From Octopus bimaculoides (lineage: Eukaryota), in assembly GCF_001194135.2 (NCBI RefSeq), contig NC_068987.1, forward strand, positions 47,562,122 to 47,626,121: 64,000 bases of DNA, read 5' to 3'. The notes below the pieces were generated by a model, which worked only from the letters and a program-made list of their open reading frames with translations, had not been told where the DNA came from and did not search any database. Positions 1 through 64,000 of this stretch are shown piece after piece (position 1 is the stretch's first letter; each line of letters starts with the position of its first letter). Position numbers and translations under genes: made by a program.

Positions 1-312
1 TCTGCTTCCCTTTTGGCTAAATAAACCTGTCGCCTAGCTTCCCTTCTGGCAAATTGGTACAATTCCCTGCTACCACCGTTCTTCCAGTCCTTCCAAGCCT
101 GTTTCTTTTGTCTAATAGCCCCATCTACCTCCTTGTTCCACCACCACGTTATTCTGGGTCGAGAGGGGACTTTACACCAGCCACAGATCTAGTCGGTGGC
201 TCTCAACAGGTTGTCCCGCAGAAATCTCCAATTGTCTTCCACGTTGTATGATGCTATATCCCCCTCTATTTCGTCAAATGCTTCAAGTAACTTGTCTCTA
301 AGTCTCTGTCCA
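1..312 (-). mobile_element. RTE-clade LINE ORF fragment (endonuclease-RT linker), degenerate, runs off the window start
   Basis: The minus-strand translation GQRLRDKLLEAFDEIEGDIASYNVEDNWRFLRDNLLRATD*ICGWCKVPSRPRITWWWNKEVDGAIRQKKQAWKDWKNGGSRELYQFARREARRQVYLAKREAE has the WWN-E-V...KK-A-K-W...Y..A...A.R.V..AK pattern of RTE ORFs, with one in-frame stop. The same family recurs at 58060-58990. Confidence 0.85.
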
Positions 313-1949
313 TCATGACTATAACCAACTTTGGGCATCCCACCACCAATACTTTAGAATCCAGCGAGTTTGACCAAAACACACGTCCTATCATAGCAGA
401 CATCAATCCAATAGACCCCTATCCACCCCCTAATGTAATCCCCCACACACATGGTCTTCCTATATATGCTCTATACCTCCATAAATGCTTCAAAGAATTT
501 AACCAAAACGAAAAAAAAAAAACACAGATGCTTATACAGCTTTTGCCCACCCCCAACACTACACATATAGTACCATGGCATATATTCCAATTCTACAAGA
601 ACACAATTCTTAACCTTTGCTCAGAGCATTTTTCATCATCTTTTTCACAACAACCACAAACTGGATGTGTCTTTTCACCTCCACCAATAGAGTGCAGTTC
701 CCATATTTTATTCCATGACTGCAGTCTCTAAAGAGTGCAGGGTTACATAATCAGTCTATTACCTAACACTCCATTGAACCCCTAGTGCGAAACTGATCAG
801 CCGTAATGGATATATATATAATGTTGTACACTTTAATTAATATATAATGTTTGGTGATGCAAACAGGGAAAATAGAACTCAAAACCTGATTATATATATG
901 TATGTATATATATATATATATATATACATATATATATTTTTTTTTTTTCTTATCAATACTTGGTAGAAGTTACAGAATGATGCCAGGGTTGAGTGTTTGA
1001 TTAGTTTCAACACATGGAACTCTCAATCCTTGCTTGAGTCATTGAGTCACTGTAAATTCTGCCATTTATTGATTTCTTATTTTTGCAAAAAGAAGAAATT
1101 TTCGGTTCATAGATAATTACATTAAACATATATTTTACATTCCTCTTAATGTTGTTTTTATCTCATAATAATTACTTCCATTGGTACAAGGCCTAATTGA
1201 TCCTCAGTACTTAGTGCCAGTGGAAAGCGAAAGACTAAGTTAACTCCACTAAACATTCACCGGAGTATTATGTAAAGGGACAGAACTCTACTATTTTTGT
1301 CCTCCAACACTCATAGTATTGAAATGCATCGGCGAAGAGGTTGCTATGTAACTAGCAAGATTAAGAACCTCTTTTACTGAATGGGACTATATTTGACTGG
1401 ACAAGTATATAACCTGACATTAGTTTCATTCTGTTATATTTTCAGTTAACCATAGTTGACTTTACCTTTTTATCCCTTTGAGGCTGGTAACATAAACACC
1501 AGTAACTGACTGCAGTCAGATTAGTTGAATATAATATATCCAGAGCTATAAATCTGTTCTAGTTAATTCTGCTGCTCTAGGTCAGCACTTGCTGAATGAT
1601 GGCTGTGATTCACATATTCATGGTTTCTGATTCGTTATATTTCTGATTGAGGATCACTCTGCATGTTCTAACACAGTAGTTAGTTGTATATTCAGTATTA
1701 GATTGGGCATGTTGAACTTTCCAATGTCCAGTCTGTTGTTTAACTTTGGTTAAGCAGACCAGTTGTCAGAGACATTCAGGTCGTGTTCACCCTGTCTTTT
1801 CATATATAGCTCATCTCAAACTACAATATTTGGTATGTCCATTCTTGTCTTTTTTTCTAAAGATGGTTGGGGTGTGATCTGAGAAATTTTTAGCTACTAG
1901 CTTAAAATTGAGGGCATCATATAATGAAATCTTAGATACTCTGTCTGAA

Positions 1950-2320
1950 AGAAGAAAAAAAAAATGGTGTTCTTGGATGAAATAACTTTGATCATAGGTT
2001 TGTTTGAGAATGGCTGACTTGGGATTAAACAACAGCTAAAACCTACTAGCTTTTAGTAAATTCCATACATTATTCTGTGGATTTGAGAAAATGTATTGCT
2101 AAAGATCAAGATGGATGTCTAAACTGTGGTTGTGTTCCTGATGTCACTGTATTGGGAAGAAGTCTAAGTACTATGCAAGAGACAAATACATTATCTTTGA
2201 CAACTTCCTAGCTTCATAAATTTTCAGAAATAATGGCATTCTTCTTAGGTGCTAACTGGACAGGATGAAATAGGATGAAACAACTGTTGCATATCTGAAG
2301 GAATTGAAAATTCTGAACTT
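1950..2320 (+). mobile_element. Possible highly decayed piggyBac-like transposase remnant
   Basis: Broken plus-strand frames give LDE...IKQQLKPTSF and KYIIFDNF, loosely matching the piggyBac DE/KQ..KP and DN motifs. Many stops. Confidence 0.3.
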
Positions 2321-2340
2321 GGTCTAGTGCATGAATAACA

Positions 2341-2512
2341 TTGGTTTCAAATTTTGGCACAAGGCCAGTAACTTCGGAGAAGTGGTTAAGTCGATTACAT
2401 TGACCCCAGTACTCAAGTCATACTTATTTTATTGACCCTGAAATGATGAAAGGTAAAGCCGACCTTGGCAGAATTTGAACTCAGAATGTAAAGATGGATG
2501 AAATGGCACTAG
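2341..2512 (-). mobile_element. tRNA-derived SINE, Meta-domain-like family (representative copy)
   Basis: Reverse complement carries ttctgagttcaaattctgccaaggtcggctttacctttcatcatttcagggtcaataaaataagta, the motif repeated in dozens of copies across the window. From memory it resembles the Meta domain shared with Sauria SINEs. Confidence 0.75.
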
Positions 2513-2653
2513 TGCAGGAAAAATATTAACAGCTTCATATGTATACTTGAGATCCTTACTGTGTGACATAAGGGTATCTCTCTCTCTCTCTCTCACACAC
2601 ATATGAAGTTCCTGAAGTAGGTGTGGATGACTGTCATTCTCACTTCACTAAAT

Positions 2654-2675
2654 CAGTGCTTCTCAACCTTTTTTT
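2654..2675 (+). mobile_element. hAT (Charlie-like) terminal inverted repeat fragment
   Basis: cagtgcttctcaacctttttt matches the CAGTGGTTCTCAACCTTTT terminus typical of hAT-Charlie elements. No partner TIR was found. Confidence 0.4.
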
Positions 2676-2871
2676 AAACTATTGCTCCCTTTCTTTTACT
2701 AATACAATTTCAATACCCTCTCTACTATGACTCAATAAAATTAAATACACCACAAAACAATGACTGTGAACAAGTTGATCACAATTAAAAGACAACTTGG
2801 AATGTCAAAACAACTTTTCAATCACTACATATTACCAAAGATTTAGCATATGGAATAAAAAAGGTATGGCT

Positions 2872-3180
2872 TTGTGATTATGAAGTTTGCTTCTCAATCA
2901 CATGATTTGGGGCTGAGTCTCACTGGGTAGCACTTTGAATAAGTGTCTTCTATAGTCCAGGGCAACCAGAGCCTTGTGAGTAGGTATTGTCAAAGGAAAC
3001 TGATACAAGCCCAGTGTGTGTGTTTGTGTATCCTTCTTGACATCATGTGATAGTTGTAAGCAAATATCACTATCATACAAATGGTATTGTCCATTTCTAG
3101 TTTTCTGTGAAACCATGTCTGACCAAGGGGGAATATTGCCGAGCTAGGAAATGAGAGTTGGCAACAGGTAGCGCCCCAAC
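2872..3180 (+). mobile_element. Degenerate CORE-type SINE with RTE-like tail
   Basis: Decayed tRNA head, then gcactttgaataagtgtcttctatagtcc...gccttgtgag, then the tail gagttggcaacagg shared with copies at 3630-3880(-), 35975-36480(+) and 43510-43900(+). Confidence 0.65.
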
Positions 3181-4116
3181 AAATTTTACCTTACTCATGC
3201 AAATATGGAAAGATGGTGATAAGGATGTATCTGTTGCTCTCTGTCCTCAGTACCCATATGTAAATTTTCACCTCTCCTTCGGGGGGGGGGGGTACAACCC
3301 ACTTGGAGAAGAACTGCACTTAATCATGGTTTCTGGTGATAGCTTTCAAAAGACTTCAAGAATCTTTTGAGTCTAGGGGTTGGATGGGAAACCAATTCGT
3401 ATAATAGGGAGACCTGCTTCAGCATCAGTTTGAACTTCTTACTTTATCTGGTTTCTTTTAAAATCCAGAAGTGAGCAAAAATTATACATCTATCACATTT
3501 GAAAATGTAATGGCCAGTAGTTTTAGATAAAGCCATTATTTCCCAGATGCCCAACAATAAATTCTATTCAGGAACATACACAATTTCTACACTGGAAAAT
3601 ATTCAAAACCAGAAGCCATTTGGAAGATGATTATTATTTAATGTTTCATGTTGGCAAGGGTTGAATGGTTTGACAGGATCTGAAGTGGCAGACTTTTTAT
3701 AGCCTGATGTCCTTCCTGTTGCCAATCTTAATCTGTTTCCAAGTAAGATAATATTTCCCCATGGCAGACATATTTTCATGAATGATTGGAATTGAAAATG
3801 CTGCTTATATGATGTGACTCACAACTATCATGCAATATCAAGACAAGGAGGTTGTGATACACCCACACATGCATACACACTATCATATCATCATTGAACA
3901 TCTGTTTTGTGTTGGCATGGGTTGGATAGTTTGACATGGTTTGATGTGTCAAAGGACTGCATTGTACTTCAGTGTCTACTGTGGCATGGTTTCAATGGCT
4001 GGATGTCCTTCCTAATGCCAGCAACTTTACATGTACTAGGGTTTTGTGTGTGTGCGTGTGTACCACCAGCACTAGTGAAATTTCTATGCAGCTTGCAAGA
4101 CTACAAAACCTGAGTT

Positions 4117-4371
4117 GTGGCATGTGGAGTTGAACTTTGTTATTACTTTAAGGATTGTGTTCTGATGAGGAAATATAGGCCGCCCCATTCCTGTGGGTAT
4201 GAATGGAAATTGTATCATCAAATTGTAGTACCAAAATTGTTACGAAACCATGTACTTTCATTAGCACATGAAAGTCCCATGGTAGGTCATTTAGATGTAA
4301 ACAAAACTTGTGAGAAAATTTTGGCACATTTCTTTTGGCTTAGTTTGAGACAAATTTTACATCATCAATGA
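4117..4371 (+). pseudogene. Gypsy/Ty3 LTR-retrotransposon pol fragment (integrase N-terminal zinc-binding region)
   Basis: YYFKDCVLMRKYRPP...EW..YHQIVVPK..RNHVLSLAHESPMVGHLDVNKTCEKILAHFFW matches the Gypsy QIVVP...VL.LAH..P.AGHLG..KT..RI...F.W integrase H2C2 motif. Isolated, with no LTRs. Confidence 0.85.
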
Positions 4372-4433
4372 CCCTGCATAGATTGCAAATTAAAATATAG
4401 GAATACAAATAGGACACAGTGAAAATAAACATA

Positions 4434-4882
4434 GGCGCAGGAGTGGCTGTGTGGTAAGTAACTTGCTTACCAACCACATGGTTCCAGGTTCAGTCCCACT
4501 GCGTGGCACCTTGGGCAAGTGTCTTNNNNNNNNNNGGTTCAGTCCCACTGCGTGGCACCTTGGGCAAGTGTCTTCTACTATAGCCTCGGGCCAACCAAAG
4601 CCTTGTGAATGGATTTGGTAGACGGAAACTGAAACAATCCTGTTGTATATATTTATCTATATATATATATGTATGTGTGTTTGTGTGTCTGTGTTTGTCC
4701 CCCCACCATTGCTTAACAACCGATGGTGGTGTGTTTACATCCCCGTGACTTAGCGGTTCAGCAAAAGAGACCGATAGAATAAGTACTAGGCTTCCAAAGA
4801 ATAAGTCCTGGGGCTGATTTGCTCGACTAAAGGCGGTGCTCCAGCATGGCCGCAGTCAAATGACTGAAACAAGTAAAAGAGT
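4434..4882 (+). mobile_element. Young full-length CORE-type tRNA SINE (octopus OR2-like)
   Basis: Head ggcgcaggagtggctgtgtggtaag...ggttcagtccc, CORE-like ggcaccttgggcaagtgtctt, internal (TA)n/(TG)n, tail ccagcatggccgcagtcaaatgactgaaacaagtaaaaga. Interrupted by a 10-N gap with a duplicated overlap. Confidence 0.85.
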
Positions 4883-6171
4883 AAATGTGCAGGTAACAAA
4901 CAACTAAACTTTATAATTTTTCTCTCTATAAATTTGTTGATAATAAAACATTAAGAACACAAAGAAATGTTCTTCATTATCAAGTACCAACCACATCTGA
5001 ATTCCTATCGAAGAGAAAGGGAGACAACAACAACCACCATCAATACTTCAACCCTTACTGGGGACACCAGAACTATTACTAGGTTATAGATGGACAATTG
5101 CTATAAACCAACACCACCACTTCTACCAGCTAGATGAATGACTACTATAAGCCACAGGGAATATTAGCTATTGCAGCTACTTCTACTACTACTACTGTCC
5201 TTCCTCCCACCACCAACAAATCTATCTCCATTAATTTTATTAACTGGCTATCACTGTCAACTAGCAACAATCAAAAGGAAATGAAATACAGCACCATTAA
5301 TTTTTATAAAAAGAATATGTAAAATTCCAGAACTGATATTATGAAAATTTGATTCAATTTATTTCATTTTTTTTTTTCCGTTTTATTTTAGCATGAAGAA
5401 GTCATCTTAAATGACTGAAACTGGAGGCTGCTTAGCTAAAAATGTGCATGTCTTCCTGTTTTCCATGATAAACTTCTCTAAGTATTTTCTTCTTCATATT
5501 TCTTCAATCTATATTTACTTGTGTGTCACCTCTTAACCTTTTTATATATGTGTGTGTGTGTGTGTGTGTTTGGGCCTGTCCCTGCACCACTCAACAACCT
5601 GTGTTAGTTTGTTTATTTCCTCGTAACTTAGTGATTTGCAAAAGAGACTGATAGTGCTAGACTTTAGAATGGACTACTAGGGTTGATTTGTTTGACTAAA
5701 TCCCTTTAAGCTGTGCTCCAGCATGACTGCAGTTCAATGACTGAAGCAAGTAAAAGATTATGGCTGCCAAATCTATTTCTGAATGTGCTTTACTATTTTA
5801 AAGAAAAGGAAAAAAACTTTGGAGAGTGTAGTTATAGATATGCCAACAGATGAGATGATCATAAATGGAATGTCTCTGATCATAACCTGCTCAATCCGGG
5901 CTAATTTGGGGATATACAACAAATACAAAAAATATATGAAAATTTTTGTTCAAAACATATATAGAAAACCAAAAATTAGTTTTATAAGAGATTAAAATTT
6001 TTTATTTTTGTTTAACTAGTAAAAAAAATACTGATTCAAACATTTAAAAAAATAAATTATTCAATTTAAAATAATTTAAAATAGCAGAAAATAAAAAATA
6101 CTTATAAAATTTTTTGAATTTCTCTATTTCATGGCAAGGCAAGAGACTGTATCATGTTTGGAGAATATCAT

Positions 6172-6304
6172 GTCATCATCATCATTTATTATCCATGTTC
6201 CATGCTGGAATGGGTTGGCTGGTTTGATAGGATCAGACAGGTCCAGGGACTGCATCGGGCTCCTCTGTTTATTTTGATATGGTTTTTAAGGCTGGATGCC
6301 CTTC
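6172..6304 (-). mobile_element. RTE-tail SINE/LINE 3' fragment directly downstream of the ZNF stop
   Basis: Minus strand gaagggcatccagc...aaccagccaacccattccagcatggaacatggataataaatgatgatgatga. The same tail occurs at 8055-8280, 37318-37560, 38781-38960 and 42043-42230. Confidence 0.75.
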
Positions 6305-6316
6305 ATATGTGAATTA

Positions 6317-7240
6317 TCATAAGGGGGCATTATTGTGTGTCCGAAGATGTGTGTTCAATGTTGACTTCCTGGAGAAGTTGTTTCCACAAATTTCACAGTG
6401 GAATGGTCTTTCCCCCGTGTGTCGCAGGCCATGTCTTTTCAAAGTAGATCTATCTGCAAAATTCTGACCACATATTTCACAACTGAAAGGTTTTTCACCT
6501 GTGTGAACTCTGAGATGTCCAGTCAGAGAATCACTTGACACAAACCCTTTTCCACAAACAACACACTGAAATGGTTTCTCTCCAGTGTGAATTCTTCTGT
6601 GTCGACTCAATGTTGACCGTTCACCGAAGTTCCTCTCACAGATATCACAGGAGTATGGTTTTTCTCCTGTGTGCGTTTTTAAGTGGTTGGTTAAATCACT
6701 TTTACGAGAAAACCCTTTGTTACAAATGTCACATTGATATGGTCTCTCCCCAGTGTGGATCCGAAGATGACTGTTTAATTCACTCATATAAAAGAAACCC
6801 TTTTTACAGACCTGACATTTTAATGGTTTTTCTCTATCTGTAGACTTTTTGCGTTTTTTATCATTTTCATGGTGAGGTGTCACTTCACCAGTGTGAATTT
6901 TAATATGTTCTTTTAAACAATAACTTCTGGAAAATAGTTTATCACAAGTCATGCATTGGAAAGGTTTCTCACCGGTGTGTATTGCCATATGATTTACTAA
7001 AGTACTGTTGTAACCAAAGTTTTCTCCACATATTTCACAGCTATAAGGTTTCTCATTGGTGTGGACCCTCATGTGCCTCTTGTAATTAGAGTTGTTGTTG
7101 AAGCTTTTATCACATATTTCACAATTATATGGTTTCTCTCCTGTGTGGATCCTCATGTGATTTACCAAATCTCCTTTTTGTAGAAAGGATTTCTCACAAA
7201 CGTTACATGCATAGGGCTGCACTGTTACTTGATTTTGCAT
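6317..7240 (-). CDS. C2H2 zinc-finger protein, 10 tandem fingers (4+6), no KRAB, ~307 aa, single coding exon
   Basis: Intact ORF with 10 CX2CX12HX3H fingers and TGEKP/TGERP linkers, plus a KKRKK spacer between fingers 4 and 5. First ATG at 7240 ([12 protein letters not shown]...), TGA at 6319-6317, splice acceptor upstream at 7364. Typical of the expanded cephalopod C2H2 family. Confidence 0.95.
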
Positions 7241-7363
7241 TTTATACAACACTCGACATAGTGATACATACAAGACTTGTTATTGCTCAAAGGATGATAG
7301 CATTATCCAAAGTAGTGCAATGTCTAAGACTTTAAATTGTTCTGCAATTGAGTTAAAGACAAC

Positions 7364-7385
7364 CTGAAATTAAATAAAAAGGAAA
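7364..7385 (-). promoter_or_regulatory. Splice acceptor of the ZNF coding exon
   Basis: Minus strand tttttatttaatttcAG|gttgtc, so the exon would start at 7363 with about 123 nt of 5' UTR before the ATG. Confidence 0.7.
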
Positions 7386-7574
7386 TGTTTGATTACAAAT
7401 TACAAGAAGTCTCTCCCCTCATCTTTCAATGAATTGTTTTATTGCTTAGTCACAGGAGGAATGCCTGAACTTAGGATCTTTTCAGAGCCTCATAGACAGG
7501 TGAAAGAAAGCTATTCTCAACCTGGAAACCAGCAACAGAATGGACCCAGTCAATAGTACCAAAGATGTCAGGTG

Positions 7575-7895
7575 GTAGTGTTCAAGAGTGAAGGACCCCC
7601 TTCAGTCCTGAATGACTATGAGATTGAACCTAGAAAGTTCCCCTCCATGGTACAAGTCCATGCAAATTTGTGTATGGAAGACCAGCAGTTGCCCATGCAT
7701 ACCAGTTTCTCCTCTCCACACCACCAATGTTAACCAAGTGAAAGGCAAAGGCCACCAGTGACGCCGCAACTCATTTTCATTTCTGCAGCTGAGTGAACTG
7801 GAGCAACATGATATAAAGTGTCTTAATCAATTATACAACACACAGTGTGGTCCAGGATTTGAACTCACTACCTCATGATTGTGAGCCCGATGAAA
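7575..7895 (-). mobile_element. CORE-SINE, second family, minus copy
   Basis: Reverse complement of the 8838-9146 copy (cagctgagtgaactggagcaac...aaagtgtctt; gaaagttcccctcc...gaagaccagcag). Confidence 0.75.
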
Positions 7896-8328
7896 CAGGA
7901 ACCTAAACATTACCGATTTACTACTGCACTCACTGTTGGAGGTATACAACTCGTGTAACTATGCAATTAATTCCAACTATGGATTTACTGATACCTGAGT
8001 GAATGTTAACACCTCAAAGGACAAATCAGTCTCTCTTTCTATGAATATATGTGTCATCATCATCATTTAGCATCTGCTTTCCATGCTAGCATGGATTAGA
8101 TGGTTTGACTGGAACTGGGAAGCTGGAGGACTGCACCAGGCACCAGTTTGTTTTGACTTAGTTTCTATGTCTGGATGCCCTTCCTAATGCCAGCCATTCC
8201 ACAGAGTGTACTAAGTGCCTTATGTGAGTCACCGGTATGGATGCCTCTAATGTGTCATCAGCATGGGTGCCTGTGGTTAATAATATATAAGGGAAAGAGG
8301 GCATATATAAAATGACAAATGGTAGCCC

Positions 8329-8543
8329 TAAACCTTCCTGAGACCATTCCTAGTTCTGTGATACAAACTTTCTGTGTTAAAGTGATCTAAATTAAAGCCT
8401 TTCATAAAAACGTTATACTAATTCATGTCTCAAATGCCAACTTAATTATGACAATGTTATTTTACTAAAATTTTCATTACTATCTAAATTAATAGAAACA
8501 GTGGTTATGTATTTCAACAGAAATATGGCAACAAAAGGGTTAA
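8329..8543. mobile_element. TTAA-flanked piggyBac-type MITE
   Basis: Ends taaaccttcctgagacc ... ggcaacaaaagggttaa. The internal sequence recurs at 23200-23250, 28771-28930, 39310-39450 and 56380-56630. Confidence 0.5.
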
Positions 8544-8837
8544 GTAGGGCCTGGCAGTGAAGTTACAGTGAAGGTGCCTGAACTGATTGAAGGCAATTAG
8601 CTGATAGAGTTTGGTACAGCCTTCCAGCTTGCCAGCCCTGGTCAAACTGTCCAACCCATGTCAGCATGGACAACAGACTTTAAATGATGATGATGATGAT
8701 GATGATGATGATATAAATGGAGTATAGAAGCTTACATAGCTGAGAGATACCATCCACCACTACACAAATAATAATGATTACAATTAACTCTGATGCATGT
8801 CTTTGAATTTGTGAAGCTGTTTAGCTATTGATAACGA

Positions 8838-9146
8838 AGGTGCATGGCTCAGTGGTTAGTGTTGGGCTCACACCCACAAGGTAGTGAGTTCGGTTCCTGG
8901 ACTGGGCAGTGTGTTGAGCAAGACACTTTATTTCACATTGCTCTAGTTCACTGAGCAGTAGAAATGAGTTGTGATGTGCCAAGCTATATCAGCCTTTGCC
9001 TTGGATAACAATGGTGGCATGGAGAGGGGGGGGCCTGGTATGCATGGGTGACTGCTAGTCTTCCATAAACGACCAATCCCATAATTGCATCTCGGAGGGT
9101 AACTTTCTAGGTGCAATCCCATGGTCATTCATGACCAAAGGCAGTC
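8838..9146 (+). mobile_element. CORE-SINE, second family, plus copy
   Basis: tRNA head aggtgcatggctcagtggttag...gagttcggttcc, then CORE ttgagcaagacactttatttcacattgctctagttcactgagcagtagaaatgagttg. Confidence 0.8.
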
Positions 9147-9539
9147 TTTACTATTTACCCTTTACACAAGATAGTACTACTTACTGTATTTCCCAGATTA
9201 CAAGACGAATTTTTCAGACGAAAATTTACAGCAAAAACAAAACAAAAGAAAGGTAGGTCAACTTATATACCAAAATGACACTGGAAGACAAAAATTCTTT
9301 GTGAAATGCAATAGAATTTGGGAAGATAGTGACGATGTCTGAATGTTTACACATGTTTAAACTTTATACTATGTTGACTTGTATGCTGGAAAATACAGTG
9401 GTCAGGTTTTTGAGTGAGTTTCTATGTTCACTTGTACAAACAACCAGTTATAAAAGCCAAGACTCTATGTAAGCTTAAAAGGGGGAACAAATATATTGTG
9501 AAATTAATTCTAAAGCCATATCCCTGGGAAAAGAATGGT

Positions 9540-9670
9540 GCATAGGTAGTTATGGTAACTCAAAGTACATGTGTGGTATAGTAGTGGAGTGTAGTCATGG
9601 TGACTAAAATACATGTATGGCATAGTAGTGTAGTCATAGTAACTAGAATAAATGTATAGTATAGTAGTTA
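9540..9670 (+). repeat. Degenerate ~35-45 bp minisatellite (3-4 units)
   Basis: Units tagttatggtaactcaaagtacatgtgtggtatagtagtggagtg / tagtcatggtgactaaaatacatgtatggcatagtagtg / tagtcatagtaactagaataaatgtatagtatag. Confidence 0.7.
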
Positions 9671-9704
9671 TGGGTGGAGGCGCAATGGCCCAGTAGTTAT
9701 GGGT

Positions 9705-10005
9705 GGAGGCGCAATGGCCCAGTGGTTAGGGCAGCGGACACGCGGTCGGAGGATTGTGGTTTCGATTCCCAGACCGGGCTTTGTGAGTGTTTATTGAGCG
9801 AAAACACATAAGCTCCACGAGGCTCCGGCAGGGGGTGGTGGCGACCCTTGTTGTACTCTTTCTCTCATTATTTCTTCCTGTTTCTTGAGTAACGCTGCGA
9901 TGGACTGGCGTCCCGTCCAGCTGAGGGACATACGCCATAGAAACCGGGAATCCGGGCCCATGAGCCTGGCTAGGCTTTGAAAGGATGCAAAAACAAAAAA
10001 AAAAA
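9705..10005 (+). mobile_element. Young tRNA-derived SINE with V-domain-like motif, poly(A) tail and TSD
   Basis: A box tggcccagtgg, B box ggtttcgattcc, motif ctgcgatggactggcgtcccgtccag (V-SINE-like), A-rich tail. agtagttat is repeated at 9692-9700 and 10006-10014. Confidence 0.85.
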
Positions 10006-10055
10006 AGTAGTTATAGAACCTAGTGTACAAGCAAATCCTTTTACATAGGCAAAAC

Positions 10056-10187
10056 GGTAAATTTTCAGATTAACACCTGCACGATTTTCACTAGGGTGTT
10101 AGGGTTAGGGACGGAATTCCCTAACCATAAAACCCTAACCCTAACACCTTAGTGAAAATCGTGCAGGTGTTAATCTGAAAATTTACC
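10056..10187. mobile_element. 132-bp hairpin MITE with 55-bp TIRs containing TTAGGG repeats; 8-bp TSD
   Basis: Arms 10056-10110 and 10133-10187 are reverse complements with one mismatch (10094/10149). TSD ggcaaaac at 10048-10055 and 10188-10195. Termini GGTAAA...TTTACC. Confidence 0.9.
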
Positions 10188-10259
10188 GGCAAAACAAGGA
10201 GAAAATAGTACTTGTCTACCAATGGTAGAGCAAGGTATAGTATTTTGACAGTGAAAAAT

Positions 10260-12570
10260 TTCGCAAATTATTACTTCGAGTTTCATGTAACTGATGTGTC
10301 TGATGGTTGGTTATGTGAAACCGTTTCTGTTCTAATAAAACATGCAAACACATAGAAAGAAAAGCGCACACTTGCTTTCATAAAATGTGAAGTGTTTGTG
10401 CAGTGTGGAAACGTCTGGGTTGAGTTTCCGACATAAGTTACTAGGATGAAGGAATTCGTAAAGTTCTTATTCGACCCATGAACATTTGTCACCCGAAACG
10501 GTGCCATATTTGCAATGTTTACAAGTCATTTTCTTTCTTTTTTTTCACCCCACTTCGCCACCGAATCCTTTTAATTATTAGGAAAACTGTTTCGTTAAAT
10601 CTTACTTCTGTATAATAAAACTTCCAAAAACTGAACAGAAATGTGGCTTACAAAAGTTAACAATGACTTTATTTTTACTCATTCCTACAATCCACGACAG
10701 GCTAGATATAGCAGCCGAATTTTCCCCCGTCACACTATATTTACCTAATACAAGGAAAGAAACACAATGTAGACCTAGATATACAAAAGGACTGGATGGT
10801 CACGACCAGAGTGTATCAATCATTGGTGTATTCAACAAAGCCGGTTGGCGTGAGACAATGAAGGAGCCTTTACGCTCTAATGCAGTCCTCGATAAATTAT
10901 GTTGAAATTAAAATGGGAATCACGACTAGGATATTTTTAAACATAGAGCTGAACTGGGGCTCAACAATTACTCTGAATACTAACAAAGGACCCTAAGTGT
11001 TGTCACTCTCCTTACTAGAAATAATAGCCAAATCTTAACTCACATGCTATCGTTTCAAGAATGGAAGGATAACGTAGTTCTAGATATACTATATTTGACA
11101 AAAATAAACTGGAACGTCTTTGATCATATGGATGAAGGTAAATATTTAACCTACTGAACCAAAAGAAACCCAAAACCAACTGGCTATTTTAGTATTTTAA
11201 GATGAAACGTGATTTACACGATTTTAAGATGAAATGTGATTTACGCGCTTGACCTAAGAAACACGTGTTTCCTAGGTTAGTGCGGTAAAGGAACTGGATC
11301 CCATAAAACAGGGTTGAATAATAATAATAAATACTAAAAAATTCGGATAAATTCCTGAGCCTAAAATGTATACAGAACCAAAGAACAAAAACTGATCTGA
11401 TTTTCATTAGTAAGAAACAGGTATATATATGTACTTCGATTAGAGGTTGTGTTAACCTCATGAAGGGATGGTTTCATCCAAGGAAATAATGGTTCAATAC
11501 CTAATATTTTAAAAACTTGTGACATGCTCAACGAGTTGGATTAAGCATTTAATCCAGAAATTATCAAAATATTCCCAAAAGTTTGAGATGTTTAGATATT
11601 TCAACATACGGCATGTTATGCAGTACCAATGTGTGTGTGTGTATATATATTAGATGTAGATATGTCAATTATTTCATTTGAACGCCAAGCGAAAGCGTTT
11701 AATTATAACCTGATTTACTTACCTGAAAGAAAGCAATATTGCTTACAACAGTAAAAATTTGAACAATGCCTCTGCGGTTTCGAGTCACTGAGACGGTAAA
11801 GCGATCTCATAAGGAACGACAACTGGGGATGTATCCACAGCTGGTACAGATTAGTGATGCGATGGTTGTAAATTTTTATATCTTGTATCAGTTGATCATC
11901 GTTAATTGAAATTATCGTCGTCGTCGGTTTTATCTAGTATCCGAAAATTTAATTTTTTCTTTGCTGATCGCTTCTTTTATGGTAATGGCGTTGATTATGT
12001 AGATCAATTCTTTCATAGACGAGTCGATGACACTGACTGCATGTTGGTAGAGGACGAGGTTGATTTTGCCGAGCCTTTCTCTCCTGTCGTTTGATTTCTT
12101 CCTTTTCTTTTCTGGTTGGTACGGTCTCGGGCTTGTGCCTCGAACGATTTGGGCTTTCAGTGTTGTTTTAAGTTGGACCTTGTATCTTTGAAGAGGGCAA
12201 CCCTGTGGTCTTTTCCCTGAAGTGAGCTCACCCAATAAGACTTGGCATGGGAATCTTGATTCTTCCAGACGGTGTTTCATGACGAGCGATTCGATGTTTT
12301 GACTGTTGGCCCTTTCCAGGATTTTGTTATTGGTCACAAAATATCCTCATTTGATGTTCAAGATTGGACAACGCTTTTACTGGCGAAAGTGTTCTAATTT
12401 TTGGATGTCGCGACGATATAGAGTCCAGGTTTCGCAGTAAGTTGTAAATGTAAACTTTTGCGCAGTCGCATCACCTGCTAGAAATAACAGTTAAATCTCT
12501 CACGAATTAAACTCAACCGCCTTAATAGGGAAAAAAGAACGACATTTTAGAGTAATGTGATCACACGGAA
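10260..12570. promoter_or_regulatory. CpG-retaining, mostly unique region; candidate promoter/first-exon zone
   Basis: CpG is visibly abundant (dozens in 11640-12570) compared with the depleted flanks. Minus-strand donors CAG|GTAAGT at 11723/11722 and GAA|GTAAGA near 10595; plus-strand donor GCA|GTAAGT at 12436/12437. Confidence 0.45.
11980..12450 (-). mobile_element. RTE (BovB-like) LINE, RT C-terminal fragment
   Basis: YCETWTLYRRDIQKLEHFRQ*K..PILNIK*..FVTNNKILERANSQNIESLVMKHRL/EESRFPCQVLLGELTSGKRPQGCPLQRYKVQLKTTLK matches the RTE ETWT..R...LE.FH...LR.IL.I.W.D.VTN..L...GEL..GKR..G.P..RYKD.LK pattern. The RW.GHV.RM segment is deleted. Confidence 0.85.
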
Positions 12571-12576
12571 GGCCTG

Positions 12577-12618
<42 letters not shown>

Positions 12619-12733
12619 TTTTATTTGTTTCAGTCATTTGACTGCGGCCATGCTGGAGCATCATCTTTAGTCGAACAAATCGATCCCAGGACTTATTCTT
12701 TGTAAGCCTAGTACTTATTCTATCGGTCTCTTT

Positions 12734-13313
12734 NNNNNNNNNNNNNNNNNNNNNNNNNNNNNNNNNNNNNNNNNNNNNNNNNNNNNNNNNNNNNNNNNNN
12801 NNNNNNNNNNNNNNNNNNNNNNNNNNNNNNNNNNNNNNNNNNNNNNNNNNNNNNNNNNNNNNNNNNNNNNNNNNNNNNNNNNNNNNNNNNNNNNNNNNNN
12901 NNNNNNNNNNNNNNNNNNNNNNNNNNNNNNNNNNNNNNNNNNNNNNNNNNNNNNNNNNNNNNNNNNNNNNNNNNNNNNNNNNNNNNNNNNNNNNNNNNNN
13001 NNNNNNNNNNNNNNNNNNNNNNNNNNNNNNNNNNNNNNNNNNNNNNNNNNNNNNNNNNNNNNNNNNNNNNNNNNNNNNNNNNNNNNNNNNNNNNNNNNNN
13101 NNNNNNNNNNNNNNNNNNNNNNNNNNNNNNNNNNNNNNNNNNNNNNNNNNNNNNNNNNNNNNNNNNNNNNNNNNNNNNNNNNNNNNNNNNNNNNNNNNNN
13201 NNNNNNNNNNNNNNNNNNNNNNNNNNNNNNNNNNNNNNNNNNNNNNNNNNNNNNNNNNNNNNNNNNNNNNNNNNNNNNNNNNNNNNNNNNNNNNNNNNNN
13301 NNNNNNNNNNNNN
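12734..13313. other. Assembly gap (N run)
   Basis: 580 N. Other gaps: 4526-4535, 39864-40351, 40870-40969, 53458-53493, 55834-56379, mostly next to (TA)n. Confidence 1.
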
Positions 13314-13346
<33 letters not shown>

Positions 13347-13351
13347 AACCA

Positions 13352-14704
13352 TTAACTTTCATCTTTCTGAACAATGTCTATGTTAAATTTCTTTAAAAGT
13401 TCAAGATAGCTTACCCGTTCTGGTATTGTGCTGGTGTTCACTTTCTTGACTCACCACTCAAAGTCCCCATCATAATCCTTTACTCTCAAAAGATACTCTG
13501 GGTCTGCCATCGCACAATGAAAGTACTTGGACAATCCCCTAACTTCTGTTGTATTCACTTTTATCGCTCTGTCCCACGAGTCTATCTCATTATAAAGTTT
13601 TTCATTTTGTTCGTTGTACAGTATAACATATTTTTTTCTCACAGGGCAAGGGTGGGGAAGATTGGGGCTCCCGTGTGCTTGTGCTTGTCTTTGTGTCAGG
13701 TGGGGCAAAGAGAGGGCTGGTGTTTGTAGGAGGAGGTTGGAGTAGAGTGGGTGTGGGATGGGGGTCATCATTTACAAAGTGTGCTTTTTTCCTTCTCTTC
13801 TTTTTTTCCAGCCGTTTCCCATCTATTCTTTTCCACATTCATCTTTTCCTCAGGGCTGGTACTGTTTTTTGTCGGTGGTGAAGTCGAGATTTCCTCCATG
13901 CTCTCGGGTTTCTCTTTAGTCTTCACGGGTGGTGGAGGACAGCCCGCTCTAATGTGCTCTTTCAGGCCACATTCATAGCATCGCAGTATCCTGCCTTCAA
14001 CTTTGACCCTGAGTGTCACCTCTTCGACCGTGATGGTCTCGACCATGTTTTCAAGGTCTTCTCGGGCCACCTGGATTATCATATCTAGGCTCTGCCCTTG
14101 CCAGTTCTTATGGGGCGTTCTGGTTGCCTGGAGGACCACTACCTTCTCTTCCGTGCCCAGCAGTATGGCAGCTGCTACCCAGGCTACATCAATTTCTGGG
14201 GGTATATCTTCTACCCTAACCCTGGAAGCACGCTTACCAAGGTATATGGGTAGAAGCACCACTTCATCCGTTTTTAAGGATGCTGCCGAGTGCAGCCTAG
14301 CAGTAGCTACCTCATGGAACTGCACCTCCACTGTTCCAAACTTTCTTCCTCTGGCAAGGTAAGAAATCCCTTGCCAGATTGGTTTTAATGCCTTTTCGAC
14401 TTGAGTGGTTGACATGATTTCAATTTTCCTTGTTGTTGCTGAGTACGTCCTGTAAATGTTTTTTTTTCCTACATTTTCTTTTAAAACTTCTTGGGGTAGG
14501 GACACTTTTATGTCGTTCCCCTCCCTTTTAAGCATTTCTTTGAATCTACTCAACTCCTCCAGACACATGTCTTCGCTTTTTCTCTTTCACCACTTCTGCA
14601 TAATTCTTCACCTCCATTGCTTCGTCTATTTTCTTCAGACTTTTAACCAGCTCTTCCCCAGACAACGTAAAGTCTGAAGAAGAACTCAAACCTTCGTATT
14701 CCAT
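13352..14704 (-). pseudogene. L1/Tx1-clade LINE ORF1 (gag-like, CCHC zinc knuckle) with frameshifts in A-runs and one premature stop
   Basis: Starts MEYEGLSSSSDFTLSGEELVKSLKK at ATG 14704. A frameshift near 14575 leads into the 266-aa ORF with CYECGLKEHIRAGC (CX2CX4HX4C). Further shifts near 13800 and 13640, TGA at 13453, terminal TAA at 13354-13352. Confidence 0.8.
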
Positions 14705-15008
14705 TACGAAGGCACGAACCTATGATCAGGGCTGGCCTTAAGCTGAATGGACCAATTGCTCCCGATTGGACCCCGCGCTCAAAAGGGCCACATTCTATAC
14801 TGTGACATATCATAAAGGTAGTTTCCCTGGTTGGGTTGCATCTTGGCGTGCAATAGAGCAAGAGACAAATTGCGCCAGTACCAACCAATCAGAGTAGTGA
14901 ACATAATAGGGTCCAAAGGTGCGGCCAAAGGCTAGCTGTTATCTACTACATCCGTATTTATGTATATATAACAGAGACAGAGAGGTTTCCTTTAGGCGTA
15001 CGCTACAT

Positions 15009-15455
15009 GCCTAAAGTTATCTATTACGTCCCCCTTGTTTGGATCTTTCTTCAGAAGCGTTACGGCTCCTCGGCTCACAAAACCGGGGATGCTCCTGTTT
15101 TGCTGCCAGTTGCAGTACACTGCTGTCAAAACGTTTCCAAACAAGTCTGGCATACAACTGTGAAGCTCGTAGGGTAGACCATCCTGACTCAGTGATTTGT
15201 CCCTCAAGCATTCTGCCAGCGCATCCTGCACTTCTGCCACCGTGATGGCACCTTCGCAGCACCTTGCCTCTCTTGCCGAGAGTTGTGGCAAGCTGTGCAG
15301 GTAGGCACTGAAGTCCACCCTGCGTTCTCGCTTGCCACTGGTCCCGAACAGCTGGGCAAAATGCTGCTGAAAGGCCTCACACATTTTACTTGGCTCGAGT
15401 AATTCGCGCCCTTGTTACCAGAGAACGAACGGTGGCTTTGTTGCCACACACACAG
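15009..15455 (-). pseudogene. L1/Tx1-clade ORF2 internal fragment (linker plus start of RT)
   Basis: GNKATVRSLV/QGRELLEPSKMCEAFQQHFAQLF...DKSLSQDGLPYEL...IPGFVSRGAVTLLKKDPNKGDVIDNFR matches KSPG.DGLP.E...G.VTL..K......N(Y/F)RPI. Confidence 0.85.
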
Positions 15456-16121
15456 GCTTTTAACTTAGAACAAGTGGATGGACAAAATGCTCCTATGCAT
15501 TTCACCCAGTATGCTAGCAATTCTGTACACTCACAATGATTATAAGAACACCACAACAAACCACAGCACATACCGAAGGCACACAGAGCTGCACTCATCA
15601 GTGCAGCGAAAGCACATGATAAAAATAAGACTACTGAATAATAATAATAACAACAACAACAGCTCCAAATGAAATAAAGAAAATAAACTTCCCATACTCC
15701 ACTCTGCTTATCAAGGTGTATATTTAGATTATCCCTGTCTAATAGTATTGATTAATCAATAACATTTATGCTTTCATTATTTCTTTCCTTTATCCTTAAA
15801 CAACTCTCAAATAAATTTGGATTAATCTGGTCGTATGACTGAACTGAAAGGTGAAAAATCTGATTAAAAAATACCTTAATGACTCATGATAATAATGACA
15901 GTAGTAATAACATAATACTAGCAGACAACTTGTTTTGTGTGATGATAATTAAAATTTAAATAGCTATATTTTGAGGATATTATTAGTTGAAATTTTTGTT
16001 TAAAAATGGTCAGCTCAGTAGTAGTAGTAGTAGTAGAAATGATAAAATAATAATAGCAACAATATTGATGATGGCAGTGGTGGTGGTGATAAGATGATGA
16101 TGATGATGACATTTTATTTCA

Positions 16122-16350
16122 ACAAGGATAACAGTAGGGGGGGTTACAATGACAAATTACAAATTGGTGGTGGTTTTACATTGAATGTGATAAGAAAAAA
16201 CAAATAAATAAATAAAATGATAGGAAAATTATTGTGTGTCTCAATAAGAAGACCAACTAGAGAATCCCACAGATAACAGATTATCCTGATTGCTAAGGGT
16301 AAGCGCACTCTTCTAATTGTTACCTCCAGCCTACAACTTCATGTTCAGAG
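16122..16350 (-). mobile_element. Probable LINE 3' end with AATAAA and (ATC)n tail
   Basis: Minus strand ends ...ttgtaatttgtcattgtaaccccccc...gttgaaataaaatgtcatcatc. A related copy lies at about 22030-22250. Confidence 0.4.
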
Positions 16351-16357
16351 TTAACTA

Positions 16358-17612
16358 CGAGGATGAACTGAAAAGTTCATATTCTGATTATGAAAGAGTG
16401 ATGTTAGAGCTGTGAAATTTTGCATGCATTAATTTTTAGCTCTTCTTATTAATAACTGCATTGTTTCTTTCCAGGTAAACTGACATCTGACTGTTCAAGG
16501 AAGACTTCAAAGTAACTAGTGGTAACAAAATTTAGCATTGTGCTATTATCAAGTACCTACAGAAAATGAGTTTAATTCCCAAATACATTCATGCTGATAT
16601 GGTCGCTAAATTAGGGAATGATGTTCCAGCTTTATGAACACTACAAAAGTGCACAGCTGAATTTAGGAGGGTAAAGTATAGTTTTGAAGATGACCTAAGG
16701 TCTGGACATTCTGCAACTGCCAGCACTGAGGAAAACATTGATCGTGTTCATCATATAGTAATGGATGACAGATGATTCACTATAAATCAAATAGCCAATG
16801 CTATTAACATATCCCATGAGAGACCTGAAAATATTCTGCACAATGAACTTGCCATGACAAAAGTTTCTGTTTGGTGAGTGCCATGTCTTCTGACACTTGA
16901 TCAAAAGTGCACCAGGCTGATTACATCACAGGAGAATCTGACATTGTTTGAGGCAGATCCAGCTGGTTTCCCTGAATGTTTCGTAACCCAGGATGAGTAT
17001 TGGGTTCATCACTTTGAACGAGAGACAAAGAGACCATCCATGCAGTAGAAATAGTAGGCCAAGGTTGTTTCATTTGCAGAGAAGGTGATGGATTCAATTT
17101 TTGGAATGCAAAAGGTATTGTGTTTATTGACTATCTTCAAAAGGGCCACACTATCAATGGAGGATACTATGCCAACTTACTGAGGCAGTTAAGAAAGGTT
17201 ATCAAGATCAAATGCCAAGGAAAACTGATGAAAGGGGTCTTGTTCCATCAGGACAGTGCTTCAGCACACAAGTCCTTGCTTTCAATGGCTGCTGTGTCTG
17301 ACTGGCATTGAACTGGTTGACCCCAGCTCCCTATTCTCCTGATTTGACCCCATTTGACAATCATCTGTCCCTCAACATGAAAAAACATTTGGCTAGGAAT
17401 CAGTATCACAGTTATGATGACATCTTATCTACTGTTGATGACTTTTCTAACCAATTGGATACAGGCTTATTCATCAATAGGATCCAAACACTGTATCACA
17501 GATCGAAGAATTATGTGGACCACAAAGGGGACTATGTTGCAATATAAACCTCATTTGGTCACATTCTGTGAGAGTATCTTGGTCAATCTATAAACTTTTC
17601 AGCCGATCCTTG
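16358..17612 (+). mobile_element. Near full-length, decayed mariner (DD34D-type) transposon
   Basis: TA at 16356-57 and 17613-14. TIRs cgaggatgaactgaaaagttc / aacttttcagccgatccttg. Transposase pieces FEDDLRSG, VLFHQDSASAH and PYSPDLTPFD..L...MKKHL...GDYVAI*, with stops, frameshifts and small deletions. Confidence 0.92.
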
Positions 17613-17960
17613 TATTTCTTTTTCTATATTCCCTTTTCTCATTAAGTGTCTCTTGAAGAAGTTGATGATGGCTTAACTAGAATCTCCCAGAGAATGTTAT
17701 CACTTCTGTCTGTCACTAACCCTCTATAGAACATCCTCTTTGAAACACAGACATAATATATTTTCTTTGCTCTCCCTTGGATTAGATACCACAATAAAGA
17801 GACACTGCTTGGTTATACAAAAGACACCGAACTAATTTTTTTCTGGGAATCATGTTAAGTCTAAAAATTTGTGTTGTGACAGAGATGAGATTAACCTTCG
17901 TACAACTACAAAATGAATGAGTTAAAATATTTGTTTCAGTGCAAGTCCTGTTATCACTAT

Positions 17961-18168
17961 CTTTTATCATTTAATTGTTTCAGTCATTAAACTGTGACCA
18001 TGCTAGGGCACTGCCCAGAAAGAATTTTTTTAGTTCAATGAATCAACCCTAGTACTTATTCTTTAGTCTCTTTTGCCGAACCACTAAGTTACAGGGATGT
18101 GAACACATCAACAGTAGTTGTCAAGTGATGGTGGGGGACAAACAGACACAAACACACACACACACACA

Positions 18169-18214
<46 letters not shown>

Positions 18215-18385
18215 CACACACACATGTGATAGCTTCTTTCAGTTTCCATCTACCAAATCCACTCACAAGGCTTTGGTTGGCCCAAGGTTATAGTAGAAGA
18301 CACTTGCCCAAGGTGCCACGCAGTACAACTAAACCTGGAACCATGTGATTGGGAAGCAAACTTCTTACCACACAGCCACACCTGG
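17961..18385 (-). mobile_element. CORE-type (OR2-like) SINE
   Basis: Reverse complement of the 4434-4882 family with an internal (CA)n. Other copies lie near 12618-12733, 35578-35925, 36660-37050 and 40640-40870. Confidence 0.8.
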
Positions 18386-19364
18386 GCTATTCAAAACATT
18401 TCTTTTATCTATTAGATATACATTATTTTCTTCTTGTTCATTCTGTGGTATAATTTGCTTTTGTGCTATCTCTCTTGCCCTGTTAGCGACTGTATTATTT
18501 TACATTGTACTGAGGTTACATTTGGTAGATATTTTGAATGTGAAATGTAGTAAAAATATGTAAGCAAATAAAATTTGTTAAAACCAACCTTTTTTGCTTC
18601 TTTTGGAGTATCAAGTAAGGCTTAAACCATCCTCATGTAATTAAAATCCTGTTTGGCAAGTGCTCTAAAGAAATTTTCATTTGGTAAAACTTGAATAAGG
18701 TTGTGTTTCAAAGAGAAAACAAGGAAAGAAAGTGTTTATTTTACAAGAGTCACTAATAATGATAATCCGTTCTGCTATAGGCACAAGGCCTGAAATTTGA
18801 GGTGAGGGGGCAAGTTGATTACATTGATCTCAGTGCTTGACACCTTTTGTTGTTGATGATGATGATGATGATGACCTCTCCTGTCTAAGACAATGTATGA
18901 GCATTCAGTTTTTGCTGAACGACTGGCACAAATGATTTGTTAATAATTATCATATGTATGTGTCGTACATTAGTTCACTCTCTCCATCAACTTGATGTTA
19001 TCTGGACAAGTGCATGGTGTACCATGCATCAGGTGTCAAGGTGATTGCAGAACAATGTGAAATAAAGTGTTTTGCTCAAGAAAATAACGCACCACCTGAT
19101 CTAGGAATTGAAACAATGATCTTGTGATCGTGAATGCAACACCCCAATAATGATTTCAATTTTTGGTACAAGGCCAGCAGTTTTGAGGGGAGGGGTAAAG
19201 TCGATTAAACTCACCCCAGTGCTCAACTGGTACTTATTTTACAGGCCACAAAAGGATGAAAGGCAAAGTCAACCTCAGTGGAATTTGAACTCAGAACGTA
19301 AGGGTGGACAAAATGCTGCAAAGCATTTTGCCCAGTGTGCTAACGATTCTGTCAGCTCACTGCC

Positions 19365-19414
<50 letters not shown>

Positions 19415-20279
19415 TCTCTTTATTGTTCACAGTAAATATTTCCTTCTTTATTGTAGACACACAATACAAAACCTGTTATAAAAATGGGTTATAAAACAGA
19501 CAAATGTATTAAAACAGGTTTAAAATTTAGTTACTCAAAACAAAAGTGACCCATACACTGAGGAATAAAAAAGCCTTCATCTAAGAAGGATCAAGGTATC
19601 CCACAGCTCAGGTCACTCTCCAATCAACCACCCTCAGCAAAATGAGTCCTCTTAATTTGCCTGTGAACATCTTCAAGTTTCAGTGAACTGTGATGCCTTT
19701 CATTTATTGTGGTTTGTTAACTATATTTAGATTTGTAACGTTTTTACTGATAGCACTGTGTAACAAATTTATTATAATATTTTTTTGGTGTCTTTGGTCA
19801 GTAAGTGTCATTTTTTATTTGCTTCAATCTAAGAATTAAAGGAAATGACAGCTATTCCCTTCAAATTTTGCTTTTGTGACCTGGACATCAATGATTTGAA
19901 ACTGAACTATTTTCTATTACATTTCAGACAGATTCAGCACTGAGTTGCTGCAGCAGAAATTTTGTTATAACAAATATTCTGCTCAATACCACAGATTTTC
20001 TTGTTAGTTGCTTGACCTTAATTACTTGAGCCTGTCTGTTTGTGGCTGACTATATGTGCATCTCTGATCATGAGCAGGAGCAGTGGTGGGAGCATCATAG
20101 CCATGTGTTGAGAGGGATTCTTTGGGGTTTGAATAAATGTAACAAAAGCAAAGTTTGAAGGTAATATTAGCAGTTTTTCGTACTTTCTAGGGGTAAGCAA
20201 TTAGGAAATAACAGTTGCTATCCAAGGACAAAAATCATGTTACACAGAGTAGTCATTAAATTGTTAGGTAGCACCTGTC

Positions 20280-21510
20280 ATCTGCTGCCATGAAATTGTT
20301 AGACATCACCTGTCAACTACTCTCTAGTCAGTCTTACTAGCTGCATCACCAAACTGATGGAATCCTGTGTCAGGGAAACACTCTGGAACTTTGGGAATTC
20401 TCATAGCCTTATTCAACCCTCACAATTTGGATTTATCCCTAACTCCAGCTGTTGTGGCCAACTCATCAAGTTTCTTGAAGACAACACCTGAATCACTGAT
20501 GGCAGCTCATAAGTGGATGTTATCTATCTTGAATTTGCTAAAGTCTTCAATTCAGTACCATATAAACGACTTATGGTAAAATTCTCTGCAATGGGAGTGA
20601 AAGATGATCTTTATAACTGGTTGAACTCCTTCATTCTTGGTCAAGAAGAGGTAGTCATGGTTTTATGACAACATTCTTCACCCTATGAGATGGCATCTAG
20701 TGTACCATAGATGTTCGTTCTTAGACACAGCTTGAAGAATTAATGACACAGATGCCAGCTTGAAGAATGTTACAGTGCTGAAATATGCAGATGACACCAA
20801 GCTGTAACTTGAGATAAAAAGAACAGATCCTATATGCTATAGATCTTTCCTACAATCAGATCTGGATACAGTACAGCAATAGATTAGTGATAGGCAACTC
20901 AAGTTAGCTGTGGGACAAGTGTACCACCCTGCATTTTGGGAGGAAAAACCTAGCTTTTACATACTCCCTGTACAACACCAATCTTAAGAAATCTGCTAAT
21001 GAATGTTATCTGGGCATTATTGTTAACAACAATTTGTATTGGACAAACCACATCTCTAAAATTGTCAAAAAGGCCAAGGGTGTCTTAGCATCTCTCAGTA
21101 AGACCTTTGTCAGCTACTCTTATGGCTATGGTATGTCCATACTTAGAGTTTGCATCACCAGTCTGGAACCCCTGTTTTGCTCAGCATATCGATCTCCTGA
21201 AAACCGTTCAGAAACTTGCAACCAGATGAACACCCGCCATCAGACATCTACCATACTCTGAATGTCTTGCTTCCCTTGGCATGGACACACCAAAGCTCCA
21301 ACATATGGTAACTAATGTGGTAGACATCCACAAGCTTATCCACCATCTTTCCAACAACAACCTTTGGACACCTTTTTGAATTCCATTTGTCTTAACACTC
21401 ATGGACATACTTACAAAATCAAAAAGCAACACAGACCCACGACTTTCAGAAACATTTTTTGATGGTCAGGATTGCTGAAGTATGGAATAAACTACCTGCA
21501 TCAGTATTTG
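20280..21510 (+). mobile_element. CR1-clade LINE reverse-transcriptase fragment, decayed
   Basis: QPSQFGFIPNSSCCGQLI, VDVIYLEFAKVFNSVPYKRL, KYADDTKL and a terminal WNKLPASV...TASFK; many stops. Confidence 0.85.
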
Positions 21511-22275
21511 GCTGTCAGGACACTGCATCCTTCAAAACTTCCATGTTTCCTGAAATTCACCACTTTGCCACCCCCCATTTTTTAAAATTAACTGCCCCCC
21601 CCCGGTTTTTTTTTAATTAACAGCTCATTTACTTTTGGCTTCCTGTGCACTATTCTATGTACTGCTCATATACTTTTGACTACTTTTTCTGCTGAGTTGT
21701 AGTGCACCTGAGCACTGTATACAATAACTTCATTCATTCATAACTTCTTCAGTTCATTAATCAGTACAATATTACCTTCATTCTCATTCAGTTTATTTGG
21801 ATCTTCCAATAGGTTCTTAGTACAGATTTAGACAACTGTGAAGTTCACACTCTCCACGGGGTTATGTGCTTCTTAATGAAGATTTCTAACATATGACATG
21901 CCTATTCTCTGGGCACATTCATTCTTATTTTCTTTTCCTTTATTTTTATCTTTCCCCAGTCTCCATCTCTTCCTCATCACCACAAAATGAGGTAAAGTCA
22001 ACCTTAGCAGGAACTCAGAATGAAATGATAATGATTTATTTTATTACCACAAGGGAGATGGAGGACATTACAAATTACAAAATGATGTGGGTGGGAGTTA
22101 GACTGAATGTGAAAAGCAACAACAAATAGAAACAAATAAATATGATATAAAAATTATTGTATATGTGTCCTAAAAATGAGGAAAAAATTACCAAAAGTCA
22201 CCCAGGAAATTCTGCAGATTAAAGAGTTAGTTCACTCTCCAAGCTGTGGTCTCCAGTCTACACCTGAATGTTTAA

Positions 22276-22495
22276 TCCTCTAGCTTCCAGACTACTCTGT
22301 TAAATGTAATGCATATTTATTCACATTGTTTTGAATTGACCATGCATTATCTCGCATCTTTGAGATTTTGGTGATGTGGTTATTTATTTTTAGAATCACA
22401 TTGTAGGATAGGTGGGAGAGGTGGGATATAGCCAGTCTGAACATAAAATAGGTAGAATATTTGGGCCAATTATGGCCAGTTTAAATGCTAAAGGA
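22276..22495. mobile_element. TTAA-flanked piggyBac-type MITE (second family)
   Basis: TTAA at 22272-75 and 22496-99, imperfect TIRs tcctctagc / gctaaagga. A related copy lies at about 39450-39660. Confidence 0.6.
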
Positions 22496-24099
22496 TTAAA
22501 GTAAGCCCATTCAACTATACTCACTACTCCCATCCACACAATTTACTAGAGAGAGCCACTTCTTCTCCCACAACCATTTTTCCAAGTGATACTTGAAAAA
22601 ATTAATGAGGGCTTAGCCAAAAAGGAAAAGCCAAGTCCTTAGCCTTTTCATCCAGGATTCTTCTTTGTTTTTCTTTCTTATAGACAAGACAATGGAAAAC
22701 TGTCTGCTTCTCTACCAAAGGAAAGTGTTAAGACAATAATAGCAATGGGCTCAGCAAAGAGTGGCATGCAACAACAGCTGTTTGATGTAAATCCACAAAT
22801 CAGCAACATGTCTGTGGAGAAGTTTTACAGCTTCTTCTGTACCACAGATAAGCTTTGCTAATTGCAGTACGCGAGGAGTTTATCCCAAATTGATAATGCT
22901 ACTAATCCACCATAGCCAAGGGTTATTGAAAGTTAATCCTTAATCTTAAGTTATCTGAACAAATTTCATCTAAATTTCACCGAGAAAGTATTAGTCAACC
23001 TGAAGCTGCAGTGGAAAATACTTGCCCAATGAATTACTCAGTAAACTGAACTCAGAACCACAAAGTCCAGAGTGAGCTTTTTAACCATGTAGCCATACCT
23101 GTCTGACTTTTCAAGGATAGCTTCTTCTCAGCCCATTTTTGGCTGATACTGGCCACTCTGTCTTTATACCAGCTTAATGAAGGCAAAGTTTTACTAAATT
23201 CTTCATTATTTTCAAAATTAATTGAAACAAACTAACAAAAATGGTTAAGCTAGAGTTTTATCCCAGTTTCCACGGCACATAATTATTTCAAAGTACAATA
23301 TTTACTTCCTCTGAACAGGACACCATCCACCACAGGATCACCCCCTCCACCTCACCCTAACTGTTGCTAGTGCACATTTACAGCTGATAGACTGGAGCAA
23401 CACGAAATGAAGTGTTTTAGTCATGAACACATCAACCACTCAGTCTGAGAATTGAACCCACAACCTTGTGATTGCAAGTCCAACATCCCTAACCAGTAGG
23501 TCACACATCCTTACAATAATTCTGGCAATAATTCCATTAAATAAGGCAGTGAGCTGAAAGAATTGTTAGCATGCCAGGAAAAAATGTTAAGCAGCATTTT
23601 GTCTGTCCTTATGTTCTGAGTTCAAATTCTGCAAAGGTCGACTTTGCTTTTCATATTTCCAGAGTTGATAAAATAAGTACCAACTGAGCATTGAGGTCAG
23701 TGTACTTGACGTATCCCTCCGCTGAAATTGCTGACCTTGTGCTAAAAATTTGAAATCTGTTAAATTTTTACCTTGGCCTTCTTTTCTTTGTTGCTAAAAA
23801 GCTAGAGCCATAGTTAAAACTAGATTTTATTGTATTTTTACGTAGGTCTTATGCAAGGACATTGCAAATGGGAGGTGCCAACTGTCTCCATTAGAAAATA
23901 GTTGGATTAAAGGAAGTAGTTTAGTACAACAGTAGCAAGCAGGTAAGGTACTGGAAGACTTCACTGAAAGCAGCAGTGTAGCTGTGATTATAATTATGTA
24001 TGTTGTACAAGTGTATGGGCTGTGTGTGTGCGCATATGTGTGTTTCTATGAGTGGCTTGTACTTGTGTGTGTGGGTGTGTGTGTGTAGTGTTTGATCAA

Positions 24100-24465
24100 T
24101 TGGATGGGAGAGTTTGGCAGAGAGAGAGAGAAAGAGAGTAGAGAGAAGACAACTGAAAGCCCATAGAGAAAAAAAAAGCATGCAAACAATGGAAGGTGGA
24201 GGAAGAATGAAGAGAAGTTAGTGGTGAACAGGTAGCTAGTATAAAGGTCTGAGAGAGAGAGAGAGAGAGAGATTGCATAAGACTGCCAAGTGAGATATTA
24301 AGAAAAATAGATAGATAGACAGATAGATTTAATGATAGCTAGCTACACTGACAGATAGATAGGTAGAGAGAGAAAAGTAGGTGGAGAAAGAGAGGGAGGA
24401 AAATGGAGAGAGGGAGAGAAAAAAGATTGCATATGAGAGACAGAGAAAACAGATAGATAGAAAGA

Positions 24466-24497
<32 letters not shown>

Positions 24498-24660
24498 AAG
24501 CACACACATATGGTAGCTAAGTGAGAGATAGAGAAAAAATAAAAACAAAAACAGAATATGTATAAGTGAGAATGACAGAAGGGAAGAGAAAACCAGATGG
24601 AGGGTGAGGAAAACTAATGAGTGGTGGAATAATGAGTGATAGAGGGAGAGACAATACAAT
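24100..24660 (+). repeat. Purine-rich (GA)n/(GATA)n low-complexity tract
   Basis: Extended gagagaga/gatagata runs. A similar tract lies at 55140-55280. Confidence 0.85.
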
Positions 24661-24907
24661 AGTTCATATTATTTCATAGATCGAGTGAGTATTTATTTAG
24701 TTTACACTTATCACACCATCTGGACTATCGCACTAATTCTGAGCTGGTGCTCGAGTTGATTGCTCTCTTTCAGTTCACAGGGAAAGTTTTTTGTCAACCT
24801 TCAACAAGTTTTACTTTTCATACTGAATGGCTAAATTCATAAGAAAGGTATGTAAATCATTATTATTATTGTTATTATTATTGTTATTATTATTATTATT
24901 ATTATTA

Positions 24908-25578
24908 TGGTGAGCTGGCAGAATCATTAGGGCAAAATGCTTAGCGACATTTCATCCATCTTTTACGTTCTGAATTCAAATTCTGCTGGAGTCAACTTTG
25001 CCTTTCATCCTTTCAGGGTCGATAAATTAAGTACCAGTCAAGTACTGAGGTCATTGTGATCAACTTACCCCCTCCCCACAAATTTCAGGCCTTGTACCTA
25101 TAGTAGAAAGAATTATTATTATCATTATTATGGCAAGCTGGCAGAAATATTACTGTGCCAGGCAAAACGCTTAGCAGCCTTTCATCCATCTCTATGTTCT
25201 GAGTTCAAATTCTGCCAAGGTCAACTTTACCTTTCACCCTTTCAGGTTCGATAAAACAAGTACTGGTTGAGCATTGGGATCAATGTAATCGACTTCTCCC
25301 CTTCCCTAAAATTGCTGGCCTTGTGCCAAAATTTGAAATCATCATCATCATTATTATTATTATTATGGTGACAAGATGTCAGAATCATTACTGTGCTGGG
25401 CAAAATGCTTAGAAGCATTTTTTCCTGCTTTTTACATTCTGAGTTCAAATTCTGCTGAGGTTGACTTTGTCTTTCATCCTTTCGGGGTTGATAAAAACAA
25501 GTACCAGCTGAGTACTGGGGGTCAATGTAATTAACTTACTCCTGCACCCTGAAATTGCTAACCTTTTGCCAAAATTTG

Positions 25579-25615
<37 letters not shown>

Positions 25616-26520
25616 TATCATCATCATCATTATCATTATTATTATTATTATTATTGTTATTATTATTATGTGGTCCTCATGTTCGGACATGTTCTGAGTT
25701 CAAGTTCTGCTGAGGTTGACTTTGTCTTCCATCCTTTCAGGGTCAATAAAATATATACCAGTTGAACACTGGAGTCAATGTAACCAACTAGCTTCCTCCC
25801 CCAAAATTTCAGGCCTTGTGCCTATAGTATAAAGGATTATTATTATTGTTGTTGTTGTTGTTATTATTGTTAGCATGCCAGACAAAATGCTTAGTGGCAC
25901 TTCATCCATCTTTATATTCTGTGTTTCGGAGTTCAAATTCTGCTGATGTTGACTTCATGCTTTGGGATTCAATAAAATAAGTACCTGTTGATGAAATCAA
26001 CTAGTGCCCACCCACAAAATTTCAGGCCTCATGCTTATAGTAGAAAGGACTATTATTATTATCGTTATGCAAGGCATAACGATAAAATAACAGTTAAGTA
26101 CTGGGATTGATGTAATCAACAAACTCCCTCAAAATTGCAGGCCTTGTACCAAAATTAGAAATAATAATTATTAATAGGATGGCAAGCTGGCAAAATCATT
26201 AGAGCTTCAGAAAAATTGCTGGAAGTTCGGAGTTCAAACCCCAACAGAGGCTAAGTTTACCTTTCATCACTCCAGGCTTGATAAAGTCGAGTACCAATTA
26301 AATACAGGTGTTGATATAATTAGCTAACACCACCCCATCACATTTCAGGTTTTGTGCCCAGTGGATTAGAGTACATTAGCAGAATCATTAGGGCATTGAA
26401 AAAAAATGCCTTTCACAGTATTTGTTCTGGCTCTTTGTATTTTGAGTTCAAATCCTGCTGACACCCACTTTACTTTTCACCCCTTCAGGGTTGATAAAAT
26501 AAAGTATTGGGCCCGATGTA
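24908..26520 (+). mobile_element. Head-to-tail cluster of ~8 Meta-like SINE copies separated by (ATT)n/(ATC)n
   Basis: Repeated units starting near 24908, 25131, 25365, 25690, 25870, 26090, 26178 and 26375, with two different 3' tails. Confidence 0.85.
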
Positions 26521-26781
26521 AGGTAATATTTCTCCATGCAGACATGTTTTTCACAGGAGATTTGAAAGGAAGGACATCACTTGTATGATGCTGTGGCTCA
26601 TTTAGAATTATCACAGTATGTCAGGACAAGGTGACACACACACACACAGAGTGTGTGTAATTATGTATGGTATATGTGTGTTAGCCTGTACATGTGTAGT
26701 AGTGCTAACACACTATTTTCATTTGTATTCATATGAAATTGCATGTATGATTGCATATGTGTGTGTGACTTTGTATTTGCA
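26197..26781 (+). repeat. Inverted segmental duplication, copy A (partner 30871-31475)
   Basis: Colinear reverse-complement match to 30871-31475, roughly 95% by eye over the SINE part, extending across SINE boundaries into non-SINE sequence. Confidence 0.9.
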
Positions 26782-27369
26782 TGTGTTTATGATATGAACT
26801 TCATACCGTAATCCAAATACCTAAGTCAACATATTAACATTGCTGCCAACACCCACACTTAGTTACTTTTATCAACATAATTACAATTAACAACAGTATA
26901 TAGAGAACCTGCAGAACCAGTGAATCTACATTTAAGGCCTTAGTTTTTGTTGTTGTAGTTTGTATTATATAGTTGAAAAAGGTTTAGTCTTTGGTCCAAG
27001 CATAACCAAAAGAAATAAGAAAAACAATTGCCACATATATAGAGGATAATAAGATCTTGTGATGTTCATGCTTTTCTTATTGGGATTAATGATTTTAAAA
27101 ACTGGCTGTATGAAAGATATCTGATCATAAGGAAATAAAGGTCTCTTACTTTAGCAAACTACTCCAAAATTACAGGAGAGATTGATAAGATTTTATGTCA
27201 TTCATGCCTTTTCCATTGGGGTTAACAATCTATAGGGATTGACTAATGAAGCTTTATCTAAGACTAAGATTATTTACTTTGATTTGTAAAGATGCTGTGA
27301 TCACATCCCACTGGAGTTGACTTAGCTTTCAGTACTTCTAGAGTGGGGAAATATTGATAAAATATATAG

Positions 27370-27680
27370 ACTAATAATATACTGAGGCTGATATAACATG
27401 ACCAAATCTGCTTTCAAAAAATTAGGCTTCTTCAACTTCAGAAGATATTCCAGCTTTGACCAGTAACTATATACAGAGCTTAAATGTAGTCTTCACTGAA
27501 TACTTCCCATATATTTGGGATGCTATTACTGTTAAACACATTAACATCCTAGACAGCATCCAGAAGAAGGCTATTTGACTAACTGGAAGATTCATTCAAA
27601 ACAGGCTCCATACAGAGACATACAGGTTTTTTTCTCTTCTTGCTCCTTTTATTGTTAACACAATGGCTTTCTTCCTTCCT
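27370..27680 (+). mobile_element. CR1/Jockey-type LINE RT C-terminal fragment
   Basis: EYFPYIWDAITVKHINILDSIQKKAI resembles the MEY.SHIW......L..LD.IQ.KA motif. Confidence 0.6.
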
Positions 27681-27689
27681 CTAAACTAA

Positions 27690-28345
27690 CAATACAAGTT
27701 CCTGGACTAGTTATGTTTAATAAGAAATAACTTATTTACCTAAGTTTTAACATCGTCTCCTTCGAAATACTCACCTTGCACAGCAATACACTGGTCCCAG
27801 AGTTCCTGTCACTTTTGGAATCTGGCCTGGAAGTTGTTTTCCATAAGTGAGTTGAGGACTTTTTGCAATTTGCTCTGGATCTCAACAATGGTGTTAAAAC
27901 AGCGACTGTTGTCTCTTGGGGAAGAGATGGAAGTCTGTAGATGCTAAATCTGGTGAATAGGGCAGGTGCACAAGCAATACCATGTTTTTGGCGAGAAGCT
28001 GACAAGTGAGGATAGTTTGTCGATAGGGTACATTATTATCATGAAGAATACACAGATCCAGTCTCTTTCACCAAATGTCCTACCTCAAACACTTCAAAAT
28101 GTCACAGTAGAACTCGCAATTGATGATCTGGCTCTGGTGGGGAAGAATTCTTGATGCACAATACCACATTTCCAGGGGTGACACTTGTAGCAGGTCTTCC
28201 AGATCACTCATCATCTTCCAAGGATGTTCTTCCACTTTTGAAGCATCTGTGCCACTCAAAACATTGCATACGACCCATTACCTCATTACCATAAGCTTGC
28301 TGAAGCATGCACAATGTCTCTGTAGCAGTCCAGGAATTTTTTGAT
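27690..28345 (-). mobile_element. Internally deleted mariner transposon
   Basis: Minus strand TATETLCMLQQAYGNEVMGRMQCFEWHRCFKSGRTSLEDDERSGRP (HTH region), plus YSPDLA.TDFHLFP and W.QCIA.QGEYFEGDDVKT-type C-terminal remnants. Confidence 0.85.
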
Positions 28346-30429
28346 GCCACCTTGTGCCAGTCAAATACTGAAGTCAATGGTATTTTAGCAAGTTGGGTTG
28401 TTGTATGAATGTGGTTTAAGGCCTGATAATACAATGTCTTTTGATTAAAATAAGTCAGGGTGAATATCAATAAGAAAATACAAAGACAAGTTAAAATTTA
28501 CCACACTGCAACATTTATTTCTGTTGCTAAAATGAATACATCAACTGACACAACAAATGGAACTCTATTAAAAACTTTACATGGTTTCACAATGTTTCTC
28601 GAAATTGAAGTTAAATGTTAGAGGAAACACAAAACGTAGTGTCAAAGGTTCTGGTTACAAATCTCTCCTTGCTGAAAACTGCAAATTGGTAAAAACTGAT
28701 TTCATATCAAAGATCAAAGCTCACTCGTAACAAACTCACCTGCCTCCCATATTAGAGGGAAAATCATCCCTTAACCTTTTCATTACTGTATTTATTTTGA
28801 GATGCTCTCTGCTTCTTTCAATTACTTTAAATATAACAAAGAATTTAGTAAAATAACTTAGTTATCATTAATCTAGTGTTAGGAACATAAATTGTGGCTA
28901 AGGTTTGGTGGAAGATTTTAATTCAAAACTTTAAAAATGCTAGACTAGTCTATCATGTTAATGGGTGGGCAATCTGCATAAAGCTAAATGGACTTGACCA
29001 TCACATGCTGAACCAAAACTAGATAGCTAAAAGTAAAAATCTGCAATGTGGGTAGCTAAAAGTAAAGAGCAATCATGATTGTCAAAATTCAAGTCAGATT
29101 GTGTTTGGAATTACTGTCTTCCTTGACAAGTCAGAATCAATGTTTGCATGTATATTAACGATACACCACACACAATGAGATTGAACCTAAAACTCCATGG
29201 TTGCAAAGCAAACTTCTTAACCCCACAACCATGCCTGTACCATAAACAACAACACTAACAGCAGCAACAACAACAACAATGAAACCAATTGCTGCAACAA
29301 TGAAAGCAACAATTACAACAACAACAATGAAAGTAACAGCAGCAACAAACATAGCTGGTGATGGTAATGACTGTGGGTATTGTTGTTGTTGAGAAGTACA
29401 AACAGTGTTTCATTGCTTGCTTCAGGCTAAAGGTAGATGAAAAAGACATCATTATCATCATCATCATCACCCCCACCATCTTTACTGTTTTTTTTTTATT
29501 TCTATTATAAATTGTGGTAGAGGACAAACTATGTCAAACTTCAGACATGTCTTCCAGTATTAAATTCTTTTATATTCTGAGTTCAAATTATACTTGGGAT
29601 TAACTTTCATGTTTTTGTTTCTCTTTTTCTTTTTATGCTTAATAACATAAATCCTGGGTGGTAGTAGCAATGGTGATAGTAGTGGTGGTGGTGGTGGTGG
29701 TGGTGGTTGATTTGACTGTTTTTCTCCTGATTTTTATGGCCTTGGACCAAATTTAGAAATTAATATTGACAGGTGAATGCTACCAAATGGCAAAATGCCA
29801 ATCTGAATGCATTGCAATGTTTAGCTACATTTTTCACCATTCAAAATTCAAACCTTGCTGGTGCTGACTTTGCTTCCAGAGTTGAAGGTGCTTATCTTAG
29901 TGATTAATATCATAATGACTAATGATCATAAAGTTAAAACTTCCATAAAGCATAATGTAAACACACACACACACACACAACAGACTTCTTTAAGTTTCTG
30001 TCTACCAAATTCACTCACAAGCCTTTGGTCAGTCTGGGACAAGAGTAAAAGACACTAGCCCAAAGTGGCATGCAATGAGACTGAACTTGAAACCATGTGG
30101 TTTGGAAACAAATATCTTATCAACATAGTCATATGAGGTACAGAACATGCCTCATATGTATGAAATCAGTGTTTTTTTTGTTTATCTCTAACACTGATGA
30201 ATAGTGAAATCAGCAGAGCTGCAGACAAAGGAACCTTATTGTATTTAGTTATATAACCATAGGCTCCAAGTTCAAACCCATTTTGAGACTTGCTATCAAC
30301 TCATATGAATTCTTGTTTTTAGCATGTTTTAGAAATGAATCATGTTTATGGTTGGTAAAAATAAGAACCAGTGATAAATTGAGGGTGCATAGCTCAAAGA
30401 TCACGGTCGTCTCTCTGGGTTGAACAACT

Positions 30430-30730
30430 TTTTCTCTGCATTGAGAAGTCACAGCTCTGGAACTACAGACATTTGATTAGAATGTTGCAGGAAATAATTG
30501 CAAAATGGATTCTTCAAGCTGTGCCAACTAGCAGGCGGACTAGGAGTAGATCAAGAGGATGAGATGGTTGGATAATATCCATAGTCTCAGTTGGTCATGC
30601 TTGGGAATCCAGCAGGAAAGTGTAATGATAGTGGCTTCTGATAGGACCCTATGGAGGAAGTACCTGAGCACTCTACCTCCATAATCTTCTCAGGATTAGA
30701 GTGGGTGGTATGGATGGATGGATGGATGGA
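30430..30730 (+). mobile_element. RTE-clade (Rex3/Expander-like) LINE 3' end with (GGAT)n tail
   Basis: QAVPTSRRTRSRSR.RWLDNIHSLSWSCLGIQQESVMIVASDRTLWRKYLSTLPP* followed by ggatggatggatggatgga. Confidence 0.7.
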
Positions 30731-30870
30731 TATGCTGAGGTTAAACTCAATTCTCTAAAATCTAAAACTGTCTTTCCTGCACAAAAAAATAAACTAGATT
30801 AAAAATAATCATTAACTGTTTTTTTGTTTTTGCTTCAGAAAATAATTATTTGTAGCACAAGCAGGAGTCC

Positions 30871-31007
30871 TGCAAATACAAAGTCACATACACACACATG
30901 CAATCATACCTGCAATTTCATATGAATACAAATGAAAATAGCCTGTTAGCACTACTACATATGTACACACACACATACATATGTACCATACATAAACACA
31001 CACACAC

Positions 31008-31038
<31 letters not shown>

Positions 31039-31475
31039 CGCCTTGTCCTGACATACTGTGATAATTCTAAATAAGCCACAGCATCATACAAGTGATGTCC
31101 TTCATTTCGAATCTCCTGTGAAAAACATGTCTGCATGGAGAAATATTACCTTACATCAAGCCCAGTACTTTATTTTATCAATCCTGAAAGGGTGAAAAGT
31201 AAAGTCGGTGTCAGCAGGATTTGAACTCAAAATACAAAGAGCCAGAACAAATACTGTGAAAGGCATTTTTTTTCAATGCCCTAATGATTCTGCTAATGTA
31301 CTCCAATCCACTAGGCACAAAACCTGAAATTTGATGGGGAGGTGTTAGTCAATTATATCAACACCTGTATTTGATTGGTACTCGACTTTATCAAGCCTGA
31401 AGTGATGAAAGGTAAACTTAGCCTCTGTTGGGGTTTGAACTCCGAACTTCCTGCAATTTTTCTGAAACTCTAATG
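30871..31475 (-). repeat. Inverted segmental duplication, copy B (partner 26197-26781)
   Basis: Reverse complement of copy A. Its Meta-SINE part interrupts a host SINE between aatattaccttac (~31153) and gaaacaggtgaggg (31476). Confidence 0.9.
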
Positions 31476-31910
31476 GAAACAGGTGAGGGTTGGCAACAGA
31501 AAGGGTATCCAACCCTGGAAAATTTGATTCAACAAATTCTGTTCAACCCATGCCAGCATGGCAATGTAGGCAGTAAAATGATGATGATGAACGGAGTAGA
31601 TGTTAGTTTTCTCCTCATTTTATATTTTCTTGCTTTTATCCCATGTATTATATTCTGAGAAATCAGGATAGCAGATGGTATGTCTTTCAGAGAAGGTAGG
31701 TGATTCATGATAAACTCTGATACACTCTGTCAGAGTTGAATTGTTTCTTTTGATAATTTGTTCTTCAGTTTGTTTGTCATAATTAAAACAAACATGGAGT
31801 TGTACATCTGGTGCTATGTGAAAAAGAGACTCCAGTTATACTTGTGTTTAGACTATGCGAATTGGTCTTTGCTAAATAGATGCACACCGAAACATGAATT
31901 ATATATATTA

Positions 31911-32810
31911 CAGGGGTTGGTCATAATAATGAAAACACCTTGAAATTGCAACTATAGGATGAAATCGATCAGATAAAATGCTTAAATAGTCTTGACTATT
32001 AATTTTGCCATGGAAGGAAACCATTGGGCCAGTGGATTTCCAAGATATAGGTCTCCAGATCCTCACAGATCCTCCTCCATGTTTAACAGTTGGAAGAAAG
32101 CAGTCTGGATCAAATGCTTCTTTTTGGCTATCTCCACATGTATACTTGGCCAGTGGTCGGAAATAAGGTAAAGGATGACTCTTCTGAGAAAATAACATTC
32201 TTCCACTGCTCTAGGGACCAATTCTGTAGGTTTTTACTCCACTCTAAATGCTTTGCAATGTTTGTTTTTGAAAGTAGTGGTTTTCTGATTGCAGCCCTCT
32301 CATGAAATCTGGCGAACAGTTTTTATGGAAACTGGGCTCTTAAGATGGTCATTAAGCTCTGCAGTAATTTTGGGAGCTGTACTTTTGTGATCCTTTCTAA
32401 CAATTTGCGTAAGTGTCCAACAGTCACTTATCTGAAAGTTTTGGTTTTCTTCCAGAGTTTTGTTTCAACAAGGAGGTTTTTCCCTCTATCTCAAAGGCTG
32501 TCATTACTTTCGAGACAGTACTTCTTGATACACCAAACATTTTGGCTGTTTCTGTTACACTAATGCCTGCCATACGAGCACCAACAATTTGACCTCTTTG
32601 AAAGTCCGATAGATCTGTCATTTTAATGAATTGTAAATATCTTTTTCTGGTGATATCTGAAAAGAAACAGCAATTTTAGCAAAACATATCAAGCAACACT
32701 AATAATAAATCAAAGAACATAAAAATAAACAAGCTTTTGATGGTTTTATAGATATTTCAAAATTATGATGCTATGATGCTAGGTGTTTCCATTATTTTGT
32801 CCAACCCCTG
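31911..32810 (-). mobile_element. Tc1-family (DD34E) transposon, 900 bp, C-terminal deletion
   Basis: TA flanks at 31909-10 and 32811-12. 30-bp TIRs caggggttggtcataataatgaaaacacct / aggtgtttccattattttgtccaacccctg (3 mismatches). Transposase MTDLSDFQRGQIVGARMAG...NSGRKPKLS and PTVKHGGGSV.IW. Confidence 0.92.
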
Positions 32811-32825
32811 TATATGTATGTGTGT

Positions 32826-32884
32826 GTATATACGTATGTATGTATGTATGTATGTATGTATGTATGTATGTATGTATGTACGTA
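32826..32884 (+). repeat. (TATG)n microsatellite
   Basis: Directly visible tetranucleotide run next to the Tc1 TIR. Confidence 0.9.
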
Positions 32885-34187
32885 TGGAGAGCTGTAGCAA
32901 TACAACACATACGCAGGGTCAGGTAACTAAATTGCAACTGCTTGTATTGAGATGTTTCAAAACCTAAAGTAAATGAAAAGACAGGGGATAAAACTTTGTG
33001 TTTATATGTCACTAGCTGGGCCCCGTGCCATCAAAAATTATAGCTAATTGTAGTATTTTATATAAAATAAGGTACAAAAGCAAGATTTTGGTTTAATAAT
33101 TCTTTTATTACTAAATTTTTTGTGAAAAGTCTATCCGCAACTAACATCCTTTGACTGCTTGTTTCCTTCAAAAGAATTTTCAAGTTTTCCTTCCTTCTTG
33201 TCCAACTTAAGGTCACATAATGCTGGCCATGACTAAATACAAGAGCTGGTAAGTAAATACCAAATACACAGAGTTGAAACGCAGTTTGATTTTTCTTTTC
33301 AATGTTGAATGTTAACCACCCCACTTCCATTGAACACACACACACACACACACCCCCTTTTACATATACACACATATATTCACACAGAGTTAATTCTGTA
33401 ACTCTAATACATCATCATCATTATCATTTAATATCTGTACTCCATACTGGCATGAGTTGGATAGTTCAACAAGATCCAATAAGTTGGAGGACTGTGTCAT
33501 GTTCCAATGTTTGCTTTGGCATGATTTCTATGACTGGATGCTTTTCTTAACACCAACCACTTTATTGAGTGCACAGTGAACTTTTTGGCTAGTGAGGCTG
33601 CCAACTAATTTTTAACACAAAGGAAAATCCACCTTGACTAAATAGGTTTGTGGTAGAGAGGGAGGTGGCTTCATTACCAGATGCTGAGACACTAAATTAT
33701 GATAGAGGGACAGGCACAGATGTTTTGCAGTAGAAGAGGTACATGGCTACCCTGTATTGTATAAGGGTGGATGTGAGTAGCTGGAAAGAAGATAAAAGTG
33801 TAATTGATGAGGTATCAGAGCATACTCTCAAGGTACAAGAAGGTGAATATAAGAGAGAATGTCAGATGCAGTATTTGCTCCAGTTCTTTGCGTTGTGTGT
33901 TCAAATCCTGCCAAGGGTGGTAGGCTTAATATGTTGTTTGGTTTAATGACACTATGTGACACCTAGAATGCATTTTACTGAGCCTACTCTGTTACAAACA
34001 TTTAAACCTGGGATCTCCAGTTTGAAGATACCTTCCTCCCTGTCACACACCATTCTTACAGTCACCAACTCTTACGTGTTCTTCAAATAAGGGATGCTTT
34101 TTTATTCCAGAATTTGAAAACGCAGGAAACATCAGCAAACATCACCAGTTACTGCTCAACCACAAGTGTGCCATCAGTATCTGGAGC

Positions 34188-34326
34188 CACTAGTGTAGCT
34201 AGAGTGTGTGCCGCCAGGGGTGGTCCTTCTATTTGCCACCCTTGAACCCCACAAAAATCACATATTGTCTATAACAGACCTGAAAGTGCTGCCCGGGGTG
34301 GACCCCACCTCACAGCTATGCTAGTG
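34188..34326. mobile_element. hAT-type MITE, 139 bp, 8-bp TSD
   Basis: TIRs cactagtgtagct / agctatgctagtg (11/13). TSD tctggagc (34180-87) / tctagagc (34327-34). Subterminal gtgccgcc/gtgctgccc motifs. Confidence 0.75.
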
Positions 34327-34689
34327 TCTAGAGCCATGGGTCAGTACAGTTTTAAAAGTATTCACACACACACACACACACACACACAGGTCCATCACGT
34401 GTGTGAGTATGTACCTTTTATTTTGACATCACATAATTGTCACAAGTAAGAATTACTGATGTACAAGTGATGGTGTTTGCTTCTGACCCATACAAGCATG
34501 GGAAAGTGGACATTAAATGATGATGATGATGATGATGAAATGTACACATACATATATATAGTGCACTTAACTGCTTACCCATCTTTCTGTTTCTCTGTCC
34601 TGTTCTCCCTCTCTCTCATATTCACCTTGTACCTGTGCCTCATCTCTCTCTCTCTCTCTCTCTCTCTCATATTCACCTTGTACCTGTGC

Positions 34690-34720
<31 letters not shown>

Positions 34721-37700
34721 GATGGGGAAGCCACATATTTATTCCTCAGCAAGACTCATGCTCATGTCCCTCTATCATACTTTCATCTCCCTCAATTTAG
34801 GGGTTTTGTTATGTGAGGATTCAGTGATCTTGCCAGTGCTGGTGTCATTAAAAAAAAAAGCACCCAGTACACTCTGCAAAGTGATTGACACTAGGAAGGG
34901 CATCCATATGTATCTGGTAAAAACCATGCAGCTGTCAACAGCCCAGTCCATCATTAGAGACTAATGAGATGTATACAGTTCACAAGTAATGGAAGCTAAT
35001 GTCATTGCTGTATACAGAGTATTTTATTAGTTGGCAGTGCTGGTTTGAGACCCAACCTGAGTTCTTTTACAGGACTTATAAAAACTGAAGGAAAGCTGCA
35101 ATAAGTGTGTGAATCTGAGAGGGGAAATAAAATCATAATTAACTGATACTCTGGTATTTTCTTTTACTCAAAACCAGGAACTTTTCAAGCTTTCAGTGGC
35201 TCCAAAGATTATGGATCTATTGTTCACTCTGTAGTGTTTTAACCAGGTTAAACATTCCACATGTCCCACGTGAATTAATCATGTAAAATGTCCTATTTGA
35301 AAGACAGGCAGCTGTTGCATAAATTCCATTGATATAAATTAGCTCCATGTAAGCATGGTGTTGTGGGTTGAGACAGTTGACAAATTGCATTCTAAATATT
35401 GCAGAAAAACAGAGGGAAAATTTCCTTCCCCCATAAAAAGAGTAATTTTTCTTCATATAATCTACAGAAGTCTATTAAAACAGTGCCTGGAAAGTATTAA
35501 CAGGTGTTATTTGCCAGCATTGGGACATAAACAAATCCTTGAAGCACAGCTTTTAGTGTCATGACAATGTTAATAGCTATTCTTTTATTTGTTTCAGTCA
35601 TTTGACTGCAGCCATGCAGTCGAACAAATCAAAAGCCTAGTACTTAATCTATTGATCTCTTTTGCTGAACTGCTAAGTTACAGGGGTATAAACAGACCAA
35701 CACCAGTTGTCAAACAGTGATGGAGGTACAAACACAGACATAAAGACACACACACACACACATTGGGCTTCTTTTACTTTCTGTCTATCAAATCCAGTCA
35801 CAAGGCTTTGGTCAGCCCAAGGCTATAGTAGAAGATGCTTGTCCAAAGTTCCACACAATGGGATTGAACCTGGAACCATGTGGTTGGGAAGCAAGCTTCT
35901 TGGGAAGCAAGCCACATCTGCAACTATACAAATCATATTCTTTTTAAATATGTGATGTAGGCTCATGCATGGTTATAAGTGTAGGTATAGCAGTGTGGTT
36001 GAGAAGTTCATACCCCAACCACATTATTTTTGGTTCAGTCCCACCTTGGGAACCTTAGGCACATGCATTCTACTACAGCCCCAGGTTGATGAAAGCCTTG
36101 TGAGTAGATTTGGTACATGGAAACCGGAAAAAGCCCATTGTGTGTATGCGTGTATATACATATGTGTATACATGTGTGTGTGTGGGTGGGGTGGTTTTGG
36201 ATTTATGAATGTGGGTCTGGGTGCATGAGTAAGTGAATGCTCATTTATATGAGGGTGATTGTGTGTATGTTTATGTCTCCTTGTCTTGATATTGTGTGAT
36301 GGTTGTGAATAAATATCATTGTCATATAAGCAGTGTCATTTTCCAATATTCTGGGAAAATATGGCTGGCCATGGATAAATATAACTTTGCCTGCAAACAG
36401 GTGAGGGTTGGCAACAGAAATATCATCTGGTTGTACAAAAATTTTGTCTTAATAAGTCCATGGAAAAGTGGAGATTAAAATGATGATGATAGTGATGGAA
36501 GTTTTTGTTAAGGAAGATTCAAGAAGAATAATTGATTTATGTAAAGATTTATGTTGATAAATATAAAGAATTTTAAATACTTATATAACTAGGAAACTAA
36601 AATTCATTTGTAAAATTTGGCAATTTTGTAGCTACATTCTGAAATAGTCATGTTTTAAAATCCTATTATAAGTGCAGGCATGGCTGCATGATGAGAAGTT
36701 TGCTTTCCACCCATGTGGTCTTTGGTTCCATCCCACTACATTGCACCTTATGCAAGTGTTTTCCTCTATAGTCCTAGGTTGACCAAAGCCTTGTGGGTGG
36801 ATTTTGTAAATGGAAACTGAAAGAAGCTTGTTAAGCTTGTTGTGTGTGTGTGTGTGTGTGTATACACACACATATATAATACATACATATTCATGTGTGT
36901 GTGTGTGTGAATTTGTATTTGTCTCCCACCAACGCTTGACAACTGGTATTGGTTTGTTAATTACCTCGTAACTAAGTGGTTTGGCAAAAGGAGACCTACA
37001 TAAATACCAGGCAAGGATGCAGTTCAGAGACTGAAACAAGTAAAGTATAAAAGATGCCTGTGTAACATCAGAAAGTGGGTTGTTTACAAGAGGCAATTGT
37101 TCATTTTGCTTTCCTATGTCTTGATTTCCCTTAGCAATGACTTTGATTTTCCCTTCTGATCATTTAAGGAATATTCCCTCATCAACAGTAAAGTGGTTAG
37201 TATTAGGGAAGAGATCCATTTGTAGAAACCATGTCATCACTGAGACACTAGAGCAACACATGGTCTTTTAACCTCTTCAATCTTGTCAAAACATGTAACC
37301 CATGTTTGTATAGAAATCATCATCATCATCATTTAATGTCTGTTTTTCATGCTGACATGGGTTGGATGATTTGACCAGAGCTGGTAAGGCCAGGGTCCAC
37401 ACCAGGCTCCATTGTCTGTTTTGGCATGGTTTCTATGACTGGATGCTCCTCTTAACACCAACCATTCCACAGGATGTACCAGGTGCTTTTTATGTGGCAC
37501 CAGCAGCAATATCAAATCTGATGGATATTTTTCAGTAAAGGATTGCACCAGATATCTTGGTCATTAGTAATTTCCTTCATAAGGCTCACTGTCTTGAGAT
37601 CAGCCTTCAATAATTGATCCTATGTTTTCTCGGGTCTCCCTCTTCAACAAGTTCCATCCACTTTAAGTAATTGCAACTTCTGCATCCATGCACATCTCAT

Positions 37701-38780
37701 GACCAAACCAGTGCAATCTTCTCTCTTGTACACTGCATCTAATCCCTCTTTTGCCCAACTTTTCTTTCAATGCACTAGCACTCTGTCACACATGTACACT
37801 GAAATTGCACATCCTGTGGAGCATACTAGCTTCATTCCTCTCTAGCATTCACATGTCTTCTGCATTCAGGATCCATGTCTCACTACCGTGTAGCATTGCT
37901 AGTGGATGTAAAAATGATGGTGATACTGATGATGACGATAAATCTCATCATCATAATGATCTTCATAATTTTATAGCCATTTCTCCATGTTAGCATGAGT
38001 AGGGTGAGTCTAATTACTCATCATAACCCTTGTCATCTGGGCACAAAGAGTGACAGAAGGAACCCATCTGTGTTATTGTGTATACTATGTATTTTTTGCT
38101 GCATGTTTTTGTGGCTGGATCCTTTTCCAAACAGCAAACACTTTGCAGTATAGACTAGGGGCATTTATTGTGCCATCAACACTAGAGATGTTGTTTACAG
38201 CAAAACTATAGAGCCTTCTCTTACTATAACTGTATTTCTTCTTGAACACATGTTAAGTTGACTGGTCTATTGTACCACCATTTTTGTGACAAACCCCACT
38301 CCCACATGATATTAATACTTTTGTTTGTCTACTAAGATTCAAGTATGTTTTTTTATTATAGACTTTAATATTTTTATATCTCAATACATTGGTTTTCTTC
38401 AGTGTAAAACGGTTAGTGAACACGATTTAAATTTTATTACATACAGAATATAACACAAATTTAAGGAGGCTTGTATGCTTCAAAGAAAGCCCTTTGCAGG
38501 AGAGGGAGATGCATTTTTAAAATTCTCTATGTACTGTTTTTAATTACTGTATTTCATACATACCTAATTTTATGTCAGCATAAAAATGATTTGAAATAAA
38601 TTTCTTTAAGCTTATAAGTAACTCTATATCCATTTTATTACCTACATACAGATACTTCCTTTCCTTGTGTCAACACAAGACATTTAATACAGACATATCC
38701 ATTTGATAAATTTTCTGAGTTCCTTCCATATTTAAGCCTTTCTTTACTCTATTTCTATTCAAATACACCGCTTTTGAATT

Positions 38781-39300
38781 CATCATCATCATTTAACATC
38801 CGTTTTCCATGCTGGCATGGGTTGGATGGATTGACTGAGGTTTGAAAAGCCAGCAGGCTGCACCAGGCTCCAATCTGATCTGGCAGAGTTTCTGCAGCTG
38901 GATGCCCTTCCTAATGCCAACCACTCCAAGAGTGTAGTGGGTGCTTTTTACATGCCACCAGCAAGGGAGCCAGTCAGGCGGCCCTGGCATTGATCACATT
39001 TGGATGGTGCTTTTTACATGCCACCAACATGGGAGCCAATCAGGGGGCACTGGCAGCGACCACGTTTGGATGGTGCTCTTAATGTGCCACCAGTATGGGA
39101 GCCAGTCAGGCAGACCTGGCAATGGTCATGTTGGGATAGTGCTTTTTATGTGCCACCAGCATGCGAGCCAGTCAGGGAGTACTGGCATTGACCACGTTCA
39201 GATGGTGCATTTTACAAGCCACCAGCACAGAAGCCAATCAGGCGGCACTAGCTACGGCTATAATTTTGGTTTTACTTGACTCAACAGGTCTTCTCAAGCA
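38781..39300 (-). mobile_element. RTE-tail SINE carrying an internal 5 x 66-bp tandem array
   Basis: Units start at 38941, 39007, 39073, 39139 and 39205 (gtgctttttacatgccacc...). The 3' tail catcatcatcatttaacatccg lies at 38781. Confidence 0.85.
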
Positions 39301-40969
39301 TATCATATCAACTTTGTCCTTATTAATCTAGTGTTTGGAATGTAAATTAACAGGAAATTTTGATGGAAGGTTTTAATCTAGACCACTTTAAAAAGGAAGT
39401 GCACATTGTAGAAGCAGGGGCACTCAAACAGGTTAGTATCTAAAAAGGATAAACCTTTAAGTGTTCAAATTATTCTGTCAAATGTAAAGCTTATTTATTC
39501 ATATTGTTTTGAATTAGTTATGTATTGTCTCATAGTTTTGAGATTTTGATGATATCATTGTCTATTTTTAGGATGACATTGTAGGGTAGGTGTGAGAGGC
39601 TAGACCTAGCTAGTTTGAATTTAAAACAGGAGGCATATTTGGGCTAAAGGGTTAGTTAAATGTTCAATTAGTTTGGATCTTAGAGTCAGTTTCTTTGCTT
39701 TCTTGATCAGAATTAAAGCTAATGGTGTAATTTTAATTAAACATGTTTTTTTTTTGCTCCACTTAACTACATATCTACTAGTATCTCAGTTACAAAGAGA
39801 GAAAGAGAAAATCTGCTTCTTGATTTGGTACTGTTTATTATGATTAACCTTTAGCTTTGTAAANNNNNNNNNNNNNNNNNNNNNNNNNNNNNNNNNNNNN
39901 NNNNNNNNNNNNNNNNNNNNNNNNNNNNNNNNNNNNNNNNNNNNNNNNNNNNNNNNNNNNNNNNNNNNNNNNNNNNNNNNNNNNNNNNNNNNNNNNNNNN
40001 NNNNNNNNNNNNNNNNNNNNNNNNNNNNNNNNNNNNNNNNNNNNNNNNNNNNNNNNNNNNNNNNNNNNNNNNNNNNNNNNNNNNNNNNNNNNNNNNNNNN
40101 NNNNNNNNNNNNNNNNNNNNNNNNNNNNNNNNNNNNNNNNNNNNNNNNNNNNNNNNNNNNNNNNNNNNNNNNNNNNNNNNNNNNNNNNNNNNNNNNNNNN
40201 NNNNNNNNNNNNNNNNNNNNNNNNNNNNNNNNNNNNNNNNNNNNNNNNNNNNNNNNNNNNNNNNNNNNNNNNNNNNNNNNNNNNNNNNNNNNNNNNNNNN
40301 NNNNNNNNNNNNNNNNNNNNNNNNNNNNNNNNNNNNNNNNNNNNNNNNNNNGTAAATGAGCTATATAACTATTGACATTTTAGAAAAGAGGTTGGGAGTG
40401 ATATGGTATAGTTGGAAAGCAATAAAAATAGTAGATATGGGAATGTCCCTTTGACAAAGTTATCACAGAAATGGTTTTCACATTTGTGTAAATTTTTTTC
40501 CTTCAATTCTTTTCTTGTCTTGAGCTGTTATATCTGAGAAGTTTTCCATTCCAACAGACAAATTTCAAAGTTATGGGGGAAATGATCAAATGCAATTATT
40601 CTCATTCGTTTTTAATTGAACAATTATTTTTTATCTTTTATTTGCTTTAGTCATTAGACGGTGGCCATGTTGGGGGAACTGCCTTGAAGAATTTTAAGCC
40701 CAGTACTTATTCTGTTGGTCTCTTTTGCTGAACTGCTAAGTTATGAGGATGTAAACACACTAACATTGGTTACCAAGTTTTGGTGGGGGACGAAGACACA
40801 GAAACGCACACACACATCAATATATATATATATATATACACACACACATATATATACATATATATATACNNNNNNNNNNNNNNNNNNNNNNNNNNNNNNN
40901 NNNNNNNNNNNNNNNNNNNNNNNNNNNNNNNNNNNNNNNNNNNNNNNNNNNNNNNNNNNNNNNNNNNNN

Positions 40970-41008
<39 letters not shown>

Positions 41009-41728
41009 TGGCAATGCATCTCAACATTGCCTGGGTGTTATGACCTACAGCCGCATTGTATTATTTGTTCCTTTTTTTATGGACAGAATCAACACAGTTG
41101 ATATATAGTGAACTGGATTACTGGCGTAATGGAAGTTATTATTTGTTTAAAAGTGAAGAGGGGAGGGTACAATTAGCATGGGTTTGCATTAAAGTGCTTT
41201 CTGTTCTTAGTTTGTGATCCTTCTTATGTGTGGTTTCATCATATAAAAGTGGGTTAATATGATTTTGTGCAGAGATCACATTTTCAAAATTTAAATTTCC
41301 CCCCATCCTCACTGCAATTTCTTAATTTGTAACTTTTTCCAAGTTTTTTTTAAAAAAATTTTTTTATCCACGTAGAAAAATACAGAGATTATGAATCTGG
41401 GAAATATATATATTTTTTTAAAGTTTAATTTTTCTTAAAGAAACACTCAATGCCCCTTCCCCCACTTCACACACCCATTACCTACCTGCTTTCAAAAAAG
41501 CTAAAATCTTCCAATGTTTCACTTTCATCTGATGTTTCATGCATGCATAGAATTATACTAAAATAGCAGATGTAAAAAATACCAGACCACCACCAGAAAA
41601 CCTGACATGCTAGAAACAACAGGTAAACAACATTATTTCTTAAATTCAAATTACGACGAACGTAAATAAACAAAGTTTGCTTTTAGAAGTGTTGAGATGT
41701 CTTTAGAAAGTTAAAGAAGTAATTTTAA

Positions 41729-42011
41729 ATTCTCAATCGCAGAATAATGCTAATAATATAGCGTGAACAGGATAGATTACCCCTATTTTGCAGAGAAAAG
41801 TGTAGGTGGCTCATAAAGCGAGATTCATATATCTTAATTTGCAGAGGAATTTGTAGTGGGTAGTTTAGCTTAATCAGTCAAAGCATCGTGACGCGTAATC
41901 ATGGGGATGTGAGTTCGTGTCCACAGCTAGCCACCTACACTTTTCTCTGCAAAATAGGGGTAGTTTATCTTGTTCAGGCTATATTATTAGCATTATTCTG
42001 CGATTGAGAAT
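41729..42011. mobile_element. Palindromic MITE-like element with ~90-bp inverted arms enclosing a tRNA-like sequence
   Basis: 41722-41811 vs 41929-42018 are reverse complements with 4 mismatches. TTAA lies at 41725-28 and 42012-15, so the reconstructed empty site is ATTTTAAAAT. Confidence 0.85.
41858..41933 (+). tRNA. tRNA-like pseudogene (apparent anticodon CGT, Thr-like, non-canonical)
   Basis: Cloverleaf: GGGTAGTT/AGCTAGCC acceptor (7/8 pairs), GCTT/AAGC D stem, CGTGA-cgcgtaa-TCATG anticodon arm, GTGAG-TTCGTGT-CCAC T arm (1-nt deletion), then A-CC. U33, D-loop GG and A58 are altered, so it is unlikely to be functional. Confidence 0.6.
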
Positions 42012-44243
42012 TTAAAATCACAACATTATTTCTGTTGATTTATCATCATCATTTAACATCTGCTTTCCATGCTGGCATGGGTTAGACAGTTTGACTGGAA
42101 CTGGTAAGCCAGTGAGCTGCACCATGTTCCAGTCTCATTTGGCATGGTTTCTATGGATGGATACCCTTCCTAATGCCAATCACTTTACAGAGTGTGCAGA
42201 GTGCTTTTTATGTGCTACCAGCACAGGTGCCATTTACATGACACTGGTAATGACCACGACTTCATGGGTGCCATTTACATGACCACTGGCAATGGTCATG
42301 ACTATGGTTTCACTTGGCTTGACAATTCTCAAGCATAGCATATTGCCAAAGTCTCAGTCACTTGTCATCACCTCCATGAAGCCCAACATTCAAAGATGTT
42401 TCACTACCTTGTTCCATGCCTCCACGAAGCCTAACATTCAAAGATAATACTACTGGCAACAGCCACAACTATGATTTCATAGGAGCCATTTACATGACAC
42501 CAGCAATGGCTACAACACTTGGCTTGATGAGTCTTCGCATCCTTAATAACAATAGTTTTTAATTTAGGTACAAAGCCAGCATATTTTAGGGGAGAGAGTA
42601 AGTAAATACCATAGGCCCCAGTACCTCACTGATACTTTCTTTTATCAATTCCAAAGGGATAAAAGGCAAAGTTGATCTTAAAAGAATCTGAACTCAGAAA
42701 GTAAGGAAATGGAAAAAATACTGCAAAGCATAAAAAAATTCAATACTTTAACCATCCTTTGGGTTTTGGGGGTTCTATGCCAACAGTTCTGAGAGGAGGA
42801 GATTAGTTGGTATGATCAATTCCAGTATTTGACTGGTACTTAATTTTATTTGCCTTGAAAGGATGAAAGGCAAAGTTGAATTTGATCTGTACTAGAACAA
42901 TTACTGCAATGCATTTTCCCAATGTTCTCATTCTGCTAACTAACTGCTCTTAGTTTCTGATTTTCTGGGAAGGAGGAATAGTCAATTACATTGAGACCAG
43001 CATTTTTGTGGAAAGAGGAATAGTAAATTACATTGTCTCCAGTACTAAATGTTAAGGTCATCTTTCAGAAAATGGCTTTGCTAGTCATTGTTCCTGAACA
43101 CAAGGTTGAGCCATTAAAATAAATCATCTCCTGGGGCAATTCAGTTAAACTACACCCTTGCTCTACAATTTGTAGTCATTTAAGGCAGTGAGCCAACAGA
43201 AATGTTAGCACATCAGGCAAAATGCATCCACCTTTATGTTCTAAGTTCAAATTTCACTGAGGTCAACTTTGCCTTTCACCCTTTTGGGGTCAATAAAAAG
43301 GGTACAAGTTGAACAATAGGGTCAATAAAAAGGGTACCAGTTGAACACTAGGGTCAATGTAATTGACTAGCTTTCTCCTCTGAAACTGCTGACCTTGTGC
43401 CAAAATATGAAACCAATTTGTAGCCGTGTGCTGAAGTAAGAAATTAAATATCATTCTTACCCTTCAACTTGTCTATGGATATTCATTTTGCAACACCATG
43501 AATAGGCACATGCATAGCTGTGTGGCTTAAGAAGTTTGCTTCTCAATCACATGTTTTTGGGTTCAGTCCCACTCTATGGTATATGGAGTGTCTTCTAACC
43601 CCAGGCCAACCAAATCTTGTGAAGTAGATTTGCTGGACAGAAACTGAAAGACATCCATTCTGCATACACATACATATGTATGTGTGTGTGTTTGTGTTTC
43701 CTTGTCTTGACATCACGTGGGTGTTGTAAATGATTATCACCATCATACAAACAGTGTCCTGTTTCTAATCTTTCATGAAAAACATGTCGGTCATGGGCAA
43801 ATATTACCTTGCTAGGTGAGGGTTGGTGACAGGAAGAGCATCTAGCTATAGAAAATCTGTTTGACCTATGCAAGCATGGAAAAGCGGACATGAAAACGAT
43901 GATGATACTAGATTTGTTATAGTAAAACTTTGCATATATTTTTATTTTGCATGCATCTGTGTTTCTGCCTACGTAATGCATCTTTACTAGGCACTTGGAT
44001 ATGGCATTTGTGAAGATGTGTAGTTTTTTTTTTTTTATCATTAGTAATTATTAAATGCTACTGACCTTGTTCTCTGCATTCTAATGATTTAGGAAAAAAC
44101 AAAAAAAACAAGGAATAAGGATGTCCTTGAATTTCTCTAGGACTCTATAAATAGTGAATAAAGTGAGCTATTAGCTATAGCCATGATTCAAGAAAATATC
44201 ACAGATTTGGTAAACTGTCTAAAGTTACACATGTATATGCTTG

Positions 44244-44490
44244 TAGAGAACATAAATGTAGAATGTCTGCAAGGGGAGAACACAGCTATAAGATGGATGC
44301 ATGTGTAGAGTACACAGCTGTTGGATATCTACATGTTTAGAGAACATGGCTGTGGGATGTTTACATGTATAGAGAGCATCGATGTGAAATGTCAAAATGT
44401 ATATGTGCTTATAGAGAACACAGCTGTAGGATGTCTACATGTGTACATTCATGTAGAGAACACAGCTATGGAATGTCTACATGTGAATGT
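44244..44490 (+). repeat. Degenerate ~31-bp minisatellite (~7 units)
   Basis: Consensus approximately tagagaacacagctgtaggatgtctacatgtg. Confidence 0.8.
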
Positions 44491-47400
44491 ATGAATGAAA
44501 ATAGAATAAGATTTCTTTTTTTTAATGTTATTTACCTTGATTCTCTGCAAAAATATATTTATAGACAACCGACACCCATATTTGAACTCAGAATGTAAAA
44601 CAATGTAACTAAACATCATAAGCCCCTTTATCTGCTTCTCTACTGATTTTACCATCTATCATCATCTAAAAATAATGGCTTCAAATTTAGGCACAAGGCC
44701 AGCAATTTTGGGGGATGTGTAAGTCAATTACATTGACCCCAGTGCTCAGCTGGTACTTATTTTTATCAACCCTGAAAAGATGAAAGGCAAAGTCAACCAT
44801 AGCAATATTTGAACTCAGAATGCAATAATTCTACCAGCTTGTCCCATTTTTCAGATTTTAGTACAAGGCCAGTTATTCAGTGGGAGGAGGTTAGTTGATT
44901 ACATCTGTAGCGAGACCAATTTCTATTATGACACATTGAAGACAATTAGCCTTTTATAGGCTCAGCATGTCAATCTGTAATGATTAGTCGTTTTACCTAT
45001 CAATGTGAGTTTTGAACATTGGTTAAGCTCTGTGCTGTGACTGATTGAGTATTGTGCAGGATTTGGATTGAAATTCCAATCATGTTGCATGTAATACATT
45101 TTCAAACAACTAATCAATATGTGCTCTGGAGCCTACCTTTTCCCCATAAACTTGTGTAACAAATTATTGTAACCAGAGGTGTGAGTGATTTTCATGAAGG
45201 TGAGTTATGTTGATTTCCTGCTGTTATTAACCAGAGCAAAATTAATATAACAGGGCACATGTAACCAACAACAACCCAAGCTGAATTGTCTAAATGATGG
45301 ATGAACTACAACCATCAGAATTTCTTGTTTCTTTCTTGATCCACTGTACTACATTATGGAGGAATAGTCTCGCAGTCATTTTAAAAGCTCGTTTCTTATA
45401 TTACTTTTGTGAGTGAACGGGTTATATAATGGTATACAGGATTCATAAGTAAAACCAAGGGATACTTTAGTTAGACCACCACTAAACATTAACCCTAGTA
45501 CTCAAATGGTGTTTCATGTTATCAACCATGAAAGGATAACAGACAAAGTTGATATAGGTAACATTTGAATGCAGAACATAAAGAGATGGAAGAAATGCTG
45601 CTAAGCGTTTTGTCCGATACACTAATGATTCAGTCAGCTTACCATTTAATAACAACATAATTTTACTTTTGAATTTAGGCAAAAGATTACACATTTTTCT
45701 GGGTCTAGTAGACTTCAGTATTTTAATGATAGTTATTTGATCAAACCCAGAAGAATGAAAAGACAAAATCGCTATCAGTGAAATTTCAACTCACAAGACA
45801 TTTTCTTTGTTGCTCTACTAATCATGCTATCCACATTTTCTAAAATAATTTAAAATAATACCATTTTTTTAAAAACACAAATTAACACAAAAACAAGAAA
45901 TTTTCATTATTTTATTTCTAAGATGTAAAAAAGAAAAATTAATATTGAAAAGACAAACATATAACATTGTATTTTCAAAAGTAAAATCCAAACAGTTTTT
46001 TAAAAGTTATGATTAAAAAAACTGATCCTTTCCAAAACGGAGGAATTGCTAGCCTGGATCAGAAATCCTACACCAAAAATATTGAAAAAAAATTTTTTAA
46101 TTACTGCGAAATAAAAAGATTTTAAGGTTAAAACAACTGTAATAATAATAATAAAATTGTAGTAAGAATGGTGAAAAACACATCAAATTATATTTACTGT
46201 AGTTGGTTTATGTACTTACTATTGATCCCAGAATGCATTGCATGTAAAACTACAATTTGTGTGTATATGTATACATATATGTATATCATAAACATACATG
46301 TATAGATTTATACGCATATACATATATGTATACTTGCTTATATACAGAAATGAATATATGTACATATTAAACATACACACATATTTGCATATTTATATAT
46401 ATTGAACACGTGTGTGGATATATATACACTAAGATTCACACACACACACACGTGTGTGTGCAAGCTTATATACACATGTATGCTACAAACACACACACAC
46501 ACACCTAATTATTGGTTTTGTTGATGAGGTTTCACTCGACATCTCAGTTGCAGTGTCAACCAGTGTTCTTAAGTTGATATTGAAAAAGCAGAGACATTCC
46601 AGATGTGATCATCCCACTTCTCTGTTTCAGACAATACAGCCAGATCACATAATCTAATGTGTTCTAGCATGTTGAGTGACAACCATAGATGTTGGCTTGA
46701 TAGCCTGTATTATATGTCTTATTTATTTAATGAGAACACACAGATACATTGAAGATTTATAAAAACATTTCTAAGATTTTCTATTTGATTTTATTGTAGG
46801 AATACATATACACCAATACACCTCTTTGCAAACTTTTGTTACTGTCTTAGTCAAACAAATGAATCTTGTCATTTTACTTGCAACCTCCTGTTTCTTTTGT
46901 TAAGAACTTAACATGCATACATTATAAACAGATTTGTTTTAAATAGTATAGACATTTTCTTAAGAAATTGAATTAATAATTGACATCACTCATTTAATTA
47001 TAGCTACATAATTAACTACACAGAAATTACATAACATTAAAATGCAGAGTGCAACAAAAATATCTCATATTTATTCTTCTTGCTAAAAGTTTCAACAGCA
47101 TACACATAGTATGCACTAATCCAAACCATGATGGTCGCTGAAGAAAATTATAAAACGTTAGCTACTTGAAGACAGCATCACCAACTGTCTAGAACCACAT
47201 CAATGGCCATATAAAATATGGAAGGGTTTACTGTATTAAAAAAAACCTAACAAACTATTAGATAACCAAATGTGTAGTATGGAAACTTTCAAATACTACA
47301 TATTTTGTATGATTTTTTTAAATGACTATTTTTTTTTTAAATAGAGATAAACGGTATACCAAATAGATGAAACCAATGCTGTGTGTTTGCTAGCAGTTAA

Positions 47401-48000
47401 AACAAAGAGTCTTTTGAAGTCACATTTACTATAGTTTAAAATATGTAGGATTACATAGGAAATCTATACTCAAAATGTTAACATTAGCCCATCTCTACAC
47501 TATCTAATTGCCATGATTCCATGTTTATCAAATATACATGTGAACATATGGATTGCTGCACATGTACATAATGACTGATGTTTCATGCATGCATGTTACA
47601 CAGATAAGTATGAAAGTGAATACACATGAATTTGTCAATGTGTATTTATGAATATACATACTAACATACACAAAGGCAATGTGGTAAAAGTTTGTGTAAA
47701 TATGCATATACACAACTAAAAGTAACACTAACAGAGTGAAAATATACAGAGATTTATAATCAAAGTTATGTTTAACATTTTAACTCAATTAGTAATCACA
47801 AATTTGTAACATTTGATTATTTTCCCTTTTCAATCTAAGTAATAATGATAATGTGAAATATAATTAGTCCATGAAAAATATATTTTAGAGTTAAATCACT
47901 CACAGACAGTGGTAGTCTCACCAGTAAGGTAGAATTGTAACTTTTTATTTTCAAACATGTGACATCTTATAATATGTGAGTGCTTATGCACACACACATA

Positions 48001-48040
<40 letters not shown>

Positions 48041-48042
<2 letters not shown>

Positions 48043-48416
48043 TTTTATTTGTTTCAGTCATTTGACTGTAGCCATGCTGGAGCACCGTCTTTAGTCGAAC
48101 AAATTGACCCCAGGACTTATTCTTTGTAAGCCTAGTTCTTATTCTGTCTCATTTGATGAACCACTAAGTTACGGGGACATAAACACACCAACATCGGTTG
48201 TCAAGCGATGGTGGGGGGACAAACAGCACACACACACACACACACATATATATGACAGGCTTCTTTCAGTTTCCGTCTACCAAATCCACTCACAAGGCTT
48301 TGGTTGGCCCGAGGCTATAGTAGAAGACATTTGCCCAAGGTGCCATGCAGTGATTCTGATCCCAGGACCATGTGGTTGGTAAGCAAGCTACTTACCACAC
48401 AGCCACTCCTGCACCT
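48041..48416 (-). mobile_element. Well-preserved CORE-type (OR2-like) SINE
   Basis: Full reverse complement of the 4434-4882 family, adjacent to a (TA)n run. Confidence 0.85.
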
Positions 48417-48769
48417 ATATATATGCATTCATGTTTTATTTATTTTCAAATTTCATTAATAATATAGACATTGATTGCAATTTTATTTTCAATGTTTTAC
48501 ATTCATCTCAAATTTATTACCAATGTACATGTATGTATAAATTGCCAACATTTAATTTTTATTAAGAATATATTGTAATCATATTAAGAATATATAAATT
48601 TTAATTATATTATAAATAAATAAATAATTTATAATATGAATATATAAGTTTTGAATTATATAAATATAACAACATATTTGATAATTAAAATAATCAGTCA
48701 TAATATCATTGACTGTATGTAGGTGTATTTCATCAATATAAATAATATTGAATAATTAATATTAATAAA

Positions 48770-50470
48770 GATTTCTTCTATTGACACAAGGCCAGAAATT
48801 TACAGAGGATGGGGGACAAGTTGATTAAATAAACTTTCAGCAAATTACTGGTACTTATTTTATCAACCATATAAGATAGAAAGACAGAGTTTACCTTGGT
48901 GCAATTTCACCTTAGAATCCAGGGAGCAGGATTTTTTAATTACGCACAAAGCTTAAATTAGGGAGAAAATTTTAGTATTTTGGTATTTCTCAGGTAATTT
49001 GTCTATTGAAACTAGATCAATGAAAGGCAAAGTCAACCTTGGTGAGATTTGAACTCAGAAAATAAAAATAACATAATTACTTTAAGGCATTATAATTCTG
49101 ATATTTATCATACTATTATTAATAATAATTCTTTCTAATTTTGGCACAAGGCCAGCACTTACATAAACTCCACTACTTGAGTGGTACTTTACTTTATCAA
49201 ATCTGAAAAGATGAAAGGTAAAGTTGAACTCTGAATATAAAGAGTTGGATGAAATGCCACTAAGCATTTTGCCTGACATGCTAACAATTCTGCCAACTTA
49301 TTGTTAGAAATTTTAGGGGAAGGGCTGAATTGATTACACCAATCTCAGTACTTGACTGGTACTTTATTTTATCAATCCCAGAAAGATGAGTTGACCTTGG
49401 CAGGATTTGAACTTGGGATATAAAGAGTCAGAATATATTTACAAGGAATACTGATTTTTTAAATTTGCCGCAAGGGCAATAAATGAAGGGAAATTAAAAA
49501 GATAAATTTAAAAAAAAAACAGCAGGGATTTGCACAACATTCGTTATGGGGGAGGGGTATATTTCTCACTTAGGTAAAAAGTTGCAATTTTTTGTGGGGT
49601 GAATGTATAGTTAACCTTAACATTTGACTGTCACTTACTTAGCAACTCTCAATACAATAATTGTATCTATTACAGACATAAGGTCATGTATTTTGGGGCA
49701 GAATGTAATCAATTCAATGACCTCCCTCCTCAATAGCTGACAAGTACTTTGGGCACAAGGTCAGCAATTTTAAGGGGAGGAGGAAGTCAATTACATCAAC
49801 TCCAGTGCTCAACTTACCTTATCAGCCCTGAAAAGATGGAAAGGCAAAGCTGGCCTTAGCAGAAGCTGAACCCTGAGCGAAAGAGCTAGAAGAAATGCCA
49901 CTAAGTATTTTGCCCAACATGCTAACAATTGCTTTTTAAATTAGGCACACAGCCAAAAATTCAGTGAGGGTGGGGGTACAGTTGAGTATATTATTTTCAG
50001 TATTTGACAAGTACTCTATTTTATTGACTCTGGAGGGATAAAAGGTTTGAAACTAGAACATACAATTTCAGAACAAATACTGCAAGGTGTCTTGCCCCTA
50101 TGCTTTAACAATTCTACTAATCCATTGCCTTTTAATAATTATAATAATAATGGTTTCAAGTTTTTGGTGCAAGGCCAGTAACTTCAGGGAAGAGCTAAGT
50201 TGATTACATCAACCCCTGTACTCAACTGGTACTTACTTTATCAACCCCGAAAGGATGAAAAGCAAAGCTGACCTCAGCAGAATTTGAACTCAGAATATAA
50301 AGGTGGATGAAATATCACAAAGCATTTTTCCCAGTATGCTAAAGTTTTGCCAGCTTGCTATAACAATAATAATAATGGTTTTAATTCAGGAACAAAAGGT
50401 AGCAGTTTTTTAGGGAAGGGATCTGTTGATTATGTCACTTCCAGTGCTTAACAGGATATGACCTCAGAAC
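48770..50470 (-). mobile_element. Cluster of minus-strand Meta-like SINE copies
   Basis: Repeated ggcacaaggcc...ttttatcaa...gatgaaaggcaaag...ttgaactcag units. Similar clusters lie at 42550-43060, 56740-57360 and 60930-61430. Confidence 0.75.
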
Positions 50471-53356
50471 AAAAAGAGCAGGATAAAATACCACAATGCT
50501 ATAATGATTCCTTTTGACTCAATACAAAGTGAATTTTCACAGATGGAATTATTGCAAGAGTTTGTATTTATCCTAAAAATTTTTGAGAAGATGGGTTTTG
50601 AACTCAGATTACTGGATAGACAATACCAGAGTCAAGACTTGCATTCTCTTCCAACCAGCTACTAATATTACTACTGGTTTCACTGGGTTTAGCAATCTGA
50701 CCCTTACTGACCTGGTGGGCTAAGGTTTGAATATGATATCAAAGGAACCTTTAGTGTTGGTGATGGTGAGGGTACAATTATATAGTAATCAGCAGTATGA
50801 ATATATAGCTATCTGAATGTTTATGCATGTGTGTTTCTGTATGCAAATATATTATCATCAACATTTTTTTTTATTAAGGTAATGGAATTACTTTCATCTT
50901 TTCGTATCTTATTGTGGGAAGACTACCTTTCATTTTTCCAACATCAGTAGAATATAAAGCATATGTCATAATTTGGGGTGTTTGATTTAAATGGACTACA
51001 CCTACTCCACCATAATTTGTGACCTTGTGTCAATGTTGAAAATTATTATTTTTATTAGTTTTGCCTAGTAAACCATTCTCAACTATTAGGGCTTTTAAGC
51101 GGGTCCAGATCAGTCAATTCAATTCAATATCACTAGTATTTATTTTGCTGATGATAAAAATCGGGTAGGTAAAGCCGATTAACTCCCATAAGATCTGAAC
51201 CCAACAACAAGGTACCAAACTAAATACAATAAACCATTTGAGACCACTCTCCCCACCAAACACCCTCAGTTTCAACCAAATTCGTTTTCTTCATATCAAT
51301 ACATCACCATATTGCTAGCTGTGTCAGTCTTTCCTTATGTCTTCAGTGAAGCCCAAGATTCTTAGATCTACTCTCACCTCTACTTCCTCTTCTATGGTCA
51401 TCTGTTCAGCTCACAACCTATGGCATTGCTGTCTCTTCTTAACTGAAGTAATTATTTTTACAGTTGAATGCCTCTTTTTACCACTAACAGCTGAACTTTG
51501 AAGTAGGGTTGGATTTCATGTTTTTTTTTTTTCTTTGCTTAAACAATAAGAGAATGGTTGTACTGAAATCTGAACTTGAGTCCATGTGGTCTTTAGACAA
51601 ACAGGTTATTCTCACAACCACTGTGCCTCTCATGAGCTGGCATACACACATAAATCAAAACCCTATGTTAAAGCTTCCAGTGAACAGTTAATAAGGTGTA
51701 AAGGGCTTGTTCTGGAAACATGAAGCATACAACTAAAATTACTAAACAATTGCAGCTAGTAGCAGAAGCAACAACATTACTTACTGTTTTCACTCAAGCA
51801 ATGTATCAGCTCTGATACAGCAGTGAAAGTGTTCTGACCATTCAATTTGAGGACATGATCTGAGTTCAAACCTCATGGGAACTGACTATGCATTTTATTC
51901 TGCCAAATGACAGTAAAATAAGTATTAGTCATATACTAAGGTTCAGTCAATTATCTATATTTCTCCTCTACAAACCTGTCACTTTGCAGCAATGAAAAGA
52001 AAGCATTCACATAATTGAATCTAATTTTAATTCCTTCTATTTTATATTATTAATTTACTTCTCTAATTAACACAATTTCAAGTTTTTTCACATATGCCCA
52101 CATCACTTAACACCACCAACCTTTAAATTTTATTACTTTTTATTTCTTTGGTATAGTTTTAAATTTGAAAATAACAAAAACACAAAACAATTTAAAAGAG
52201 AAAACCTGAAAGAAATGTGGGAAAATTTTTTTTTTTTTTTACAAAAAATATTAATTATTTTTCATGTTTAGAAAATTTATTTTAAAATAGTCTTGAATGT
52301 GTTAATTGTAGTCTGAGAGAAAAATAGTAAAATTGATTTAGGATATTTAATGAAAAGAAGTAAAAATAAAATGTTCACCTTTTACTGCCTTGAAGAAAAT
52401 AGTTTCACACCAAATTCTTTGGTTAACCAATTATAAGAAGTCACTTTTGTTGTATAATGTATATATTGGGGTGTTGCATATGTACATAGTCTGGTGTTTC
52501 TGTTTGCTTCATTAAAGAGGGGAGGAGCACAACCCATAACTTTTGCAGGATCTCAGATGTTGACGAATGAAAGGAAGTAGAAACCACAACTTATGAGTTG
52601 TGGTTGGTTACTTCTTTAACAAATCGAAGGAAACCAGCTGGAAATCAGTAGCCACAGACAGGCATCTTGAAAGTCTGTGACTGCTAGGTCACCAGTCATA
52701 ACCTAATACTGCAGAGAGTACACGTTTAGCCAACAGGGTAGCTACCCCTGGTATTATTCACAGGAGCCAAGTTTAGTCACATTTGGCTGTGGTTCTCTGG
52801 TGGAGAACACCCTTATGTTTGTACCCACTTACTAACAACACTACACAAAGGATGGTAAAGTAAGAACAGGTGTATCAAGAGAATGAGTTACCTTCATATT
52901 GGAGATGTGGTCAAGCTACTTGCAACAGACTAGAAACTACTAAAGGCACCAAAAGACCAGATGACAGTGTCAAACCAGCAACAGATTAAGTATTGATGAA
53001 TGGATTAGGTATGGAGTAGGGGACATGTATGGTGTTAGACTGGGTGTGATGTGTAGGCCAGGTGTTGATTTGTAGTTTGTATATTGGAGGTTGATATGTA
53101 GTCTTGTGTAATGTAAAAGGCATATATAATAACACAGCTGAACCCAACTGGACATTATTTTTTCTTCTATTATCCACTTCTGTAAACTTACCATAAAACC
53201 AACTGGGATTAGAAAAGCTTTATTTGGACATTCATTTGTACTAGAAATACTAATTTTGCCATTTCAAATATTATGGAAAATGTATTTTCCAATTTTTTTT
53301 TACAACTATATGTGAATGTGTTTATGTGTATTTAAATATGTATACATAAGTGTATA

Positions 53357-53392
<36 letters not shown>

Positions 53393-53405
53393 AAACATAC
53401 ATGCT

Positions 53406-53457
<52 letters not shown>

Positions 53458-53495
53458 NNNNNNNNNNNNNNNNNNNNNNNNNNNNNNNNNNNNCT

Positions 53496-53535
<40 letters not shown>

Positions 53536-55350
53536 CACATAAATACATATTTATATATGCAAACACAGACACATAGATATTTTTTACACTTGGACAACCT
53601 TCAGCAGTGTTGTAAAACATGTCCTTTACAAAAAATAAAAGGTTAAATATAAGACCCCTCCCCCTGCTCACTTTTCCAGTAACCTCTCATGCTACAGCAG
53701 AAAGGTTACAGGGCCACCAAATGTATACAAAAGGAAGATTTCTTAGGTGTTCTGTTCCAAGAACAATCTTTCTATACCAACCATTGTCCTAATTGACATA
53801 CTTTTGTTTTTACACCAATTATATATTTGAAATATTTATTTTCCTAGAGTAGACATTTCAATCTGTATGCTCCATATTTTATTTTCACCAGTGACATCTA
53901 ACTCACATTCAGGTGAACAAGTTCTTATCTTAAAGTTATATGCAATTTAAAACAGTCATTTTAGTACAAATACACTTACAGACACAAACCACACATGCAT
54001 CTATCTGTGTGTGTATGTGTGTGTGTGTGCGCGCTTGCACGCATGTATATATATATGTATACATGCATATTACATGTGTGTGTACATATATACAGATATA
54101 CACACACTTAGACATATACATGCAAGTATATACTTAACTACATAAATATATGTATACACAGGCAGAACTTCTACAAGGTTATAACTTGCATCAGCTGAGG
54201 TCATACTTAATTGCAACACCTAGTAGCACATATACATTTATGTGTCTATATTCACACACACACACACACATACATGAAACACACAAGTACAATAGGTCTT
54301 CAGTTATAGGAAATGTGTTAAAATTACTGTGTTATTGCTATGGTAAGAAATCACTGCCACAGCTGTTATTACTATTTTTTGTTTTATATATCATTTTGAG
54401 ACATAGTCATCAATAGATTAGTGTTTGTTGCAGTAGTAGAAGACCTATATTCTCACTGTCACCCATTCTTATCACAGATGCTGTCATCACAACCGTTCTA
54501 TAGAGTAGTTGTCATTTCTATTCTTTGTAGAAACAGTTTCTGTTGACATTTTTCTTGTTTCTGTTTTTTGAAGAAAAATTTTTTCCTATCTTTTTATTCA
54601 TTTTTTAATTCCTGGTTTTGCAAAACACCCAATTCATAGCCATCAACAGATGCAGAGCCACAGTAGAAGTGGTGGTAAAAGAGACAAACAAATAATGAGG
54701 AAGAGGAGAAATAAAGATAGGCAGAAATGACTAGAAATCAGTCCAAGCTTTATAGAATTTACTCCAATTCATTTTCTTTTTGTTCAGTTCCTCCCACTTT
54801 CTCTGTGTGTCACTGTTTCTCTATCCCTATCTTTCAATTATTTTTCCTATTGTTGTAGTTTAGCAAGTCATTTTCGCTGTCAATTTATTCCCCTCTCTGG
54901 TGATATCAGGTAGCATTGCCAATCGGCAACTGACTGAGCAGCTATACTGCAAGAATTGCCAAAAATCAAGAATCTGCTGCTACCATTGTTACTGCCAGTT
55001 TGTCTTTACCAAATTTTGGTCTCATAAAAAATAAATAAAACAAAACAAAAAGAAAACTTCCTTCCCGAGGAAGAAAAAAGAAAATTGCAATTATAAAGAT
55101 TTAAATAAGTGCTGTATAAGAGATAGAGGAGCAGGAAAAGGTGAAAGAAAATAGTAAGAGCTAGAGAGAGAGGAGAGAGAGAGGAGAGAGAGAGAGAAAG
55201 AGAGAGAGAGAGACCAAGAAAGTAAGTATGAGAGGAGTAGTGAAAAACAGAAGGAAAGATTATTAGAGATAAAGAGCAAGAATTATCTAGACACAAAGTG
55301 ATAATCTCTAATAATCAAATAAAAAATTAACTGGTTCACTGTTAAGGTCA

Positions 55351-55649
55351 TTAGAATATTAGAAAAAGAATGAGTGAGAGTAATAGTGACTTTTGGTATA
55401 GGGTGATAACTTGTTTTGACAGGGCATCATCAGTAGTAGTAGTGGTAGTAGTAGTAGTGGTAGTAGTAGTAGTAGTAGTGTTGGTTGTAGAATAAGTGAC
55501 AGTGGTGGTGGTGGTAGTAGTAGTAGTAATGAAGGTGGTACTGGTAATAGTAGTAGTGGTTGGTGGTGGTGATGGTGGCAGCAGACGGTGTGTAAAATTT
55601 CCATGGAAAAGTCTGGGGAGCACACTGACCAAGGATGTATCGATACTAG
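55351..55649 (-). CDS. Candidate terminal exon: Pro/Thr-rich mucin-like stalk plus GPI-signal-like C-terminus
   Basis: Acceptor ttcatttcccAG| at 55651-55650, with an in-frame TAG just inside the intron. The frame reads (A)SIDTSLVSVLPRLFHGNFTHRLLPPSPPP-T-rich-DDALSKQVITLYQKSLLLSLILFLIF*. Much of it is triplet repeat, so it may be fortuitous. Confidence 0.4.
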
Positions 55650-55793
55650 CTGGGAAATGAAATCCCTATGTCTTCAAGTATGCCTTTTGGTGTTTCTGAC
55701 TCCTAAGTAAGGAACAGAGATAAGTTTTAATAATAATAAAAGGTAATTATAATCATAAATAAAAGCTCAAATTCCAATAAAAAGGACGGAGAA

Positions 55794-55833
<40 letters not shown>

Positions 55834-57825
55834 NNNNNNNNNNNNNNNNNNNNNNNNNNNNNNNNNNNNNNNNNNNNNNNNNNNNNNNNNNNNNNNNNNN
55901 NNNNNNNNNNNNNNNNNNNNNNNNNNNNNNNNNNNNNNNNNNNNNNNNNNNNNNNNNNNNNNNNNNNNNNNNNNNNNNNNNNNNNNNNNNNNNNNNNNNN
56001 NNNNNNNNNNNNNNNNNNNNNNNNNNNNNNNNNNNNNNNNNNNNNNNNNNNNNNNNNNNNNNNNNNNNNNNNNNNNNNNNNNNNNNNNNNNNNNNNNNNN
56101 NNNNNNNNNNNNNNNNNNNNNNNNNNNNNNNNNNNNNNNNNNNNNNNNNNNNNNNNNNNNNNNNNNNNNNNNNNNNNNNNNNNNNNNNNNNNNNNNNNNN
56201 NNNNNNNNNNNNNNNNNNNNNNNNNNNNNNNNNNNNNNNNNNNNNNNNNNNNNNNNNNNNNNNNNNNNNNNNNNNNNNNNNNNNNNNNNNNNNNNNNNNN
56301 NNNNNNNNNNNNNNNNNNNNNNNNNNNNNNNNNNNNNNNNNNNNNNNNNNNNNNNNNNNNNNNNNNNNNNNNNNNNNNNCCTTCCTAGATTATATTTTAC
56401 ACAGATATTATTTAACCTTCTTATGAAATACACTGGCCTTTGTTTCAATTAATTTTCAAAGTAATGAAAAATTTAGTAAAAAAGCAAAATGCCGTTATTA
56501 AGCTGGTGTTTGGAACCTAAATTGATATGACATTTTAGCAGAAAGTTTTAATACAGATTACTTTAAAACTGGACGTTTCTACCAAAGAACCAGGGATCAG
56601 TCTCAAGCAGGTTGGCACAAGAAGGGTTAATTTAACAAAAAAAAAAAAAAAATTGTTTAAGGATTTTTGAAATATTATTATACTAACAATAATTTTCTAA
56701 TTTTCTTATCGATGGCCTTTATGATGATAAGACAATAAGGCCAGCAATTTTGAGAGGAGAGGGTCCTAGTACTTGAACTTTATTTTATCAACCCTGAAAA
56801 ATGAGAGGCAAAGTCAACCTTGATAGAATTTAAGCTCAGAACGTAAAGAGCCAGAGAAAATACCACTAAGCATTTTGTCTGATGCTCTAATAACTCTGCC
56901 AGCAATTTTGAGGGGAGAAGTCAGTCAATACAACTGACCCTAGTACTTGACTGGGGTCTTGATTTTATTGACCCCAGTGGGACGAAAGGCAAAGTTGATT
57001 AATTTTACCAATCCTCTGCTTATAATAATAATATATGGATCATTCCCACTTTATATTTACTGCTGTAGTAGCAGTAATTCCTAATTTTGGCACAAAGCCA
57101 GCAATTTTGAGGGTGGGGTCAAGTTGACCCAAATACTTGACTACTACTTTATCAACCCCAGAGGGCTGAAAGGAATGGTGCTAAGCATTTTGCCTGACAC
57201 TAACGATTTTGCCTGCTCACTGCCTTAGTAATAATAATTCTTTCCATTACAAGCACAAAGCCTGAACTTTTGGGAGAAGGGAGTAGTCAATTACATTGGT
57301 CTCAGCTCAACTGGAACTTATTTTATCAACTGTGAAAAGATGGAAGGAAGATTGTTGCAGCCCTTTCATGAGAAGGTTACAAATATAATTAGAAGTATTA
57401 ATTAATAGAAAAAAAAACAGACATGCATGAAATTTACAGGTGTGAGCATTTAATGACAGTGAGAAATGACGAGCAAATAGATAAAGTAAAAAAATATAAG
57501 AAAAACAACATACATTAAATAAACATGCAGATAAAACACTATATTTTCAGGTCAGGTTTCCAATTTTATGTTAAGGACTAAATATTGTCCAAAGTAGCAG
57601 CAGCAACATGAAACATTTTGATTAAATTAAATATTGCAAAGAAATCTAACAGAAAAAACAGGTCTTTTTTTTGACTTTTTCAAGTGGGATATCTGTAATT
57701 TCACTCTTTTTCATCTGGTTACATTTTTGTTGATTCTGGATAATTTTTTATTACATATTTCAAAATATCAAAGTTTTAAAACATTATCACTCTTCTAGAA
57801 ACTAATCAACCACCTGAACACTTAC

Positions 57826-57890
57826 CAATCAGGCAAAACACAAAAGCCAGATAAGATGCATTCTCATCAGGAAATGATATAAGCATAATG
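57826..57890 (-). CDS. Candidate 65-nt exon (hydrophobic, signal-peptide-like), phase-compatible with the 55649 exon
   Basis: Acceptor ttttaatatttacAG|, donor G|GTAAGT at 57825-57820. Reads IMLISFPDENASYLAFVFCLI with ATG at 57886 and ends in phase 1. Confidence 0.35.
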
Positions 57891-58059
57891 CTGTAAATAT
57901 TAAAACTTCCTGGTGAAGAATGCAGCACAATATATAGTTTAGTTATTACTGAATCCAGAGGAAGAGCTGGGTTCATTCTGAGATAAAAGCAATCTGGAGG
58001 AAGATGTGGAAGGTAAAAAGAGCACATTGTTGGTTGTAGGTTCAAAGAACTTCTAATTA

Positions 58060-58990
58060 ACACTTCTGACAGGAGAGAGGAGGATATAGAGACTTATAGT
58101 ATGCAGGACAACTGAGAGTTCTTAGGAGATGAGCTACTGAAGGTAACACATCAGATGTGCAGTTGGTGCAAAACACTAACTAAACTGAAGGAGACATGGT
58201 GGTAGAATGACATGGACAAGGAAGATATAGAAGCTAAGAGACACGCTTGGATAGACTAGAAGGAAATTGAAAGCAGCAGCTAGAAAAGAAACAGAAAAGA
58301 TTTGCAGATTTTGCAATGAGAGGGTATGAGATGTGCTGGGTTACAAAACAGTGTGCCAGAGAAAATGGAGATGTCATTGGGGAGAAGTGTATCTGGAATG
58401 ATGGAGGCTCATGTGCTCTTACTGCTAATGAAAAGAGGCATGTAAATACTATTATGAGAGGTTGTTCAACAAGAATTTATAGGAAAAAGAGGGTCTACCT
58501 TACGTTGACCCAAGAGAAGGACTAGCAATTCACAATGACCAGTATGGTGAATAGAATGACTAAGGGCAGTCCCTTAGATCCTTAACATTTCTAACAAAGT
58601 AGGGTCCTTACTGGTCACTTGAATAGTTAGTTGTATAGGAAGGAAAGTGTCAAACCCAGTGATTAGTAAACTGTTATAAGGGCAAATGAAATACATTGGA
58701 GAGAGACAATTACTGAATCACCAAATTGTTGGATCAGGTTTGATGGTTATGGAAAGAATCATATCACAATTGATTAGGAACTGAAATGGATGTAAATGTA
58801 CTGAAAATAGAATAACCAGATTAAGATGAGGTTGAAGATAAGGGAGCTATTATCTCTTCTGGCAACAAAGGATTTTTCCCTCTAAATGAAGAACAGACCT
58901 TGAGTTTGAGCTGTGATGCTGCATGGTAGTGGACATGGTCCATGAATGTAAAGGACTTGCAAAGATTAGAAGAGATGAAACCAGGATTCT
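58060..58990 (+). mobile_element. RTE-clade LINE fragment with internal deletions (same family as 1-312)
   Basis: QMCSWCK...KETWW*ND, KQCARENGDVIGEKCIWNDGG, LLSLLATK, VMLHGS..WSMNVKDLQRLEE. Confidence 0.8.
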
Positions 58991-61156
58991 CTCAGCCACA
59001 AGCCACTTCTTACTGTCATTCATCCCTTACACTAACCGTTGTCTATTATTACTCATTACTCTCTCTTTATCCCGATCATTCTGTCTCTAGTTGCCATTTC
59101 TTGCTCCCTTCACTCACCCATTCTTGCTCTTCTTCTGTTACAACTGTCTCCTTCCTATTCCTCTCCTTGGTCATGATACCTTAAGTGAATGTACATATAG
59201 TGAGTACTTTTTACTCTGTCAGTGCTAGGAATACTTGTGATTACACATGTACCAAAAACCATTCATAAAAGTATGGCACATGTTAATACCATATTATACT
59301 TGATTGTGAGTAATGGTCGTAGTTCAGGTTTTATGTATGTAGTAAGATTCTGACTGTCCTTTAGTTTTGTTCTAGTTGTAATACACTATCCTTCATGTGT
59401 TAAGTTGTAGGACATCATAAAATGTTTCATCTTCCACCCTAGTGATATTTTTAATCAGTAGCACCAGCTGGATGAATGATGCCATGTTTTGAGCACTGAA
59501 ATCATGATGAATCTGGCTTCACATGGCTGAAGAAGGATACCTCCATGTCTGTTGTTCATATATTTTCAATATATGAAAATTCAGTCAAATATTAATAGAA
59601 AGATCACTCAACTTTCTGTTGAGCATCATGATTATTCTGTTTTTAAAGGGAAAAGGTTGATTGTAACTTTGAAGTTTTGGGACAGCAACTAAGGGATAGT
59701 GACAGGAAGTGTATTCATCCATAGTATAGTGCCTCAACTCTTATCCAAGTCATGTCAATGTGGAAAAAGCAGACGTAAAAACATATAATGGCAATGATGT
59801 ACATGTGAGTGTTTTTGTATGTGCCTATGAGTGAATGAATAGTTCAATCTTCATGACTGAAAGCCATTTCCCCCCTCCCCACTGCTCCCAATCACAGTTT
59901 ATTCATTGTGTCTTCAGGCTTTCTAAGGGATGATTAGAATTAATGGTTCCCAAGTTCTCTTCTAACCCAGTTTACTACCAGGATATTCTCCCTTAGCATT
60001 TGCCTCTTCACAAGTTGTCATAGAGAGAGAATTGTTTTTCTCCCAGTTTGGCTATTGGGTTCATACCACCTGCCCAATTATACAACCAGTAGTTCCGCTT
60101 TTTAGAAGCATGCTTCTAGAAAGGTTAAGAAGAGTTCCCTCATTCCTTGTGGTCTTACCACACATCAGACATCGACAGAATTTCTGAACCCAAGCCTTCC
60201 TATAGCTAGTTAGTCACTGACTGTTTGCTTCATCCACCTTTTTAACAGCAATTATTTTTGTCCACAAGCGTATATCTATGCCTGTGTGTATATATATACA
60301 TGTATATTTGCTCCTCTGTATATAAGTGATGCTATAAAGGCTTTCCTGTATATCATGCATAATAGCAAGGTTTAGTAAATGCGTGATGTGGTGCCACTCC
60401 ACATTATTCAACTATTGATAAATTTATACAGCTCTTATGTAATTAATCACACATTATAATCTATACATAATGTTCTCCAAAGTGAAATTATATTGAAACA
60501 ATTGTAACCAGTATTAAACCAATGCTGTATTGATATCTTCATCCTTGTCTTATATAAATATACACATAAAAATGAATCATAAAATCTATTCAGATTTCAT
60601 TTTGCCAAACAAAATCAAATAACTTTATTTACCTGTTTAAAAAAAAATTTTTTCTCTACAAATTAACAATCAGGATTAACAATCAGGTCTGTTTCTTTTA
60701 CCAATGTAATATCACATGTATTTGATTGAAAGTTGAAAACCTGGTTGGTAGCATATAGTGTTTGAAGGAGAAAAGAGCAGGCTGGGTGGGGTGGTGAAGA
60801 GAGAGAGAGCAAAGGTTGCAGTTCAACAGAAATGAGTGTAACAAAGAAAAAAAAAACATGCAAACACTGCACCAAATAATAATAAGGCCACAATAAGGAA
60901 CATTCAATTATATCAACTTCTGTACTTCCTTGATACTTATTTTATCAGAATGAAAGGAAAAATCAATCCTGGCAAAAATTCAGCTGAAAATGTAAAGTGA
61001 CCTAACATTTTGACTGCCACTCTACTGAATTATTCATTCTAGTCTTGGCACAAAACCAGCTATTTTGAGAAGGAGAGGTAAGTTAATTGTGACCCCAGTA
61101 CTTGACTGGTACTTTATCGACCTTGAAAGAATGAAAGCAAAGCTGACCTCAGCAAG

Positions 61157-61199
<43 letters not shown>

Positions 61200-61979
61200 G
61201 TTCCAAATTTGATACAAGGTTAGCATTTCTGAGGGGAGGGTGTTAGTCAATACCATATATATTTGACTGGTATTTTATCTAATAATGATTTCTTACATAA
61301 ACATATGATGAACAAATTTTAAGAGAAGAGGAATGTTTGAATACATTGATTCCAATAACTGACTGGTATTTTATTTTTATCAACCTCAAAAGGATGAAAG
61401 GAAAGTTGACTTTGGCAAGAATGACTGACATAAAACAAGGTTAGAAATGTTAATAATAATAACAACAATAATAATAAAAGAGAAAGCATGATGCATCTAG
61501 TTGCTGAAGACATAGCATGCAACAGTGACAAAGATAAAGAAATGCAATAAGAAAATATTTTTAAAACAACAACTACAATGCAAACAGATTTCAAATGAGA
61601 TGATAATCTTCAATTTTCAAGTTCTAACTCTGGAATAGAATAACAATGATTTGAGACTTGACAAACATGCGTGTGTATGTTTGTGTGTGTGTGTGTGCGC
61701 ACACACACACACACCTGCACGTATATATTCAAAGCTGAGGATTCACATCAGGAAAACATTAATTAGCTTCAAATAACTAAAAGGCTACAACACAATGAAA
61801 ACTTTTTCTCCCACTCGTGCACCCCAACACATATGAGTTTGATAGAAAGTGTAAGTATTACTAAAAGCACAACTGTATTCCAAATTTCATAATAAATATT
61901 AATTTTTTGCAAAGTAAGCTGTCCCCTATCACACAGATACACAATATGTCAGTGAACACACCAATAGATAGATACATAC

Positions 61980-62041
61980 GATGACAATGATGATCTTTCA
62001 TAGTTTGAGAAAGATGGTTCTGCAATTTCTTGTTGAACAAC
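61980..62041 (-). other. Candidate 62-nt upstream exon (5' UTR or coding)
   Basis: Acceptor aaatcatttgtacAG| and donor |GTATGT. Frame VVQQEIAEPSFSNYERSSLS ends in phase 2, compatible with the 57890 exon. Confidence 0.25.
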
Positions 62042-64000
62042 CTGTACAAATGATTTTATAGTAATCAAATGTTGCATTAGCTCTCTCCCTTCATCAAATC
62101 AATATTGCCTGAACAGGTGTATAGTGTGCTACATGTTAGGTGTTGAGATTGCTGAGCAACATAAGATGAAGTCTTTTGCTAGAGAACACAAGGCACCACC
62201 TGGTCCAGGAATTGAAACCATGATCTCAAGATCATGAGTGCAACACCTTAACTAATAGGCTATGCGCCCCCATACATATATAGATATGTATGTGTGAATT
62301 TGTATTTTCTAATTAATCAGAGAAGCTGCACATATGACATCACATGGTCATTCCACTTTCAGAATAAGATTAAGATTGACTTTTTTTGCATGTTCGTGTG
62401 TATGCATCAGTAAATATGTGCTCATGTATAAACACAAGTTTACATATGCATGCACATCATGAACAATATTTGTGCTTACCAATTAACCACCACTTATACA
62501 TACACACACAAATGCTTATTATTACCAACCCTATACACATGCACATACATCACAACACATCACTGTTAAATTTGAAATATAATTTCAAATTTAAAATACC
62601 ATTATTCACACACGCACACACACAGAAAATGCTTTCAGTTCATCCTATGATTTCACTGATTATGTCAGAGGAGGCAGATATGACCTTTAGCAGACCCAGA
62701 AATGCCTGTGTGTGTAAATTATTTATATACTGAGCATTCTGCAGCAAATATTTAAAACAATAGTGCAAGCTGCTGAAGTAGGAGGATAAGGAAGGGTGGA
62801 TGAAGAAACAGCAACAAATTATTGAGATTTATTTTCTTCCCATCACATCACCAAAACACCCAATTTTCCTGTCAATCTGTCAGAAATTCAACCCTGTTGA
62901 TGTTAACTCCCACTTCTTACTAGCCAAAGGATTATAAATTGTATGTTTTAGACAATATATAGTTTTATTTGAAGTTACAGCATCATTCCATCATTACTCT
63001 ATATTTTTTATTACTTGTAACAGCAATGACAGATTGTGGTGGTAACAATATACCTTGACTATTGCACTTTCAGCTACACATAAATATGAATAAACTCTGT
63101 TACATGTATGGGGGTACAGTTTCCTCAGATTAGGACACAATCTTATAATCTTTGTATGAATTTATATATATGTGTGTGTATGGTTTTATTTCAAATTATG
63201 TATAAGAATTTAATTTTAAACTGAAAGATTACTCTATACTTTTTAGTAGAGTATTAATTTATTAATTTTACAAGTAAACAGTTGACAATGGCTTCAAAGT
63301 TTCAGCTTGTTCATCATTGTCAGATGACATGTATGTATGAATATAGATTTTTTTGAGACCGACAGTTTGTCTTACAACTTGAGTTACATGCACCTGTTTG
63401 TCAAGCAAGAGTAGCAGCATGAAGCTCAAATCACAAGATACATTTTCAGCTTTAGTTTCAATAAAAATTATTTCCTCTATGACATGTTTTGAGCATTCCT
63501 CTCTCATTTGTCTGAAATAAATCAACATACACACATATATTTATATGTGTAGAGAGAGAGTTGGGAGGGAAAATGAAAAGATGGGCAGATGGTCAAAAAC
63601 AAGAATCATGGGTTTCACAAGTAAGTTGATACATGGCCAAGAAGTGTTGTAAGTGAAATCAGTCCAATTTATGCCAGTAGTGAATAAAGAAGCGAATCAC
63701 ATATATATCTTGGCTTTGCAAGTGAAGATTTATGAGAGGTATGTCTATGTTTGTTGTAAGCTTGCTGATGCCTGATGTGTCCAATTTGGGACAAACAGGC
63801 ATGACTGTAGAGGCTGTATGGGAAGTTAGACTGTTCAGCACTAGTTGTAGTATCCTTGTGTTTACTCCGTTTTCTCTTGCCTGCAAGGATGACCCTGCAG
63901 ATATCTTCACAGGAGGCTGTTACCTGGTGGACAGTGAGATGCTAGGCTTCATGGTCAGTGACAAGAGCAGACCACTGGTGGTGATCAATGTGGCTGGCAC

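Follow-up and report, generated by a model that had tools for sequence, protein, structure and literature searches.

A CpG-rich 379-bp unit with a tRNA-like sequence inside long inverted repeats in Octopus bimaculoides: a possible twin-copy retro-insertion

INTRODUCTION

Insertions made by L1-type target-primed reverse transcription carry target-site duplications with a modal length of 14–16 bp, and their inverted forms result from twin priming with microhomology of 2–5 nt (PMC2912911). Inverted insertions of the Alu type are very rare in humans, with one example described, and tailless retrocopies of tRNAs are also on record (PMC2912911). Penelope-like elements often insert with an adjacent inverted, 5′-truncated copy and with a one-sided extension of 30–40 bp (PMC8557442). 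In Octopus, SINEs as well as L1-Tx1, CR1, RTE and Penelope elements show recent activity, and most of the SINEs are tRNA-derived (PMC13282606; PMC8967140); their families include tRNA-Core, tRNA-Deu and many that are unclassified. Tens of thousands of tRNA-derived loci are found per cephalopod genome (PMC6962438). A Pol III-related module can also travel with a DNA transposon: a SINE-derived V domain is reported to have spread inside the DNA-transposon derivative MER6 (PMC6887750).

Here we compare with these systems a locus in a 64,000-nt window of the O. bimaculoides genome (contig NC_068987.1, positions 47,562,122 to 47,626,121 of the forward strand). An initial annotation of this window had described the locus as a tRNA gene packaged inside a palindromic element, possibly a tRNA-carrying MITE. 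All positions given below are those of the window.

RESULTS

A long inverted repeat with nearly identical arms

The palindrome is hairpin-shaped and 297 bp long in total. Its right arm (41929–42018, + strand) and its left arm (41722–41811, − strand), an inverted copy of the former, are 90 nt long each and separated by a spacer of 117 nt. Complementarity extends to 86/90 positions (95.6% identity), and the two 90-bp arms with four mismatches around a 117-bp core that had been annotated are thus confirmed. The mismatches, at positions 41763, 41770, 41775 and 41777, are clustered within 16 nt (p = 0.014), with perfect identity over the inner 34 nt and the outer 41 nt, and three of the four would be G·U pairs in the + strand RNA. 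Both arms share an identical outward terminal nucleotide. Past a mismatch at 42019, the repeat pairs two further nucleotides and enters the direct repeat described below, giving 93 nt at 94.6%. Among the close inverted repeats in the window the palindrome ranks second in length, and of the long repeats none comes near it in how well the arms match. The predicted fold of the + strand of the complete 379-nt unit (see below) has a free energy of −181.7 kcal/mol, compared to −79.6 ± 5.4 kcal/mol for shuffled sequences (z = −18.8). An assembly artefact was set aside in view of the four differences between the arms, the unique loop and the distance to the nearest run of Ns, which ends 750 bp away.

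Smaller repeats are present within the palindrome. The inner portion of the left arm contains a sub-repeat U, TATTTTGCAGAGAAAAGTGTAG (41784–41805, + strand), of which a diverged additional copy U′ (18/22 identical positions) is located at 41835–41856 on the same strand; the alignment of U+4 with U′+4 yields p = 0.0025 against shuffles. U′ and the inner right arm (41935–41956) form a nested, imperfect inverted repeat of 22 nt that directly brackets the tRNA-like sequence. In addition, positions 41958–41977 of the right arm match the 5′-terminal 20-mer of the tRNA-like sequence at 17/20 positions (p = 0.001), compared to only 13/20 for the left-arm counterpart. This resemblance is confined to the first 20 nt and the Rfam search revealed no second tRNA match at E ≤ 10; an interpretation of the outer arm as a tRNA was rejected.

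The core is tRNA-derived and degenerate

Rfam and ARAGORN were used to characterize the core, which contains a degenerate tRNA-Thr(CGU)-like sequence, either a pseudogene or a tRNA-derived module, at 41858–41933 (+ strand). The Rfam tRNA model RF00005 matches positions 41859–41932 (+ strand) over its whole length (1–71) with 21.7 bits, the gathering score being 29. The E-value is 0.052 for a search of 551 bp with all 4227 families and 6.1 at the scale of the whole window, where the core is the sole tRNA match. ARAGORN did not report a tRNA at this position with default settings; at a threshold of 90% it assigned a tRNA-Thr(CGT) to 41858–41935 and drew an ACC 3′ tail. In the anticodon loop (CGCGUAA), the U expected at position 33 is replaced by G, two pairs in the T stem are non-standard and the acceptor stem contains a G·G pair. 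Folded as a single sequence, the core alone is unexceptional (z = −1.7).

Because of the sub-threshold scores, G33, the damaged T stem and the G·G pair, we regard the core as a degenerate, tRNA-derived sequence and not as an intact tRNA gene. The complete 76-nt cloverleaf that had been annotated at 41858–41933 corresponds to a match of full length that stays below the threshold. The 3′ end of the tRNA-like sequence is located at the inner end of the right arm, as had been noted: the arm overlaps its final 5 nt, which are followed by CC (AGCCACC), and the inner boundary of the repeat is an arbitrary point within the acceptor stem. Similarity searches of the window also confirmed that the core is unlike any SINE head present there. 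The source of the tRNA-like sequence was probably already degenerate, since the core is far from any intact tRNA and is still rich in CpG.

The tRNA-like sequence starts 136 nt into the palindrome and 217 nt into the 379-bp unit. Its 46-nt 5′ flank (41812–41857, + strand) contains U′ and a TATA-like motif, CATATATC (41826–41833, + strand), at −32 to −25. Reading of the sequence revealed an A-box-like TAGCTTAATCAG and a B-box-like GAGTTCGTGTCC motif within the tRNA-like part, and a Pol III terminator-like TTTT run (41941–41944, + strand) lies within the right arm, 8 nt past the discriminator base. A decayed, inverted 3′ half of a tRNA was considered for the 46 nt and rejected (p = 0.998 and 0.63).

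The position of the tRNA 3′ end relates to another suggestion of the initial annotation, namely that of a fold-back element primed from a tRNA. Here, the locus would be a strong-stop-like trace of tRNA-primed reverse transcription, with the left arm as template and the tRNA plus right arm as primer with attached cDNA. The topology fits: the left arm ends in GGTGGCT, and its reverse complement continues from the tRNA-like 3′ end AGCCA-CC. The ACC tail drawn by ARAGORN agrees with this topology. The primer-binding site of an LTR retroelement comprises 10–18 nt complementary to the tRNA 3′ end, including the CCA (TGG...). In the left arm, complementarity is limited to the 7 nt GGTGGCT, followed by A where T would be needed, so that the terminal A of CCA would find no pairing partner. 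Joining of template and product would furthermore have to cross 46 unrelated nucleotides, and neither an LTR nor retroviral features nor an ORF were found. The 7-nt complement is not a primer-binding site, and we consider this origin very improbable.

A 14-bp direct repeat bounds an asymmetric unit

A perfect 14-bp direct repeat, ACAACATTATTTCT, is present at 41627–41640 and at 42020–42033 (both + strand) and represents a putative target-site duplication. Even with one mismatch allowed, ACAACATTATTTCT occurs only at these two places in the 64 kb (0.18 expected), and isolated 14-mer direct repeats at most 600 bp apart are essentially absent elsewhere in the unique DNA of the window. The two copies are located asymmetrically, 81 bp outside the left arm and 1 bp outside the right arm. 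They bound a unit of 379 bp (41641–42019, corresponding to CM046607.1:47,603,762–47,604,140) that consists of an 81-bp extension, the palindrome and a single C (42019), which separates the right arm from the right copy of the repeat. The extension, or leader (41641–41721), lies outside the inverted repeat and is unique and CpG-rich. Comparisons on both strands with the palindrome and the two flanks gave no significant match to it, and neither did the rest of the 64-kb window. Neither end of the unit carries a poly(A) or simple-repeat tail. If the 379 bp were a single insertion, the empty site would read ...GGTAA ACAACATTATTTCT GTTGATTT....

This asymmetric unit is not explained by a cut-and-paste MITE alone. 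Because the palindrome is enclosed by a larger, lopsided unit with a 14-bp repeat at its edges, the insertion looks more like the retro-type than like a DNA transposon.

CpG content points to a single young insertion

The retention of CpG in a CpG-poor area, reported previously, was confirmed. The palindrome contains 8 CpG (observed/expected ratio 0.82), compared to a ratio of 0.235 for the window. The extension has 3 CpG in 81 nt at 27% GC (ratio 2.3), and the flanks contain 3 CpG per 600 bp on each side. With 11 CpG, the 379-bp unit is among the top 5% of 379-bp windows, and the sole other zone of this kind is located at 9.4–15.5 kb. As the richness extends across the whole unit, extension included, and the surroundings are CpG-poor, the data point to one young insertion edged by the 14-bp repeats. 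The earlier view of a fairly recent, mobile-type insertion with a tRNA-derived module inside long inverted repeats is thereby supported.

The age of the unit also bears on a different origin, a one-off fold-back (snap-back) inverted duplication of a dispersed tRNA pseudogene and its 3′ flank during break repair. Such an event would have been seeded by an older, short inverted repeat around the tRNA (U′ and the reverse complement of U) and would not have given rise to a mobile family. The nested 22-nt inverted repeat could indeed seed the priming, the arm boundary falls inside the tRNA, no further copy of the element occurs in the window, and tRNA-derived loci number tens of thousands in cephalopod genomes (PMC6962438). 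However, the 14-bp direct repeat and the CpG-rich 81-bp extension are left unexplained, and for templated repair, a snap-back of 90 bp around a loop of 117 nt would be sizeable. The youth of the entire unit compared to its flanks also indicates that it came from elsewhere. A fold-back duplication in place thus appears improbable to us.

Comparison with a MITE: target site, copies and partner

Terminal inverted repeats and small size, two properties of MITEs, are found in the palindrome, and it is without coding capacity; its ORFs are chance ones of at most 39 aa. A duplication of TA or TTAA had been proposed for its ends. The letters ATTTTA and TAAAAT are present, but they lie within the inverted repeat, so the sequence cannot confirm a duplication. 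Only even palindromes (TA, TTAA, TTTAAA) could be duplications abutting both arms and, because they are palindromic, they are inseparable from extra base pairs of the repeat. Direct repeats of 3, 8 or 9 bp were not found at the arm ends. As a control, a hairpin MITE of the same window (10056–10187) has an unambiguous 8-bp duplication, GGCAAAAC, abutting both ends. The inverted repeats of piggyBac elements typically begin with CCC/GGG beside the TTAA duplication; with TTAA as the target-site duplication, the element studied here would start with ATTCTC and finish with GAGAAT.

Further copies were searched for in the window with sensitive blastn (word size 7) and nhmmer --max. No second copy of the arms, core or extension, or of a hypothetical SINE composed of tRNA, body and tail, was found in the 64 kb. 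Two matches, at 63333–63468 (140 nt, 61%, E = 0.01) and at 42324–42349 (26 nt, 77%, E about 0.6), were rejected as related copies, being at chance level. An autonomous partner sharing the terminus AATTCTCAATCGCAG, which the initial annotation had suggested looking for, was not found within the 64 kb. Beyond the 64 kb, 5.8 billion proteins yielded no match to a query of concatenated six-frame peptides, and a 50-aa ORF of the left arm gave only two repetitive-looking chance matches among 1.84 billion representatives. Exact look-ups of the ORFs in and beside the element found none on record, a terminal 21-mer and a 24-mer spanning the tRNA/arm junction had no match in metagenome contigs, and the 21-mer had none in viral contigs. 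These results weigh little, because cephalopod DNA databases are not among the collections searched. As for the surroundings, five neighbouring ORFs had no Pfam match, a C2H2 zinc-finger query from the window gave predominantly vertebrate matches, and a 266-aa ORF (13768–14568) had one matching 2.3-kb Logan contig.

A MITE reading of the palindrome is not established by these data. The main rival to a retro-insertion nevertheless includes a MITE, which is essentially that of the initial annotation, in a nested arrangement. First, a 5′-truncated retro-fragment of 92 nt (41641–41727 plus 42015–42019) would have inserted with the 14-bp duplication. A long-TIR MITE of the Tc1/mariner type (TA) or of the TTAA type, whose cargo was a captured tRNA (pseudo)gene together with the sequences flanking it, would then have been cut and pasted into the palindromic target ATTT-TA-AAAT, which lies 5 bp short of the fragment end. 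The size, AT-richness and near-perfect long inverted repeats are MITE-like, and the ends fit TA/TTAA in an AT-rich palindromic target. A TATA-like motif at −30 and TTTT at +8 are what capture at the DNA level would leave. MITE consensus sequences normally show imperfect repeats at fixed positions, which would account for the four mismatches. Tc1-mariner, piggyBac and MITEs have been active recently in Octopus (PMC13282606), and MER6 with its V domain is a reported precedent for a SINE-derived domain carried in a DNA-transposon derivative (PMC6887750). On the other hand, two young insertions would have to share one stretch of 92 bp, with only 5 bp between the second and the end of the first. 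The target-site duplication is inseparable from the repeat, in contrast to the clear 8-bp duplication of the control MITE, and the termini lack the CCC/GGG typical of piggyBac. Neither a second copy nor a partner is present in the 64 kb, and an arm that overlaps the tRNA 3′ end is odd for cargo between terminal inverted repeats. We regard the nested arrangement as a serious but rather unlikely alternative. That the palindrome belongs to a family of long-TIR, non-autonomous DNA transposons with a complete Pol III tRNA-like gene as the loop, equipped with a TATA-like box upstream, A/B boxes and a terminator of its own, is, in our estimate, doubtful.

Possible transcripts

The predicted Pol III start lies within the loop, a short distance ahead of the tRNA-like part. 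Given the TATA-like box at about −30 and the TTTT run 8 nt past the 3′ end, Pol III would produce only a short RNA resembling a tRNA. It had been proposed that a transcript folds into a tRNA on a 90-bp dsRNA stem; the internal Pol III unit, which excludes the left arm, cannot yield such a product. From the sequence, the long hairpin would arise only by read-through transcription from outside.

A functional gene at this locus could be a working tRNA-Thr(CGU) or a selected hairpin RNA locus producing a substrate for ADAR or Dicer or a miRNA-like substrate. The anatomy of a Pol III gene is recognizable in the TATA-like box, the A- and B-like boxes and TTTT, a read-through transcript would give a very stable 90-bp duplex, and three of the four arm mismatches are G·U pairs in the + strand RNA. 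However, three G·U pairs among three transitions have a 1-in-4 chance, and the core, with G33 and a damaged T stem, remains below the Rfam and ARAGORN thresholds. The Pol III transcript would also lack the left arm and end 8 nt into the right arm. We find either function barely credible. Most likely, the locus today does nothing, or at most yields a short Pol III tRNA-like RNA or a read-through hairpin.

DISCUSSION

A possible origin from two inverted cDNA copies

We tentatively favour, at a little under an even chance, a single retro-type event of fairly recent date that inserted about 379 bp (41641–42019), comprising two inverted copies with a common 3′ end. Target-primed reverse transcription would have taken place at a break with a 14-bp stagger. 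A short non-autonomous element, in which about 90 nt separate a tRNA-Thr-derived module from the 3′ end, would have supplied the RNA, and this RNA would have been copied twice from that end, once per side of the break. The longer copy (41812–42018, sense on the + strand) would pass through the tRNA-like module, and the shorter, inverted and 5′-truncated copy (41722–41811) would halt after 90 nt, both being joined head to head. The arms would then be two copies of the 3′ end of the element (...GAGAATTTAAAAT) instead of transposase-binding ends, and the left 81 bp a one-sided extension or filler. The intrusion of the arm into the tRNA would simply reflect the chance end point of the short copy. 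We infer the RNA intermediate, the two cDNAs and the identity of the enzyme; octopus possesses suitable LINE and Penelope-like machinery.

This origin is favoured by the location of the 14-bp repeat, whose copies leave a gap of 1 nt to the right arm and of 81 nt to the left one, and by the arbitrary inner boundary of the inverted repeat within the acceptor stem. The common outward terminus of the arms fits as well, because both cDNAs would start at one RNA 3′ end. Several observations argue against it. A poly(A) or simple-repeat tail is absent at either end, and elsewhere in the 64 kb no sequence related to the arms, core or extension was found. At 81 bp, the extension exceeds the 30–40 bp of Penelope-like elements, and a search of 41600–42150 for a hammerhead ribozyme gave no match at E ≤ 10. 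An overlap of 90 nt between the copies is atypical of twin priming, the four clustered arm differences are unexpected for two copies of one RNA, and the additional copy U′ is without explanation. The gene-like flanks of the tRNA-like part (TATA-like at −30, TTTT at +8) suggest an origin of the module at the DNA level and argue against a Pol III-driven SINE. Finally, a cut-and-paste element of the TA/TTAA type could have such ends.

If the retro-insertion reading is true, the locus is an ordinary, tidy example of how complex target-primed insertions can be where SINEs, LINEs and Penelope-like elements abound in the genome, and two inverted cDNA copies can mimic a long-TIR MITE in repeat annotation. 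If instead a multi-copy MITE is present, a DNA transposon would be spreading a Pol III unit, which would be relevant to the origins of SINEs, to tDNA insulators and to the supply of long dsRNA for ADAR in cephalopods. A family of this kind would scatter Pol III units, and with them potential TFIIIC/insulator sites, through the octopus genome.

Comparison with known systems

As in 5′-inverted, twin-primed LINE insertions, a duplication of modal length, 14 bp, encloses two opposed segments, and the inverted one borders directly on this duplication, possibly with 2 nt of microhomology (PMC2912911). Unlike in these insertions, an A-tail is missing, the segments overlap by 90 nt instead of representing adjacent parts of the RNA, and an additional segment of 81 bp is found on one side. 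The RNA would also be short and tRNA-related, and inversion of such RNAs is very rare in humans. The architecture of Penelope-like insertions would fit if the left arm is an inverted, 5′-truncated copy that adjoins the main copy, so that inverted repeats flank the unit, and it includes an extension at a single end (PMC8557442); Penelope elements are abundant and recently active in Octopus (PMC13282606). The locus differs from Penelope-like insertions in the length of the extension (81 bp versus 30–40 bp; PMC8557442), in a unit of just 379 bp and in the lack of a hammerhead ribozyme, an RT/GIY-YIG ORF or similarity to Penelope-like elements in the window.

Size, AT-richness, long inverted repeats, hairpin potential and TA/TTAA-compatible ends resemble MITEs, and the Pol III-related module of foreign origin at the centre of the palindrome recalls MER6 with the V domain. 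In contrast to MITEs, the palindrome has no unambiguous target-site duplication and no second copy or partner in the 64 kb, its arms overlap the cargo, and an asymmetric unit bounded by 14-bp repeats surrounds it.

A tRNA-derived SINE begins with its tRNA-related head, has a body without Pol III terminators and ends in an A-rich or simple-repeat tail. In the unit described here, by comparison, the tRNA-like part occupies an internal position, a tail is absent, TTTT follows 8 nt past the tRNA-like 3′ end, and the SINE heads of the window are different. The similarities to the octopus SINEs are a tRNA-derived module, A- and B-box-like motifs, a young age and a target-site duplication of retroposon length; the 14-bp repeat lies within the range of about 5–20 bp known for SINEs and bounds the 379-bp unit instead of the palindrome. 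Tailless tRNA retropseudogenes differ from the locus, which has gene-like 5′ and 3′ flanks and whose source was already degenerate. The locus resembles them in a tRNA-like sequence followed by CC, with 5–7 nt of possible microhomology at the junction.

Structure of the palindrome

The palindromic structure is real. The feature, at about 47,603,762-47,604,140 on CM046607.1 (assembly GCA_001194135.2; window offset +47,562,121), has two arms of 90 nt each (41722-41811 and 41929-42018) that pair with 4 mismatches and are 117 nt apart, which reproduces the coordinates and the mismatch count of the initial annotation. The right arm was also seen to begin within the tRNA, at AGCCA-CC, as had been described. 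The fold energy of the 379-nt unit that contains the palindrome (41641-42019) is far lower than in shuffled controls, with z = -18.8 for the + strand and z = -17.8 for the - strand. The proposed CpG retention was borne out: the palindrome holds 8 CpG at an o/e of 0.82, versus 0.235 for the whole window, whose G+C content is 35%. Arms and core have no other similar sequence anywhere in the 64-kb window, and the similarity search agreed with the claim that the core is unlike the SINE heads found there. Weak negatives, without any copy, came from searches of two very large protein libraries with six-frame peptides, from exact ORF look-ups, and from k-mers in metagenome and viral contigs, collections that contain no cephalopod genomes. 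The copy-number evidence is 'no second copy in 64 kb', and nothing wider.

A 14-bp direct repeat around an asymmetric unit

A perfect 14-bp direct repeat, ACAACATTATTTCT, is present at 41627-41640 and 42020-42033. The 64 kb contain it at these two places only, even when one mismatch is allowed, where 0.18 occurrences are expected. According to a window scan, 14-mer direct repeats no more than 600 bp apart are almost confined to SINE arrays and zinc-finger repeats and are not typical of unique DNA like the surroundings of the feature. The right copy follows the right arm after 1 nt, and 81 nt separate the left copy from the left arm. This 81-nt extension (41641-41721) is unique relative to window, palindrome and flanks, and is CpG-rich (3 CpG at 27% G+C). 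Between the 14-bp repeats, 379 bp contain 11 CpG, compared to 3 per 600 bp in each flank, and elsewhere in the window CpG is dense only at 9.4-15.5 kb. Due to the 14-bp repeat and the CpG-rich unique extension, the simplest unit would be 41641-42019, probably a young asymmetric insertion inside a 14-bp duplication. A fold-back duplication that happened once, around a tRNA pseudogene, leaves both the repeat and the extension unaccounted for and is quite improbable.

The initial annotation suggested a possible tRNA-carrying MITE with a TA or TTAA duplication. The letters ATTTTA and TAAAAT are present, but they are part of the inverted repeat, and, as far as can be read from the sequence, even palindromic duplications (TA, TTAA, TTTAAA) are inseparable from additional pairing within that repeat. 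The sequence at the ends of the arms shows no adjoining direct repeat that is not a palindrome. Insertion of such a MITE into a 92-nt retro-fragment, 5 bp from the fragment's end, would suit the appearance of the palindrome as well as the gene-like flanks of its cargo. Two young insertions would be needed in the same 92 bp, and the duplication is the inseparable one; we consider this origin possible but doubtful. Unlike the arms of the feature, a control hairpin in the same window (10056-10187) shows an unambiguous 8-bp duplication, GGCAAAAC, at both ends. The hairpin region (10048-10195) contains a 132-bp near-perfect element with 56-nt arms that are 98% complementary and a 22-nt loop, with facing telomere-like repeats, GGGTTAGGGTTAGGG ... 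CCCTAACCCTAAC, at its centre. It sits in the CpG-rich zone, and its mir-3718 matches, on both strands, are spurious.

The tRNA-like core

The sole window match of the Rfam tRNA model, 41859-41932, covers the entire model length and scores 21.7 bits, compared to a gathering score of 29 bits (E = 0.052 in a 551-bp search, 6.1 at window scale). ARAGORN did not call the core tRNA with default settings; at a 90% threshold, it reported 41858-41935 as a tRNA-Thr(CGT) that has an ACC tail. Defects include G33, two bad T-stem pairs and an acceptor-stem G.G. The cloverleaf described as complete is thus full-length, but sub-threshold and damaged in its stems. The core is a degenerate tRNA-derived sequence and not a working tRNA gene; with a core below tRNA thresholds, a functional gene has very little chance. 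Equally hard to credit is a tRNA-primed strong-stop relic, as the primer-binding-site test failed (complementarity of 7 nt, no TGG).

The surroundings of the tRNA-like sequence are laid out like a Pol III gene, with a TATA-like CATATATC at -32 to -25, internal motifs that read as A-box-like and B-box-like, and TTTT 8 nt 3' of the discriminator base. The predicted Pol III transcript would start within the loop and end just inside the right arm. Because of this start and the TTTT near the beginning of the right arm, the transcript from the internal promoter is too short for the suggested 'tRNA on a 90-bp dsRNA stem', which would require read-through from outside.

A diverged copy (U', 41835-41856; 18/22) of 22 nt from the inner part of the left arm (U, 41784-41805) lies directly 5' of the tRNA-like sequence, so that a nested imperfect inverted repeat encloses the latter. 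The right arm also contains, at 41958-41977, a second version of the 20 nt with which the tRNA-like sequence begins (17/20, p = 0.001). All four arm mismatches fall within one 16-nt patch inside this 20-mer (41763-41777 in the left arm, 41963-41977 in the right; p = 0.014). In each of them, the right-arm base is that of the tRNA, whose 5' end lies 100 bp upstream, and three are G.U pairs in + strand RNA. A short conversion patch, two slightly different templates or editing are possible causes.

Other elements in the window

The CpG-dense region 9400-15600 has 11-17 CpG per 379 bp and includes an N gap (12734-13313). Its long - strand ORFs at 13768-14568 (266 aa), 14992-15384 (130 aa) and 11930-12337 (135 aa) look like young retroelement remains; Pfam gave no match for them. 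The 266-aa ORF has a single relative, 58% identical, in three Logan contigs (SRR11869385/390/391). At 6317-7240 (- strand), a multi-finger C2H2 zinc-finger ORF of 307 aa is intact and is a called gene in GCA_001194135.2; the locus of that gene is identical to 4317-9240 of the window, which places the window on chromosome CM046607.1 at about 47.56-47.63 Mb. PMC8967140 gives Octopus bimaculoides as the species of GCA_001194135. An abundant CpG-poor SINE with the + strand end (ATC)n-ATTTAACATCTGCTTTCCATGCTGGCATGGGTT adjoins the feature, its copy at 42038-42290 beginning ~5 bp past the right 14-bp repeat, and is found at at least eight more sites (3887, 6175, 8056, 8694, 31591, 34527, 37322 and 38778). 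Most 14-mer direct repeats of the window belong to a cluster at 24890-26030, where copies of another short repeat family are tandem or closely spaced (at intervals of about 240-255 bp and 460-495 bp). Rfam also gave dozens of 'miRNA' matches below threshold (mir-297, mir-466, mir-3149 and others), often on both strands, at 53350-54290, 46258-46430, 61664-61732, 36837-36922 and 30964-31044. They coincide with simple repeats of the (TA)n/(TG)n type and with microsatellites that are palindromic, and are low-complexity hairpin artefacts and not miRNA genes. A 96-aa ORF at 31908-32198 (- strand) contains VKHGGGSVRIW, a stretch that resembles the C-terminal region of Tc1-like transposases. This ORF had no Pfam match, and no terminal repeat like the arms of the feature was found near it.

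Origin of the unit and comparison with known elements

We tentatively rank first a single target-primed retro-insertion as two inverted copies with a common 3' end. One such event would lay down both copies, sharing one 3' end, and would explain the 14-bp duplication and the asymmetry, why the 379 bp are uniformly young, and why the arms have identical outer ends and an inner boundary at an arbitrary point of the tRNA. For target-primed insertions, 14 bp is the modal duplication length (PMC2912911). Weaknesses of the retro-insertion are that the unit has no tail and gave no hammerhead ribozyme match at E <= 10, that its extension exceeds the length described for Penelope-like elements, that the differences between the arms are clustered, that TTTT and TATA-like sequences flank the tRNA module and that U' is unexplained. 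The evidence points to a complex insertion of a known kind rather than to a new class of tRNA-carrying transposon, which we regard as unlikely. Octopus has seen recent activity of hundreds of SINE families and of Penelope-like, L1-Tx1, CR1 and RTE elements (PMC13282606). A Penelope-like insertion typically comes with a 5'-truncated partner copy in inverted orientation and with an extension on one side (PMC8557442). The unit may resemble such insertions in its putative inverted truncated partner copy and its one-sided extension.
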